Source of the DNA: Planctomycetales bacterium
Lineage (GTDB): Bacteria; 4484-113; JAFGCY01
Assembly (NCBI GenBank): GCA_022646745.1
Contig: CP060262.1
Location: 150,001 to 182,000 of the forward strand
Direction of reading: 5' to 3'
DNA length: 32,000 nucleotides
Part shown: piece by piece, positions 1 to 32,000 of the stretch
How positions within the stretch are numbered: position 1 is the stretch's first letter
Layout of the letters: every line of letters starts with the position of its first letter
The notes under the pieces: generated by a model
Seen by the model: the letters and a program-made list of their open reading frames with translations, nothing else
What the model was told of the DNA's origin: nothing
Database searches by the model: none
Made by a program: the position numbers and the translations under genes

Positions 1-708
1 GACGGGCTGCCGGTGCTGACAGTGCAGAACGGCAGCGGCGGGGTGTACCTCGGGGTCAGTGCCACGGCCACGCCATCATCGGACCTAGACTGGGCCGATG
101 TGAACGTCAGCGGTGCGGCGACCCTGAACCTGCCGGAACTGGCCCTCGTTGGCAACCGGGTCTGTGTCGGCAGCTACCAGTATGGCGGTGCCGGCGAGGC
201 CTACTTCAGCGGTGCCAGGATCAGCCACCCGGTGAATGCCTCGGACTTCGACAGCTTCCCGGTCTGGACCGTCGGCATCGAGGCCCAGCGCCCAAGCGTG
301 CTGGCCTGCGGTGGCTACCCGGCGATGCTGGTGCCGGACCTGGACAGCGGGGAGCTGGACTTCCTCTACTCATCCGAGCCCCAGCCCACCAGCGCCGCCA
401 GCTGGTTCGTGCATTCCGTGGCAACGGACTCGCCGGACTTCATCAACCCGGACAGTGTGCTGCTGGACGGCAAACCGGCCGCATCATTCGGGCGCTCAGA
501 CATCAACTTCGCCTGGGGCAGGCGCGGCATCCCGGACCAGCCGGATGACTGGCTGCTGCAGCAGGGCATGGAGGAAGGGATCATCAACTTCGGCATCGGT
601 GCAACGAGCATCGTGGTGTCTGACTACCTGCCGGTGATCGCATTCACTGAGTATGACAACATCAATGGCGTGCGGCATGTGGCGATTGCAGTGGCGACGG
701 AGCAGTGA
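1..708 (+). CDS. C-terminal fragment (5' end outside the window) of a divergent member of the repeat-propeller surface protein family found at 7775-19061
   Basis: Frame 1 is open from base 1 to the TGA at 706-708; the listed ORF starts at an internal GTG at 13. A periodic motif about every 45 aa (LVGNRVCV, ACGGYPAMLV, LDGKPAASF, DYLPVIAF) mirrors the GNPAIAY blades and the final blade of the downstream paralogs. Confidence 0.6.
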   Translation, partial: DGLPVLTVQNGSGGVYLGVSATATPSSDLDWADVNVSGAATLNLPELALVGNRVCVGSYQYGGAGEAYFSGARISHPVNASDFDSFPVWTVGIEAQRPSVLACGGYPAMLVPDLDSGELDFLYSSEPQPTSAASWFVHSVATDSPDFINPDSVLLDGKPAASFGRSDINFAWGRRGIPDQPDDWLLQQGMEEGIINFGIGATSIVVSDYLPVIAFTEYDNINGVRHVAIAVATEQ

Positions 709-714
709 GGGGAG

Positions 715-953
715 TGGAAGAAGTCTGAATAGTTTGGATAGTGGAAGAAGTGGAAGAAGTAAGTCGGAGCTAGACAGGGAAGAGTCTGTCCCGTTTGGCA
801 ATACTACCGGTGCTACCTGCCTACTGACTTCTACCTACTGACTTCTACCTACTGACCACTGGCCACAGCCAACTGACCACTGACCACTGACTACTGACCA
901 CTGACAACTCAACTACTTACACTATTCAGGACTATTCCCACTATCCCCACTAT
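715..953. repeat. Low-complexity intergenic block of short tandem word repeats
   Basis: Contains gtggaagaagt x2-3, ctgacttctacctactg x2, several ctgaccact units and actattcaggact x2. The last has an inverted partner, agtctgaatagt, near 733. Confidence 0.6.
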
Positions 954-1811
954 TCAGGACTTCCCTCCAACCTCCGCACTCCTCACTCCAACCTTCTTCT
1001 TGAGTACCACCAGCGCAATCCCGCCGAGGATCACCACGCTGCAGATTGCCAGCCTCGGCGTAAGCACCTCGCCCAGCAGCAGCACCCCACCCAGCGCGGC
1101 GATCGGCGGCACGCTGAGCTGCACCGTGGCCGCCGTGACCGAGGCCAGCGAGCGTAGTGCGGCATACCACAGCACGTAGCCGATACCGGATGCCAGTGCG
1201 CCGGAGAGCACCGCCCAGCCCCAGCCATCCAGCTTCTGCTGGGTGAACTGCGCCAGCGCCAGCCACAGCAGGATGGCCGGCAGGGCAGCGCGGATGAAGT
1301 TGCCGGCGGTGGCGGCGGCCGGGTTGGCAATACCCTTGCCGCGCAGGGAATAGATCCCCCAGGCGACGCCGGCGGCCAGCATGAACAGTGAGCTCACAAG
1401 CGGCGGCTGGCTGAGGCCCGGCAGCAGCAGGTAGAGCACGCCGGCGGCCGCCAGCAGGAAACCGGCGAGGCGCAGGCCGGACAGCCGCTCGCCGCGGGAC
1501 AGGCCGTAGCCGATCATCGTCACCTGCACGGCACCGAACAGCAACAGCGCGCCGGTGGCGGCACTCAGCTGCATGTAGGCCGCGGAGAAGAAGCCGGCGT
1601 AGGCCAAAAGCGCCAGGGCGGAGGGCCAGTTGCCCTGCACACGCTGGCGGTGGACCAGCATCATCAGCCACAGCATCGCCGCGCCGGACAGCACACGCAG
1701 CATGGTGAAGGACGCCGGGTCGATGCTGCCTGAGGCCAGCGCCAGGCGGCAGATGATCGAATTGCCGGCGAAGGCCAGCATCGCCAGCGCGGTGAGGATG
1801 AGGGTGGTCAT
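954..1811 (-). CDS. EamA/DMT-superfamily permease (10-TM drug/metabolite transporter family)
   Basis: 285-aa ORF with an ATG at 1809-1811. It is hydrophobic throughout, with two-halves EamA-like organisation (N-terminus MTTLILTALAMLAFAGNSIICRLAL). The overlapping ORFs at 922..1671 and 1031..1330 are Arg/Pro/Ala-rich alternative-frame artefacts. Confidence 0.8.
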   Translation of the reverse strand: MTTLILTALAMLAFAGNSIICRLALASGSIDPASFTMLRVLSGAAMLWLMMLVHRQRVQGNWPSALALLAYAGFFSAAYMQLSAATGALLLFGAVQVTMIGYGLSRGERLSGLRLAGFLLAAAGVLYLLLPGLSQPPLVSSLFMLAAGVAWGIYSLRGKGIANPAAATAGNFIRAALPAILLWLALAQFTQQKLDGWGWAVLSGALASGIGYVLWYAALRSLASVTAATVQLSVPPIAALGGVLLLGEVLTPRLAICSVVILGGIALVVLKKKVGVRSAEVGGKS

Positions 1812-1865
1812 TGCTGCGTGATGAGTGTACTACTGAGTGGAGCTGCGACTTCAGTCGCTGGAAAG

Positions 1866-1992
1866 ACCCATGACTACAGACTCCAGAAGTCAGACTCCAG
1901 ACTACAGTCTACAGATCTCAAGCCGTAGCCCTCTGCGTCAATGTACCGAATTGCCAATCTGAAGTCTGGGGTCTAGGGTCTGAGATCTGATT
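1866..1992. repeat. Imperfect long palindrome / low-complexity element
   Basis: cagatctca (about 1909) pairs with tgagatctg (about 1980). gactccagactacagtctacag is opposed by gaagtctggggtctagggtctg. There is also a small hairpin, gcgacttcagtcgc, at about 1845. Confidence 0.45.
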
Positions 1993-1993
1993 T

Positions 1994-2140
1994 TCGCCTC
2001 GCATACGCTCGGGTGGCACCGGGGTCAGCGAAGTGGTTTTCTAAACGCGGAGTCGCGGAGACGCTGAGGAAAACGGACGTGCGAAACTGGTTTGCGCACA
2101 ATGGATCGCAATGAATGTACTCGATCTGGCAATGCCGCAA
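1994..2140. repeat. Third copy of the ~150-bp intergenic repeat family also present at 6191-6337 and 6347-6500
   Basis: Shared blocks: tcgc(a)tacgctcggg; gtggttttctaaacgcggag versus atggttttctttaacgcgaag; ctcgatctggcaatgc versus ctcgatctggcccatgc. Confidence 0.5.
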
Positions 2141-2261
2141 TCCTCCCCGTGCCCTCACCACTCTGCTACCCCCAACAACCTGGCTCCTACGTCCTCACCC
2201 GCCGCCGGCCGGATTGCCATCCCCACCCTGGGCGATCAAGCCTGCGGCCTGACTAATCTGC

Positions 2262-2322
2262 CGTCTCACGCAAGCGCTCGACGGTCTGGCGCTGCGGCTG
2301 CGCATTCGCGCATCCGGGTCTC
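2262..2322. repeat. Dispersed copy of the repeat family found at 20901-21291
   Basis: tctcacgcaagcgctcgacggtctg matches cctcacgcaagcgctcggcggtctg at 20911 and 20988. The following gcgctgcggctgcgcattcgcgcatccgggtc is the reverse complement of gacccggatgcgcgaatgcgcagccgcag at about 21107. Confidence 0.6.
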
Positions 2323-2572
2323 GCTGAACTCACTACACCCGGGATGTCCGGCGGCTGATGGGATGAGCGGCGCAAATCGGTTACTTTGTTTGGGTTATAT
2401 CAATTGGCAACAACAGGACACCCTGCACGATGTTCACACAAGGATTGCCAAAGGAGATGAAAAAGGGGGTAACAAAAAAGCCGAAATCAGCCTAGACTGA
2501 GTAACCCGCCGGAGGGGCAACTGTCAGGTGATTACCGTCACTGTACACATAGGCACTCAAACAGTACATCAA

Positions 2573-2788
2573 TTAATCTTCTCTTTTCTCAAAGATCAAT
2601 TCCCATTCATATACTGCATCATTATCACCATCATGCTCAATGAAACCGATTAGATCTTCAAACGCATGGATTTCTCCTTGGTTAACAATTCGATCAACGC
2701 AACGATAACCTCGGCGATCACCTTCCTCTATGTACGTGCCGGCTTCCTGGACAGTTCCAGTAAACTCATACTTAAACTTAGTTGGCAT
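2573..2788 (-). CDS. Small acidic hypothetical protein (71 aa), third gene of the low-GC islet
   Basis: ATG preceded by AAGGAG (minus strand gttcAAGGAGtaggttATG). D/E-rich. Separated from the upstream gene by a 240-bp AT-rich spacer. Confidence 0.6.
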   Translation of the reverse strand: MPTKFKYEFTGTVQEAGTYIEEGDRRGYRCVDRIVNQGEIHAFEDLIGFIEHDGDNDAVYEWELIFEKRED

Positions 2789-3028
2789 AACCTACTCCTT
2801 GAACTAGTATAGACATTCAGAAATCACTATAACACATTTATTGTCCTACTACTTATTCTGATTCTCGAATCAACAGTTTACAACATTCACCGCAAGATTG
2901 TGAGATTCAGTGTGCTATCAATAAGAAATTAAGAAGATAATGGTCAATGCAACTAACCATGATTGACAACGCTGCCGTACAATTAGATTAATGATCTGAG
3001 CTTAATTGCTACAGAAAGTTCTGCAAGA

Positions 3029-4051
3029 TTACGCAAATAAGTCCATCTGCTTATTTTGTTCTTGATTGCTAACAACCTGCCTGGAAAATTTTCTCGCAAC
3101 AGATTTCTTACTTAGAATATCCGCAGCAAATTTTCCTATGTTCTTTCTATTCTCATAGACAGGTCTGTAATTCCATTTAACATTCGAAGCTGAAACTGAT
3201 ATGAAGTCATTATCAGCTGCGAATTTTATTGACTTCCTTAACTGTCGCTGCTCTTCTTCGATTGAACTCATTAACTCAATACAACTCAACAATTTATCCT
3301 GTTGAATTTCCGAGTTTTCTTGCACTTCTCCGTTGCTTGTTTGCGCATAGACAATTTTATACATCTCGTAAACATATTCAATTCGATGTACAGGACTAAG
3401 CCCATCATTCGTTGTTAGGTAATCAATGCCATAATGTTCAATATCATCTATTTTTATCTTCACATCATCATCAAAAACAGCCCCAAGTAGTTTAGATCCT
3501 GATTTTATTCCGTATAGGTCTATATGGTTTGTATCCTCTCGCCTTAACCTAAGACCAACACCACTCGTATTCATTGATTTTGATACTGCAGACCAAACAC
3601 CACAATCACTTATTGAAGTGTAATTAGAAGTTTCATTTCTTAATCTTGTAATATCATCATCTTCTATAATCAGCAACTTGTGATAGTTTGGGTTTCTAAC
3701 ATGAAGCTTCTTCCCCTCTATTATTATCTCGTTGACTTGACCCATCCTATTAATTTGCTCATGAAGTTCTTTGCTTTGTTTATCTGGCATGTATCCTGCC
3801 TTATACTCGCAAATCACCAGATCTTTATCTCGTTGCAACAACAAGTCTGGTCTGTATGTCCTTCCATCTATACAGCGAATCATTGGCCAACGATAAACTT
3901 TACCCTGAACAAATCTTTGCCACCAAAACGATAATCCGTCTATTACGGATTTTGTCTTATTGCAGATATCATACTTAGCTTGATAATCATTAAACTTATA
4001 GTAATAGTGGTCTTTCTTTTCCTGCTTAACTGGGAGTGGCGGTTTTCTCAT
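3029..4051 (-). CDS. Hypothetical protein with an N-terminal PD-(D/E)xK (restriction-endonuclease-like) nuclease motif
   Basis: 340-aa ORF with an ATG at 4049-4051 preceded by GGAGAGG. Motif TYRPD(69)LLLQRDKDLVIC-E(82)YK(84), encoded at about 3800-3850, has the form PD-x12-ExK. I recognise nothing in the C-terminal ~230 aa. Confidence 0.7.
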   Translation of the reverse strand: MRKPPLPVKQEKKDHYYYKFNDYQAKYDICNKTKSVIDGLSFWWQRFVQGKVYRWPMIRCIDGRTYRPDLLLQRDKDLVICEYKAGYMPDKQSKELHEQINRMGQVNEIIIEGKKLHVRNPNYHKLLIIEDDDITRLRNETSNYTSISDCGVWSAVSKSMNTSGVGLRLRREDTNHIDLYGIKSGSKLLGAVFDDDVKIKIDDIEHYGIDYLTTNDGLSPVHRIEYVYEMYKIVYAQTSNGEVQENSEIQQDKLLSCIELMSSIEEEQRQLRKSIKFAADNDFISVSASNVKWNYRPVYENRKNIGKFAADILSKKSVARKFSRQVVSNQEQNKQMDLFA

Positions 4052-5039
4052 TGTGCCTCTCCAAGTTGAAATTCACATCAATTGTATCTAGTATATCCAA
4101 CATAAAGGTTCTATCTGCAGACTTGGAAGCACTGAGGTAGATGTTTAACTTGTATCCACCATCGACTTCCATTCTGTAAAATTTAAGTGAGACTACACCA
4201 CCAGACCACTTGCTAAATATTTTCAAGGATACTCTTTCTTCTTCGGTACCCCAAGATACACTGTGTCCATGTTGATACAATTCACTATTTAGTGCAGAGA
4301 ATAGATGCTCCTCCTCCTTAATCGAACGTAAAACAAAGCTATAAAATCCGGTAACACGATTATTGGTATAACTTTCTAATCTATCCTCTATTAACTCTAT
4401 TCTCTCTAGCATGGAAGGAATAAGTAATTCCCATGAATATGGGTCAATTCCATTCTTGTTATATATTTGAAAGTATCTATCAAGTGAAAACAGTGGTTTT
4501 TTTATCTGTACTCTGTCCAAGTATTCATTTCCTATTTCAAGAGTAGCGCGAAGCTGATCTAAATACCTTTCATTAACATATTTCTGTTTTTTCCCTGTTC
4601 TGGCATAAGAATTACTTGACGCCAAGAACAGCAAGTCCTGCCCCGTTACTTTATTAAATTGCTCAAGTAGGCTTAGGAATTCATCGTTTGACATTATGAT
4701 TGGCTCAATTCCAATACTAGGGTTGAACAACAAGTAATTCCGTAGGAATAGTCGAATCTTATACTCATTGGAGTTGATTATCAGAAAGCGGAAATCACTA
4801 GTATTTGTCAGTACAACTGGATATTCAGTTATCTGAATCTCATTTGGCTCCCCACCCCAATAAAATGTAGCACGGATATTACTTGTACCAACTCTGACTA
4901 GCTCAACAGTTCCAATTGTGTTTTCCTGCCATGTTCCAATATTATGATCCAATTCTTCCCAGCAGTTGTTGAACACTCTAACAGGAATTGCCAAGTGTTC
5001 TCTCCAATCAAGTTGCTGGAATAGTTTTATATCTATCAT
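4026..5039 (-). CDS. Hypothetical protein (337 aa), first gene of the low-GC islet; no recognisable motif
   Basis: ATG at 5037-5039, only 2 nt after the moxR TAG. A GGAG lies 5 nt upstream, within the moxR 3' end. Its 3' end overlaps the next gene by 26 nt. No Walker A or other signature was seen. Confidence 0.65.
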   Translation of the reverse strand: MIDIKLFQQLDWREHLAIPVRVFNNCWEELDHNIGTWQENTIGTVELVRVGTSNIRATFYWGGEPNEIQITEYPVVLTNTSDFRFLIINSNEYKIRLFLRNYLLFNPSIGIEPIIMSNDEFLSLLEQFNKVTGQDLLFLASSNSYARTGKKQKYVNERYLDQLRATLEIGNEYLDRVQIKKPLFSLDRYFQIYNKNGIDPYSWELLIPSMLERIELIEDRLESYTNNRVTGFYSFVLRSIKEEEHLFSALNSELYQHGHSVSWGTEEERVSLKIFSKWSGGVVSLKFYRMEVDGGYKLNIYLSASKSADRTFMLDILDTIDVNFNLERHNEKTATPS

Positions 5040-5041
5040 AC

Positions 5042-6079
5042 CTACTCCGCGGTCGTCTGAACACTCGCGATGATGTCCTTCACCACCTTGTCGCTCGACA
5101 CGCCCTCGGCCTCGGCCTCGAAGTTGAGGATCGTGCGGTGCCTAAGCACCGGCAATGCCACGCGGCGGATGTCGTCGTAGCTGAGGTTGAAGCGGTTGTC
5201 GAGCAGGGCGAGCACCTTGCCGCAGAGGATCAGGGCCTGCACGGCGCGCGGGCTGGCGCCGTAGCGCACGTAGCGGCGCACGCTCTCCGGCGCGCGCACG
5301 TTGTCAACATGCGTGGCCATCGCCAGGCGCACCGCATAGCGCACCACATGCTCGGCCGCCGGCACCTGGCGCACGATCTTCTTCATCTCGATGATGCGCG
5401 CGCCCTTCACCGCCGGCTGCACGGTGGCGAACTTCGCCGTGGTGGTGCGGTCGATCACCTCCATCAGCTCGTCCTCGCTCGGGTAGTCCACGTTGATCTT
5501 CAGCATGAAGCGGTCGAGCTGCGCCTCCGGCAGGGGGTAGGTGCCCTCCTGCTCCAGCGGGTTCTGCGTTGCCAGCACCAAAAACGGCGGCGGCAGCTCG
5601 CGGCGCTCGCCGTAGACCGTCACGCTGCGCTCCTGCATGCTTTCGAGCATGGCGGACTGCGTCTTCGGCGTGGCACGGTTGATCTCGTCGGCGAGGATGA
5701 TGTTGGCGAAGATCGGGCCGGGGATGAACTTGTAGGCCTTGTGGCCGTGCTCATCCTCCTCGATGATGTTCGTACCGGTGATGTCCGCGGGCATCAGGTC
5801 CGGCGTGAACTGGATGCGGTTGAAGTCGAGGTCGATCGCGTCAGCCAGCGTGCGGATCAAGAGTGTCTTGGCCAGGCCGGGGACACCCTCGAGCAGGGCG
5901 TGGCCATCGGCGAACAGGGTGACCAGCACTTCCTCGATCACGGCCTTCTGGCCGACGATCACCTTGCCGACTTCTGACTCAATGGCCCGGTAGTCCGTCT
6001 GGAACTCCTGGCAGATGCGCTGTACATCAGCGGGGGAAATATTGCTCAGATCCATGTCCTCTCCACTAGTTCGATCCAT
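5042..6079 (-). CDS. moxR: MoxR-family AAA+ ATPase
   Basis: Walker A LLEGVPGLAKT, Walker B ILADEINRA, sensor region LATQNPLEQEGTYPLPEAQLDRF. The start is probably ATG 6079 (MDRTSGED) or ATG 6055 (MDLSN, preceded by GGAGAGG). The ORF-track start at 6199 lies in repeat DNA. The antisense ORF 4988..5977 is rejected. Confidence 0.88.
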   Translation of the reverse strand: MDRTSGEDMDLSNISPADVQRICQEFQTDYRAIESEVGKVIVGQKAVIEEVLVTLFADGHALLEGVPGLAKTLLIRTLADAIDLDFNRIQFTPDLMPADITGTNIIEEDEHGHKAYKFIPGPIFANIILADEINRATPKTQSAMLESMQERSVTVYGERRELPPPFLVLATQNPLEQEGTYPLPEAQLDRFMLKINVDYPSEDELMEVIDRTTTAKFATVQPAVKGARIIEMKKIVRQVPAAEHVVRYAVRLAMATHVDNVRAPESVRRYVRYGASPRAVQALILCGKVLALLDNRFNLSYDDIRRVALPVLRHRTILNFEAEAEGVSSDKVVKDIIASVQTTAE

Positions 6080-6190
6080 TATAGACGGCAGAGCCGGGAG
6101 GCAGAAGGCAAAAGGCAGAAGGCCGGCCGCTGGCGCCAGTGATCTGACGCCGGATGCGGCGCTTGGGTTTTCAGGGGAATGCCGCAAGGC

Positions 6191-6337
6191 TCGCTGCACT
6201 CGGGCTGCGTTGAGCAGGGGTGGGATAGATTTATCTAACGCGAAGACGCGAAGGAAGATGAGCGGGAGATACCTTAGCGCCTCAGCGTCTTAGCGTTAAA
6301 AGAAGCAGAGATGCGATCTCGAACTGGCCCGTGCGGA
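6191..6337. repeat. ~150-bp intergenic repeat, tandem copy 1
   Basis: Aligns block by block with 6347-6500: tcgctgcactcggg, taacgcgaagacgcgaaggaagatgag, ttagcgcctcagcgtcttagcgttaaa, atgcgatctcgaactggccc. It contains an internal imperfect inverted repeat, taacgcgaagacgc / gcgtcttagcgtta. Confidence 0.75.
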
Positions 6338-6346
6338 TGCACGACT

Positions 6347-6500
6347 CGCTACGCTCGGGATTCGTTTAGCAAAGGGGGGATGGTTTTCTTTAACGCGAAG
6401 GCGCGAAGACACGAAGGAAGATGAGAAAGAGATAACTTAGCGCCTTAGCGTCTTAGCGTTAAATGAAGCCGACATGCGATCTCGATCTGGCCCATGCGAG
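6347..6500. repeat. ~150-bp intergenic repeat, tandem copy 2
   Basis: Same blocks as copy 1, with an extra gcgcgaagaca sub-repeat. It ends 10 nt from the stop of the membrane-protein gene. Confidence 0.75.
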
Positions 6501-6510
6501 GCTCACTAGT

Positions 6511-7617
6511 TCATTGCGCGCTGTCGCTGCTGCTGTCCGCTGCCGGGGCCGGTGGAGCCTCCGCAGCAGCGGATCCAGCTTCCTGTGCCGGCAGTTCCTC
6601 CAGGCCGGGCAGTTCCTCGAGCCTGATGTTACCACCGCTGAGCTGTCCGACCTCCAGCTCGTGCCAGTTGTCGCTTTCGTCGAAGCTGCGCACCCGCACA
6701 ACGGCTGAGCCATGGCGAATGGCGAGCGGGGTCTGCACCACCAGCGGCCGGCCGCCGCCGGCGTACTCGAGGAAGATGGTCAGGCCACTGAGGCTGAAGC
6801 GCAGGCCCGGCAGGCTGGCATCGCCGAGCCTGAACTGGGCCGCCGGGTAGTTGCCGGCCTCAACCGGACGGGGGCCGAGGCGCAGCTGCTGTAGGCGCCC
6901 GCCGTTTTCCAGCTCCAGCCAGAAGGCGCGGTCGCGCCTGAGCAGCCAGGGCAGGAAGCCGCCGATGAACATCCCGGCGATGAAGCCCGCCAGCAGCATG
7001 CAGATCGAAAGCTGGAACATACTGCCGGACTCTACCGCCAAGCGGCTGAATGGTGCGAGCAGCAGCATGCCGAGCATCCCGCCGATGCTGCCGATCAGCA
7101 GGCCCCACTCACCGGGCAGGTTGTCAACCGCATGCGGCAGCACGACCCAGGCGCCGGCGGCGCAGGTGAAGAACAGCAGCATTTCTACGGGCAGGATCCC
7201 GCTGATGCCGGAGATGCCCTGCACCATGATGTAGAACAGCGCGAACACGCTCAGCAGCAGGCCCGAGATGAGGCTGTGGAGGATCGCCAGCGGCAGCATC
7301 CTGCGCAGTCCGAGGAAGGGGTTGCGGCGGATGCCCAGCAGCGCCTGCCAGACAAGGGACAGAAGCGGCAGCAGAACCAGCATGCCGCCCAGCAGGCCGA
7401 TGATCATGCTGGCGCCGACATAGAGCAGCAGGGTGCCGAACAGGTTGATGAGCTGCATGAGCCCGGGGGTGGCGCTGATGTTGTTGAAAACGGCGGCCAC
7501 ATAGCTGACCCCGTCCTGCAGCAGGCCGGCGGCAGCCACCAGCGGCAGGCTGGCCAGCAGCCAGGCGAGGCCGAAGCCGAGGATGGCACCAAGGCGCGTC
7601 AGGAAACCTTGCGGCAT
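6511..7617 (-). CDS. Polytopic membrane protein with a C-terminal soluble domain of about 110 aa and an acidic/Ala-Pro tail; function unknown
   Basis: The start is taken at ATG 7615-7617 (MPQGFLTRLGAILGFGLAWLL). There are about 6-7 hydrophobic helices, then RRDRAFWLELENGG...VVRVRSFDESDNWHELEV. No clear SD was seen. The 501-nt upstream extension of the listed ORF (to 8118) runs antisense into the lipoprotein gene and is rejected. Confidence 0.6.
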   Translation of the reverse strand: MPQGFLTRLGAILGFGLAWLLASLPLVAAAGLLQDGVSYVAAVFNNISATPGLMQLINLFGTLLLYVGASMIIGLLGGMLVLLPLLSLVWQALLGIRRNPFLGLRRMLPLAILHSLISGLLLSVFALFYIMVQGISGISGILPVEMLLFFTCAAGAWVVLPHAVDNLPGEWGLLIGSIGGMLGMLLLAPFSRLAVESGSMFQLSICMLLAGFIAGMFIGGFLPWLLRRDRAFWLELENGGRLQQLRLGPRPVEAGNYPAAQFRLGDASLPGLRFSLSGLTIFLEYAGGGRPLVVQTPLAIRHGSAVVRVRSFDESDNWHELEVGQLSGGNIRLEELPGLEELPAQEAGSAAAEAPPAPAADSSSDSAQ

Positions 7618-7737
7618 GCAACATGATACGCGCAGTGGCGCACGGAAGTGTTCAGTGGAGGCCGGCGCAGGGCTGCATGGAAATGGGGAAACACTGATCA
7701 AATGAATGTACATCCGCCAGGCGGCCCGGTGGGCAGA

Positions 7738-7746
7738 TGTTAAATT
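7738..7746 (+). promoter_or_regulatory. Extended -10-like motif TGTTAAATT upstream of lipoprotein paralog 1
   Basis: TGnTAnnTT lies 28 nt before ATG 7775. The same motif class sits at a similar distance before paralogs 2, 3 and 4. Confidence 0.35.
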
Positions 7747-7774
7747 TGGGATGACCTTCGGCAAGGAGAATTCC

Positions 7775-10378
7775 ATGCACCGTACCCTTACCCTATTGAT
7801 TTTCATTGCACTGCTCGCGGCATCCTGCGGCGGCAGTGCCACTCCCGGAACTGTCCAGCAGGCGGCTGAAAGCCCGCTGACTGGCCAGCTGGCGGACAAC
7901 GGCAGACTGCCGGAGGACGGCCTGCTGCCCTGGGAAAGCCTCAACGAGAACGGTTTCGTGGATCCCGCGACGGCGCGGCGCTCGACGGCAATCAATGAGA
8001 ACAGTGAATTCTGGCGCGGAGTGGATGCCTGGCAGACCGCCGGCAGCACGACGGCCACGGGCCAGGCCCTGCGGCTGGACAGCGGCAGCGCGGGCAGCGG
8101 TGAGCGCAGCAGCGCCACCTACCGCATCCCGTTGGCCGGCGAGAACCCGGCGATCCTGTCCACCGACATCAACCTGCGCAGCCGCGACGACGCCAGCGCC
8201 AGTGATTTCTTCATCAGCATCGCCAACTTCAGCAGCGGACGCTGGGACTGGTTCGGCCCCTTCAGTGACGGCCGCATCCGGCTGCCGCTGGATGAAGCTG
8301 CGACCGGGAACTACATCTCCGGACTGGGCAACGCCTTCGTGAGCGTGGCGGCCTACAACGGCAGCAGCTTTGACATCGTCGGAATCTCGCTCAACCAGTT
8401 CGACCCGGGCGATGCGACGGCACCCCCCGCCCCGAGCGGACTGAGCCTGGCGGCAAGAGTCGGCGCGGTGGAAATGCAGTGGAACGGCGTGATCGCAGCT
8501 GACCTCGCCGGCTATGCGATTTACTACAGTGACAAGACCTTCGTGAATCCGGGCAGTGCCGGGGTGAAGCAGCTCAACTACCTTGAGGGCGGCACGCGCC
8601 ACCTGCTCAGCGGTGTGAGCGGGACGGTATTCGTGGCCGTCAGTGCACTGGACCTCAGCGGCAACGAGAGCGCGATCTCCAGCGTGGAGAGCACCGCCGT
8701 GATCGCCGGTGATGGCCCAGTGCTCGAGCTGCTGGCGGGCAGCACGGAGGGTATCGTCGGCCAGCCGATCTCCCTGACGGCCAGCGGCTCGCCAGCCTTT
8801 GACTGGGACCTCGATGGCGACGGCACCTTTGAGGTGACAGGCGATGTGTCCGGCAGCCAGATTGCCGACACCGGCAAGGCGGGCATCATCCGCCCGGCGG
8901 TGCGCGGCTCCGATGGTTCCACGGCGGTGGCACTCGGCGCGGTCAGCCTCATCGTGGCCAGCGACCTGCCCCCGGTGGCGATCCTGACCGCCAACCGCAC
9001 CAAGGGTGCGATCATCGACGGCGGCACAAGTCCGCTCAACGTGCAGTTTGACGGTGGCAACAGCTATGACGACGGTCCGACACTGGATTACTCCTTCAGC
9101 CCGCTCGGTGATGGCAACTACTCCACTCCCTCATCGAATGCCAACTACAACCAGGGCTACTCCAGCTCCGGGCAGTACACGGCGATGATGCGCATCGAGG
9201 ACAGCGCCGGCCAGCAGGCGCTGGCCCTGCTGCCGATCCGCGTGGAGCAGGTGACGGGATTCAAGAACTACGTCGTCTATCCCGGCTACAACAGCGGCAT
9301 CTACGGCTGCATGGCAGTGGTCGCCGGCCGCCCGGCGGTGCTGTTCCGCAAGTTCGGCCCGACCCCGGACGACGATGGCCTGTTCTACAGCCGTGCAATG
9401 GATGACGGCGGCAGGCTGTGGGGAGAGCCGGTCAAGCTGGCTGACAACAACAACTATGGCGACTACTTCGACCTTGCCGTGATCGCAGGCAACCCGGCGA
9501 TCGCCTGGTACAAGTTCAGCGCGAACAAGGTGTTCTACCGCCGCGCCAGCAGCAGCACCGGCCAGACCCTGTCCGACTGGAACAACCCGGGATTCGAGAT
9601 CTCCGGGGTACTCAGTGTCAGCGACGAGGTCAGGCTGCTGGAGGTTTCCGGCAACCCGGCCGTGATCTGGACCGACGGCTCTGACATCAAGTACGTGCGT
9701 GCGACCGGCGGCTCCGGTACCGGTGACTTCGCCGGGGACTGGACGGACGCGCCCTTCAACATCGTGGCCGCTTCCAACATCGGCCCACGACCGGACTTCG
9801 CCATGATTGCCGGCAACCCGGCGATCGCCTACTGGAACACCGGCACCAATGAGGCCTGCTATGTGAGGGCGACTTCCGCCAGCGGTTCCAGTGCACTGGA
9901 CTGGCCGGCCACTCCCGTGGTTGTGGATGGCAGCGACACCTGTACTGGACGTGTCAACCTGCTGCAGGTGAATGGCGCACCGGCGATCAGCTTCTTTGAC
10001 AGCGCCGACGATTCCGATATCCATTACACCCGTGCCACCACGGCAACCGGCACCGACATGGCAGACTGGCCGGTGGCGGTTTCCGTCAACCACGGGTTCG
10101 GCAGTGGCAATACCTGGCACGACCTGGCGATCATCTCCGGCAGGCCGGCGATCGCCTATGCTGACTACCGTTCCGGAGCAGCGACCTCGTACCGCCGGGC
10201 GAATGATGCCAACGGTTCGTCCTGGGGCGATCCGATGAGGGTCGGATCCAACATCGACTACAACGACTCGATGTACGAGCGGGTCGACCTGGAGGACCTG
10301 AACGGCTTCCCGGTAGTCTATAACCACTACCAGAGCTGGGACCGTGGGGTCGTCAGCGTGCTGGAAAGTGAGTTGTAG
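7775..10378 (+). CDS. Surface lipoprotein paralog 1: N-terminal beta-sandwich-like region, FN3, 2x PKD-like, 7-repeat GNPAIAY propeller
   Basis: ATG 7775 is preceded by AAGGAGAA. Signal peptide and lipobox MHRTLTLLIFIALLAASC. FN3-like APPAPSGLSLAARVGAVEMQWNGVIAADLAGYAIYY. PKD-like FDWDLDGDGTFEV and a second PKD-like segment. Seven ~45-aa repeats (AGRPAVLF, AGNPAIAW, SGNPAVIW, AGNPAIAY, NGAPAISF, SGRPAIAY, NGFPVVY). Confidence 0.85.
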   Translation: MHRTLTLLIFIALLAASCGGSATPGTVQQAAESPLTGQLADNGRLPEDGLLPWESLNENGFVDPATARRSTAINENSEFWRGVDAWQTAGSTTATGQALRLDSGSAGSGERSSATYRIPLAGENPAILSTDINLRSRDDASASDFFISIANFSSGRWDWFGPFSDGRIRLPLDEAATGNYISGLGNAFVSVAAYNGSSFDIVGISLNQFDPGDATAPPAPSGLSLAARVGAVEMQWNGVIAADLAGYAIYYSDKTFVNPGSAGVKQLNYLEGGTRHLLSGVSGTVFVAVSALDLSGNESAISSVESTAVIAGDGPVLELLAGSTEGIVGQPISLTASGSPAFDWDLDGDGTFEVTGDVSGSQIADTGKAGIIRPAVRGSDGSTAVALGAVSLIVASDLPPVAILTANRTKGAIIDGGTSPLNVQFDGGNSYDDGPTLDYSFSPLGDGNYSTPSSNANYNQGYSSSGQYTAMMRIEDSAGQQALALLPIRVEQVTGFKNYVVYPGYNSGIYGCMAVVAGRPAVLFRKFGPTPDDDGLFYSRAMDDGGRLWGEPVKLADNNNYGDYFDLAVIAGNPAIAWYKFSANKVFYRRASSSTGQTLSDWNNPGFEISGVLSVSDEVRLLEVSGNPAVIWTDGSDIKYVRATGGSGTGDFAGDWTDAPFNIVAASNIGPRPDFAMIAGNPAIAYWNTGTNEACYVRATSASGSSALDWPATPVVVDGSDTCTGRVNLLQVNGAPAISFFDSADDSDIHYTRATTATGTDMADWPVAVSVNHGFGSGNTWHDLAIISGRPAIAYADYRSGAATSYRRANDANGSSWGDPMRVGSNIDYNDSMYERVDLEDLNGFPVVYNHYQSWDRGVVSVLESEL

Positions 10379-10402
10379 CGACCGGTCCAGCTGGCAACAA
10401 CA

Positions 10403-10440
10403 GGCCGCTGTGGGAGTTCCCATGGCGGCCTTTTCATTTC
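10403..10440 (+). terminator. Rho-independent terminator after paralog 1
   Basis: Stem ggccgc..tggga / tccca..gcggcc followed by ttttcatttc. Confidence 0.65.
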
Positions 10441-10479
10441 CGGGGAGCTTCCCTCTGGCAGCTTTCCCGAACAGGCGCA

Positions 10480-10488
10480 TGCTACATT
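10480..10488 (+). promoter_or_regulatory. Extended -10-like motif TGCTACATT upstream of paralog 2
   Basis: Lies 29 nt before ATG 10518. It is identical to the 9-mer before paralog 4. Confidence 0.35.
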
Positions 10489-10517
10489 TGTAGCCAGTTA
10501 ATGCAGAGGAGACTCCT

Positions 10518-13109
10518 ATGCACCGCATCCTGATTCCCCTGATGATCATTGCCCTGTTCGCGGTTTCCTGCGGCGGCAATGCCACTCCCGTACCGGTCCA
10601 GCCCGGCCAGGGAGCACTGACCGACATGCCGGCTGACAACGGGGCAATTCCCGAGGACAGCCTGCTGCCCTGGGAAAGCCTCAACGAGAACGGATTCGTG
10701 GATCCCGCGACGGCGCGGCGCTCCACCGCAATCAACGAGAACAGTGAATTCTGGCGTGGCGTGGATGCCTGGCAGGTGGCCGGCAGCACAACAAATGTGG
10801 GCCAAGCGCTGCGGCTGGACAGCGGCAGTGCGGGCAGCGGTGAGCGCAGCAGCGCCACCTACCGCATCCCGCTCACGGGTGAGAACCCGGCGATCCTGTC
10901 TACCGACATCAACCTGCGCAAGCGCGACGACGACAGTGCCAGCGGGTTCTACATCAGCATCGCCAACTTCGAGACGGGCCGCTGGGACTGGTTCGGTCAG
11001 TACAGCGACGGCCGGATCAGGCTGTCGCTGTCCGAGGCTGCGACGGGGAACTACATCTCCGGACTGGGCAACGCCTTCGTCAGCGTAGTGGCCTACAACG
11101 GCAGCAGCTTCGACATCGTCGGCGTCTCACTCAACCAGTTCGACCCGGCTGATGCGACGGCACCGCCTGCCCCGAGCGGACTGAGCCTGGCGGCACGCGT
11201 CGGCGCGGTGGAAATGCAGTGGAACGGCGTGATCGCAGCTGACCTGGCCGGCTACGCGATCTACTACAGTGACAAGACATTCGTCAACCCGGGCAGTGCC
11301 GGTGTGAAGAAGCTGAATTACCTCGAGGGCGGCACGCGCCACCTGCTCAGCGGTGTGAGCGGGACGGTGTTCGTGGCGGTGTCCGCGGTGGACCTCAGCG
11401 GCAACGAGAGCGCGATCTCCAGCGTGGAGAGCACCGCCGTGATCGCCGGTGACGGCCCGGTGCTCGAGCTGCTGGCCGGCAGCACCGAGGGCATCGTCGG
11501 TGAGCCGATCACGCTGACAGCCAGCGGGTCCCCGGCCTTTGACTGGGACCTCGATGGCGACGGCACGTTTGAGGTGACCGGCGACGTGTCCGGCAGCCAG
11601 CTGGCTGACACCGGCAAGGCGGGCATCCTCCGCCCGGCGGTGCGCGGTTCCGACGGCGCTACGGCTGTGGCACTCGGCGCGGTAAGCCTGATCATCGCCC
11701 AGGACCTGCCGCCGGTGGCGGTGCTGACAGCCAACCGCCTGCGCGGCGCGATCATCAACGGCGAGACCAGCCCGCTGAGCGTGAACTTCAGTGCCGGCCA
11801 GAGTTATGACGACGGCCCGACGCTGGACTTCGCCTGGGCACTGACCGGTGATGCCAGCTTCGGCCCGGCCGGACCGGCTGACAGCAACTCCTACCAGTAT
11901 TCCAAGAGCGGCGTGTTCGTGGCGATGATCCGCGCCGAGGACAGCGCGGGCCAGGTGGCCTATGCCCAGCTGCCGATCAGCGTCGAGCAGGTGACGGGCT
12001 TCCGTGCATCCTTCCTGTGTGACAACCCGGCCGGCCTGTTCGGTTCACTGGCAATCGTGGACGGTCATCCAGCGGTGGCCTTCCGCCGCTTCGGCCCCGG
12101 CGCCGCACTGGACGGCCTGTTCTACAACCGTGCACTGGACAGCGAAGGCAAGCTCTGGGGCGAGCCGGTGCCACTCCAGACCCAGCCGAACTGGGGCGAC
12201 TTCGCTTGCCTGGCGGTGATCGCCGGCAACCCGGCGATCGCCTACAACAACGGCAACGTGCCCGGCATCTGCTACATCCGCGCCAGCTCCAGCACTGGCC
12301 AGACCCTGGCGGACTGGAACAATGCGCCTGTCGTGCTGACAACTCCGGCCTTCGCCTCCGAGGAGATCGAGCTCATCGACCTGAATGGCAACCCGGCGGT
12401 GGTCTGGTTCGACAGCGGTGACATCTGGTTCCAGCGTGCCACCTCCGCCGCCGGAACCGGTGACAACGCCGGTGACTGGGGTGACCCGGCCATTGAGATC
12501 TACAATGCCGGCAACGCCGATGTACGGCCGGATTTCAAGATCATTGACGGCAACCCGGCTGTGGCCTTCCGCCAGTCGGCCGCCAACCAGGCGATGTACC
12601 TGCGTGCCACCAGCAGCACCGGCGCCAGCGCGCTGGACTGGCCGGGCGTGCCAGTCGTGGTCAGTGCAGCTCATACCGTCACCGGGCGCGTCAACCTCGA
12701 GTTCGTCAGCGGCGCCCCGGCGGTCTCCTACTACGAAAGCGGCAACAGCCTGCGCTATACGCGGGCCAACACCAGCACCGGCTCAATTGCGGCCGACTGG
12801 CCGCTGTCAACGGTGATTGACGAGGGCTTCGGCCAGGGCACAACCTGGCATGACCTCGCGATGGTCGGCGGGAGGCCGGCGATCGCCTACGAGGACTTCC
12901 AGTCCGGCCAGCACACGAAGTACCGCCGGGCCAACAACTCGACCGGCAGCTCATGGGGTGAGGAATGGCATGTGGCCCCGCAGAATGACTGGCAGGACTC
13001 GGCCTACATGCGCATCGACCTGGAGGACCTGAACGGCTTCCCGGCGATCTACGTGCACCACCAGAACTTCGACCGGCCTTCGTTCTACACCTTCGACACT
13101 GAACTGTAG
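10518..13109 (+). CDS. Surface lipoprotein paralog 2 (same architecture as paralog 1)
   Basis: GAGGAG SD; MHRILIPLMIIALFAVSC lipobox. Nearly identical to paralog 1 at nucleotide level over about the first 1.2 kb. The second PKD-like segment and the propeller are divergent. Confidence 0.85.
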   Translation: MHRILIPLMIIALFAVSCGGNATPVPVQPGQGALTDMPADNGAIPEDSLLPWESLNENGFVDPATARRSTAINENSEFWRGVDAWQVAGSTTNVGQALRLDSGSAGSGERSSATYRIPLTGENPAILSTDINLRKRDDDSASGFYISIANFETGRWDWFGQYSDGRIRLSLSEAATGNYISGLGNAFVSVVAYNGSSFDIVGVSLNQFDPADATAPPAPSGLSLAARVGAVEMQWNGVIAADLAGYAIYYSDKTFVNPGSAGVKKLNYLEGGTRHLLSGVSGTVFVAVSAVDLSGNESAISSVESTAVIAGDGPVLELLAGSTEGIVGEPITLTASGSPAFDWDLDGDGTFEVTGDVSGSQLADTGKAGILRPAVRGSDGATAVALGAVSLIIAQDLPPVAVLTANRLRGAIINGETSPLSVNFSAGQSYDDGPTLDFAWALTGDASFGPAGPADSNSYQYSKSGVFVAMIRAEDSAGQVAYAQLPISVEQVTGFRASFLCDNPAGLFGSLAIVDGHPAVAFRRFGPGAALDGLFYNRALDSEGKLWGEPVPLQTQPNWGDFACLAVIAGNPAIAYNNGNVPGICYIRASSSTGQTLADWNNAPVVLTTPAFASEEIELIDLNGNPAVVWFDSGDIWFQRATSAAGTGDNAGDWGDPAIEIYNAGNADVRPDFKIIDGNPAVAFRQSAANQAMYLRATSSTGASALDWPGVPVVVSAAHTVTGRVNLEFVSGAPAVSYYESGNSLRYTRANTSTGSIAADWPLSTVIDEGFGQGTTWHDLAMVGGRPAIAYEDFQSGQHTKYRRANNSTGSSWGEEWHVAPQNDWQDSAYMRIDLEDLNGFPAIYVHHQNFDRPSFYTFDTEL

Positions 13110-13136
13110 TCCGGGCCATTGACCTGGCACACCAGG

Positions 13137-13176
13137 GCCGCCGTGGAACTTCTCCACGGCGGCTCTTTTCTGTTTC
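13137..13176 (+). terminator. Rho-independent terminator after paralog 2
   Basis: 11-bp stem gccgccgtgga / tccacggcggc, loop acttc, then tcttttctgttt. Confidence 0.75.
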
Positions 13177-13186
13177 GGCTGCACCA

Positions 13187-13195
13187 TGCTAAGTT
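13187..13195 (+). promoter_or_regulatory. Extended -10-like motif TGCTAAGTT upstream of paralog 3
   Basis: Lies 31 nt before ATG 13227, directly after the preceding terminator. Confidence 0.35.
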
Positions 13196-13226
13196 ATTGC
13201 AGGCTAACAAAGCACGGAGATCCGAC

Positions 13227-15791
13227 ATGCGCCCAATACTTATTGCCATGCTGACAGTCCTGCTTGCTTCCTGCACCGGCAGCAATCCCCAGACTATGGC
13301 GAAACCAGGCAGCAATCCGCTTGATGGAACAGCGCTGGCCGGATCCGGCCCAGTCCCGGATGATACCCTGCTGCCCTGGGAAGGGATCACTGCCGACGGC
13401 ATGGTTGATCCAGCCACCGGCCGGCGTTCCACCGCCATCAACGGAGACAGCGAATTCTGGCGCGGGGTGGACGCCTGGCAGACCGAGGGCAGTGCCTCGC
13501 CAGATGGCCAGGCCCTGGCTCTCAGCAGTGGTGACAGCGGCAGCGGCCAGCGCAGCCAGGCGACCTACCGCATTCCGCTGACGGGGGAGAACCCGGCGAT
13601 GCTGTCAACGGACCTGAACCTGCATCCGCGCAGTGACGGCAGCCAGAGCGAATACAGTATAGGCATCGCGAACTACAGCACGGGCCGCTGGGACTTCCAC
13701 GGCCCGTTCAGCGATGGACGCATCCGCCTGCCGATTGACGCGGCGGCGACGGGGGACTACATCTCCGGGCTTGGCAACTGCTACCTGAGCATAGTTGTCT
13801 ACAACGGCAGTGCGCTGGACATCGTCGGCGTGGCGCTGAACCAGCTGGACCCGGATGATACGAACGCACCTCCCGTACCGACCGGCCTTAGCCTGGCGGC
13901 GGTTGACGGCGGGCTGGAACTGCAGTGGAACAGCGTGCTGGCCGCCGACCTGGCGGGCTACGGTATCTACTGGAGCAACGCGGAATTCAGCGCGCTGGAC
14001 GAGGCAGGCGTGCGCAGCCTGCCCTACCTGGAAGGCAGTACCAGGCACGTGCTGGGCGGGCTCAGCGGACTGACATTCGTGGCGATCACCGCAATGGACC
14101 TGAATGGCAACGAAAGCGGATTCATCATGCTGGATGAAACGGCGGGCACGGGTGATGCCCCCGGCCTGTCACTGGAAGCCCAGGCCACGAGCGGCAGGAC
14201 CGGAGACAGCATCCAGCTGGCCGCCCAGGGGGCCGCGAGCTACGACTGGGACCTGGATGGCGACGGCATCTATGAGGTGACCGGCGACGTCGGCGGAGTG
14301 ATGCCGGCTGACACCGGCAAGGCTGGAATCATCAGGCCCGCGGTGCGCGGCACTGACGGCACAGCGGTCGCCCTGGAGGCGGTCTCACTGATCATCTCGC
14401 AGGACCTGCCGCCCGTTGCGATGCTGTCCACTGACAACGGTGAGGGCGTACTGTTCTACGGGGAGCTCACGCCGTTCAGCTGCAACCTCAGTGCAGCGGG
14501 AAGTTATGATGACGATGCCATCAGCGACTTTTCCTTCAGTCCGCTCGGTGACGGCAGCTTCAGCAGCAACGGCACGGACCCGGGCTTCGCCGCCCAGTAC
14601 GGCAAGCCCGGGCTGTTCTATGCAAGCCTGCGGGTGGAGGACAGTGCCGGCCAGCAGGCCCAGGCAGCTGTGCTGCAGCGGGTGCGCCAGGTCAGCGGCT
14701 TTGAGGCGCGCACCTACAACAACAACGCCAACACCGGACAGATGGCGCATATCGCGGTCGTGGCGGGCAATCCCGCACTGGTCTACAACTCCGCGCTCGG
14801 CCCGGACCTTGACGGCGTCATCTACCAGCGTGCGCTGGACCCGCAGGGGCATATCTGGGGTGATCCCATCGTCCTGCTTGACAATGCCGGGGATGGCGAC
14901 CTGCCGATGCTAGAGATCATCAACGGCAACCCGGCGATCACCTTCCACGACCTCGTTTCCGGGGACCTGATGTACGCGCGTGCCACCAGCAGCACAGGAC
15001 AGAACAAGGTGGACTGGCCGGAAGCGATATCAGTTGACATCGGGCCCGTGGCGCGCAAGCCCGTGCTGAGGGAGGTTGATGGCCAGCCGGCGATAGCCTA
15101 TGTCAGCGGATCAAAGCTGTTCTACGTACGGGCCACCGGCAACAGCGGCAGTTCGGCCGGGGACTGGTCCGTGCCACGCATGGAACTGTACTCGGCCCCC
15201 GGGCTGCAGTGGCTGCCGGAGATGAAGGTGGTGGCCGGCAACCCGGCGATCGGGTTCATCAACCTGGATGACAACGAAGCCCTGTACATGCGGTCCACCA
15301 CGGCGGACGGCGCAAGTGGACTGGACTGGCCGGCGGTGCCGGTGGTCGTCAGCGGTGCCGACCCGGCATCCTCGGTCATCGACCTGGCGGTGATTGACGG
15401 CAACCCGGCGATGACCTACCTTGACCTGAACAGCCTCGGCCTGGTCTACACGCGCTCCAACACCGCGACCGGGACCAATGCGGCGGACTGGCCCAATGCG
15501 ATCGTGATCGACGCTGGCAACCTGCAGGGTGCTGACTTCCAATGCCTGGCGGAGGTTGGCGGCTATCCCGTGGTGGCCTACACCGACACCCAGTTCGGCG
15601 TCCGCACGAATGTCCGTCGCGGGCTGACAACGACCGGCAGCAGCTGGGGACCGGAACTGACGGTCGCCAATCCGGACGATTCAGTCTACTACTGGATCGA
15701 ACTGATCGACCTGCACGGCCTGCCTGCAGTGGCAGTGTACAACACCAGCCGGAGCCAGGGCATGTTCAGCACACCCGGGCTCTACGACTGA
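13227..15791 (+). CDS. Surface lipoprotein paralog 3 (same architecture, most divergent propeller)
   Basis: ATG 13227 (MRPILIAMLTVLLASC) is preceded by ACGGAGA. The listed ORF start at 13119 would read through the terminator hairpin. Its FN3 and PKD-like segments resemble those of paralog 4. Repeats: AGNPALVY, NGNPAITF, DGQPAIAY, AGNPAIGF, DGNPAMTY, GGYPVVAY, HGLPAVAV. Confidence 0.85.
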   Translation: MRPILIAMLTVLLASCTGSNPQTMAKPGSNPLDGTALAGSGPVPDDTLLPWEGITADGMVDPATGRRSTAINGDSEFWRGVDAWQTEGSASPDGQALALSSGDSGSGQRSQATYRIPLTGENPAMLSTDLNLHPRSDGSQSEYSIGIANYSTGRWDFHGPFSDGRIRLPIDAAATGDYISGLGNCYLSIVVYNGSALDIVGVALNQLDPDDTNAPPVPTGLSLAAVDGGLELQWNSVLAADLAGYGIYWSNAEFSALDEAGVRSLPYLEGSTRHVLGGLSGLTFVAITAMDLNGNESGFIMLDETAGTGDAPGLSLEAQATSGRTGDSIQLAAQGAASYDWDLDGDGIYEVTGDVGGVMPADTGKAGIIRPAVRGTDGTAVALEAVSLIISQDLPPVAMLSTDNGEGVLFYGELTPFSCNLSAAGSYDDDAISDFSFSPLGDGSFSSNGTDPGFAAQYGKPGLFYASLRVEDSAGQQAQAAVLQRVRQVSGFEARTYNNNANTGQMAHIAVVAGNPALVYNSALGPDLDGVIYQRALDPQGHIWGDPIVLLDNAGDGDLPMLEIINGNPAITFHDLVSGDLMYARATSSTGQNKVDWPEAISVDIGPVARKPVLREVDGQPAIAYVSGSKLFYVRATGNSGSSAGDWSVPRMELYSAPGLQWLPEMKVVAGNPAIGFINLDDNEALYMRSTTADGASGLDWPAVPVVVSGADPASSVIDLAVIDGNPAMTYLDLNSLGLVYTRSNTATGTNAADWPNAIVIDAGNLQGADFQCLAEVGGYPVVAYTDTQFGVRTNVRRGLTTTGSSWGPELTVANPDDSVYYWIELIDLHGLPAVAVYNTSRSQGMFSTPGLYD

Positions 15792-15800
15792 GGCCTTAGC

Positions 15801-16271
15801 TCAGGCGATGGCAACCATCAGGTCGCAGTGCAGCTTGCCGCCCTGCTCATCGAGGAAGCCGGCGGGGTAATGCTCGAGCGCGACCCAATGCGGGTCGTGG
15901 TGCAGGCCGGCATCCAGCAGCCGGCGGCTGAAGATGTCACCCATCGCGCGCGGCAGCCTGTGCGGGTCGTCATGGAAATGCCAGACGGCGTAGCGCTTCG
16001 AGGGGATGGCGATGCTGTCCAGCCCGGCCGGGATTGCGTCACCGGGCATCAGCCGGACCGCCGTCCAGTAGTGGATGCCCTTGCCACCGGGCATCGGGAT
16101 GCTGATCCCGTAACGGTCCCGTGGTGCATCGGTGCGGCCGAGGAATGCGTTGAGGCGCTGCCAGAGCTCGCTGATCCCCTGGCAGTCGTAGTTCGGGCAG
16201 TCCAGCGCCAGCCCGACCGCCGTCCATTCTCCCATTGTCACGATGCGAGGTTTCAGTGCGACTGTGTCCAT
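15801..16271 (-). CDS. GyrI-like / AraC-effector-binding-fold small-molecule-binding protein (paralog 1)
   Basis: 156 aa, ATG preceded by AGGGAG. Length and pattern (WTAVGL...W..L...., YW.AV....G...P.GLD...IP...YAVW.FH) are typical of GyrI-like/Cass2-like domains. It is clearly paralogous to 19124..19597 and convergent to paralog 3, with only a 9-nt gap. Confidence 0.6.
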   Translation of the reverse strand: MDTVALKPRIVTMGEWTAVGLALDCPNYDCQGISELWQRLNAFLGRTDAPRDRYGISIPMPGGKGIHYWTAVRLMPGDAIPAGLDSIAIPSKRYAVWHFHDDPHRLPRAMGDIFSRRLLDAGLHHDPHWVALEHYPAGFLDEQGGKLHCDLMVAIA

Positions 16272-16400
16272 GGCTACACTCCCTGCAACCCGGCCGGACA
16301 GCCTCCCTGCGCCCGAAACCGGACGCTGTGACCTAACGACAGTGTAACGCCGCGAGAAGGATCCTGCCGGAAAGTGAGTGCCGGGTGGGCACCGGTCAGC

Positions 16401-16409
16401 TGCTACATT
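16401..16409 (+). promoter_or_regulatory. Extended -10-like motif TGCTACATT upstream of paralog 4
   Basis: Lies 42 nt before ATG 16452, in the divergent intergenic region shared with the GyrI-like gene. Confidence 0.35.
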
Positions 16410-16451
16410 AATTCGGGGTGATGCCCGAAAGCGGGATTCCCGGAGGCGATT

Positions 16452-19061
16452 ATGAGCAGGATCCTACTTGTTTGTTTCTTACTCTGCGGCCTGGCAGCTT
16501 GCTCCGGCGGTGGCGTGGTACGCAGCGGACCACTGCCCGCTGAGGGCCAGCCGCAGGCTCCAGTCGCAGCCGGAATCGCCGGACAGGCAATCCCGCTTGA
16601 TGTGTTGCAGGCATGGGAACAGCTTGATGAAAACGGATTCATTGAGCCGCAGGATGCACGGCTGTCCTCAGCAATCAATGGTGACAGTGAGTTCTGGCGT
16701 GGTGCTGATGCCTGGCAGACCAGTGGCGACAGCAGCCCGAGTGGACAGGCGATGCACCTTGGCAGCGGGTCAGCAGGCAGTGGGCAGCGCAGCAGTGCTA
16801 CCTACCGCATCCCGCTGGCCGGTGAGAACCCAGCAACACTGTCCACGGATGTCAACCTGCAGCTGAAGGATGACGGCAGCCCGGCTGATTTCCTGCTCGG
16901 AATAGCCAACTATTCGACGGGTCGCTGGGACTGGTTCGGACCATTCACCGACGGAAGGGTCAGGTTGCCCCTGTCGGAAGCGGCCACAGGAGATTACATT
17001 TCACCGCTTGGCAACGCATTTGTGAACATCATGGCCTACAGCGGCAGCAGCCTTGACATCGTCGGTATTGCCCTGAACCAGCTGGACCCGGTGGATACCA
17101 ACGCCCCGCCGAGCCCGACAGGCCTCAGCCTGTCCCCGGTGAATGGTGGGCTGGAACTGCAGTGGAACAGCGTGCTCGCGGGTGACCTCGCAGGCTATCG
17201 CATCTACTGGCGCAATTCCGCTATCAGCAATCTCACTGCGGCCGGTGTGCAGAAGCTCAACTACATCGAAGGGGATACACGGCACGTGCTCACGGGTCTC
17301 AAGAGCCATACCTGGGTGGCTGTGACGGCGGTGGATCTCAACGGCAACGAAAGCGGCTTCGTCCTGCAGGACGCGGTCCCGCTTGCCGGAGCGGCTCCCG
17401 TGCTGAGCGTCAAGCCCGACAGCAGCGCCGGAATCGTCGGCACGCTGATCCTGCTGACGGCGAACGGCGCGGACAGCTATGACTGGGACCTCGACGGCAA
17501 CGGCGTGTACGATGTGACCGGCGACACCTCGGGCTCGCAGATCGCGGACACCGGCAAGGCCGGGATCATCCGTCCGGCGGTGCGCGCATCAAGCGGCGGT
17601 ACGGCGGTGGCGCTCGGTGCCGTCAGCCTGATCGTCTCCCAGGACCTGCCTCCGGTTGCCATCCTGACAGCCAACCGCACCGGCGGGGCAATCATCGACG
17701 GCGAGGTGAATCCGCTGAATGTACAGTTCGACGGTGGCAACAGCTATGACGACGGCCCGACACTGGACTTCTCATTCAGCCCACTGGGCAACGGCAGCTT
17801 CTCCGCACCGAGTTCGAATGCCAACTACAACCAGGGCTATTCCAGCTCCGGCCAGTACACGGCGATGATGCGTGTGGAGGACAGCAGCGGCCAGCAGGCA
17901 TTCGCGCTGCTGCCGATCCGTGTCGAGCAGGTGACCGGCTTCCAGAACTACGTCGTCTGTCCCGGCTTCAACAACGGCATCTATGGCTGCATGGCGGTGG
18001 TGGCCGGCCGGCCGGCGGTGCTGTTTCGCAAGTTCGGTCCAGGCCCGGAAGGCGATGGGCTGTTCTACAGCCGCTCGCTGGATGACGGTGGCAGGCTGTG
18101 GGGCGAGCCGGTCATGCTGGCTGACAATGCCAACTACGGCGACTACTTCGATCTGGCGGTGATCGCGGGCAACCCGGCGATCGCCTGGTACAAGTTCAGT
18201 GAAAACAAGGTCCACTACCGCCGCGCAACGAGCAGCACCGGACAGACCCCGTCAGACTGGAGCAACCCCGGGTTCGCGATTTCCGACGTGCTCAGTGTCA
18301 CTGAAGAGGTCAGGCTGCTTGAGGTATCCGGCAATCCGGCCGTGATGTGGACCGACACCACGAACATCAAATATGTCCGTGCCACGGGCGGCAACGGCAC
18401 CGGCGACTTTGCCGGAGACTGGACGGATGCGCCCTTCAACATTGTTTCCGCCTCCAGTGTCGGAATCCTCCCGGACTTCGCCATGATCGCCGGCAACCCG
18501 GCCATCGCATACAGGAAGTTCGACACCAGTGATGCCGCATACCTGCGTGCCACAACCAGCACAGGCGCCAGCGCGCTGGACTGGCCTGCCACGCCGGTGA
18601 TCGTCAACGGCAGTGACAAATGCAGCGGACGCCTAAACCTGCTGCAGGTGAACGGTGCACCGGCGATCAGCTTCTTTGACAGCTCCGATGACAGTGATAT
18701 CCAGTACACCCGGGCAATCACCTCGACAGGAACTGACATGGCTGACTGGCCAACGGCCGTTTCCCTGAGCCATGGTTTCAACAACGGCTACGACTGGCAT
18801 GACCTGGCAATCATCTCCGGCAGGCCGGCGATCGCCTATTCTGACTACCGCAACAGCAGCGTTGCCACTACATACCGGCGAGCCAATGATGCCAACGGTT
18901 CCTCATGGGGCGATCCGATGCGGGTCGGGTCCAATACGGACATCAATGACAACATGCATGAGCGGATTGACCTGGAAGACCTGAATGGCTTCCCTGTTGT
19001 CTACAACCACAACGCAAGCTGGGACCGCGGGGTTGTCAGCGTACTGGAGACCGAACTGTAG
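16452..19061 (+). CDS. Surface lipoprotein paralog 4 (same architecture; the 3' half is close to paralog 1)
   Basis: GGAGG SD; MSRILLVCFLLCGLAAC lipobox. From about SGSQIADTGKAGIIRPAVR onward it is highly similar to paralog 1, including all seven propeller repeats. Confidence 0.85.
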   Translation: MSRILLVCFLLCGLAACSGGGVVRSGPLPAEGQPQAPVAAGIAGQAIPLDVLQAWEQLDENGFIEPQDARLSSAINGDSEFWRGADAWQTSGDSSPSGQAMHLGSGSAGSGQRSSATYRIPLAGENPATLSTDVNLQLKDDGSPADFLLGIANYSTGRWDWFGPFTDGRVRLPLSEAATGDYISPLGNAFVNIMAYSGSSLDIVGIALNQLDPVDTNAPPSPTGLSLSPVNGGLELQWNSVLAGDLAGYRIYWRNSAISNLTAAGVQKLNYIEGDTRHVLTGLKSHTWVAVTAVDLNGNESGFVLQDAVPLAGAAPVLSVKPDSSAGIVGTLILLTANGADSYDWDLDGNGVYDVTGDTSGSQIADTGKAGIIRPAVRASSGGTAVALGAVSLIVSQDLPPVAILTANRTGGAIIDGEVNPLNVQFDGGNSYDDGPTLDFSFSPLGNGSFSAPSSNANYNQGYSSSGQYTAMMRVEDSSGQQAFALLPIRVEQVTGFQNYVVCPGFNNGIYGCMAVVAGRPAVLFRKFGPGPEGDGLFYSRSLDDGGRLWGEPVMLADNANYGDYFDLAVIAGNPAIAWYKFSENKVHYRRATSSTGQTPSDWSNPGFAISDVLSVTEEVRLLEVSGNPAVMWTDTTNIKYVRATGGNGTGDFAGDWTDAPFNIVSASSVGILPDFAMIAGNPAIAYRKFDTSDAAYLRATTSTGASALDWPATPVIVNGSDKCSGRLNLLQVNGAPAISFFDSSDDSDIQYTRAITSTGTDMADWPTAVSLSHGFNNGYDWHDLAIISGRPAIAYSDYRNSSVATTYRRANDANGSSWGDPMRVGSNTDINDNMHERIDLEDLNGFPVVYNHNASWDRGVVSVLETEL

Positions 19062-19086
19062 CAGGGCATCCAAACTGTCGACAGAG

Positions 19087-19115
19087 GGCCGCCGTGGAGA
19101 TGCTGCATGGCGGCC
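19087..19115. terminator. Stem-loop between the convergent paralog 4 and GyrI-like genes (probable bidirectional terminator)
   Basis: ggccgccgtg / catggcggcc stem. Its sequence is related to the hairpins after paralogs 1 and 2. It is followed by attccatttc. Confidence 0.55.
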
Positions 19116-19123
19116 ATTCCATT

Positions 19124-19597
19124 TCAGCTGATGGCGATCCACAGGTCGAGCCGGAACCTGCCGGCGGCCTCATCATGCCAGTCCGGGCCATAGTGCTCCA
19201 TGCTCATCCAGGGCAAGGCTGAAGCCAGGCCCGCGCCCTTGAGGCGGTTGTTGTAGATGTCCTGGAAGTGAACAGGCAGCTGGCTCGGGTGATCATGGAA
19301 GTGCCAGACGGCGAAGCGGCTGGCGGGGAAGTTGACTGTGTCGAGCCCGGCGGGAGCTGCCTGGCCTGGGCGCAGCTTCATCACGGCCCAGTAGCGGAAA
19401 CCCGGTGCATTCTCCGGCAGCGGCAGGGAGATTCCGAAGATGCCGACATGCTCGGTGCCTCCATATATATAAGGGGAGAATTTCTCCCATACTGCGGCGA
19501 TTCCCGAGCCATCGAAGCCGGGGCAGTCGATCATCAGGCCCGCGCCCGTCCAGGCAGGCAGTTCCTCAATCCGGTGGCCCTGTGCTGCTGCATCCAT
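19124..19597 (-). CDS. GyrI-like small-molecule-binding protein (paralog 2)
   Basis: The start is taken at ATG 19595-19597 (MDAAAQGHRIEELPAW), preceded by AGGAG. It aligns along its length with 15801..16271 (…FRYWAVMKLRPGQAAPAGLDTVNFPASRFAVWHFHDHPSQLP…). Confidence 0.6.
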   Translation of the reverse strand: MDAAAQGHRIEELPAWTGAGLMIDCPGFDGSGIAAVWEKFSPYIYGGTEHVGIFGISLPLPENAPGFRYWAVMKLRPGQAAPAGLDTVNFPASRFAVWHFHDHPSQLPVHFQDIYNNRLKGAGLASALPWMSMEHYGPDWHDEAAGRFRLDLWIAIS

Positions 19598-19615
19598 GTC
19601 AGTACTCCTGTGTAG

Positions 19616-19668
19616 GGCAGCACTTCCTCGTGCTGCCAATCCATGGCAGGGCACACAGGCCCTGCCAT
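19616..19668 (-). other. Two tandem GC-rich stem-loops between the gcdH stop and the GyrI-like start
   Basis: ggcagcac-ttcctc-gtgctgcc (19616-19637) and atggcaggg-cacacag-ccctgccat (19643-19668). Neither has a clear U-tract. Confidence 0.4.
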
Positions 19669-19691
19669 ACCGCTGAAGCGTGTAGCTCCCC

Positions 19692-20882
19692 CTAGCCCTC
19701 ATACGCCGCGAGCCCGGTCAGGGCTTCGCCGAGGATCAGGTGGTGGATGTCATGCGTGCCCTCGTAGGTGTAGACGCTTTCGAGGTTGTTGGCATGGCGC
19801 ATCACGTGGCTCTCCAGCATGATGCCCATCCCGCCCATGATCGTGCGGGCTGTGCGTGCGATGCGCAGTGCGGTGTTCACGTTGTCACGCTTGGCGAGGC
19901 TGACCTGCACCGGCGTGGCTTCACCGGCATTGCGCAGCTGCCCGAGCCGCCAGGCCACAAGGCGGCCCTTCACGATGTCCGTTGCCATTTCGCTGAGCTT
20001 GAGCTGCTGCAGCTGGAAGCCGGCGATCGGCCTGCCGAACTGCTCGCGCTCCAGGCCGTACCTGAGCGCGGTCTCAAAGGTGAACATCGCCGAACCCATC
20101 GCCCCCCAGGCGATGCCGTAGCGCGCCTGGTTGAGGCAGGACAGCGGGCCCTTCAGGCCCTGCACATTGGGGAGCATGTTCTCCTCGGGCACGAAGACGT
20201 CCTTCAGGAACAGTTCACTCGTCACGCTGGCGCGGAGGCTGAGCTTCTTTTTGTACTCCGCGGTGCTGAATCCCGCGGTGCCCTTCTCCACGAGGAAGCC
20301 GCGGATACTCTTGGAGTCGCCGTCGCCCACCTTCGCCCAGATGACAGCGACGTCAGCCAGGCAGCCATTGGTGATCCAGGCCTTGGCACCGTTCAGGCGG
20401 TAGCCGCCCTCCACCGGGGTGGCAATCGTTTCCATCCCGCCGGGGTTGGAGCCGTGGTTCGGCTCCGTCAGGCCGAAGCAGCCGATCGCCTTGCCGCTGG
20501 CCAGTTGCGGCAGCCAGCGGTCCTTCTGGGCCTCGCTGCCGAATGCGTAGATCGGGTACATCACGAGCCCGCTCTGTACGGACACGAAGCTGCGCAGGCC
20601 GCTGTCGCCATATTCCAGCGCCTGGTTGATCAGGCCGTAGGCGGTGTAACTGGCCTCGGCACAGCCGTACTTCTCCGGCAGGGTCGGGCCGAACACGCCC
20701 AGTTCCGCCAGCTCGGGCAAGAGCTCCAGCGGGAAGGTGCCTGCCTCGTAATGCTCCTCGATCAGCGGCAGGAAGCGCTCCTTCACCCAGTCGAGCACGG
20801 AGTCATGGATCAGGCGCTCCTCGTCAGAGAAGAGCTCCATGATGCGGTAGATGTCGTGGGGGTCGGTCTTGGGCTGCGGCAT
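19692..20882 (-). CDS. gcdH: Glutaryl-CoA dehydrogenase (acyl-CoA dehydrogenase family)
   Basis: 396 aa. CFGLTEPNHGSNPGGMET and the C-terminal YTYEGTHDIHHLILGEALTG are hallmark GCDH-type blocks. The antisense ORF 19740..20900 is rejected. The exact start is uncertain because there is no clear SD at 20882. Confidence 0.88.
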   Translation of the reverse strand: MPQPKTDPHDIYRIMELFSDEERLIHDSVLDWVKERFLPLIEEHYEAGTFPLELLPELAELGVFGPTLPEKYGCAEASYTAYGLINQALEYGDSGLRSFVSVQSGLVMYPIYAFGSEAQKDRWLPQLASGKAIGCFGLTEPNHGSNPGGMETIATPVEGGYRLNGAKAWITNGCLADVAVIWAKVGDGDSKSIRGFLVEKGTAGFSTAEYKKKLSLRASVTSELFLKDVFVPEENMLPNVQGLKGPLSCLNQARYGIAWGAMGSAMFTFETALRYGLEREQFGRPIAGFQLQQLKLSEMATDIVKGRLVAWRLGQLRNAGEATPVQVSLAKRDNVNTALRIARTARTIMGGMGIMLESHVMRHANNLESVYTYEGTHDIHHLILGEALTGLAAYEG

Positions 20883-20900
20883 GCGGAGATTTTAGCCTAA

Positions 20901-21291
20901 TTCTTCTTCCGCCTCACGCAAGCGCTCGGCGGTCTGCAATGCAGCTCAAGGCAAAGCCTTTCGCTGATTGCACATTAGCTCGTATGCCGCCTCACGCAAG
21001 CGCTCGGCGGTCTGCAAATCGGAGCGAAACCAGTTCCGCTCCTCTTGCCCGATCATCGTTCCAGGTCTATTGCCAGACTGATGTCTGGCCTCCAGTACCT
21101 TCAACCCGACCCGGATGCGCGAATGCGCAGCCGCAGGGTCAGACCAGATTCTTCTTCCCGCTCATGCAAGCACTCGCGGGCCTGCATTACAGCTCGAAGC
21201 AAGCTCCTCGCTGATTGCACGGTGCATCTTCCAACCGACAGTACCTTCAGCGCGACTCGCTGGTCGCGAATGCGCCAGCGCAGCGCCAGAC
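20901..21291. repeat. Tandemly duplicated intergenic repeat region (REP/MITE-like family)
   Basis: Unit ttcttcttcc-gcctcacgcaagcgctcggcggtctgcaatgcagctcaaggcaaagc..cgctgattgcac (20901-20973) recurs at 21148-21220. Its core recurs at 20986-21017. A second block, cagtaccttca..gcgcgaatgcgc..gcag..cagac, occurs at 21092-21145 and 21236-21291. A distant copy lies at 2262-2322. Confidence 0.7.
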
Positions 21292-21314
21292 TGGCGAGCT
21301 CTTGAGCGAGCCAG

Positions 21315-21348
21315 AAAAAAAATTGGCGAGAGCCGGGAAGCCCTCGCC
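21315..21348 (-). terminator. Rho-independent terminator after pilQ
   Basis: Minus strand reads ggcgagggc-ttccc-ggctctcgcc followed by aatttttttt. Confidence 0.8.
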
Positions 21349-21375
21349 GTTGGTGGTGTGCTCTGTGTCAGAGAG

Positions 21376-23886
21376 CTAGTCGTAAATATGAGGCGTCACT
21401 ACGATGATGATCTCGGTCCGCTGACCATCCTTGCGCTTGTTGCGGAAGAGCTTGCCGAGCAGCGGCAGGTCGCCGAGCATTGGGATCTTGGTGATCGTCT
21501 CCCGCTCCGTGCTGGTGATCAGACCGGCCATCACGAAGGGCTGGCCATCCATCACGCGGACGGTGGTGGCCAGCTGGCGGCTTGAAGTGCGCGGGGCCTC
21601 CACGCCGCCGATCTGCCTGAACTCTGTGAGGCTGGAGATCACCGGGTTGACGTCGATGGTGATCAGCTCCTCCGCGTCCAGGCGGGGCTTGAAGTTCAGG
21701 GTGACACCGACCGGCAGGAAGGAGATCTCCTGGGTGATGGCGCCCTGTTCCTGGGTCACACTAGAGATGTAGGGGATGCGCTCGCCGGCGAAGTAGATCG
21801 CCTGCTTGCCATCCACGGTGTTGAGCGTCGGCTGGGCCAGGGTCTCAACGTTGCCATTCTGGATCTGCAGGTTCAGCGTGGCCTGGAACTGCAGGCCGGT
21901 GCGGTCGAAGCTGCCGATCGAGAAGTCCTGGAAGCGCTGCGGGTTCTCGTCGATCGCGCCCAGCGGGTCAATCCAGTAGTCGATGGTATCGAACTGCTCG
22001 GTCCAGATCTGGCTGACGGTACCGTCGGAACCTGGGTTGAGCTCCAGTCCGAGGTTCTTCAGCGCACTCTCGTTGGCCTCGCAGACCTTCACCTCAAGCT
22101 CGACGCGCTTGGGCTTGCGGTCAATGTCATTGATCACGGCGGCCACGTAGCGAATCTCGTCCGGCGTTCCCTTCACGACCACCGCATTGCGCGGGGTTGT
22201 GCTGATGTTGGTCTGGATCGGCTTGGCCGTCACGTCGCCGGTGTCATCATTTGAAAGCACGGTGTCGCCGCCGCCCTCCGTGATGTATTCCTGCTCACCG
22301 AGGTAGGCTTCGACCTGCTTTTCACCGACGACGCCGGTGTTCACGAGGATGTCCTTCACGTTCTTCGGGTCGGCATAGGACAGGACGAACACGCGGGTCT
22401 CAAACGCGATCAGGCCGCTGTACATCTTGTCCTTGCTGGCGATCACCACCGTATTGGCATCGACGACGTACTCCAGGTTGTAGGTACGAGTCATCAGGTC
22501 CAGTGCCTGGCGCAGGTTGGTTGTGCCATCCTTGAAGCTCAGGCTGACTGTGTTCTCACCGCCGACGCTGGCGTCGACGATCACGTTGTAGTCGGTTTGC
22601 TGGAACAGCAGCGTGAAGGCCTGGTCCAGCGGGGTATCCACGATCTGGAACAGCTCGATGGCGAGGTCCTCCAGCGCAGCCTTGCCGACCTTCTTGCCGC
22701 CCATCATGCCGCCGAGGTTGATCGCGGCCGGGTTGGCATAGGGGTCAGCATTGCGCTTGGGGGTCTTGATGCCCTCAGGCGCGGGAGCCGGGGCGGGCTG
22801 GGAATCACCCTCGCCGCCACCGTTCTTCATGTCATCAAGCAGCTTGTCAACGTCATCGCCCTTCTGCTGGGGTTCCCCCTGCAGGTTGCGCTGCACGTTG
22901 ATGCGGGCCTCATCGGCGAGGCCGTCCTGGCTGGAGGAGCTGTCGATGCCGGGCATGATGCTCTCATTGGCATCATCCACATCCTGCGGGGGCACCACGA
23001 TGCCCTTCTTCTGATCCTCATGGCGGACGAACTCGACCTGCTCTTCGCTCTTGAAGCGACCGGGGGCCACTCCGCTGCCGCGGGGCTGCGAAGCATTGTC
23101 CGTGGCGGTTTCGTCCGTTTCTTCTTCCACTGCGAAATTGCGCTCGGCGGCTTCCGTTGCGCGCAGTTCACCGCCGTCGCTGTCAATCTCGAGTTCCTGT
23201 ACCATGCTTTCCAGCTCATCCAGCTCCGCCGGTTCGCTCCCGTCCGAACCGAAGTCGCTGGACACGCCCATCACCGCGACGGGCTGCCGGTCCTCAGTGT
23301 CCGCCGAACCGGCCGTGGTGTCATCCACCGCGGTCGGATCGAGCACACCTTCATCGACATGCTCCTCGTCTTCCTGCGCCTCGTCACGCGGGATGAAGAA
23401 GCTGCCACCGCTGGTATTGCTTGACGCAAATGGTTCATGCAGGCTGTTGCCCGCAGCCGGCTGGTCCATCCCCAGCGCGGGAATGACAAGAACGGTCATG
23501 TCATCCTCGCGGCGGATGGTGATTGCGCTGGCATCCACATTGTCGCCAAGGTAGAAACGCAGCTCACCATGATGCCTGCCGGAAACCTGGGTAGCTCTCG
23601 TCACCAGGTCCGTCATGTCGGACAGTTCAAGCTCAAGCTCGTGCTCCTGGTCGTCACCGAAACCCAGTGCCAACCTGGAGGACCAGACGGTCACCCAGTT
23701 ACCCATGGTGAACCTGTCAAGCCTGAAGTCCGCGGAACCTGATGTGTTGAGTTGTATTATTGCGCTGTCGCCTTCGCGCACGGTTTCGATACCGGTTAAG
23801 GTAACGGAATCCTGCGCGTGCGATGCGCAGATAAGCAGCAGTGCCAGAAGCACGGTGCTTATCAAAGCACGACCACCAATTTTCAT
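21376..23886 (-). CDS. pilQ: Type IV pilus secretin PilQ with an N-terminal AMIN-like domain and a long acidic linker
   Basis: C-terminal secretin signature ...VRVMDGQPFVMAGLITSTERETITKIPMLGDLPLLGKLFRNKRKDGQRTEIIIVVTPHI. The ATG at 23884-23886 (MKIGGRALISTVLLALLLICASHA signal peptide) is preferred over the upstream TTG at 23898. Confidence 0.9.
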   Translation of the reverse strand: MKIGGRALISTVLLALLLICASHAQDSVTLTGIETVREGDSAIIQLNTSGSADFRLDRFTMGNWVTVWSSRLALGFGDDQEHELELELSDMTDLVTRATQVSGRHHGELRFYLGDNVDASAITIRREDDMTVLVIPALGMDQPAAGNSLHEPFASSNTSGGSFFIPRDEAQEDEEHVDEGVLDPTAVDDTTAGSADTEDRQPVAVMGVSSDFGSDGSEPAELDELESMVQELEIDSDGGELRATEAAERNFAVEEETDETATDNASQPRGSGVAPGRFKSEEQVEFVRHEDQKKGIVVPPQDVDDANESIMPGIDSSSSQDGLADEARINVQRNLQGEPQQKGDDVDKLLDDMKNGGGEGDSQPAPAPAPEGIKTPKRNADPYANPAAINLGGMMGGKKVGKAALEDLAIELFQIVDTPLDQAFTLLFQQTDYNVIVDASVGGENTVSLSFKDGTTNLRQALDLMTRTYNLEYVVDANTVVIASKDKMYSGLIAFETRVFVLSYADPKNVKDILVNTGVVGEKQVEAYLGEQEYITEGGGDTVLSNDDTGDVTAKPIQTNISTTPRNAVVVKGTPDEIRYVAAVINDIDRKPKRVELEVKVCEANESALKNLGLELNPGSDGTVSQIWTEQFDTIDYWIDPLGAIDENPQRFQDFSIGSFDRTGLQFQATLNLQIQNGNVETLAQPTLNTVDGKQAIYFAGERIPYISSVTQEQGAITQEISFLPVGVTLNFKPRLDAEELITIDVNPVISSLTEFRQIGGVEAPRTSSRQLATTVRVMDGQPFVMAGLITSTERETITKIPMLGDLPLLGKLFRNKRKDGQRTEIIIVVTPHIYD

Positions 23887-24078
23887 CTCAACCCTCAAAC
23901 AATCAGATTTGCCCAGAGTCAGGGCAGAAAATCCAACTGCGCGCGAAACGACTATAGCACCGATTTGTCCAGCATGTCAATAATAGGGAAATTCTTTCCC
24001 CATTCCATCAACATACCCTTGCGGCACCTGTTGATAACCCCCCGCCCGCCGTCAAGGCCGGGGGCCGGTTTACAAGGT

Positions 24079-25029
24079 TCAGACCGAACTGCTGAGCGGC
24101 ACTAGTACCTGCTCCGCCGTACGGATATCGCGGATCTCCACACCAAGCTCTGAGATCTTCACGACCTTCAGGTTGCCCGGCATCAGCACATCACCCTCGC
24201 GGACGAGGCGGCTGCCATCTGGCATCTGCAGCAGGGCGCTGCGATTGTCGCCCTTGATGCTCACTCCGCTGCAGGTGATGAGCGGCTGGTCAGCCTCACC
24301 GTTGCGCGGGGCCCGGATAGTATTCGGTGAGGGGCCGGCAGTGCTCTGCTCCGTGCCAAATGGCGTGGTGCCGAAGGGCAGATAGTCCTCACTATTGGCA
24401 TCTGCGGCTTCCCGTTGAGCGATTTCCTCAACCTCAGTGCCCGACTTTTCGGAGTACTCCACGCGGATGGTCGGTTCGGACTTCACGCTGGCCGTGATGT
24501 TCGTTTCAATCCGCCCATCTTCGCTGAATCCATCAAAGGTGAAGTTCTCCGGTGCCATGCGCTTTTCCATTGAATAGGCCACGAATTCCTGGTCCGTATT
24601 GAAAAGCTTATTCAGATCAGGCACTGACTCCGACATCTCATTGAGGAAGTTGTCCGGCAGTGAGCTGCCTGGAATGTTCTCGAGCTCATCACTGAACCAG
24701 CTTGACTCCGGCTGGAATGGATTGCGCTGGGCATTGATGTCATACACGCGGAACACGTTGGTATTCAGCGAACCGACGAAGCCCTGCTCCGTGAACTCCG
24801 AGTCATCCACGGTTCCACCGGTCACGAGGGCGCCCATCGGGGTCACGCGGGAAGTCGGACCGGTCGGCGCAGCGGCTGCCTGGGCATCAGCATCCGCATT
24901 CCCGGCCGCCTGGCCCTGTGGACGGGAACCACTCATGGACTTGACCATGACTGAAATGCTGATGCCGAGTCCGACGAGCAGCACCGTCAGGATGATGATC
25001 TGGTTTAACTGTTTCTTCTTGTCGTCCAT
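24079..25029 (-). CDS. pilP: PilP-like pilus assembly protein (unusually long, 316 aa)
   Basis: Sits between pilO and pilQ. It has an N-terminal TM helix and a C-terminal beta-domain pattern, ITCSGVSIKGDNRSALLQMPDGSRLVREGDVLMPGNLKVVKISELGVEI. The assignment is mainly positional. Confidence 0.6.
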   Translation of the reverse strand: MDDKKKQLNQIIILTVLLVGLGISISVMVKSMSGSRPQGQAAGNADADAQAAAAPTGPTSRVTPMGALVTGGTVDDSEFTEQGFVGSLNTNVFRVYDINAQRNPFQPESSWFSDELENIPGSSLPDNFLNEMSESVPDLNKLFNTDQEFVAYSMEKRMAPENFTFDGFSEDGRIETNITASVKSEPTIRVEYSEKSGTEVEEIAQREAADANSEDYLPFGTTPFGTEQSTAGPSPNTIRAPRNGEADQPLITCSGVSIKGDNRSALLQMPDGSRLVREGDVLMPGNLKVVKISELGVEIRDIRTAEQVLVPLSSSV

Positions 25030-25030
25030 G

Positions 25031-25894
25031 TCAGCCCCTGCCTCCGAATGCAGCTACCCCAGCCGGAATCCCTGACTGGATCGAATTGTCAACTTCGACT
25101 GCCTCTTCCTGGCCTGCTTCCCCATCCCCACCGGCAGCGGAATCTTCCATCGTCTCGCCGGGGTGCAGGATCTCGCGGCCACCGCCCTTAACCATGTTGC
25201 TGATCTCCTGCGCATTGCGGATCACTGCAACTTCCATATAACGCTTGTCCAGGCCTTCGGCATCACGATAGCTTTCCGGGATGCCGTAGTAGAGCGAGCC
25301 TGTGATCTCCATCTGGGCCTGTGTCCTGTTATCGTTGACCAGCACCGTGCCTCTACCGCCACCGGCGGGGCTGATGATCTGGTCAATGGTGTAGAGCCGG
25401 CCCGAACTCTTGAGGTTCTCGAACACCGTCAGTACGTTGTCAAATCCGCCGATGACCCTGATCTTGAATGTGCTGGTGCGGATCTGCTGGATCGCGTTGA
25501 TGTCCAGTCCCTGTTCCTCGTAGCGTTCCTCGTCAGACTTTGAAAGCTGGCCGAGCCAGACACGATTGCCAGACTGCACGATTTCCAGCAGCTCCACATC
25601 GTGGACGGACAGTTCCCTGGCAATATGCCCAAAGAACTGCTCATCACTGATCTGGGTCGGAATGCTCTGCTTGTAGTAGTTGATCCGTTTCTTGAGGTCC
25701 GGCAGGCGGCCCTCATACTCGGTGATCTGGCTGCCCATCCAGTTGATGCTGCGCTCCTCCTCGACAAGCCGGGCCAGCTCAGCAGCCATTACCGCATTGT
25801 TGCGGTTGAGCGCAGCCTGGCCGACGAAGAAATAAAGCAGCAGGAGCACGGCACAGATCACGAACACGATTGCGATGCTGGTTGCGTCCTTCAT
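25031..25894 (-). CDS. pilO: PilO-like pilus assembly protein
   Basis: An N-terminal TM helix, a coiled-coil segment and a globular domain. It sits between pilN and the pilP-like gene, separated by 3-nt and 1-nt gaps. Confidence 0.7.
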   Translation of the reverse strand: MKDATSIAIVFVICAVLLLLYFFVGQAALNRNNAVMAAELARLVEEERSINWMGSQITEYEGRLPDLKKRINYYKQSIPTQISDEQFFGHIARELSVHDVELLEIVQSGNRVWLGQLSKSDEERYEEQGLDINAIQQIRTSTFKIRVIGGFDNVLTVFENLKSSGRLYTIDQIISPAGGGRGTVLVNDNRTQAQMEITGSLYYGIPESYRDAEGLDKRYMEVAVIRNAQEISNMVKGGGREILHPGETMEDSAAGGDGEAGQEEAVEVDNSIQSGIPAGVAAFGGRG

Positions 25895-25897
25895 TTC

Positions 25898-26785
25898 CTA
25901 GTTGCCTCCCCTGTTGTCCGAGCCGGTCACGCCCTCAGGCCCACCGACCACTCCATGCTCTTCAGGCGTACCTGTGGGGCTTGCACCGCCCTGCGATGTA
26001 CTGCCGCCCTGCGCTGCACTGCCGCCCTGTCCCGGAGCCATATCCGGCAGGGGATTCGTGTCCTTGAACAGCGCAAGCTGGTCATTGAGCACGCGGCTGC
26101 CTTCAATCGGCAGGGGCCGCTGTACTTCGGCGCGGATGATGAATTCGTAGTATTCGTGGTTCTGGTTACCGTCAAATGTTGTCGGCAACTCGAAGGTTCC
26201 GGCGATGCCAAGCAACTCGGAAAGGTTGCTGAGTTCCTGGCTGTCCAGCGAAGCGTTTGTCAACACGCAGTTGGCGAACACCGGATCCGTCTTCAGCCTG
26301 TTCAGTGTGTTCTGGATCTGTCCGAGGTCCTTGTTTGCAGTGCGGAATGTCATCGTGACGAAGGTCGGGCGCTTGGCATCAAGCACACTGACCGCGTTCA
26401 CATTCCCAGCGCGGACGTTGGAGATATCCGTCAGGTAAACCCTGTCCGGCAGGATCCCGGAAAGGTGGCTGAGCAGGACGGGAAGGTCTATGTAGTTGGT
26501 CGAGGCGATACCGATGATCTTCCCGTAGTTACCGACTGCGGCATCAATGCGCTGGAGCTGCTGGTAACCATCCTTGACGGACTGCAGGCTCTTGATGCTT
26601 CTCTCACGGTGATCGATGTCCTCCTTGTACTGCGCCAGCTGGTAGATGGACAGCGCAGCGGAGAGCAGGATCGTGAACATCGTGACAAGGATCAGCGCGA
26701 TGTTGATGATCAGCGCTGAACGAACTGCCGGCCCGGGCTGCAGCTCGGGTGGCAGGAGGTTGATTTCTATTCGTCTGTAGCTCAT
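25898..26785 (-). CDS. pilN: PilN pilus assembly protein with a C-terminal Gly/Ser/Gln-rich tail
   Basis: N-terminal MSYRRIEINLLPPEL (INLLP motif) followed by a TM helix. Its start abuts the pilM stop directly. Confidence 0.85.
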   Translation of the reverse strand: MSYRRIEINLLPPELQPGPAVRSALIINIALILVTMFTILLSAALSIYQLAQYKEDIDHRERSIKSLQSVKDGYQQLQRIDAAVGNYGKIIGIASTNYIDLPVLLSHLSGILPDRVYLTDISNVRAGNVNAVSVLDAKRPTFVTMTFRTANKDLGQIQNTLNRLKTDPVFANCVLTNASLDSQELSNLSELLGIAGTFELPTTFDGNQNHEYYEFIIRAEVQRPLPIEGSRVLNDQLALFKDTNPLPDMAPGQGGSAAQGGSTSQGGASPTGTPEEHGVVGGPEGVTGSDNRGGN

Positions 26786-27850
26786 TTATCCGATCCCCCT
26801 CAGCACGGATCCCAGTACCGGGGCGTAGACTCCACAGGCCGGGAATTCACGGCTGAAGCTTGTTTCGCAGATCACGTCCGGCATCCGCTCGAACTTGAGG
26901 TCAATCATCGGCAGGTGCAGCTGCATCCCGAGGATCGCCGGCAGGTTGGTCGGCCAGTAGCCGCTGCCAGCCAGGATCACCTTCGAGACATTGCCCTCCT
27001 GGCGCTTGATGTCGGTCAGGTAGAACTCAATTGAACGGCGGATCTCTCCGAGCATGCTGGTGACGTATTCGCCGGCCAGCGATAGGTGCTCGGTCGGCAC
27101 GGTGAAGTCCGTGTTTCCGAGGTCACGCCGTGCCATGTCATCGGGTGGCATGGTGCGGTTGAGGATCTCCCGCAGCTGCTGCTTACCCTGGCCAACCTTA
27201 CGCACGAGCTGGAGCTTGTTGTTCTCCATCAGCATCAGGTCGGTGGATGTGGTGTTGAAGTTCAGGATCAGCGTGATGCCGTCATTGAAGTCCACGCCCT
27301 GCAGCGCGGCCATCTTCAGCACGTTGACCTCCACGAGGTCGATTCCGATCAGCTCAAGCTTGGCTGATTCAAGCAGGTCGATGTAGGGGGCGACGGAGTT
27401 CTTCGGGATGGCGCAGCTGAGCACCGGCATCGTACCGCCGGGGCCCTTGTCCTTGCTGTCATCCAGCGGGAAGAAGTCGATCAGCTTCTCCACCGTGGAA
27501 TCAAGGTACAGGCGCTCCACCTCGAGGCGCACGATGCGCGACATCTCACGCTGGCTCATCACCGGCACGTCGATCACCCTGATCCAGGGGAACTTGACCG
27601 GGAAACTGATGATGGCCTTGCGGGTCTTGATGCGATGGCTGCGGATGGCCTCCTCGATCACGGGGCCAAGCGTCAGCGTGTTGTACTCGCCACCTTCCAG
27701 CATGTGCTGGGTGATGTCGATGACATCCATTGAACCGACATGGAATGTCTGGCCGGTGCGCTGGCCGTGGGCAAGGAACAGCTCTTCCTGCGTGAAGTGC
27801 AGGCCGATGATCCCTGAACCTACGTAGCGTTTCAAGCTAGCTTGTGACAA
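26786..27850 (-). CDS. pilM: PilM actin-like ATPase-fold pilus assembly protein
   Basis: 354 aa, immediately upstream of pilN. The fold pattern is actin/FtsA-like. The apparent start is TTG at 27848-27850, with no in-frame ATG until well inside the ORF. Confidence 0.8.
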   Translation of the reverse strand: MSQASLKRYVGSGIIGLHFTQEELFLAHGQRTGQTFHVGSMDVIDITQHMLEGGEYNTLTLGPVIEEAIRSHRIKTRKAIISFPVKFPWIRVIDVPVMSQREMSRIVRLEVERLYLDSTVEKLIDFFPLDDSKDKGPGGTMPVLSCAIPKNSVAPYIDLLESAKLELIGIDLVEVNVLKMAALQGVDFNDGITLILNFNTTSTDLMLMENNKLQLVRKVGQGKQQLREILNRTMPPDDMARRDLGNTDFTVPTEHLSLAGEYVTSMLGEIRRSIEFYLTDIKRQEGNVSKVILAGSGYWPTNLPAILGMQLHLPMIDLKFERMPDVICETSFSREFPACGVYAPVLGSVLRGIG

Positions 27851-27936
27851 TTTGAACCCCGTTTGCGCGCAAAGGACGCGCCCTTTGATCTGTGTGGCAT
27901 CACCGCCACACTCCTCCGCCTCGTTTTCTTATCGAA

Positions 27937-27966
27937 AGTATAAGGTAGTTATCAACGTCCTGTCAA
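27937..27966 (-). promoter_or_regulatory. Sigma70-type promoter for pilMNOPQ
   Basis: Minus strand reads TTGACA-18 nt-TATACT, placed just downstream of the pilin terminator and about 85 nt before the pilM start. Confidence 0.55.
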
Positions 27967-27977
27967 CAAATTCCCAC

Positions 27978-28013
27978 AAAAAAAAATCCCCAGGTGGCAA
28001 TGCCACCCGGGGA
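27978..28013 (-). terminator. Strong rho-independent terminator after the pilin gene
   Basis: Minus strand reads tccccgggtggc-att-gccacctgggga followed by T9. Confidence 0.9.
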
Positions 28014-28046
28014 AATTCTTCAGATCTGATAGTTCAGACCACCAGT

Positions 28047-28451
28047 TTACGGAATCTCGACGATTTCACCGGTCTCAGTCGCGGTGTAGTCGGGGATGTT
28101 CGTATCCAGGGTGGTGCAGAACGCAGTGAAGACCGGGCCAGCGCCGGTGGTGCCGATGGTGATTTCCGGCCCAAGAGCACCAGAACCAGTCTGGGCATCA
28201 ACGTAGTTACCTGCGGCAAGCGTGCCTTCGTCAGCTGCATACTCACCGTTGGCAGCGTAGTAGGCCTGCTGGGCGGAGACGAGGGAACGCAGGGAGTTGC
28301 GAGCCTTCTCACGGATGGCATTGCGACGGGCACCGAGCAGGATCGGGATCGCAATGGTGGCGATGATACCGATGATCGCGATGACGATCAGCAGCTCAAC
28401 AAGGGAGAAACCCTTGCGGTTCTTCAGACGATTCATGAAACGCTTGAACAT
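28047..28451 (-). CDS. pilA: Type IV pilin (prepilin with class III leader); probable major pilin
   Basis: MFKRFMNRLKNRKG|FSLVELLIVIAIIGIIATIAIP gives G-1, F+1 and E+5. The ATG at 28449-28451 is preceded by GGAGG. The listed upstream extension to 28538 overlaps pilC and is rejected. Confidence 0.85.
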   Translation of the reverse strand: MFKRFMNRLKNRKGFSLVELLIVIAIIGIIATIAIPILLGARRNAIREKARNSLRSLVSAQQAYYAANGEYAADEGTLAAGNYVDAQTGSGALGPEITIGTTGAGPVFTAFCTTLDTNIPDYTATETGEIVEIP

Positions 28452-28489
28452 GTGCGCCTCCAAAAACTTGATAGTAACGCCAGGTCCGC

Positions 28490-29725
28490 TCAGCCCATCT
28501 CCTGGATGATCTGAATGATCCTGAACAACGGCATCCACAGGGCGATCACGATGAAACCGATGATCCCGCCCAGGGTTCCGATCAAAACTGGTTCCAACAG
28601 TGCAGTAAGCTTCTGCACCATTGTTTCCACCTCGCGGGTGTAGAAGTCATTCACCTTCAGCAGCATCTGGTCCAGGGTACCGGACTCCTCTCCCACTGCA
28701 ACCATGGCAACCACCATGGGCGGGAACAGGGTCGGATAGTTCTCCATCGGACCGTTGATGTTGCGGCCCTCGCGGACCGCGCTCTTGATGTGGCTGAAGG
28801 CGCTCTCATAGATGCTGTTGAGCGAGGACTGCTCAACGATGCTGAGGGCCTTGAGGATCGGTACGCCCGCCGAAAGCATGGTCGAGAATACCTTTGATGT
28901 GCGTGAGAGGATGATCTTCTTCGTCAGGTCGCCGAACACCGGCAGGCGAAGCTTGATCATGTCGAGGGTCTGGCGACCGACCGGGAAGCTGGAGATCAGG
29001 TTCATGAGCCAGGGCATGCCGATGAACAGCGCCGCCAGCAGCCACCAGAAGTTCTTCATGAAGATCGCGACACCCATCACCACCTTGGTCATCACCGGCA
29101 GTTCAGCGTTCAGCGATTCGAAGATCGTGGCGAACTGCGGCACCACGAAGATCATCACGAATGACACCACGATCAGGGCTGCGCAGGCCACGATGATCGG
29201 GTAGCGCATGCCGGCTGAGATCTGCTGGCGCAGGGCCACTTCGGCCTCAAGCGTGCTGGCGAGATCCTCGAGGGTGGTGTCCAGCGTACCGGTCTCCTCA
29301 GCGGAGATCAGCAGGCTGATGATCATCGGGTTGAAGATCCGCGGGTACTTGGCCATCGCCGCGCTGAGCGGCAGGCCGGCTGCGACATCCGCCTTGATCT
29401 GCAGGAGGATATTGCGGAAGTATGGGTTCTTCGACTGCTGCTTGGCCAGGGTGTCCAGCGAACGTGTGATCGCGATACCGGCTCCAATCATTGCAGCAAG
29501 CTGCTTGGTGAAGATCGCCAGTTCATCGAGCTTGACGCGCTGGAAGAATCCGCCGCCGAACCCGCCCGCCATCACGTTCGTCTCGATCTCCTGTTCAACC
29601 AGGTCAAGCACGAACAGATTCTTGTTGCGAAGGGAATTCAGGGCGTCCACACGGCTGTCAGCAGTCACGGTTCCACTGGATGTGGCCCCGCTTGCTTCCC
29701 GCACTGTATAAGTGAAAACCGCCAT
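28490..29725 (-). CDS. pilC: Type IV pilus platform protein PilC (GspF family)
   Basis: 411 aa with two GspF-like repeats and 3 TM segments. ATG preceded by AAGGA. Confidence 0.9.
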   Translation of the reverse strand: MAVFTYTVREASGATSSGTVTADSRVDALNSLRNKNLFVLDLVEQEIETNVMAGGFGGGFFQRVKLDELAIFTKQLAAMIGAGIAITRSLDTLAKQQSKNPYFRNILLQIKADVAAGLPLSAAMAKYPRIFNPMIISLLISAEETGTLDTTLEDLASTLEAEVALRQQISAGMRYPIIVACAALIVVSFVMIFVVPQFATIFESLNAELPVMTKVVMGVAIFMKNFWWLLAALFIGMPWLMNLISSFPVGRQTLDMIKLRLPVFGDLTKKIILSRTSKVFSTMLSAGVPILKALSIVEQSSLNSIYESAFSHIKSAVREGRNINGPMENYPTLFPPMVVAMVAVGEESGTLDQMLLKVNDFYTREVETMVQKLTALLEPVLIGTLGGIIGFIVIALWMPLFRIIQIIQEMG

Positions 29726-29854
29726 TAAGTTCCTTATCCTTCCCTTCTTCTTCCTTCGTTAAATGATTGGCTCGCCAATCTTCCCTAACCATATAACTTA
29801 CCCACTTGCCGCTTGGGTAAAACGGCGAGTAAGCAAAGGTTAACAAACTATAGT

Positions 29855-29879
29855 GTACTAATATTCATATTCATAGTAC
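29855..29879. promoter_or_regulatory. Palindrome GTACTA-N13-TAGTAC in the AT-rich pilT-pilC intergenic region (candidate operator)
   Basis: A perfect 6-bp inverted repeat with an internal attcat direct repeat. Small hairpins are nearby (attggcgagccaat at about 29767; taccca..tgggta at about 29800). Confidence 0.35.
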
Positions 29880-29923
29880 CTGAAGTTAAATCAAAGTTCA
29901 ACTTTCGGCTACTAAACCGCAAT

Positions 29924-31213
29924 TTAACCAAGATTCTTGTCCAGATCCAGCGGGTTCGTCGCATGGGCCCGGGCCTCTTCCTTGGTGATCAGACCGGCAT
30001 TGACAAGCTCAAGCAGGGACATCGTCATGGTCTTCATGCCGCTGCCCTGCCCGGTCTCGATCGCATTGATGATCTGGTGCACCTTGCCTTCACGGATCAG
30101 GTTGCGCACCGCGGAGTTCGCGATCAGCAGCTCATAGGCCATCACACGCCCGCCGCCGATCTTGCGGCACAGGGTCTGGCAGAAGATGGCCTGCAGGCTG
30201 TTCGCCAGCTGCAGGCGGATCTGGGCCTGCTGGTGCGGCGGGAACACGTCAATGATGCGGTCAATCGTCTGCGCCGTGTCATTGGTGTGCAGGGTGCCGA
30301 ACACCAGGTGGCCGGTTTCCGCTGCGGTGATCGCAGTTGACATGGATTCGGTGTCACGCAGCTCGCCGACCAGGATCACATCCGGGTCCTGGCGCAGTAC
30401 GTGGCGCAGTGCGCGGGCGAAGGACTCGGTGTCCGAGCCCAGCTCGCGCTGGTTCACCACGCACTTCTTGTGGTCGTGCAGGAATTCGATCGGGTCCTCG
30501 ACCGTGATGATGTGCCCGCGGCGGTTCTCATTGATGTAGTCAATCATCGCCGCCAGGCTGGTGGTCTTACCGGAACCGGTCGGACCGGTGAACAGGATGA
30601 TTCCGCGTGGACGCAGGGCGAGGTCCTTGGCGATCGGCGGCAGGCCGAGTGCCTCGATGGACTTCTTCATGGTCGGCACGCTACGTACGACCGCACCGAC
30701 ACTGCCGCGCTGCATGAACACATTCACACGGAAACGGCCGACATTGAGCACGCTGTAGGCGAAATCGAACTCATGCTCGATCTCGAACACCTTGACCTGG
30801 TGCTCCTTCATCATGGAGTAGATCAGGCTCTTCAGGTCCGAGGGGCGGTACTTGGGAAGGTTGAGCGGGATCAGCTGGCCGTCGATGCGCACATGCGGCG
30901 GAGCGCCGGCGGTGAGGTGCAGGTCTGATGCACGGTGGTTGACCGCGTACACAAGCAGGTCGTGGATGGTGTGGTGCTCATCCAGCACACCGTCCGGCGT
31001 GGCCGGGCGGCTCGGTGCGTTGATGCCCGGGATGGCCTGCTTCTTCTCCTCCTCCTTGGTCGTCAGGCCGGAGGCAGCACTCATCTTCTCATGCTCGACC
31101 ATTGAAGGGCGCCCGGTATGGCGTTCCTCCACCTGGCCACGTTGCAGGTTGAGCCGGTCAAAACCACCCAGGCCGACCACTTCCTGCTCGTTCTGCACAT
31201 CCCGTTCTTCCAA
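29924..31213 (-). CDS. pilT: PilT-family type IV pilus retraction ATPase with an N-terminal extension of about 75 aa
   Basis: Walker A GPTGSGKTT, Asp/His boxes, and the PilT signature AVRNLIREGKVHQI. The start is uncertain: TTG 31213 (preceded by AGGGA), ATG 31102 or ATG 31084. Confidence 0.9.
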   Translation of the reverse strand: MEERDVQNEQEVVGLGGFDRLNLQRGQVEERHTGRPSMVEHEKMSAASGLTTKEEEKKQAIPGINAPSRPATPDGVLDEHHTIHDLLVYAVNHRASDLHLTAGAPPHVRIDGQLIPLNLPKYRPSDLKSLIYSMMKEHQVKVFEIEHEFDFAYSVLNVGRFRVNVFMQRGSVGAVVRSVPTMKKSIEALGLPPIAKDLALRPRGIILFTGPTGSGKTTSLAAMIDYINENRRGHIITVEDPIEFLHDHKKCVVNQRELGSDTESFARALRHVLRQDPDVILVGELRDTESMSTAITAAETGHLVFGTLHTNDTAQTIDRIIDVFPPHQQAQIRLQLANSLQAIFCQTLCRKIGGGRVMAYELLIANSAVRNLIREGKVHQIINAIETGQGSGMKTMTMSLLELVNAGLITKEEARAHATNPLDLDKNLG

Positions 31214-31249
31214 GGGTTCCCTGCCTTTGGCCCTCAGGCCTGATGGTTC

Positions 31250-32000
31250 CTAGTTGTACTTGCGGCCCCAACCCTCAGCGTTGACACCGTGCATCTCCAT
31301 GATGAACTTTGTCACGTAGGGGAAGTAAGGGGGCGCCTTGCCGGTCTGGAAGCGGTCGTCATAGGTGAAGTCCCACTCGTAGCCGGTCTTGTGGCCGTTG
31401 CTGTAGTACACGCCGGTGGTCTGGTTGCGGTTCTCGATCAGGCCGCCAGTCAGCTGCAACTTGCCCTTGTTCGGATAGTTGTAGACGTAGTTGTTGCCCT
31501 GGATGATGCCCTCGGCGCCGAGGCCGTGGTCATTGCTGACCGCCATCATAGAAGCATCGATGTTCAGGTTGTTCGGGCCATCCTGGCGCAGCATGATGTT
31601 GCCGCCTGCGCTGAAGATGCCGAGGATGTTGTCAGCATCCGGGTTGTCAGCCGGGTCAACCGCATAGGTGATGTGGCCGCCGATCTTGATGTCGCCGGTC
31701 GCACTGACCGTGATCTCGGAACCGGCCGCGATGTCCGGGCTGTTAACACTGCCATCGCCGGTCAGGTTGAGGATGCTGCCATTCACGTGGATCATGCCGT
31801 TCATCAGCTGCCCAATGGTCTTGACGAGCGTGCCGTTCTTCCAGATCTCAGTCTGGCCGGTGGCCGGGCTCTCACGGAACTTCCAGTTGTTGGTGCCGCC
31901 GAACAGGCCGGTGCCAGCCATTGAGATCTCCGTGACCTGGGCCGTGCCGTCGGTGGACAGCCTGATTGTGTTGGCATCACCGTTGATGAAGATGCCGCCG
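31250..32000 (-). CDS. C-terminal part of a larger Gly/Asn-rich, probably beta-helical, pilus-associated protein (5' end outside the window)
   Basis: The frame stays open to base 32000, upstream of the listed Met at 31921. The sequence is repetitive and G/N/I-rich and ends ...GYEWDFTYDDRFQTGKAPPYFPYV. It lies directly upstream of pilT on the same strand. Confidence 0.5.
   Translation of the reverse strand, partial: GGIFINGDANTIRLSTDGTAQVTEISMAGTGLFGGTNNWKFRESPATGQTEIWKNGTLVKTIGQLMNGMIHVNGSILNLTGDGSVNSPDIAAGSEITVSATGDIKIGGHITYAVDPADNPDADNILGIFSAGGNIMLRQDGPNNLNIDASMMAVSNDHGLGAEGIIQGNNYVYNYPNKGKLQLTGGLIENRNQTTGVYYSNGHKTGYEWDFTYDDRFQTGKAPPYFPYVTKFIMEMHGVNAEGWGRKYN

Follow-up and report, generated by a model that had tools for sequence, protein, structure and literature searches.

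Nucleases of the PD-(D/E)xK superfamily, among them Bax1, the restriction-like endonuclease (RLE) of the R2 retrotransposon, McrC, Hjc and MmcB-like phage proteins, are built on an alpha-beta-beta-beta-alpha-beta core, and several two-gene anti-phage systems of defence hotspots (Hachiman with HamA, Lamassu with a Cap4-type LmuA, and several of the PDC candidates in PADLOC) combine a nuclease effector and a partner in a compact operon of foreign composition. An AT-rich island in a 32-kb window (the whole stretch of DNA analysed, 32,000 nucleotides) from an uncultured bacterium of the UBP7 lineage bears comparison with both groups. The protein encoded by its second gene, ORF2, appears to share the superfamily core, with D69 just before the third core strand, E82-x-K84 on the next and an invariant D38 on the first helix, but at the sequence level it falls outside every Pfam and NCBIfam PD-(D/E)xK family, has a domain architecture of its own and has none of the partners (helicase, reverse transcriptase or GTPase) that go with Bax1, R2 and McrC. 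With the two-gene systems the ORF1/ORF2 pair shares the compact operon, the combination of putative nuclease effector and partner, the foreign composition and a variable site where sister genomes carry DrmC-like, dGTPase-like and PDC-S63 genes; it differs in that no PADLOC HMM matches it and in that ORF1 is not a helicase, SMC or ATPase and carries no recognisable motif.

TnsA of Tn7 reportedly consists of an N-terminal restriction-like nuclease and a C-terminal winged helix, which is also how the two domains are ordered in the ORF2 model, but ORF2 has no match to Pfam TnsA_N or TnsA_C and TnsA is outside the top 50 PDB fold matches of the model. A Tn7-like assignment was rejected, there being no TnsB/C/D genes, transposon ends or terminal repeats at the island. 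Like type IV and orphan type II restriction endonucleases, ORF2 is modelled as a stand-alone PD-(D/E)xK protein with a DNA-binding-like domain and, as in type IV, has no adjacent methyltransferase; it differs in having no match to the Mrr, McrBC, MspJI or GmrSD models, in the lack of a recognised modification-reader domain in ORF1 and in the weakness of its Foldseek matches to McrC and MspJI (E 0.04-0.1). Type II restriction-modification was rejected, as no methyltransferase domain was found in ORF1, ORF3 or the neighbouring genes. The cassette resembles free-standing homing endonuclease genes as a small, recombinase-free nuclease insert beside conserved genes, but it has no copies at multiple sites and no family signature, and its site turns over with unrelated cargo. 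A type II toxin-antitoxin assignment was likewise rejected: the genes overlap, but the partner upstream of the nuclease (337-361 aa) is not a small (~70-120 aa) DNA-binding antitoxin and has no HTH, RHH or AbrB match.

Results

An AT-rich island behind a host MoxR gene

The island (2380-5040, minus strand; ~2.7 kb) has a GC content of 36% against 62% in the host and lies between a host gene for a MoxR-type AAA+ ATPase (5042-6055, minus strand; Pfam AAA_3, 6.5e-63) and host intergenic DNA upstream of a gene for an EamA-family transporter (954-1811, minus strand; Pfam EamA, 9.6e-21). The block 2540-5039 has a GC of 0.365, approximately 9 sd under the mean of the other 2.5-kb segments (n = 244; mean, 0.621; sd, 0.029; minimum, 0.559), and is the sole such block in the 32 kb. 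Third-codon-position GC (GC3) is 0.36, 0.33 and 0.32 in ORF1, ORF2 and ORF3, compared to 0.92 in MoxR, 0.89 in EamA and 0.83 in a host gene of 890 aa. An initial annotation, made by a model from the letters and the open reading frames, had described a low-GC block within high-GC flanks on hand counts of 21/60, 18/60 and 40/60, all of which are exact, and its limits of 2380-5041 agree with the edges from comparison to a sister genome (L013). Alignment with that genome ends at 5041 and restarts at ~2380, which places the island edges at 5040 and ~2380; position 5040 is 2 nt past the MoxR stop.

All three genes of the island are on the minus strand, each preceded by a GGAG-type ribosome-binding site, which bears out the earlier description of three same-strand reading frames with good ribosome-binding sites and supplies the strand it had left unstated. 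The last codons of MoxR (GCG GAG TAG) provide the GGAG ahead of the ORF1 start, 2 nt beyond the MoxR stop. No tRNA and no Rfam match was found at the island, there were no meaningful flanking direct or inverted repeats or att-like sites, and integrases and transposases were absent among the neighbouring genes, in keeping with the initial reading of the letters; the remainder of the window is ordinary host DNA without mobile-element genes. The best explanation for the island is a recent horizontal acquisition, accessory in its host and seated just behind MoxR.

Contigs carrying the island come from >12 assemblies or sequencing runs, cover different samples and trace to three assembly sources (megahit k141, WANG18-1 scaffolds and Logan). 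Contigs L002-L007 and L094-L096 span the MoxR-ORF1 junction and contigs L001, L002, L008, L009 and L011 the ORF3-EamA junction, all at 99.6-100% identity and with zero SNPs within the island. All exact copies occur in one genomic context, with a single copy per locus; an island-free site of the same strain was not seen among the contigs examined, and near-identical copies elsewhere were absent from 5.8 billion protein clusters, IMG/VR, JGI metagenomes, phages and plasmids.

A conserved, overlapping gene pair

ORF1 (4026-5039, minus strand) and ORF2 (3029-4051, minus strand) overlap by 26 nt (4026-4051), an arrangement suggestive of translational coupling, and this operon-like overlap, proposed from the start, recurs in divergent loci. 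An exhaustive HMMER search of 1.84 billion representatives returned three remote full-length relatives of ORF2 (E 1.4e-9, 6e-7 and 5e-4), all of which retain the D/E/K residues. Both relatives with DNA context (loci L092 and L093) have an overlapping ORF1 homologue directly upstream (overlaps of 17 and 8 nt, respectively), while the short contigs of the third (P0003) display the end of an upstream gene overlapping by 20 nt. The ORF1 homologues in that position, P0005 and P0006, are remote (BLASTP E 3e-8 and 2e-4), and sequence identity across the three or four pair loci is 18-25%. ORF1 and ORF2 thus form a conserved operon, with the same order and an overlap in divergent genomes, and the linkage is a count over three or four loci, without statistics. 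The 337-aa and 340-aa proteins, whose linkage the initial annotation had proposed to check, are therefore linked in two other, very divergent loci. Since the overlapping pair recurs in relatives and ORF3 does not, the conserved core is two genes; of the three-gene cassette first described, the three genes at 2380-5040 stand, but as a conserved unit it shrinks to two.

The pairs in L092 and L093 lie downstream of uvrB on the same strand, each as a low-GC island (0.33-0.47) within a host of 0.62-0.72 GC. At all three loci with context the pair is co-oriented with the conserved gene upstream, at distances of 2 nt (MoxR), 33 nt (uvrB) and 233 nt (uvrB), and the two uvrB hosts, in which UvrB is ~50-90% identical by segment, carry versions of the pair that are 23% identical at the same site. 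Run on the genes around the pair in L092 and L093, PADLOC found none of defence type, so that the defence islands which the initial annotation had proposed to look for near the pair in other genomes are missing there.

The family amounts to four clusters among ~15 billion proteins, a rarity that makes the co-occurrence statistics used to nominate defence systems impossible. A profile search with the ORF2 family added no new members, a word-indexed search of 5.8 billion protein clusters found only ORF2's own fragment and nothing for ORF1, and alignments of both families had no relatives in the JGI metagenomes or IMG/VR. Neither tblastn with ORF1, ORF2 and ORF3 against INPHARED phages and PLSDB plasmids nor blastn of the island against plasmids gave a match. 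Against PADLOC-DB v2.0.0 (5027 models), the three proteins had no match at E <= 1 and the proteins P0002, P0004, P0005 and P0006 none at E <= 0.01; across Pfam, NCBIfam, PADLOC and PHROGs there was nothing at or near significance for the three proteins or their remote relatives. Hence the searches gave no confident match to a housekeeping pathway or a known defence system, either of which the initial annotation had named as refuting its proposal, and no relevant publication came up under the accession numbers or locus tags.

ORF2 as a predicted nuclease

ORF2 encodes a basic protein (340 aa; pI 8.7) in which the initial annotation had recognised an N-terminal PD-x12-ExK signature. The motif is D69-x12-E82-x-K84 (codons at 3847-3845, 3808-3806 and 3802-3800, within a nuclease core at approximately aa 50-130, 3662-3904, minus strand), and D38, D69, E82 and K84 do not vary among the four family members, whose overall identity is 18-21%. 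In the AlphaFold (AF2) model (pLDDT 67.6; pTM 0.64), a long N-terminal helix leads into the nuclease core, and a linker that is poorly modelled connects the core to a winged-helix-like domain at the C-terminus. The N-terminal part comprises a helix at 8-48, which bears D38, strands at 51-54, 57-60, 70-74 and 77-84, a helix at 91-104 and a strand at 106-111 (strands over 106-130). The predicted catalytic signature sits on two adjacent core strands and is conserved among the homologues.

Among PDB structures, the top Foldseek match of the model is the R2 RLE (probability 1.00; rmsd 4.0 Å over 89 columns), with Bax1 (probability 0.99; rmsd 3.0-3.4 Å over ~95 columns) and the restriction-like nucleases McrC and Hjc also among the top matches, while in BFVD the matches are MmcB-like or uncharacterised phage nucleases (E 8e-6 to 9e-4). 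The structural check proposed earlier therefore returned restriction-like nuclease folds. Because all of the PDB E-values are >1e-3, the modelled alpha-beta-beta-beta-alpha-beta core of the PD-(D/E)xK superfamily is assigned with moderate confidence. The winged-helix-like domain (approximately aa 220-295, 3167-3394, minus strand; H220-238, E248-250, H251-261, H265-280, E284-286 and E290-293) is modelled at a pLDDT of 68-90, mostly >80, and may have a role in DNA binding. The predicted activity of ORF2, a putative effector, would be metal-dependent phosphodiester cleavage.

ORF1, ORF3 and the non-coding segments

ORF1, the first gene of the pair, encodes an acidic protein (337 aa; pI 5.3) with no recognisable domain in Pfam, NCBIfam, PADLOC or PHROGs, as the initial annotation had said of its motifs, and is considered a putative sensor or regulator partner. 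Its AF2 single-sequence model is unusable (pLDDT 40), and a fold search with this low-confidence model returned nothing below E 0.1, the matches being treated as meaningless. Sequence searches of the PDB gave only sub-threshold and mutually inconsistent matches (RPA32, Mad2, MopR, LOV domains and a phage connector protein), on which grounds a lead towards PAS was dropped. A HORMA/Mad2 assignment was also rejected, as it rested on a lone profile match (E 0.16) that was gone with single sequences and in the fold search, and an origin of ORF1 and ORF2 as paralogues was ruled out (hhalign probability 0.3%).

The acidic 71-aa reading frame behind a 240-bp AT-rich spacer was confirmed as ORF3 (2573-2788, minus strand; pI 4.45; ribosome-binding site AAGGAGTAGGTTATG). 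It has no homologues in Pfam, NCBIfam, PADLOC, PHROGs, IMG/VR, INPHARED or PLSDB and is not homologous to the small open reading frame after the pair in L093; by these comparisons it appears to be an accessory gene of this island only, outside the conserved pair. The spacer between ORF2 and ORF3 (2789-3028, minus strand; 240 nt; GC 0.346) has no significant RNA structure (z = 0.39) and no sigma-70-like site on the minus strand. The non-coding tail of the island (2380-2572, minus strand; GC 0.48 over 2357-2572) contains a weak terminator-like hairpin at 2493-2478, the fold of which is not significant (z = -0.53).

Different cargo at the same site in sister genomes

In two sister genomes the flanks are ~94% identical (92-95% in L013) and MoxR is 99% and 94% identical, while other cargo occupies the site. 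In L013, where EamA is also kept, the cargo between MoxR and EamA is entirely different; it begins 36 nt beyond MoxR, in the same orientation, and consists of a 415-aa gene and a PLD nuclease (Pfam PLDc_2, 1.2e-13; PADLOC DrmC, 7.7e-10). A third type of cargo, on the opposite strand, occurs in L012, with a dGTPase-like HD protein (1.7e-9), PDC-S63/DUF6933 (1e-7; Pfam, 3.8e-22) and a DarG-like fragment (8e-7). The site is a fast-turnover hotspot behind MoxR, with conserved flanks, varied gene content and a composition deviating from that of the host. Judging from profile matches that are partial or single-gene and do not amount to complete called systems, its other occupants are recognisable as defence-type genes. 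The cassette-lacking site sequence in L012 and L013 reads GCGGAGTAGGGGGGGAGAGGGG.

Discussion

That the island is a new anti-phage or selfish nuclease module is credible, and the preferred reading, to which we assign a probability of about 50%, is a horizontally acquired nuclease-effector defence module, a role in defence being suggested by the context and the nuclease fold. The functional core would be a translationally coupled ORF1/ORF2 module, in which ORF2 would act as a DNA-binding PD-(D/E)xK nuclease, with a D69/E82/K84 core followed by the winged-helix-like domain, and ORF1 may sense or gate it, licensing ORF2 to cut invading DNA or, in an abortive response, cellular DNA; ORF3 could be an island-specific accessory, possibly a modulator. 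No promoter-like site belongs to the pair, and the stop codon of MoxR overlaps the ribosome-binding site from which the pair would be translated, so read-through from the MoxR gene probably accounts for its transcription. An anti-phage or anti-plasmid role seems most likely for such a module. The foreign composition with sharp edges, the conserved overlapping pair with its invariant residues, the resemblance of the ORF2 model to restriction-like nucleases and the hotspot with defence-type cargo in L012 and L013 all argue for this reading; against it are the lack of similarity to any of the 5027 PADLOC models, an ORF1 without assignable fold, the moderate confidence of the ORF2 model with its PDB E-values, the absence of defence-type neighbours in L092 and L093, the extreme rarity of the family and a position right behind conserved genes at three of three loci, which fits a selfish element as well. 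The candidate undescribed defence system of the initial annotation is thus partly supported: it keeps its lack of confident homology, its linked pair, a real island and defence-type cargo at the site in sisters, but not the company of defence genes at the uvrB loci.

A selfish nuclease element is an unlikely alternative, though one to be weighed, either as an addiction module, with ORF2 as the toxin nuclease and ORF1 as its neutraliser, or as a free-standing homing-type endonuclease cassette that would spread by cleaving cognate empty sites at the 3' ends of conserved genes, into which repair would then copy it; the host need not gain from either version. The co-oriented placement directly downstream of a conserved gene at all three loci, the absence of a recombinase and repeats, the R2 RLE as top fold match and the 23%-identical versions at one uvrB site would all fit, as would the overlap of an upstream partner with the nuclease gene, an arrangement known from type II toxin-antitoxin pairs. 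However, the size of ORF1 far exceeds that of typical antitoxins, no signature of a known homing-endonuclease family was found, each locus holds a single copy, with no near-identical one turning up at another site or in another genome, and the unrelated cargo with different breakpoints at the MoxR site points to general hotspot turnover and not to a homing target.

Somewhat less plausible again is that the island is non-conflict cargo, or the decaying remnant of a larger mobile element at a recombination hotspot, its nuclease-like fold co-opted for regulation or DNA binding. ORF1 and ORF3 without family matches, an island without mobility genes and the neighbourhoods of L092 and L093 are consistent with this, but both genes of the pair are intact and the island is fixed and SNP-free in contigs from >12 assemblies or runs, while the persistence of the pair, the overlap and the D/E/K residues at 18-25% identity over three or four loci implies purifying selection on the active site. 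A more speculative and improbable idea is a minimal self-propagating element, an R2-RLE-like nuclease with a partner that would insert, without help from a recombinase, where conserved genes of GC-rich bacteria (MoxR, uvrB) have their 3' ends and would ride on host-gene transcription; it would explain the co-oriented position behind a conserved gene at three of three loci, the AT-richness and the divergent versions at the same uvrB site.

It is quite improbable that the pair is a DNA-repair accessory, by analogy to archaeal XPB-Bax1 a nuclease and partner that would work with the helicase or ATPase encoded just upstream (UvrB at two loci, MoxR here). Two of the three loci do follow uvrB directly and in the same orientation and Bax1 is among the best structural matches of ORF2, but that match is confined to the generic nuclease core, the upstream gene here is MoxR, which is conserved in relatives without the pair, a repair function would not be expected of so rare a family, and foreign composition, seen in each of the three hosts, speaks against a core repair gene. 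Very improbable is a MoxR-coupled conflict system, in which the host ATPase would remodel interchangeable downstream effector modules: the 2 nt between MoxR stop and ORF1 start, the same-strand start of the L013 cargo, a weak match of MoxR to Pfam bpMoxR (3.5e-13) and the sub-threshold Mad2/HORMA match of ORF1 are set against the opposite strand of the L012 cargo, the lack of a MoxR neighbour in L092 and L093, a HORMA match that is not significant and does not recur, and the absence of a vWA or beta-propeller partner. The bpMoxR-vWA-beta-propeller ternary conflict system itself was rejected, as MoxR matches AAA_3 far better than bpMoxR and no vWA or propeller gene is adjacent. An assembly chimera or contaminant, with a low-GC block misjoined to a high-GC genome, would account for how extremely the block and its flanks differ in composition and how very sharp the left edge is, and for nothing else, and this reading, raised in the initial annotation, is refuted for practical purposes by independent contigs from three sources over both junctions.

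The practical impact is limited, as cassettes with a nuclease effector are already familiar and the hosts in this case are uncultured. The comparison of a hotspot between sister metagenome-assembled genomes can nominate systems that are too rare for enrichment statistics, and the persistence of islands of 33-47% GC behind conserved genes in hosts of 62-72% GC, with very divergent alleles at one uvrB site, poses a small evolutionary puzzle. Should the pair prove to be a defence system, the catalogue of bacterial immunity would gain a new branch of PD-(D/E)xK nucleases and a new family of partner proteins, that of ORF1, in which no fold is recognisable, both from the candidate phylum UBP7, in which nothing of this kind has been studied.

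A low-GC island between the MoxR and EamA genes

In 300-nt windows, GC content drops from 0.60–0.72 to 0.35–0.38 between ~2500 and 5040 and recovers within one window, the only such low-GC block in the 32-kb window. The 2.5-kb block has a GC content of 0.365, compared to a mean of 0.621 (s.d., 0.029; minimum, 0.559) for 244 other 2.5-kb windows. GC3 is 0.36, 0.33, and 0.32 in ORF1, ORF2, and ORF3, respectively, and 0.92, 0.89, and 0.83 in the host genes encoding the MoxR-type AAA+ ATPase, the EamA transporter, and an 890-aa protein. The three-ORF block described in the initial annotation is real, with all ORFs on the minus strand: ORF1 (5039–4026; 337 aa; pI 5.3), which overlaps ORF2 (4051–3029; 340 aa; pI 8.7) by 26 nt, and, after a 240-nt AT-rich spacer (GC 0.35), ORF3 (2788–2573; 71 aa; pI 4.45), each with a GGAG-type ribosome-binding site at its start. 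The overlap and the spacer were both recovered as described, and three GC counts made by hand proved exact on recount. In the NCBI annotation of the 4.11-Mb contig, the ORFs bear the locus tags H7A35_00630 to H7A35_00640 and their products are called hypothetical proteins. A further ORF of 129 aa (2111–2500, plus strand; 4137–4526 in the matching contig L002) appears in public gene calls; it runs opposite to the island genes across the right edge of the island, has no recorded family hit, and seems to be a spurious ORF of high-GC DNA.

As initially reported, there is no tRNA, no meaningful repeat flanking the island, and no integrase or transposase gene in the rest of the window; Rfam family matches and phage genes are likewise absent. 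The remaining window is composed of ordinary host functions, namely the MoxR ATPase, the EamA transporter, an acyl-CoA dehydrogenase, type IV pilus/T2SS genes, and four tandem PKD-domain surface proteins. The latter are encoded by paralogous genes (7706–19061, plus strand; ~865–890 aa) with 67–88% DNA identity among themselves and to the copies in two sister genomes, and are probably secreted. Upstream of MoxR, a 379-aa gene (6511–7650, minus strand), kept in the sister genome AC1.30 (8412–9548), has no Pfam hit and appears to encode a membrane-associated protein; with neither a DUF58 nor a vWA gene there, this protein may be what MoxR actually functions with.

Contigs were gathered through an exact-sequence look-up of the ORF1–3 proteins and the flanking MoxR and EamA proteins, which yielded matches in three assembly sources (megahit ‘k141’ contigs, ERZ27309xxx; ‘WANG18-1’ scaffolds, ERZ28655xxx; and Logan, SRR7638773, SRR12358676, and SRR776449), amounting to >12 assemblies or sequencing runs, the samples being of the activated-sludge type. 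The contigs are 99.6–100% identical to the window and, taken together, span both island junctions, with ORF1 directly behind MoxR in all seven identical-MoxR contigs that extend past the MoxR stop codon, and the few SNPs are confined to the host flanks, with none inside the island. The island is thus real and no artefact, and an assembly chimera, a concern of the initial annotation, is the least likely of the explanations for it.

A variable insertion site

The nearest genomes based on MoxR are the MAGs UBP7 HKST-UBA01 (99% amino acid identity) and AC1.30 (94%). Flanking DNA of HKST-UBA01 is 92–95% identical to the window, and the homology ends exactly at the MoxR stop codon (5041) and restarts at ~2380, in agreement with the limits originally proposed for the island (2380–5041). 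Between these same breaks lie, in HKST-UBA01 (11050–13183), the low-GC gene of a 415-aa orphan (P0013) and the gene of a PLD-family nuclease of 266 aa that has a double zinc ribbon (Pfam PLDc_2, 1.2e-13; PADLOC DrmC, 7.7e-10; also MkoB/C and DpdK), a candidate two-gene system in its own right, with no other DISARM genes near the DrmC-like nuclease. A third cargo is found behind MoxR in AC1.30 (11524–13988, minus strand; the opposite strand to the window cargo), consisting of an HD-domain protein (PADLOC dGTPase, 1.7e-9), an orphan of 130 aa, a protein of 169 aa that is DarG-like over part of its length, and a member of DUF6933/PDC-S63 (Pfam, 3.8e-22; PADLOC, 1e-7).

The cargo begins 2 nt past the MoxR stop codon in the window and 17 nt past it in HKST-UBA01, where it is preceded by a G-rich stretch common to AC1.30, and these differing left breakpoints indicate a fast-turnover hotspot and not a fixed attachment site. 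That the island is foreign and located in a hotspot is secure. The sequence GGAGTAGGT stands before the start codons of both ORF1 (5028–5041) and ORF3 (2789–2803), at the former overlapping the MoxR GCG-GAG-TAG that includes the stop codon, and GCGGAGTAGG is common to AC1.30 and HKST-UBA01 before their divergence point. From this recurrence, microhomology of as much as 8 nt may exist at the MoxR–ORF1 junction, and there are hints that insertion was microhomology-mediated. Just outside the right edge of the island lies a 38-nt GC-rich element (2283–2320), with an inverted copy 19 kb away (21108–21145; 2 mismatches), that is absent from the equivalent place in HKST-UBA01, where there is a 67-nt gap, and may be REP-like.

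ORF2 is a predicted PD-(D/E)xK nuclease

None of the three ORFs matched models in Pfam, NCBIfam, PADLOC, or PHROG, leaving no homology in these collections to a known system or housekeeping pathway. A word-indexed search of 5.8 billion clusters had no hit for ORF1, and the one hit for ORF2 was a fragment of its own sequence; searches of phage, plasmid, IMG/VR, and JGI collections for the island families returned nothing. An exhaustive HMMER search of 1.84 billion representatives recovered three full-length remote relatives of ORF2, P0002 (E = 1.4e-9), P0003 (6e-7), and P0004 (5e-4), with a mutual match of 6e-27 between P0002 and P0004. Judged by sequence, the ORF1 and ORF2 families are both new and extraordinarily rare, amounting to four clusters among ~15 billion proteins.

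The PD-x12-ExK signature first recognized in ORF2 (YRPD69LLLQRDKDLVICE82YK84AG) is borne out by its relatives, as D38, W43, W44, R54, D69, E82, K84, and G86 are kept in all four family members at 18–21% identity. An AF2 model based on the four-sequence family alignment (pLDDT, 67.6; pTM, 0.64) begins with a long helix, followed by a beta-beta-beta-alpha-beta core in which D69 immediately precedes strand 70–74 and E82 and K84 lie within strand 77–84. Beyond a poorly modelled linker, the C-terminal unit (helix-strand-helix-helix-strand-strand) has a winged-helix-like look, and a long helix terminates the protein. The best Foldseek matches in the PDB are restriction-like nucleases (R2 retrotransposon RLE domain, Bax1, McrC, AF1548, MGME1, and Hjc), whose probabilities reach 1.0 across ~90–100 columns at an rmsd of 3–4 Å, every E-value being >1e-3, while those in BFVD are uncharacterised and MmcB-like phage nucleases (8e-6 to 9e-4). 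That ORF2 adopts a nuclease fold, in which the catalytic triad is both intact and conserved, is secure; it is accepted as a PD-(D/E)xK superfamily member outside every named family in the superfamily, with a C-terminal domain that is probably DNA-binding. For ORF1, a single-sequence model was unusable (pLDDT, 40) and all sequence and fold matches were sub-threshold and mutually inconsistent. The possibility that ORF1 and ORF2 are paralogues was rejected upon comparison of the two.

ORF1 and ORF2 form a conserved gene pair

P0002 (locus L092, on a 735-kb contig, ERZ25039462 contig_34782) and P0004 (locus L093, GCA_020849855.1) are each located behind an overlapping gene, of 361 and 347 aa, respectively, and pairwise BLASTP matches to ORF1 (3e-8 and 2e-4) and to each other (8e-7) make these genes distant yet significant ORF1 homologues. 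Short contigs with P0003 likewise preserve the end of an upstream gene that overlaps it by 20 nt. This recurrence, anticipated in the initial annotation as a check on the pair, points to a translationally coupled unit, and the status of ORF1 and ORF2 as a selected two-gene module is secure; that they are inert cargo is one of the less likely readings. Of the proposed three-gene cassette only the pair is conserved, with ORF3 lacking a counterpart: the ORF that follows the pair in L093 (88 aa) shows no relation to it, and immediately behind the pair in L092 no gene is called.

In both loci the pair again constitutes a low-GC island (0.33–0.47) in a genome of 0.62–0.72 GC and immediately follows a co-oriented uvrB (at 33 and 233 nt past its stop codon in L092 and L093, respectively), with no defence-like neighbours. 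The two UvrB are ~50–90% identical by aligned segment, compared to 23% for the ORF2 homologues. The L092 uvrB (6766–8951) carries frameshifts and is called as three fragments, probably through errors of a long-read assembly and not because it is a pseudogene. The window EamA gene is bordered on either side by intergenic DNA with short tandem arrays, whose 7-nt period can also be read as 14 or 21 nt (ACTGACC x8.4, 820–909; GACTACA x6.3, 1872–1915); a similar array occurs behind the pair in L093 (11340–11400), and such arrays may be a lineage-typical intergenic feature.

Putative function

As the minus strand has no promoter-like site between MoxR and ORF1, and the ribosome-binding site shares sequence with the stop codon of MoxR, ORF1 and ORF2 are probably transcribed through read-through from MoxR. 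By analogy with the other occupants of the hotspot and the general pattern of such cassettes, the island may be a defence system, at roughly even odds (about 0.5), in which ORF1 would act as the sensor or gate of the ORF2 nuclease effector against invading DNA. The main rival reading, an unlikely one, takes the pair for a selfish element whose nuclease would serve addiction or homing. This would fit a cassette consistently just behind conserved genes, the lack of a recombinase, and the occupation of one uvrB site by two strongly diverged alleles, but is at odds with the pair occurring in single copy and with the MoxR site holding unrelated cargo in the sister genomes. Less likely still is a repair role linked to the neighbouring UvrB, by analogy with XPB-Bax1, followed by a system coupled to MoxR, the gene preceding ORF1 in the window.

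In kind, small cassettes with a nuclease gene at variable hotspots are a familiar theme, and to a specialist the island would be a reasonable candidate and not a surprise. What is unusual is an ORF1 family outside the known ones, AT-richness that persists although the hosts are GC-rich, and repeated placement at the 3’ end of a gene.

Follow-up and report, generated by a model that had tools for sequence, protein, structure and literature searches.

What does it mean that the gene of a MoxR ATPase, high in GC like the rest of its host, is followed after only two nucleotides by an AT-rich gene of quite different composition? In the DNA analysed here (the window, 32 kb in total), the original prediction saw in this arrangement a foreign islet expressed together with moxR, and, as a conceivable step further, a co-opted module of an ATPase, a protein of no assigned family and a nuclease, in the manner of McrBC. 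The questions are therefore whether the junction is real, what the islet encodes and whether MoxR belongs to the system or is just its neighbour.

The junction between moxR and the islet

The elements that define the locus are the following:

5042..6055, minus strand: moxR, 337 aa, AAA+ ATPase of the MoxR/AAA_3 family (Pfam AAA_3 8.6e-63, AAA_lid_2 1.3e-16)
5045..5048, minus strand: Shine-Dalgarno-like tetramer GGAG within the final moxR codons, 5 nt 5' of the gene A ATG
5040..5041, minus strand: gt spacer from the moxR stop to the gene A start, the proximal islet breakpoint; relatives have GGGGGGGAGAGGGGA at the same place
4026..5039, minus strand: gene A, 337 aa, without recognisable domain; homologues of it precede gene B in L082 and L083, two distant genomes
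3029..4051, minus strand: gene B, 340 aa, with a 26-nt overlap with gene A and three distant full-length homologues
2379..5041, minus strand: the low-GC islet in its entirety, about 2.66 kb with a GC of about 0.36-0.40, delimited by blastn breakpoints against L003 and L002 (alignment A2) and by GC steps

Read on the minus strand, the junction is ACC GCG GAG TAG gt ATG ATA GAT ATA AAA, with the moxR stop codon at 5044-5042, the gt at 5041-5040 and the ATG of gene A at 5039-5037. In the frame of gene A no ATG, GTG or TTG was found 5' of this assigned start, and the N-terminus of the encoded protein lines up with that of a distant homologue. The GGAG tetramer lies where it had been predicted, inside the 3' codons of moxR (5048-5045), and the hexamer GCGGAG followed by a stop codon was kept in five moxR relatives, whatever sequence comes next.

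The GC cliff claimed at the moxR stop was confirmed by a scan of composition steps with 300-nt flanks, in which the largest step of the 32-kb window was located at 5040-5046 (delta 0.30, about 5 sd) and the second largest at 2373-2380, at the opposite end of the islet. GC3 was 0.917 for moxR, 0.358 for gene A and 0.331 for gene B. Homology to the sister genomes L003 and L002 ends exactly at position 5041 of the window, and homology to L003 restarts at about 2379-2230. The islet is missing from the sister genomes, where other DNA fills the same interval, and the DNA on both of its sides is collinear with L003. Thus, the composition step and the breakpoints against sister genomes bear out the foreign nature of the islet.

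Such an abrupt junction could also be produced by a misassembly joining a low-GC block to moxR. In favour of a chimera, the composition shifts at one base, the window belongs to an uncultured organism and the exact junction 28-mer was absent from JGI metagenome contigs; the junction was confirmed in ENA and Logan contigs. The junction sequence GGAGTAGGTATGATAG was present at 100% identity in three assemblies of different sequencing runs: L085 (ENA ERZ27309238), in which positions 1800-6636 of the window recur with only 2 SNPs, and the Logan contigs L086 (SRR7638773) and L088 (SRR776449). A 71-aa gene of the islet is covered by L084-L092 and L001, ten contigs assembled from different runs, most of which reach the distal flank; collinearity of both flanks with L003 also argues against a chimera, as does the recurrence of the same architecture in L003/L093, L082 and L083. 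Since three independent assemblies cross it without any mismatch, the junction is not a misassembly, and the probability left for a chimera is negligible.

Extent of the islet and expression of its genes

The distal part of the islet and its host flank contain these features:

2573..2788, minus strand: 71-aa ORF that has an AGGAG ribosome site of its own, part of the islet, not kept in other cassettes of genes A and B
2478..2493, minus strand: hairpin resembling a terminator, with a T-run after it, at the distal islet end (from a consensus scan only; fold unremarkable)
954..1811, minus strand: EamA-family transporter gene, distal host flank of the slot (Pfam EamA 9.6e-21; synteny with L003/L093)

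An AT-rich spacer of 240 nt (2789-3028) precedes the 71-aa ORF, and exact copies of the encoded protein were called on 23 contigs. A relationship of this ORF to an 88-aa ORF behind the L082 cassette was rejected, as there was no similarity between them.

Terminal repeats, whether inverted or direct, were not found at the islet ends (2379 and 5041), nor was a target-site duplication, and no attC-like or other end motif was shared among four islets. ORF and domain scans revealed no integrase or transposase in or beside the islet, the window has no tRNA genes or Rfam families as integration target, and tblastn searches with A and B gave no match in phage and plasmid collections. Therefore, the islet shows none of the marks (transposase or integrase, repeats, duplication) of Tn7-like elements, transposons or integrative elements.

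Regarding expression, no terminator was found in a scan between moxR and gene A, and no sigma-70-like promoter on the minus strand from moxR to gene A; the sigma-70 consensus may not be that of the host. Because the two genes leave no space between them for a promoter or a terminator, co-transcription with coupling by termination-reinitiation is the simplest reading, and moxR and gene A would be co-transcribed and translationally coupled, as suggested originally. A promoter inside the 3' end of moxR is also conceivable. Genes A and B overlap, so they are probably translationally coupled to each other.

MoxR and the missing DUF58/vWA genes

MoxR is a regular member of its AAA family, covering the full Pfam AAA_3 profile (positions 1-131 of 131) without any extra DNA-binding domain in a Pfam scan, and a separate gene call on L085 also gave a protein of 337 aa. 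Its gene is a high-GC core gene of the host, with 94-99% aa identity in sister genomes (99% in L003, 94% in L002), and the C-terminus of the protein is unaltered by the insertion of the islet.

The lack of DUF58/vWA genes after moxR, also part of the original prediction, was corroborated in the window, where neither DUF58 nor VWA was detected in a Pfam scan of the ORFs of the 32 kb. Among moxR relatives, DUF58 accounted for 28 of 63 downstream ORFs, and a search with a DUF58 HMM built on 21 neighbours located it near moxR in 48 of 80 loci (one genome per species). The same HMM detected nothing in the window, nor in the sequence available for the four closest relatives (L002-L005), which reaches at least 7 kb downstream of moxR in each of them. 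Judged from these searches, DUF58/vWA genes are missing near moxR throughout the closest clade, so that their lack is not an effect of the islet, which would not have displaced a DUF58 gene recently.

Genes A and B

Gene A gave nothing in Pfam, PADLOC, PHROG or NCBIfam and no match in a sequence search of 5.8 billion proteins, and its profile found no relatives in JGI metagenome contigs and IMG/VR. BLASTP detected its homologues in L083 (3e-8) and L082 (2e-4; alignment A4). The possibility of A being a divergent DUF58 protein was rejected by hhalign (probability 2%), and so was the same proposal for B; the idea of A and B being paralogues found no support, and no similarity was found of either to the 415-aa or PLD proteins encoded in L003. 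Searches of PDB sequences with single proteins and profiles of A and B returned nothing significant.

For gene B, a search of the 5.8 billion proteins produced an identical fragment only, and its profile had no relatives in JGI metagenome contigs and IMG/VR. It had no counterpart in PADLOC, PHROG or NCBIfam, and the four members of the B family gave zero Pfam matches, even at E <= 10. Four-sequence alignment of the family (A3) revealed D69, L70, E82, K84 and G86 as invariant, among them the residues of a putative catalytic motif:

3800..3847, minus strand: putative catalytic motif D69...E82-x-K84 of gene B (YRPDLLLQRDKDLVICEYK), invariant in the four-sequence alignment

From the sequence of B alone, AF2 gave no usable model (pLDDT only 35.6), whereas the model built from the four-sequence alignment was of medium confidence (pLDDT 67.6, pTM 0.64). 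B models as an N-terminal PD-(D/E)xK nuclease domain plus a winged-helix-like C-terminal domain, with the nuclease core at residues about 50-130 and D69, E82 and K84 on the consecutive strands 70-74 and 77-84, which lie between helices 8-48 and 91-104. Foldseek comparison of this model gave no PDB match at E <= 1e-3; nearly all of its matches were PD-(D/E)xK nucleases, with R2 RLE, Bax1, McrC, MGME1, Hjc and MmcB-like proteins at the top. The modelled alpha-beta-beta-beta-alpha-beta core, with the D and the (D/E)xK on its strands, would place B in the PD-(D/E)xK superfamily; thus, the D69/E82/K84 residues, the model and the Foldseek matches support the nuclease fold predicted for the 340-aa protein.

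The A+B cassette in other genomes

Genes A and B constitute a conserved, overlapping two-gene cassette with a fixed gene order, as an overlapping A homologue comes before B wherever the context of the B homologues (P0002-P0004) is known. The family is extremely rare, with only four lineages found in about 15 billion proteins. The only other known copies of the cassette are those of L082 and L083, located downstream of uvrB and without moxR nearby, and HMMs of A and B gave zero matches in 80 moxR loci of other species. All the cassettes are low-GC islets (0.37-0.47) in hosts with a GC content of 0.62-0.70, and are co-oriented with the upstream gene, from which they are separated by 2 nt in the window, about 33 nt in L083 and 232 nt in L082. 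PADLOC v2 had no match for the A and B proteins of the window, L082 and L083, or for the 71-aa ORF, and scans of this ORF with Pfam, PHROGs and NCBIfam likewise gave nothing useful.

Between L082 and L083, the uvrB genes are 82% identical at the nucleotide level and nothing else is alignable, the proteins of the two cassettes sharing only about 20-23% identity. These uvrB-site cassettes hint at a site preference or self-mobility, for which passive hotspot cargo offers no explanation. The leader of gene A is almost the same in the window (GGAGTAGGTATG) and in the L083 cassette (GGAGAAGGTATG). It may be speculated that the junction was born from microhomology between the host sequence GGAGTAGG and the cassette leader GGAGAAGG seen in L083. 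One comparison is behind this idea, as it is ambiguous where the L082 copy starts.

A variable slot between moxR and the EamA gene

When the same interval was compared among close relatives, its content was found to vary. In L003/L093 (L003 MoxR being 99% identical) the slot is occupied by an unrelated low-GC islet encoding a 415-aa protein and a PLDc_2 nuclease, the latter DrmC-like (7.7e-10), and the breakpoint of this sister-lineage islet is 15 nt off that of the window. The slot of L002 carries a dGTPase-like HD protein (1.7e-9), a PDC-S63/DUF6933 protein (1e-7) and a DarG-like gene (8e-7). The PADLOC v2 matches in these L003 and L002 alleles were DrmC, dGTPase, PDC-S63 and DarG. The slot measures 2.3-3.7 kb and holds one module per genome, and the run SRR776449 yielded both islet alleles, each with the background that belongs to it (L088 and L097).

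Hotspots with core genes at their flanks and swappable defence cargo have been described (PMC10250203), and in the three related genomes compared the slot from moxR to EamA conforms to this definition. Since sister genomes have different nuclease or defence-type genes in this slot, MoxR appears to be a neighbour, and probably the source of transcription, and not a partner.

Origin and function of the cassette

The explanation that we favour, and consider rather probable, is that A+B, a candidate cassette for defence or conflict, was acquired horizontally, resides in a hotspot and is expressed by read-through from moxR. The 2.66-kb islet would have been inserted 1-2 nt past the moxR stop, in an insertion slot between moxR and the EamA gene that varies in this lineage, with the GC cliff as the proximal breakpoint. 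Arriving nearly without a 5' leader, the cassette would most likely be transcribed by moxR read-through, and gene A would probably be translated from the GGAG in the final moxR codons, either by initiation or by termination-reinitiation. MoxR would remain outside the system, as the neighbour of the landing site and the donor of transcription. Since A and B match no PADLOC, Pfam, PHROG or NCBIfam model, it is their context that suggests a defence or conflict module, in which B could be the DNA-cleaving effector and A a sensor, specificity or regulatory partner. A+B would be kept as one among the alternative nuclease cargoes of a small defence hotspot.

Could MoxR instead be the motor of a McrBC-like restriction module, co-transcribed and translationally coupled with an adaptor A and a nuclease B? 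The stop-gt-ATG junction with its Shine-Dalgarno inside moxR and the PD-(D/E)xK fold of B, with the McrC chains 7vsr_M and 6hz4_N among its Foldseek matches, would fit such a module, and MoxR and AAA_5 profiles served as 'aliases' in a search for McrB homologues (PMC11090510). The gene upstream in both other contexts, uvrB, also encodes a DNA-acting NTPase, and Bax1, the nuclease partner of the XPB helicase, is among the best-superposed PDB matches of B. The McrC and Bax1 matches are, however, at superfamily level only (TM about 0.2), B has its nuclease domain at the N-terminus and no McrC/McrBC Pfam match, and exchanging an SF2 helicase (UvrB) for an AAA+ ring (MoxR) as motor is mechanistically implausible. 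MoxR itself is a full-profile AAA_3 protein devoid of an added DNA-binding domain, and its C-terminus is the same despite the insertion. Above all, each part occurs without the other: the orthologous moxR loci of L003 and L002 have unrelated downstream genes and neither A nor B, none of the 80 other moxR loci contains them, and A+B is found elsewhere behind uvrB. By the yardstick of the original prediction itself, the comparison of moxR loci leaves its co-opted module unsupported; on comparative data, this reading is largely refuted and we regard it as very improbable.

A different possibility is that the cassette propagates itself to defined sites, as homing endonucleases do or as Tn7 does at its attachment site, with B, aided by A, recognising conserved genes (uvrB in some hosts, moxR in the window) at their 3' ends in cassette-free alleles and cutting just downstream, and repair off a cassette-bearing copy installing a promoterless cassette in fixed orientation, fed by transcription of the host gene. 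All three cassette contexts are directly downstream of a co-oriented, conserved housekeeping NTPase gene, the conserved uvrB and highly divergent cassettes of L082 and L083 are as expected for independent arrivals, and the near-identical A leaders of the window and L083, the lack of integrase or transposase in the islet and its surroundings, and the PD-(D/E)xK plus winged-helix architecture agree with such targeting. Homing endonucleases and TnsA use this same architecture. But there are only three known contexts, terminal inverted repeats, target-site duplication and a shared end motif were not found, two proteins of 340 aa are large for a homing endonuclease, TnsA was not in the top 50 PDB matches of Foldseek, and an unrelated islet 15 nt away in the moxR slot of the sister lineage fits a general hotspot better. 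Site targeting is therefore unlikely, and equally unlikely is the extension of it in which A+B would be the first promoterless 'tail-gating' cassette, aimed at the 3' ends of housekeeping NTPase genes and using their transcription. If true, it could be a homing-type selfish element, a defence system able by itself to move to specific sites or, least likely, a nuclease borrowing the upstream NTPase motor. Somewhat less likely still is a toxin-antitoxin or addiction pair stabilising itself in the chromosome without a defence role, with B as nuclease toxin and A as neutralising partner. Two overlapping genes conserved as a pair in fixed order, the nuclease fold of B, a very patchy distribution with fast divergence and the disruption of B in the L090 assembly by two homopolymer-length changes would be in line with it; these changes may nevertheless be sequencing errors, both proteins (about 340 aa) are far above typical type II components, the putative antitoxin A has no recognisable DNA-binding or antitoxin domain, and the boundary with abortive-infection defence is blurred.

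With the hotspot cassette as the preferred explanation, the main appeal of the original idea is lost, as the locus is probably not a MoxR-driven, McrBC-like machine. Instead, it offers a clean and multiply confirmed case of foreign DNA grafted at no more than 2 nt from the stop of a core gene, in which the cassette probably borrows the transcription and the ribosome-binding sequence of the host gene. It also brings to light a two-gene family, extremely rare and not annotated before, of a predicted PD-(D/E)xK nuclease plus its partner A, which has always been seen as a low-GC islet of uncultured bacteria with high GC, twice behind uvrB. The slot downstream of moxR is a small polymorphic one for nuclease/defence genes, whose alternative alleles occur together in one sequencing run. 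A+B is a reasonable candidate for defence discovery, and a case for studying how cassettes without integrase reach the same landing sites.

Comparison with known systems

As in McrBC, an AAA+ NTPase gene adjoins a putative PD-(D/E)xK nuclease gene on one strand. In contrast, gene A intervenes here, moxR (AAA_3) is kept without the nuclease in relatives and the cassette occurs without any AAA+ neighbour, so that NTPase and nuclease are not co-inherited; McrC has an N-terminal McrB-binding part and a C-terminal PD-(D/E)xK domain, an order that B does not share. With respect to the canonical moxR-DUF58-vWA (Bat-type) operons, the MoxR described here is a standard AAA_3 plus AAA_lid_2 member, but its gene has no adjacent DUF58/vWA genes in the window.

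The archaeal repair pair XPB-Bax1 is comparable in that Bax1 nuclease domains superpose on B (rmsd of 3.0-3.4 A across 94-97 columns, prob 0.99, with TM about 0.19 and E 0.025-0.03) and in that the cassette is located behind the repair helicase gene uvrB in two genomes, although B shares the PD-(D/E)xK core alone and would here be paired with UvrB or MoxR instead of XPB. Tn7-like elements insert at attTn7, downstream of glmS. Like these elements and free-standing homing genes, the cassette is found just past the stop of a conserved gene, in fixed orientation and leaving the gene undamaged, B combines a modelled PD-(D/E)xK domain with a winged-helix-like one, and divergent cassettes occupy the same uvrB site in two genomes. 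Unlike Tn7-like elements, the islet lacks TnsB/C/D, a DDE transposase, terminal repeats and target duplication, TnsA is missing from the top fold matches of B, and the moxR slot takes unrelated cargo too.

Another parallel is with core-gene-flanked defence hotspots such as cDHS1 and cDHS2 of Pseudomonas aeruginosa (PMC10250203) and those of E. coli (PMC10121019). The slot differs from them in its very small size, in a window cargo that matches no catalogued defence system and in that this cargo adjoins the upstream stop codon, seemingly depending on upstream transcription. As in those hotspots, the interval from moxR to the EamA or 578-aa gene carries cargo that differs among close relatives, is foreign in composition and rich in nucleases, and has no integrase, with two low-GC alleles present together in one sample.

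The islet junction at the moxR stop codon

A foreign 2.66-kb block of low GC joins host DNA 1-2 nt past the stop codon of moxR, where the minus strand (window 5100-5000) reads ...GTT CAG ACG ACC GCG GAG TAG gt ATG ATA GAT ATA AAA CTA.... The features concerned are the following:

5042-6055, minus strand: moxR, MoxR ATPase (Pfam AAA_3, 8.6e-63 across the whole profile, plus AAA_lid_2)
4026-5039, minus strand: gene A, 337-aa ORF starting 2 nt past the moxR stop
3029-4051, minus strand: gene B, 340-aa ORF
2493-2478, minus strand: hairpin and T-run, in the distal part of the islet

Genes called independently on a contig of identical sequence likewise gave moxR a product of 337 aa. GC changes from ~0.68 to ~0.36 across the junction, and this step (5040-5046; 300-nt flanks, delta 0.30, ~5 sd) is the largest in the 32-kb window, the second largest (2373-2380, 300-nt flanks) being the opposite end of the same block. 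GC3 is 0.917 in moxR versus 0.358, 0.331 and 0.319 in the three islet ORFs. No earlier start codon was found in the frame of gene A, and a GGAG lies 5 nt 5' of its ATG, inside the last moxR codons. These composition and sequence values therefore show that the GC cliff and the stop-gt-ATG arrangement were described accurately in the original prediction.

Misassembly of the junction was ruled out for practical purposes by spanning contigs and by the collinearity of both islet flanks with the sister genome. An exact lookup with the 71-aa islet ORF recovered contigs of several sequencing projects and runs; ten contigs (L084-L092 and L001) cover this gene, most of them crossing the distal end. One, L085 (ENA ERZ27309238), equals window 1800-6636 save for two substitutions, both in moxR, and GGAGTAGGTATGATAG across the junction was also present in L086 (Logan SRR7638773) and L088 (Logan SRR776449), so that continuity was confirmed at 100% identity in separate runs.

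A variable slot downstream of moxR

Relatives were sought by scanning one genome per species, and two close ones were found, the MAGs L003 ('UBP7 HKST-UBA01', 99% amino acid identity in MoxR) and L002 (AC1.30, 94%). DNA homology of both to the window stops exactly at 5041, one base past the moxR stop, where they read GGGGGG(G)AGAGGGGA after the TAG versus gtATG in the window. The homology of L003 restarts at ~2379-2230, before the shared EamA gene, and its slot has its own GC cliff followed by a different low-GC islet (GC 0.34-0.40), which encodes a 415-aa protein without family and a PLDc_2 nuclease matching DISARM DrmC models (7.7e-10); this allele was confirmed on five more contigs. No low-GC block follows moxR in L002, and its slot carries, on the opposite strand, a dGTPase-like HD protein (1.7e-9), a DUF6933/PDC-S63 protein (1e-7) and a DarG-like fragment (8e-7). 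Run SRR776449 yielded both the window-type (L088) and the L003-type (L097) allele, on separate backgrounds that are ~93-97% identical in moxR; their co-occurrence is a strain- or sister-species-level polymorphism of the moxR slot. As the cargo after moxR differs between relatives, the interval is a small polymorphic slot with nuclease or defence-type genes. The left breakpoint differs by 15 nt between the window islet and the L003 islet, from which we infer separate insertion events in the same slot.

Straight after the moxR stop in L002 (11018-11130), a G-rich tract leads into a row of four short GC-rich hairpins (e.g. GCCTGACGCAAGTCAGGC, GTCAGCCGTAAGGCTGAC), a REP-like array or stacked terminators. 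At the other side of the slot, a ~78-nt block (window 2231-2309) is absent from L003; within it lies a 33-nt GC-rich repeat (2283-2315), resembling a small REP/MITE-type element, in which three Logan contigs break (2291) and of which an inverted copy with 2 mismatches occurs at 21113-21145 (0 expected by chance). A 14-nt tandem repeat, AGACTCCAGAAGTC-like, lies at 1864-1919 upstream of the EamA gene; its copy number varies, since L092 is one unit short, and several short-read contigs stop nearby at 1838.

Further away, the window contains a secretin / PilM / T2SS-F / T2SS-E cluster (21376-31213, minus strand), of a type IV pilus or a type II secretion system, among whose genes lie three family-less ORFs (24079-26785), and four tandem paralogous genes of ~860-890 aa (7706-19061), with 70-88% DNA-level similarity to each other and to the L002 and L003 copies:

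7706-10378, 10518-13109, 13119-15791 and 16452-19061, plus strand: tandem paralogues, PKD domain in the first

Genes A and B

Neither gene A nor gene B matched Pfam, PADLOC, PHROGs or NCBIfam, and the gene A protein had no match among 5.8 billion proteins. An exhaustive HMMER search with gene B returned three distant full-length homologues (E 1.4e-9 to 5e-4, 20-24% identity), and in the resulting four-sequence alignment D69, L70, E82, K84 and G86 are invariant, giving a PD...ExK motif. With this alignment AlphaFold reached pLDDT 67.6 and pTM 0.64 (pLDDT 35.6 with the single sequence); the model places a long helix before strands bearing D69 and E82/K84 and then a helix, as in the restriction-endonuclease core, and residues 220-293 (helix-strand-helix-helix-strand-strand) have a winged-helix look. 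Nearly all Foldseek matches are PD-(D/E)xK nucleases, at superfamily level throughout (TM ~0.2), including the R2 retrotransposon endonuclease domain, McrC, MGME1, Hjc, viral MmcB-like proteins (best E 8e-6) and Bax1 (prob 0.99, rmsd 3.0-3.4 A over 94-97 columns). At the level of fold, the term 'nuclease' for the 340-aa protein therefore has support, gene B being a predicted PD-(D/E)xK nuclease. In contig L090 (541-597, window 3721-3662; Logan SRR17907852), gene B homopolymers are shortened (GGGG to GG, CCC to CC), which breaks the gene into 117- and 215-aa pieces; this reflects an error in sequencing or else decay of the nuclease allele.

Long contexts exist for two of the gene B homologues, L082 (NCBI GCA_020849855.1) and L083 (ENA ERZ25039462). 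In these, a gene of 347 or 361 aa, homologous to gene A (BLASTP 3e-8 for L083 and 2e-4 for L082), overlaps the start of B by 8 or 17 nt, against 26 nt in the window, and the pair forms a low-GC islet (0.37-0.47; host 0.62-0.70) directly downstream of uvrB and co-oriented with it, with gaps of ~33 nt in L083 and 232 nt in L082; no moxR is near. The uvrB genes are 82% identical in nucleotides and nothing else is alignable, the cassettes behind them sharing only 20-23% protein identity, so either these evolve extremely fast or divergent versions reached the same site independently. Such divergence at one site, taken with the insertion behind moxR, leaves some weight on a minority view, to us an improbable one, in which the cassette targets the 3' ends of conserved genes as homing elements or Tn7 do.

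The L082 islet is bracketed by a 12-nt inverted repeat (TTTTGTAGGGGC / GCCCCTACAAAA). Host-type repeats follow both cassettes: a CCCTGAT heptamer array in L082 (11330-11420) and ~350-nt units present at least three times in L083 (11150-12400).

MoxR as a neighbour of the cassette

The original prediction considered it conceivable that MoxR was co-opted into an McrBC-like module with A and nuclease B. A+B follow uvrB elsewhere without moxR, HMMs of A and B had no match in the other 80 moxR loci, and L003 and L002 carry different genes downstream of moxR. On these locus comparisons, which gave the result that the original prediction itself took as refuting it, MoxR is not part of the cassette, and McrBC-like co-option is not supported. 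The missing DUF58 gene was correctly noted for the window: DUF58 is the immediate gene downstream of moxR in 28 of 63 relatives, and 48 of 80 loci have it near moxR. The four closest relatives likewise lack it over the DNA covered (at least 7 kb downstream of moxR in each), and DUF58 is thus missing as a trait of this moxR clade and not as an effect of the islet. Gene A as a divergent DUF58 was rejected (hhalign probability 2%). Because DUF58 is missing in the clade, a candidate for the true partner of this MoxR is the gene upstream of moxR (window 6511-8118, minus strand; L093 3473-4582), which was called as 369 aa, has no Pfam family, and is conserved in the orientation of moxR in L002, L003 and L093.

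Proposed expression and role of the islet

The overlapping A-B pair is followed by a 240-nt AT-rich spacer and the 71-aa ORF, which has an AGGAG of its own. The islet lacks an integrase, and neither terminal repeats nor a target duplication were found. Neither a promoter nor a terminator would fit into the junction, and the cassette strand yielded no sigma-70-like promoter. A+B would therefore probably be transcribed from moxR, and gene A probably translated via the GGAG within the last moxR codons; co-transcription and coupling of moxR and A are thus plausible from sequence. The gene A leaders of the window and L083 are alike (GGAGTAGGTATG vs GGAGAAGGTATG), and therefore, more speculatively, the joint may have formed at microhomology with host GGAGTAGG.

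The putative role of A+B is most plausibly in defence or conflict, given the nuclease effector, tight two-gene architecture, low GC, extreme rarity and fast divergence, and because the same slot elsewhere holds DrmC-like, dGTPase-like and PDC-S63 genes. The pair is a new, unannotated two-gene nuclease cassette in a defence-type hotspot. Such hotspots are already known as a genome feature; those described are flanked by core genes, and the moxR slot shows the same pattern (PMC10250203).

Follow-up and report, generated by a model that had tools for sequence, protein, structure and literature searches.

The locus described here raises the question of why one bacterium should carry, side by side, four large and clearly related lipoproteins, and of what such proteins are for. 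The genes lie within a 32,000-nt stretch of DNA from an uncultured Planctomycetales bacterium of wastewater (the window), and an earlier note on the same DNA had described them as a tandem array of four same-strand paralogs of about 860 aa. Gene number, strand and size were found to be as claimed:

7775..10378, + strand: paralog A, lipoprotein, 867 aa
10518..13109, + strand: paralog B, lipoprotein, 863 aa, architecture as in A; propeller ~11988-13106
13227..15791, + strand: paralog C, lipoprotein, 854 aa; propeller ~14691-15788
15801..16271, - strand: GyrI-like/Cass2 gene, 156 aa, between C and D
16452..19061, + strand: paralog D, lipoprotein, 869 aa; propeller ~17931-19058

The four copies do follow one another on the + strand, but they do not form an uninterrupted run, as the 660 bp separating C from D hold the minus-strand GyrI-like gene; tblastn detected no family remnants there. 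Protein identity across the four paralogs is 50–72%; relative to A it is 69% for B, 50% for C and 72% for D, and C is the most divergent copy (~50% identical to A, B and D). The array is real and not an assembly artefact of fewer copies, because the copies are too diverged to represent a collapsed or expanded repeat; moreover, the gene order recurs in independent assemblies (L015, L016, L002), and independent assemblies from several samples yield identical array sequences. The propeller region of B (~372 aa) is identical to that of P0004 (H7A35_00660, also 863 aa, on a 4.11-Mb contig).

All four proteins begin with a hydrophobic signal peptide followed by a lipobox, which reads LAAS-C in A, FAVS-C in B, LLAS-C in C and LAA-C in D, bearing out the earlier claim of a signal peptide and lipobox Cys in each copy. 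The criterion used was the PROSITE PS51257-type lipobox, in which [LVI..][ASTG..][GAS]-C comes after a hydrophobic stretch at the N-terminus. Among 38 homologs the lipobox Cys reaches a conservation of at least 90%, and the lipobox expression matched 119 of the 152 relatives that have the N-domain and an intact N-terminus. In the AlphaFold2 model of A, which has a mean pLDDT of 86, residues 17-42 form a disordered tether, and behind it come five beta-rich domains: a beta-sandwich N-domain (~79-208), an FN3-like sandwich (~221-308), two Ig-like/PKD-like sandwiches (~318-395 and ~410-492) and, at 493-867, a 7-bladed propeller. The same order (disordered tether, CBM-like jelly-roll N-domain, FN3-like domain, two PKD-like domains, 7-bladed propeller) holds for A to D, and in the DNA of paralog A the parts are placed as follows:

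7775-7828, + strand: signal peptide and lipobox Cys18
to ~7906, + strand: tether
7907-8410, + strand: CBM-like N-domain
8411-8710, + strand: FN3-like domain
8711-8968, + strand: PKD1-like domain with DWDLDGDG motif
8969-9250, + strand: PKD2
9251-10375, + strand: 7-bladed propeller

The seven repeats that the note had read as a propeller thus form seven blades in the model, and the conserved N-terminal motifs it quoted are present in the paralogs; its repeat length of ~45 aa had to be replaced, the measured blade period being 52-55 aa (~54). Its two PKD-like modules stand on different footings. Judged by the Pfam gathering cut-offs (PF18911 / PF00801), PKD2 qualifies in A (29.6 bits on PKD_4, cut-off 27) and C (25.8 on PKD, cut-off 23.5) and falls below the cut-off in B (16.7) and D (22.0), whereas PKD1 has no Pfam match and is assigned from its fold and a WD(L)DGDG-type motif alone. 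The FN3-like module, likewise, is supported by motif and by fold (the beta-sandwich at 221-308, and FN3-string ectodomains among the top whole-model fold matches) but not by Pfam, as fn3 gave no match at E<=1 in the window paralogs; one homolog carries the NCBI name of an FN3 protein.

The combined architecture had not been recognised as a named family, and database searches agree: no curated family in Pfam, NCBIfam or PDB covers the N-domain or the propeller. At E<=1, Pfam returned for the window paralogs weak PKD matches and one sub-threshold DUF3558 match in B; NCBIfam gave two matches only, both in B and far below threshold; and PDB sequence searches with N-domain and propeller profiles gave nothing significant (best E 0.1-0.5). 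In the literature analogues were found, with no description of a propeller lipoprotein family of this kind. Even so, the family has many members in metagenomes: among cluster representatives at 50% identity, at least 150 match the family profile at E<1e-188. The N-domain is present in 177 of the 291 related proteins retrieved; a word-indexed search for homologs that used the profile of this domain yielded just 2 matches and added nothing. Uncultured activated-sludge bacteria carry eight or more family copies per genome. The array thereby brings out a large protein family that is absent from curated resources, and the N-domain and the propeller with its ~54-aa period would make suitable new Pfam entries as well as targets for structural and functional studies.

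What the proteins do is best approached through the distribution of their variability, which is strongly uneven. Identity between paralogs is 63-94% in the N-domain and 27-81% in the propeller, and within the propeller the proportion of positions invariant among the four paralogs is 3% in the B-C loops and 10% in the D-A loops, compared with 50% in the A-B loops and 47% in the C-D loops. The variable B-C and D-A loops are predicted to share one face of the propeller, an assignment that follows from predicted secondary structure and general propeller topology rather than from coordinates. Propeller residues conserved at 70% or more all fall within strands A-C, A-B turns or C-D loops. Since all conserved propeller residues are thus bound to the repeat scaffold, no family-wide active site is visible and no catalytic constellation is conserved; active sites private to single paralogs may exist. 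An assignment to an enzyme family with catalytic residues in all copies, which the earlier note had named as a finding that would refute its view, did not emerge from domain searches.

Whether the propellers could be enzymes nonetheless deserves attention. A to D might be secreted or anchored carbohydrate-active enzymes, with a propeller that acts as glycoside hydrolase or lyase and has Asp-box-like blades like those of sialidase, GH74 or lambda-carrageenase, with the N-domain as its CBM, and paralogs that differ in substrate. The order of CBM-like, FN3, PKD and propeller domains is typical of such enzymes, a few relatives give weak Pfam matches to BNR_2 or Beta-prop_CGLA, and the C-D loops carry either an Asp-box-like motif, RAxDxxGxxW, or S/T-x-T-G-x(3-5)-D-W. 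This C-D hairpin motif recalls the SxDxGxTW of Asp-box (BNR) propellers such as those of sialidases, GH74 and Ycf48, and 7-bladed Asp-box propellers exist. However, the array motif is longer by one residue between D and G, and, across 38 homologs, conservation of acidic or other polar residues is confined to the repeat scaffold; the face that usually holds the active site of propellers is here the most variable part. The window propellers match no Pfam enzyme family even at E<=1 (for BNR and BNR_2 this holds for the window proteins and for 13 family propellers), and the PDB profile search reaches a sialidase only at E ~0.4.

Whole-model Foldseek searches against PDB and viral structures returned mostly generic FN3/Ig strings, and the only propeller-specific matches were the LGI1 EPTP domain and a phage 'BNR repeat domain protein', the latter in keeping with an enzymatic propeller. 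The best PDB match of the propeller, LGI1 EPTP (5y2z_B, TM 0.67-0.69), is non-enzymatic. The Sevenless/ROS1 ectodomains, which combine FN3 strings with propellers, top the whole-model search. Like LGI1 EPTP they bind ligands, and none of these proteins is enzymatic, but all are eukaryotic and ~9% identical in sequence, so that the likeness is one of analogy or very remote homology only. As the fold matches are either generic or remote, they give no functional assignment. The genes around the array include neither CAZyme nor sugar-transport genes; more broadly, the window neighbours offer no hint of a ligand in the form of a TonB-dependent transporter, a SusC/D pair, a CAZyme or a riboswitch, and a TonB-dependent receptor or SusD is neither present in the window ORFs scanned nor annotated in the called genes of L001 and L021. 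Taken on both sides, this evidence makes a carbohydrate-active enzyme unlikely.

At the opposite end of the protein, the N-domain model (pLDDT 88.8) matches CBM6, CBM86, CBM35 and Cry domain III (E 3e-5 to 1e-3, TM 0.5-0.6); for the CBM6 structure 2cdp the values are E 1.7e-4 and TMt 0.54. There is no sequence match to solved CBMs, so the likeness is at the level of fold only (TM ~0.5). In the 177 proteins that have it, the N-domain is always N-terminal, with a median start at residue 52 and never past residue 108. It is also found fused to other propellers, PQQ/BamB-like in 11 and BNR_2-like in 3 of 46 relatives.

The interpretation that we favour, and hold to be somewhat better than an even proposition, is that A to D are non-enzymatic binding lipoproteins of the envelope, most likely surface-exposed, in which a constant base carries exchangeable heads. 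We infer the following division of labour. The base would consist of the acylated Cys and the ~25-aa disordered tether, followed by the highly conserved jelly-roll domain beside the membrane; this domain probably has one unchanging partner, which would be either some constituent of the bacterium's envelope or a widely occurring glycan. The FN3-like and PKD1-like domains would serve as spacer and stalk, and PKD2 with the 7-bladed propeller would form the distal unit, or head, on which the B-C and D-A loops that differ between copies on one face are likely to form the surface for ligands. Should the heads indeed bind ligands, what the host bacteria attach to or scavenge is probably set by these genes.

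Similar layouts are known from other surface lipoproteins. In Bacteroidota, SGBP-B and SusE/SusF-type lipoproteins use Ig-like/PKD spacers to hold a distal binding module off the membrane (PMC7974029), and they share with the array proteins N-terminal lipidation, a flexible tether, a beads-on-a-string layout and CBM-like beta-sandwiches (PMC7974029). SGBP architecture also differs strongly between strains (PMC7974029), a further likeness to the array. The array proteins nevertheless belong to a different lineage and have no adjacent SusC/SusD pair or PUL; their CBM-like domain lies beside the membrane where that of SGBPs is distal; and their distal module is a 7-bladed propeller, with genes arrayed in tandem and heads that have been swapped. 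Bacteroides BtuG and BtuH, surface lipoproteins that capture B12, offer a second parallel, as BtuG has a propeller and BtuH2 a globular domain ending a PKD stalk, both for the capture of a scarce ligand (PMC8941943), and as PKD, propeller and binding modules are combined differently among their paralogs (PMC8941943). Between these and the array proteins no sequence similarity was detected, the domain order is another one, and the window holds neither a btuB neighbour nor a cobalamin riboswitch; indeed it was found to contain no tRNA gene and no member of any Rfam family.

Support for exchangeable heads comes from a recombination breakpoint in paralog A:

8960..9000, + strand: recombination breakpoint in A, at ~nt 8981 (residue ~403)

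The site falls on DLPPVA, the invariant sequence linking PKD1 to PKD2, and A is a chimera that resembles B upstream of it and D downstream of it (PKD2 and propeller); PKD2 and propeller of D are 81-87% identical to those of A. The breakpoint has a chi-square of 317, a value reached in 0 of 1000 permutations. Heads have been exchanged between paralogs, and the repertoire would arise by tandem duplication together with recombination at the PKD1-PKD2 linker, which would exchange heads or homogenise bases while copies turn over between strains. The locus is a clean natural case of domain-level recombination in a tandem array with its breakpoint at a conserved linker, and the array should be useful for studying how binding repertoires evolve.

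Turnover is evident from comparison with other MAGs, in which syntenic arrays have 5 and 4 copies. The flanking genes differ by dS 0.27-0.36 (94% aa identity), whereas the best-matching array copies differ by dS 0.7-1.3, and the locus is a hot spot of divergence between conserved flanks. Gene-wide dN/dS is below 1 everywhere. Close copies have values of 0.08-0.25, indicating purifying selection and therefore functional genes. Values of 0.6-0.9 from distant paralog pairs were considered as a sign of positive selection and rejected, because dS is near saturation there. The diversified binding repertoire that the earlier note had suggested thus fits the pattern of variation, the exchange of heads and the turnover between strains, but draws no support from dN/dS, which never exceeds 1.

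The mosaic structure of A and the homogenised N-modules, which amount to gene conversion between copies, together with the quick turnover of copies between strains, could also be accommodated by a phase-variable or antigenic-variation system, or by phage-receptor decoys, with one copy expressed and the others serving as donor cassettes. This seems to us extremely improbable. The hallmarks of phase-variable cassettes (invertible promoter, site-specific recombinase) were not found: no invertible repeats were detected, including none flanking promoters, no window ORF matches a recombinase, and no simple-sequence tracts were noted in the 5' ends and intergenic regions read. The longest exact tract common to copies is at most 64 nt, the sequences are identical in the independent assemblies of several samples, and all four copies are complete ORFs, each with signal peptide, ribosome-binding site, promoter-like motif and terminator.

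These expression signals lead back to the favoured reading of A to D as binding lipoproteins with several heads. A Shine-Dalgarno sequence precedes the start codon of each paralog by 7-8 nt, and an extended -10-like motif occurs 4 times in the window where 0.42 matches are expected, 3 of the 4 just upstream of B, C and D; a variant read from the sequence precedes the start of A by 29 nt:

7738..7746, + strand: TGTTAAATT, variant of the common promoter-like extended -10 motif, upstream of A
10480..10488, + strand: promoter-like motif TGCTACATT, upstream of B
13187..13195, + strand: promoter-like motif TGCTAAGTT, upstream of C
16401..16409, + strand: promoter-like motif TGCTACATT, upstream of D
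10402..10441, + strand: intrinsic terminator-like hairpin, 13 bp stem and T-run, after A
13134..13176, + strand: intrinsic terminator-like hairpin, 14 bp stem and T-run, after B
19085..19115, no strand assigned: related GC-rich hairpin (repeat I2), between D and the convergent GyrI-like gene

With a putative promoter upstream in the form of the extended -10-like motif and a hairpin terminator downstream, each copy would be its own transcription unit. This arrangement bears on another possibility, that A to D are structural parts of a surface coat or S-layer-like lattice whose paralogs give antigenically different coats. Such a role would be compatible with large size and a lipid anchor and with the hypervariability of the locus between strains, and whole-model Foldseek does match S-layer proteins and Ig-like domain strings. 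Those matches are, however, generic Ig-string alignments with TM <=0.2, there is no sign of self-assembly, and several heads are seemingly kept together, each with its promoter-like motif, where a coat would call for one expressed gene; we regard a coat function as very unlikely.

The remaining evidence comes from the genes beside the array:

5042..6199, - strand: MoxR-type AAA+ ATPase (AAA_3), conserved upstream block
6511..7617, - strand: 368-aa multi-pass membrane protein, divergently oriented
19124..19702, - strand: second GyrI-like/Cass2 paralog, after D, conserved downstream flank

MoxR and its L001 counterpart share 94% identity. The 368-aa membrane protein is found beside the array in all close relatives that were examined; it evolves rapidly and is only 48% identical to its L001 counterpart. 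BamB and other PQQ-type proteins are outer-membrane lipoproteins that resemble the array proteins in having a lipid anchor and a beta-propeller. A to D might be periplasm-facing outer-membrane lipoproteins with a BamB-like scaffolding or assembly role, perhaps together with MoxR and the membrane protein. The organism is diderm, since a secretin is present; relatives that have the N-module carry PQQ_2/BamB-type propellers and are annotated as BamB by their sources; and the block of MoxR, membrane protein and array is kept in each of the three lineages whose recovered sequence includes MoxR. On a fourth, short contig (L005), only the membrane protein is seen beside the array. Against this, the window proteins have no PQQ_2 match and 7 blades, not the 8 of the PF13360 type, and they add a base and stalk of ~490 aa, a five-domain stalk being, we would argue, long for a periplasmic protein. 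They are also multi-copy and hypervariable, and 4-5 rapidly diverging, head-swapped tandem copies are unexpected for a housekeeping assembly factor. MoxR, finally, is not nearby in the more distant family arrays L006 and L008. A BamB-like role is accordingly quite unlikely.

No effector-type Pfam domain was detected in the array propeller proteins, which sets them apart from the propeller components of the MoxR-vWA-beta-propeller ternary systems. Those conflict systems (Kaur et al. 2020, PMC7159879) are defined by MoxR, a vWA protein and a propeller protein in one conserved neighbourhood. Here MoxR likewise adjoins propeller genes, but the neighbours contain no vWA domain and the propeller proteins are exported lipoproteins. 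MoxR itself scores 8.6e-63 on AAA_3 and weakly, at 5e-13, on PF20030 (bpMoxR), and a PADLOC scan of MoxR and of the low-GC insert returned nothing significant. A bolder version of the binding interpretation, which we consider speculative and improbable, would join the array, the fast-evolving membrane protein and MoxR into an undescribed envelope recognition system, in which the base docks to a dedicated membrane or envelope partner and the PKD1-PKD2 hinge shuffles head cassettes for strain-specific recognition of kin, prey or particles, much as phage receptor-binding proteins or polymorphic toxin tips are exchanged.

The two GyrI-like/Cass2 paralogs are 40% identical to each other. The window opens with one further relative of the family:

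1..708, + strand: 3' end of another lipoprotein gene (complete product 578 aa)

The earlier note had counted this gene as a fifth, divergent member. It lacks the N-domain, FN3 and PKD modules and in that respect stands apart; the complete protein, available on an independent contig, combines dockerin-like repeats with a propeller homologous to those of the array (hhalign probability 96.7%).

The window (GC ~63%) holds four long plus-strand ORFs, A to D, which can be aligned with one another end to end and whose start codons were chosen by Shine-Dalgarno sequences together with gene calls in independent assemblies. The array and its immediate surroundings are as follows:

5042–6199, minus strand: MoxR-type AAA+ gene, conserved upstream flank
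6511–7617, minus strand: multi-pass membrane protein, 368 aa, conserved upstream flank, divergent to the array
7775–10378, plus strand: gene A, 867 aa
10518–13109, plus strand: gene B, 863 aa
13227–15791, plus strand: gene C, 854 aa
15801–16271, minus strand: GyrI-like/Cass2 gene, 156 aa, between C and D, after C
16452–19061, plus strand: gene D, 869 aa
19124–19702, minus strand: GyrI-like/Cass2 gene, after D

As the earlier note had proposed, the four are same-strand paralogs (B, C and D are 69%, 50% and 72% identical to A as proteins), each with a hydrophobic N-terminal signal peptide ending in a lipobox Cys, whose conservation is at least 90% among 38 full-length homologs. The array in accession GCA_020440665.1 is identical to that of the window, and the gene order recurs unchanged on L015, a MAG contig of 61 kb, and on two contigs from other samples (L016 and L002); since that order is reproduced independently and exact tracts common to the paralogs do not exceed 64 nt, an assembly artefact of fewer copies is excluded. 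The tandem array seen in the earlier note stands for its four copies, with the correction that a GyrI-like gene lies between C and D.

The AlphaFold2 model of A, computed from a 38-sequence alignment (mean pLDDT 86), places behind the lipid-anchor Cys a disordered tether (residues 17–42), a beta-sandwich N-domain (about 79–208), an FN3-like sandwich (about 221–308), two Ig-like/PKD-like sandwiches, PKD1 and PKD2 (about 318–395 and 410–492), and a propeller (493–867) of seven four-stranded blades, the last of which is closed by the N-terminal strand 493–500. The seven blades first proposed from the sequence are thus seen in the model, and their period measures 52–55 aa rather than ~45 aa. Both proposed PKD-like folds are modelled as well, of which Pfam finds PKD2 only; this is the sole Pfam-recognised domain, passing the gathering score in A and C but not in B and D, and its profile matches only collagenase PKD domains among PDB sequences. 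NCBIfam gives only two matches, both in B and far-sub-threshold. In PKD1 of A, an invariant DWDLDGDG segment of DxDxDG type (window 8801–8824; equivalent positions in B–D), followed by the conserved stretch ADTGKAGIIRPAVRG, looks by its sequence like the Ca2+-binding loop of a PKD-like domain unrecognised by Pfam.

Profile searches of PDB sequences with the N-domain and the propeller yielded nothing significant (best E 0.1–0.5), and Pfam at E<=1 gave no credible match to 13 family propellers. Modelled alone (pLDDT 88.8, pTM 0.86), the N-domain is predicted to be a galactose-binding-like jelly roll, with Cry-toxin domain III, CBM6, CBM86 and CBM35 as its best PDB fold matches (E 3e-5 to 1e-3, TM 0.5–0.6). 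The best fold match of the propeller is the LGI1 EPTP domain (TM 0.67–0.69, 9% identity), likewise seven-bladed and non-enzymatic. Every blade has in its C-D loop either RAxDxxGxxW or a longer S/T-x-T-G…D-W form, a motif that looks similar to an Asp-box without actually matching it.

Comparison across the four window copies and the five of the syntenic array L001 (MAG AC1.30) together shows identities of 63–94% for the N-domain, 30–87% for PKD2 and 27–81% for the propeller. Gene A is a chimera: its nucleotide identity is 85–93% to B over the first ~400 codons and 77–87% to D over the remainder. A maximum chi-square test of the triplet A, B and D locates the breakpoint near residue 403 (window about 8981), where it coincides with an invariant DLPPVA linker joining PKD1 and PKD2; informative sites number 314 for A=B and 50 for A=D to the left, and 109 and 349, respectively, to the right (chi-square 317, reached by none of 1000 permutations). 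In L001 the N-domains of copies x2, x3 and x5 are mutually 92–94% identical, and the propeller of x5 has just 33% identity to those of x2 and x3. Together with the chimeric A, this pattern implies either that N-modules were homogenised or that PKD2-plus-propeller heads were exchanged; in both cases PKD2 and propeller behave as one unit. Nei-Gojobori dN/dS values of 0.08–0.25 for the N-module and 0.15–0.23 for close propeller pairs indicate that the copies are functional genes, and values of 0.6–0.9 for distant pairs are not evidence of positive selection, their dS being near-saturated.

Scanned in full with an HMM, 1.84 billion cluster representatives yielded 6178 proteins at E<=1e-30, a figure that multi-PKD giants inflate; the top 150 of these 6178 all have E<1e-188, and the majority of these match at profile positions about 6–495 (the N-module) and differ in their C-terminal part. 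Close homologs are all hypothetical proteins of uncultured 'bacterium' or 'Planctomycetales bacterium' from activated sludge, wastewater and Zodletone spring. Among 291 retrieved proteins the N-domain occurs in 177, always N-terminally (start residue median 52, maximum 108), combined with a window-type propeller in 99 and with other C-terminal regions in 78; of the 152 N-domain proteins whose N-terminus is intact, 119 have a lipobox. What defines the family is therefore the lipoprotein N-module next to the membrane, which, to judge from these combinations, acts as carrier of propeller heads of different types. Among 46 sampled relatives with the N-module are PQQ_2/BamB-like propellers (11), BNR_2-like matches (3) and an FGE-sulfatase domain (1). 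The propeller is found without the N-domain in 57 of the 291, and by itself it also occurs in 500–650-aa proteins of other phyla, some with T9SS sorting domains and one annotated 'H-type lectin'. The AC1.30 genome has at least 10 members, the distant ones in tandem pairs or triplets (loci L006 and L008) with no MoxR gene there; a 4.11-Mb contig encoding H7A35_00660, which has the length of B and is identical to it across the propeller region compared, carries at least four N-module clusters beyond the array. The array is a solid, reproducible finding that points to a large uncharacterised protein family, with no strongly surprising mechanism.

By established propeller topology, a blade of four strands has its B-C and D-A loops on one shared face, usually the ligand-binding one. 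With strands and loops assigned from the DSSP string of the AlphaFold2 model, invariant positions among the four paralogs make up 3% of B-C and 10% of D-A loops, as against 50% of A-B turns and 47% of C-D loops; column entropies in the 38-sequence alignment are 2.8–2.95 bits for the former two and 1.4–1.85 bits for the latter. Propeller residues conserved at 70% or more all fall within the repeated scaffold motif L…G-x-P-A … Y-x-R-A … G … W and none in the B-C and D-A loops, so that no family-wide catalytic constellation is visible. A CAZyme reading of A–D, which the CBM-like fold matches might invite, is unlikely beside this pattern. A surface coat, which lipid-anchored paralogs could also build, is very unlikely. 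We lean instead toward A–D being lipid-anchored, non-enzymatic binding proteins, in which the CBM-like N-domain would form a constant base, FN3 and PKD1 a spacer, and PKD2 with the propeller an exchangeable head whose variable face would set specificity.

Binding proteins of the same build, with spacers before a distal binding domain, are the Bacteroides lipoproteins SGBP-B and BtuH, where PKD/Ig spacers carry that domain (PMC7974029, PMC8941943); BtuG is a surface propeller lipoprotein able to serve as a high-affinity capture device (PMC8941943). Assignment of A–D to the SGBP-B/BtuG/BtuH type was rejected: neither SusC/D nor BtuB is encoded next to them, a riboswitch is absent, and their sequences are not similar to those proteins. 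As a general kind, envelope lipoproteins that form paralogous sets and combine several domains with Ig-like stalks are already known; the curated libraries and literature searched contain no description of this architecture, of its two unannotated domains, of the CBM-like domain being fixed next to the membrane, or of heads exchanged at a defined hinge, in line with the initial view, which recognised no named family in it.

Downstream of the array lie a GyrI-like gene and then an acyl-CoA dehydrogenase gene, and L001 has five paralogs between the same flanks. A third lineage (L021) shows MoxR, membrane protein, four paralogs and gatB, and on a fourth contig (L005) the membrane protein adjoins at least two array copies. 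Between window and L001 the MoxR and acyl-CoA dehydrogenase genes are 94% identical (dS 0.27 and 0.36), whereas best-matching array copies have dN 0.13–0.33 and dS 0.7–1.3 and identity falls to 48% for the membrane protein (dN/dS 0.66); the array and facing membrane protein therefore form a hot spot of divergence in which 1:1 orthologs are lacking. The membrane protein, which is beta-rich in its C-terminal part and matches nothing in Pfam or the PDB, is always divergent to the array in close relatives, evolves about as fast and is a candidate co-evolving partner. A scaffold of BamB type in the periplasm, linked to MoxR, would suit the conserved neighbour and is quite unlikely, given distant family loci that have no MoxR. 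Equally doubtful is a single dedicated recognition system of MoxR, membrane protein and array, its heads shuffled by recombination. Assignment to the MoxR-vWA-propeller ternary conflict systems (PMC7159879) was rejected: a vWA component is missing, and the propellers of the array belong to lipoproteins that are exported.

Each array gene looks, from its predicted signals, like its own transcription unit. Strong hairpin and T-run terminators lie 3' of A and of B, with a related hairpin 3' of D, and the extended -10-like motif TGCTAMRTT (TGCTACATT-type) has four window matches against 0.42 expected, three of them 30–51 nt upstream of the B, C and D starts:

7738–7746: variant of the motif, upstream of A
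10480–10488: motif upstream of B
13187–13195: motif upstream of C
16401–16409: motif upstream of D

The motif also precedes most array copies in L001 and L021, which suggests that a predicted promoter was duplicated together with each lipoprotein gene. One GyrI-like/Cass2 (effector-binding) gene comes after C and its paralog, 40% identical, after D, and L001 has one only; the placement of each behind a lipoprotein gene suggests duplication of a lipoprotein plus GyrI-like unit. A phase-variable cassette or decoy system is highly improbable: no recombinase or invertible repeats were found in the window. Searches for tRNA genes and Rfam families in the window were likewise negative.

Directly downstream of MoxR is a low-GC island (2500–5040; 36–42% GC against 63% background) with three ORFs that have no Pfam or PADLOC match:

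2573–2788, minus strand: 71 aa
3029–4051, minus strand: 340 aa
4026–5039, minus strand: 337 aa

It is missing from L001, present on the independent contig L018, and probably a horizontally acquired insert. Beyond the array, 21376–31213 (minus strand) is a type IV pilus/T2SS-like cluster (PilM- and PilN-like genes, T2SSF, T2SSE) for which no specific link to the array was found; its 840-aa secretin, whose long N-terminal half is acidic and of low complexity, marks the organism as diderm. The gene at window 1–708 (plus strand), taken at first for a fifth family member, is complete on L018 (3694–5430, minus strand) and encodes a separate 578-aa lipoprotein (lipobox LLAG-C) without N-domain, FN3 or PKD module, whose propeller is homologous to those of the array (hhalign probability 96.7%, E 4.6e-10). 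It has a dockerin-like Ca-binding repeat pair at residues about 96–144 (Pfam Dockerin_1, E 1e-3, below cut-off), an unusual module on a lipoprotein of a diderm MAG.

Follow-up and report, generated by a model that had tools for sequence, protein, structure and literature searches.

Four paralogous genes stand in tandem on the forward strand of the window (the whole 32,000-nucleotide stretch of DNA that was analyzed), and the locus raises the question of how the first of these, P1, came to resemble P2 over its 5' half and P4 over its 3' half. P1 (7775-10378, in an ORF that opens at 7706) encodes 867 residues and is an exact match to public record H7A35_00655. P2 (10518-13109, 863 residues) is identical to P0004 / H7A35_00660, and is followed by P3 (13227-15791, 854 residues) and P4 (16452-19061, 869 residues). 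Each is an intact ORF that begins with a start codon and encodes a signal peptide, and three of the four have a terminator-like hairpin of their own, that after P1 (10402-10431, + strand) being found by a hairpin scan, that after P2 (13134-13166, + strand) by the scan plus alignment of the downstream DNA, and that after P4 (19087-19114, + strand) by alignment of the downstream region with partial detection in the scan. P3, which is without its own terminator, converges on a GyrI-like gene. Hairpins homologous to that of P1 follow P2 and P4 as well as genes K1, K2 and K3 of the corresponding sister-strain array, in which the P4 hairpin travels with the A2 tail of K3. The host is an uncultured wastewater (activated sludge) bacterium of candidate phylum UBP7, the metagenome-assembled genome of which has a GC content of 63%.

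The four proteins have a modular architecture. The head (~400 residues) consists of a signal peptide with a conserved cysteine, a beta-sandwich, an FN3-like domain and a first PKD domain (PKD1), whereas the tail (~470 residues) consists of a second PKD domain (PKD2) and a seven-bladed beta-propeller. In P1 the head, which comprises the signal peptide with Cys18, the beta-sandwich N-domain, the FN3-like domain and PKD1, is encoded by 7775-8962 and the tail by 8963-10378 (both + strand). The AF2 model of P1 (mean pLDDT 84.6) has all-beta secondary structure in separate domains, and the block-mean pLDDT of residues 521-867 is mostly 84-96. An earlier note on this DNA described seven blades, and this number agrees with the protein sequence, which has seven G-x-P-A-[IV] motifs, and with the model, which shows a seven-bladed propeller; the best compact structural match of this propeller was the seven-bladed LGI1 EPTP (TM 0.66-0.67, target-normalized). 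Only the PKD domains were matched in sequence searches, the propeller and the N-domain giving no match in Pfam, NCBIfam or PDB sequences. P1 scored above the cut-off of 27 with Pfam PKD_4 (PF18911; 29.6 bits, residues 419-481) and P3 scored above the cut-off of 23.5 with Pfam PKD (PF00801; 25.8 bits). P2 (16.7 bits) and P4 (22.0 bits) fell below the Pfam PKD gathering score, and a family profile matched the PKD domains of ColH collagenase at 2.9e-18. The lipobox was defined as a hydrophobic N-terminal helix followed by [LVI][ASTVI][GAS]C. As read from the sequences, the lipoboxes of P3 (LASC) and P4 (LAAC) are canonical, and those of P1 (AASC) and P2 (AVSC) have a residue other than L, V or I at position -3. 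The lipobox cysteine (Cys18 of P1) is conserved in at least 90% of 29 family members. P1-P4 are paralogs and would probably be surface-exposed lipoproteins, and they belong to a large, unannotated family that is strongly expanded in UBP7.

DNA comparisons established that the closest paralog of P1 changes along the gene. P1 and P2 are 89% identical up to ~8940-9000 and about 63-64% identical beyond, whereas identity of P1 to P4 is 67-68% before the junction and 81% after it. When identity was followed in sliding windows over a codon alignment, the P1-P2 values were 0.82-0.93 from ~7880 to ~8900 and then 0.59-0.71, and the P1-P4 values were 0.60-0.74 before the switch and 0.70-0.87 after it. 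Among quartet sites the 12|34 pattern was dominant in the 5' half (e.g. 23:2:0 and 21:1:2 per 150 columns) and the 14|23 pattern in the 3' half (e.g. 20:2:0). The max-chi2 breakpoint of the triplet P1/P2/P4 was 8980/8981 (chi2 = 316.8; the maximum of 10,000 permutations was 20.7, p < 1e-4) and the likelihood change points were 8943-9000 for P1-P2 and 8796-8926 for P1-P4. All of these estimates lie inside or just beside 8860-9060, where the switch had first been noted. Nei-Gojobori dS values were 0.37 (head) and 0.70 (tail) for P1-P2, and 1.10 (head) and 0.75 (tail) for P1-P4. The recombination junction of P1 (8920-9000, + strand) is the PKD1-PKD2 linker, the codons for ...TAVALGAVSLIVASDLPPVAILTANR, and lies where the last island of conserved nucleotides gives out on its 3' side, as seen in a conservation profile and in the nucleotide alignment. 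The junction codons of P2 and P3 are at 11703 and 14403, respectively. The flanks of P1 are too diverged to show whether they trace to the DNA upstream of P2 and to that downstream of P4.

Two descriptions in the earlier note proved too strong. The match of 7900-8950 to 10640-11700 is gapless, but "nearly identical" is really 89.1% (113 mismatches in 1040 nucleotides), and the 3' half of P1, although it gains identity to P4 as described, is "close" only to the extent of 81% (dS 0.75). The strong divergence of P2 from P1 in the 3' half was borne out (~63% DNA identity), and a 33-mer quoted from the shared 5' half has exactly two copies, at 7921-7953 and 10661-10693, where 0 are expected by chance. 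The note also grouped the N-terminal half of P4 with that of P3. This grouping was recovered with 74% bootstrap and long branches, but the two heads are 66% identical and no closer to each other than to other heads. Moreover, the grouping is no independent evidence because an unrooted quartet forces it once P1 and P2 group. With outgroups, the states common to the P3 and P4 heads were ancestral at 28 sites, shared-derived at 17 and mixed at 44. Hence, a P3-P4 head affinity as a second exchange was rejected, the likeness being mostly of shared ancestral states. Both heads are 66-69% identical to every other head and escaped homogenization.

The wider relationships were obtained by comparison of four syntenic arrays, including those of the window (P), the sister strain (K) and genomes E and R, using neighbor-joining trees on protein distances with bootstrap. 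Separate head and tail trees were strongly incongruent. In the head tree P1, P2, K1, K2 and K3 form a group (100% bootstrap), as do the heads of the E genome (100%); the R-genome group had a bootstrap of only 66%. The tail tree is instead divided into types A (100%), B (100%), C (79%) and D (100%), each of which is found in two to four genomes. Type A comprises P1, K1, P4, K3, R2 and R3, and type B unites P2 with R1, E1 and E2 of other genomes. P1 therefore joins an a-type head to an A-type tail, P2 an a-type head to a B-type tail, P3 a divergent head to a C-type tail, and P4 a divergent "d" head to an A-type tail. The two modules have evolved separately: at least four old tail types (A-D) are shared between genomes, whereas heads resemble the other heads of the same genome. 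The mosaic nature of P1 is real, but to single out this gene as the chimera was too narrow and went beyond what the window by itself can show.

Within a genome the heads are 72-90% identical in DNA and the tails of the same genes 45-65% (78% and 46% for R1-R5; 81% and 45% for E1-E4), and the P1 and P2 heads, 89% identical to one another, are 72-74% identical to R-genome heads. Head dS (Nei-Gojobori) is 0.26-0.56 within genomes versus 0.80-0.90 between genomes, values that give only rough relative ages because synonymous sites are almost saturated and are subject to codon bias in a 63% GC genome. The synonymous sites have thus been homogenized as well, which argues for more than shared constraint. 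Fourteen of the 20 within-genome pairs in the four genomes change at the equivalent of P1 8921-9000. Over the head, a gene is closer to its paralogs in the same genome than to its orthologs by tail type elsewhere, and outside that segment the tails group by orthology across genomes.

The sister strain provides an exchange at the same place. K3, its third gene, shares the tail of P4 (99% identity, dS 0.02) but has a P1/P2-type head that differs from the P4 head by 37% mismatches (dS 1.02). Upstream of the junction K3 and P4 have 428 mismatches in 1158 nucleotides and downstream 14 in 1448; head mismatches end at 17600 and none follows until 17682. The breakpoint that separates P4 from K3 (17600-17682, + strand) equals P1 8920-9002, and a change point in this pair, where identity goes from 0.63 to 0.99, gives an lnL gain of 277. 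The K3/P4 swap is much more recent than the P1-P2 event and took place at the same junction. K1, the P1 ortholog, is like K3 along its whole length (head 86%, tail 81%), and therefore the simpler history would place an old A-type duplication first, followed by homogenization of the P1/P2/K3 heads and then by a recent replacement of the P4 head. The P1-P2 homogenization would be older than the split of the two sampled strains, the orthologs of which have dS values of 0.1-0.27.

Shorter tracts have moved since that split. In the FN3-like part of the head (8275-8700, + strand) sites that match the same-strain paralog over the ortholog are clustered in the pairs P1/P2, K1/K2, K1/K3 and K2/K3 (permutation p = 2e-4 to 3e-3). 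In every comparison the cluster with the best score was in the head, and none was in the tail. As regards a source for the P4 head, a head-only search of a large database, in which the word filter was limiting, gave three distant matches of at most 46% identity, and a scan of JGI metagenomes gave nothing above 46%. Both array haplotypes (3-gene and 4-gene) occurred among the samples of a single wastewater-plant metagenome study. The K3 tail and terminator join GyrI-like gene a within the first 12 nucleotides of that gene, at GATGGC. Deletion, insertion and unequal crossover models of the array difference were tried against the flanks, the terminators and the two GyrI-like genes, and none of the simple models tried accounted for it in one or two events, as each of them wrongly removes or doubles a GyrI-like gene.

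Given the trees, the dS values and the sister-strain swap, all of which bear out the earlier proposal that head and propeller modules are shuffled by recombination or gene conversion, we think it likely that the heads are in concerted evolution by gene conversion between tandem copies and that the tails are kept as old types. Homologous recombination between tandem copies, mainly non-reciprocal gene conversion, would repeatedly overwrite the heads, with occasional additions by exchange between co-occurring strains. A conversion tract may begin anywhere within the conserved head (the longest identical run of P1 and P2 is 64 nucleotides), but could not enter a tail that differs in type, where identical runs of at least 25 nucleotides are absent (P2 and P4 have none). 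Tracts would therefore stop in the last conserved island, the PKD1-PKD2 linker (P1 8920-9000). The P1 tail would go back to an old duplication of the P4/K3 tail (dS about 0.75), and the P1 head would have been homogenized with that of P2 later than the tail duplication (dS about 0.37) and before the strains split. After the split, the complete head of either P4 or K3 would have been exchanged, again at this junction (tail dS 0.02, head dS 1.0), and short tracts kept moving between heads. Points against this reading are the P3 and P4 heads, which escaped homogenization, the array difference, which no simple model explained, and the 66% bootstrap of the R-genome head group.

The alternative that survives best, although we consider it unlikely, is that the heads track organismal history through independent duplications in each genome and that it is the tails that are mobile, having moved horizontally at the junction. 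This would give the same pair of trees. The K3/P4 tails, 99% identical between strains that have flanking orthologs of 93-97% identity, look like a recent tail-segment transfer, and in a second, unrelated array present in two related genomes (L016/L020) positional orthologs with heads of 81-98% amino acid identity have unrelated tails (16-46%), an observation that also counts in favor of the gene conversion reading. However, when same-type tails are compared between genomes, their DNA identity is only 61-71% and their dS about 0.8, equal to that of between-genome heads, and therefore most tails are as old as the lineages rather than recent imports. The order of tail types is also partly conserved between arrays (B, B, C, D in E; B, A, A, ?, D in R; A, B, C, A in the window), which favors vertically inherited tails with homogenized heads, and the post-split tracts are in heads and not in tails.

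A somewhat less probable explanation is that P1 is a hybrid from one reciprocal event, in which duplication of a [B-type, A-type] gene pair was followed by unequal crossover at the junction, between the first B copy and the first A copy, with loss of the intervening DNA. The P2 head and P4-type tail of a gene lying before P2 would then follow with no need for gene conversion, and the pattern seen in P1 is the one expected of conversion and of a hybrid-forming unequal crossover alike. The predicted order of hybrid, B and A is exactly that of K1-K2-K3 in the sister strain, the predicted single sharp junction is seen, and A-type genes follow B-type genes in other genomes, an A-type tail at the front of an array being unusual. 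The one event does not, however, explain the genome-wise clustering of all E and R heads, the short post-split tracts or the a-type head of K3, and the age gap between the P1-P2 heads (dS 0.37) and the P1-P4 tails (dS 0.75) is unexpected from a single event on a fresh duplication.

Unequal selective constraint on a conserved head and a fast tail is hardly credible as the source of the identity drop, for although heads are better conserved than tails throughout the family, several pairs have a lower head dN/dS and many pairwise change points share the same domain border, constraint cannot raise identity across that border (P1-P4 from 0.67 to 0.81, K3-P4 from 0.63 to 0.99), switch a tree topology that has 100% bootstrap on either side of the border or take synonymous divergence from 1.0 to 0.02. 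Equally improbable is an assembly chimera joining paralogs or strains in a repeated region: the genome is metagenome-assembled, tandem paralogs with conserved islands are typical misjoin places and two strain variants of the array are in samples from the same study, but the P1 mosaic recurs in independent assemblies and so is not a misassembly. The P1 head is 11% off P2 and the tail 19% off P4, and thus neither half copies another assembled gene; the same full-length P1 is in a second MAG (L003, 99.58% over 20 kb), an ortholog (97% amino acid identity, same mosaic) was assembled separately in L001 and L011, which are mutually 100% identical, and the P2-P3-P4 arrangement is found in another six contigs, which differ in sample and in assembler (99.99-100%).

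The array has conserved neighbors. GyrI-like gene a (15801-16271, - strand; Pfam GyrI-like/Cass2 on the identical L003 gene) lies between P3 and P4 and is 95.5% identical to the sister-strain copy, which directly follows K3. GyrI-like gene b (19124-19597, - strand), the conserved right-hand border, has 85% identity to its counterpart in genome AC1.30, where a single GyrI-like gene closes the array. A divergent gene (6511-7617, - strand) encodes a 368-residue polytopic membrane protein, recognized by hydrophobic segments in the alignment, which is upstream of the syntenic arrays in L001/L011, L002/L013, L010 and L012 and had no Pfam, NCBIfam or PADLOC match. A MoxR-type AAA+ ATPase gene (5042-6055, - strand; Pfam AAA_3, 6.5e-63, with a weaker overlapping bpMoxR match of 3.5e-13) is 87-99% identical in the syntenic loci. 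In MoxR-vWA-beta-propeller ternary conflict systems a MoxR AAA+ protein occurs with a vWA protein and the propeller is fused to vWA (Kaur et al. 2020, PMC7159879). Assignment to these systems was rejected, since neither the propeller proteins nor the 368-residue neighbor showed a vWA domain; the secretion signals of P1-P4 also speak against it. PADLOC gave no anti-phage defense match among the array neighbors in the window, and no tRNA genes were found flanking the low-GC island.

What the locus offers is a clean, domain-resolved case of partial concerted evolution, in which one module is uniform per genome and the other, putatively ligand-facing, is kept as old types. The module boundary falls exactly at an interdomain linker that was reused in at least two separate events in the species, plus several related genomes. 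This gives a first evolutionary handle on the UBP7 lipoprotein family by indicating which part is probably a common stalk and which probably carries specificity. Speculatively, the head would be a common stalk or a partner-binding part that needs uniformity, and the propellers would be specialized ligand-binding modules. A more ambitious and distinctly doubtful idea is that the array is an evolved "plug-and-socket" diversification locus, in which the conserved linker island between PKD1 and PKD2 would be retained to act as a socket for recombination. If so, a uniform stalk could be rapidly re-paired with different propellers within the array and between co-existing strains, and the binding targets of the cell (prey, phage, polymers or partners) would change, perhaps together with the adjoining MoxR/membrane-protein pair. 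An uncultured phylum would then have a population-level, domain-resolved system for the shuffling of surface receptors, and the exchange would be more than a passive consequence of tandem homology.

Several known systems resemble parts of this picture. Bacteroidota surface lipoproteins, such as the B12-binding beta-propeller BtuG and the SGBPs, have an Ig-like stalk and a C-terminal binding domain (PMC8941943, PMC7974029). P1-P4 are like these in architecture only (a lipoprotein signal, Ig-like/PKD/FN3 spacers and a distal propeller or binding domain); no sequence relationship to BtuG or SGBPs and no neighboring SusC/D or TonB-dependent transporter were found, and the architecture may serve as a "works like" model of a stalk with a variable binding head. 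In cassette-type antigenic variation, as of Neisseria pilE/pilS, Borrelia vlsE and Mycoplasma genitalium mgpB/C (PMC2169797), an expression site is altered at high frequency from silent truncated donors. As in those systems, segmental conversion between repeats alters part of a surface protein and a conserved part is kept. However, P1-P4 convert the conserved part rather than the variable part, and this class was rejected since all four genes are complete ORFs, three with their own terminator-like hairpin. The Treponema tpr chimeras (tprC/D/I, tprG/J) have conserved ends and variable regions, and segment exchange gives strain- or subspecies-specific hybrids. P1-P4 likewise form a paralogous surface-protein family with whole-segment exchange, but the tpr genes are dispersed, encode a different fold and belong to a pathogen under immune selection. 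In Helicobacter pylori the expressed adhesin paralogs babA, babB and babC form 5'/3' chimeras and locus occupancy differs by strain (PMC4552749, PMC5483490). There too the 5' part of one full-length surface-protein paralog is joined to the 3' part of another. The bab genes, however, are dispersed and encode outer-membrane beta-barrel adhesins with exchange tied to host adaptation and on/off expression, whereas P1-P4 are tandem and their host lives in activated sludge.

P1-P4 are a mosaic tandem surface-protein family produced by a familiar mode of bacterial gene-family evolution and no new mechanism, although such conversion was undescribed for this protein family and for phylum UBP7. The tuf genes are a further bacterial example of concerted evolution, and concerted evolution and gene conversion in bacterial multigene families were reportedly reviewed by Santoyo and Romero in 2005. 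Brucella omp2a/omp2b undergo concerted evolution by interlocus gene conversion (PMC7050475). As in that pair, within-genome paralogs are closer over a segment than between-genome orthologs, tract ends are sharp, synonymous sites are homogenized and the copies lie close together on one replicon. Unlike omp2a/omp2b, P1-P4 homogenize one module (N-domain, FN3 and PKD1) of a five-domain protein, the other module being kept as four old types.

The window carries a tandem array of four paralogous genes (7.7-19.1 kb, forward strand) that we call P1 (7775-10378), P2 (10518-13109), P3 (13227-15791) and P4 (16452-19061). Each encodes a candidate surface lipoprotein with a hydrophobic N-terminal signal and a conserved cysteine. 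Identical proteins for all of P1-P4 exist in public databases, namely H7A35_00655 to _00665 and a 'fibronectin type III domain-containing protein' from a metagenome-assembled genome (MAG) contig of 4.1 Mb, and the genomes nearest to the window carry the label UBP7 HKST-UBA01/03. UBP7 is a candidate phylum, MAGs of which are known from a saline activated-sludge time series. Sequence matches to known families were limited to the PKD part, with none for the rest of the protein. An AlphaFold2 model of P1 (input alignment of 29 sequences, mean pLDDT 84.6) predicts a beta-sandwich, an FN3-like domain, two PKD domains and a C-terminal propeller, of which the best compact structural match is the seven-bladed EPTP domain of LGI1. 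Below, the segment through the first PKD domain is called the head, and the second PKD domain plus propeller the tail.

An earlier note had described P1 as a chimera, its 5' half nearly identical to P2 and its 3' half close to P4. Positions 7900-8950 do align ungapped with 10640-11700, and a 33-mer quoted in that note is present in both genes, but the identity is 89.1% and "nearly identical" overstates it. In a codon alignment the sliding identity of P1 to P2 ranges over 0.82-0.93 until about 8900 and then drops to 0.59-0.71, whereas that of P1 to P4 is 0.60-0.74 before this point and 0.70-0.87 after it. The nearest paralog thus changes along P1, the quartet-informative sites going from 12|34 to 14|23. 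The maximum chi-square breakpoint lies at 8980/8981 (chi-square of 317; the maximum of 10,000 permutations was 20.7), and likelihood change points fall at 8943-9000 for P1-P2 and 8796-8926 for P1-P4. Within the P1 and P2 tails, otherwise 63% identical, there is a 30-nt identical run at 10284-10313, in the last blade, encoding the motif DLEDLNGFP that P4 also keeps; the run may reflect either conservation of this short stretch or a brief tract of conversion.

Misassembly does not account for the mosaic. Another MAG contig is 99.58% identical to the window over 20 kb that include P1-P4, and P2-P3-P4 recur at 99.99-100% in six further contigs, which come from different samples and different assemblers. 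The P1 orthologue of a sister strain (97% amino acid identity) has the same mosaic, and the array of that strain was assembled twice with 100% agreement.

We compared the window array with three syntenic arrays: K1-K3 of the sister strain, R1-R5 of genome AC1.30 and E1-E4 of an ENA contig. One border of all four is the same divergent gene pair, in the window 5042-7617 on the reverse strand, encoding a 368-aa polytopic membrane protein and then a MoxR AAA+ ATPase; the opposite border is a GyrI-like gene in three of the four. The alignment was partitioned into heads and tails at the DLPPVA motif, and the neighbour-joining trees of the two parts are incompatible. Heads group by genome (bootstrap support is 100% for P1, P2, K1, K2 and K3, 100% for the E genes and 66% for the R genes), with the P3 and P4 heads as long separate branches. 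Tails form clades that cross genomes: type A (P1, K1, P4, K3, R2 and R3; 100%), type B (P2, K2, R1, E1 and E2; 100%), type C (P3 and E3; 79-88%) and type D (R5 and E4; 100%). In the DNA identity matrix the same genes of one genome are 72-90% identical in their heads and 45-65% in their tails. By simple estimates, dS is 0.37 in the head and 0.70 in the tail for P1-P2, and 1.10 and 0.75, respectively, for P1-P4; head dS is 0.26-0.56 within genomes versus 0.8-0.9 between genomes. As dS itself shifts between head and tail, the pattern reflects history rather than constraint. Judged from these sequences, the contrast is the signature of concerted evolution limited to one module, and the recombination or gene conversion among array members that had been proposed is supported by both the tree incongruence and the dS values.

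The switch point recurs. Fourteen of the 20 within-genome pairwise change points map to P1-equivalent positions 8921-9000, the exceptions being E3 (inside the FN3 region) and R2/R3. This junction, placed by the P1 model in the predicted PKD1-PKD2 linker, falls where the last well-conserved nucleotide island ends on its 3' side; mean pairwise identity is 0.76-0.79 over approximately 8771-8960 and 0.45-0.65 past the island. The longest identical P1-P2 runs in the head reach 64 nt, and P2 and P4 share no identical run of at least 25 nt anywhere in the two genes. The simplest mechanism would be ordinary homology-dependent recombination, with tracts unable to enter a tail of a different type.

The sister-strain gene K3 bears on how P1 arose. 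Its tail and terminator are 99% identical to those of P4 (14 mismatches in 1448 nt, dS 0.02), whereas the heads differ at 428 of 1158 positions, the K3 head being 85-86% identical to those of P1 and P2. The switch lies within P4 17600-17682, equivalent to P1 8920-9002. Flanking orthologues of the two strains have dS values of 0.10-0.27, and as the K3 and P4 tails are closer than this, the head swap or tail transfer postdates the strain split. K3 and P4 thus record a further event, and a recent one, at the junction also seen in P1, with either P4 or K3 as the recombinant. A word-filtered search of a large database and a scan of JGI metagenomes gave no match to the P4 head above 46% identity. 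K1 and K3 are similar over their full length (head 86%, tail 81%), so P1 need not be a cross of P2 and P4: its mosaic is real, but its framing as "the chimera" needs correction. More likely, an A-type gene was duplicated long ago, the P1, P2 and K3 heads were then homogenised, and P4 was later given a different head, unless K3 is the recombinant. The grouping of the P3 and P4 heads, also offered as evidence in the earlier note, is weak, because an unrooted quartet that joins P1 with P2 automatically joins P3 with P4. When outgroups are added, the grouping has 74% bootstrap and long branches; the two heads are 66% identical, and of the sites at which they share a state, 28 are ancestral, 17 shared-derived and 44 ambiguous.

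Conversion appears to be ongoing in the heads, as indicated by clusters of sites at which a gene agrees with a paralog from its own strain and not with its orthologue. Several pairs have such clusters at 8275-8700 (K1, for example, matches K3 at 8497-8521), with permutation p values of 2e-4 to 3e-3. The top-scoring cluster falls in the head for every comparison, and the same comparisons gave none in the tails.

In UBP7 genomes the wider head-plus-propeller family forms several further tandem arrays. One is a second four-gene array found in AC1.30 (locus L016, 410-12742) and HKST-UBA03 (locus L020, 580-12727), in which the positional orthologues A2/U2 and A4/U4 keep the head and have unrelated tails. 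A2 and U2 are 81-98% identical in amino acid sequence as far as the second PKD domain extends, and 16-46% identical beyond it; in A4/U4 the switch point is earlier. These switches argue that module exchange at domain borders is habitual in the wider family. The signal-peptide regions of A3 and A4 are identical, and some tails of this array are PQQ-like propellers.

MoxR is 87-99% identical among syntenic loci. The 368-aa membrane protein matches no known family; its soluble C-terminal portion is conserved, but between genera the protein reaches only 40-50% identity. The MoxR gene is directly followed by a low-GC island (2230-5041; 35-37% GC versus about 63% for the genome), on whose reverse strand are two ORFs (337 aa, 4026-5039; 340 aa, 3029-4051) that match nothing in Pfam, PADLOC or NCBIfam. 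In this position the sister strain has a 415-aa unknown and a PLD-like (DrmC-like) gene, the ENA contig has a SIR2-like gene, and AC1.30 has HD-domain and small ORFs. The site resembles a variable slot for effector- or defence-type genes that is filled horizontally. Just upstream of the island, intergenic 1860-1990 has many short direct repeats of the 'gactccaga / gactacag / tctacag' kind. P4 is flanked by two GyrI-like/Cass2 genes (15801-16271 and 19124-19597) only 57% identical to each other. In the sister strain these are adjacent (L001 18153-19198) with no propeller gene between them, and the K3 tail and terminator join the first of them within its first 12 nt (TCAGCTGATGGC). No reconstruction of this 3-gene versus 4-gene rearrangement from simple events succeeded. 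Downstream of the array, 21376-31213 on the reverse strand is a type IV pilus/type II secretion-like cluster comprising a secretin, three ORFs without family match, and PilM-like, T2SSF (PilC-like) and T2SSE ATPase genes; the sister strain also has the secretin gene beside its array.

Because Pfam bpMoxR matches the adjoining ATPase, we weighed a link to the MoxR-vWA-beta-propeller conflict system, but that system is defined by a vWA-propeller fusion, which is missing here, and MoxR is instead paired with a polytopic membrane protein. Bacteroidota surface binding lipoproteins are alike in architecture only (lipoprotein signal, Ig-like spacers, distal propeller). We speculate that the head is a uniform stalk or partner-binding part and that the propellers are specialised ligand-binding modules. 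Unlike in cassette-type antigenic variation, every copy in the array is a complete gene, and the converted module is the conserved one. The phenomenon belongs with the mosaic families driven by gene conversion, such as Brucella omp2a/b, Helicobacter pylori bab and Treponema tpr; it is a known phenomenon, here in an uncharacterised family from an uncultured phylum.
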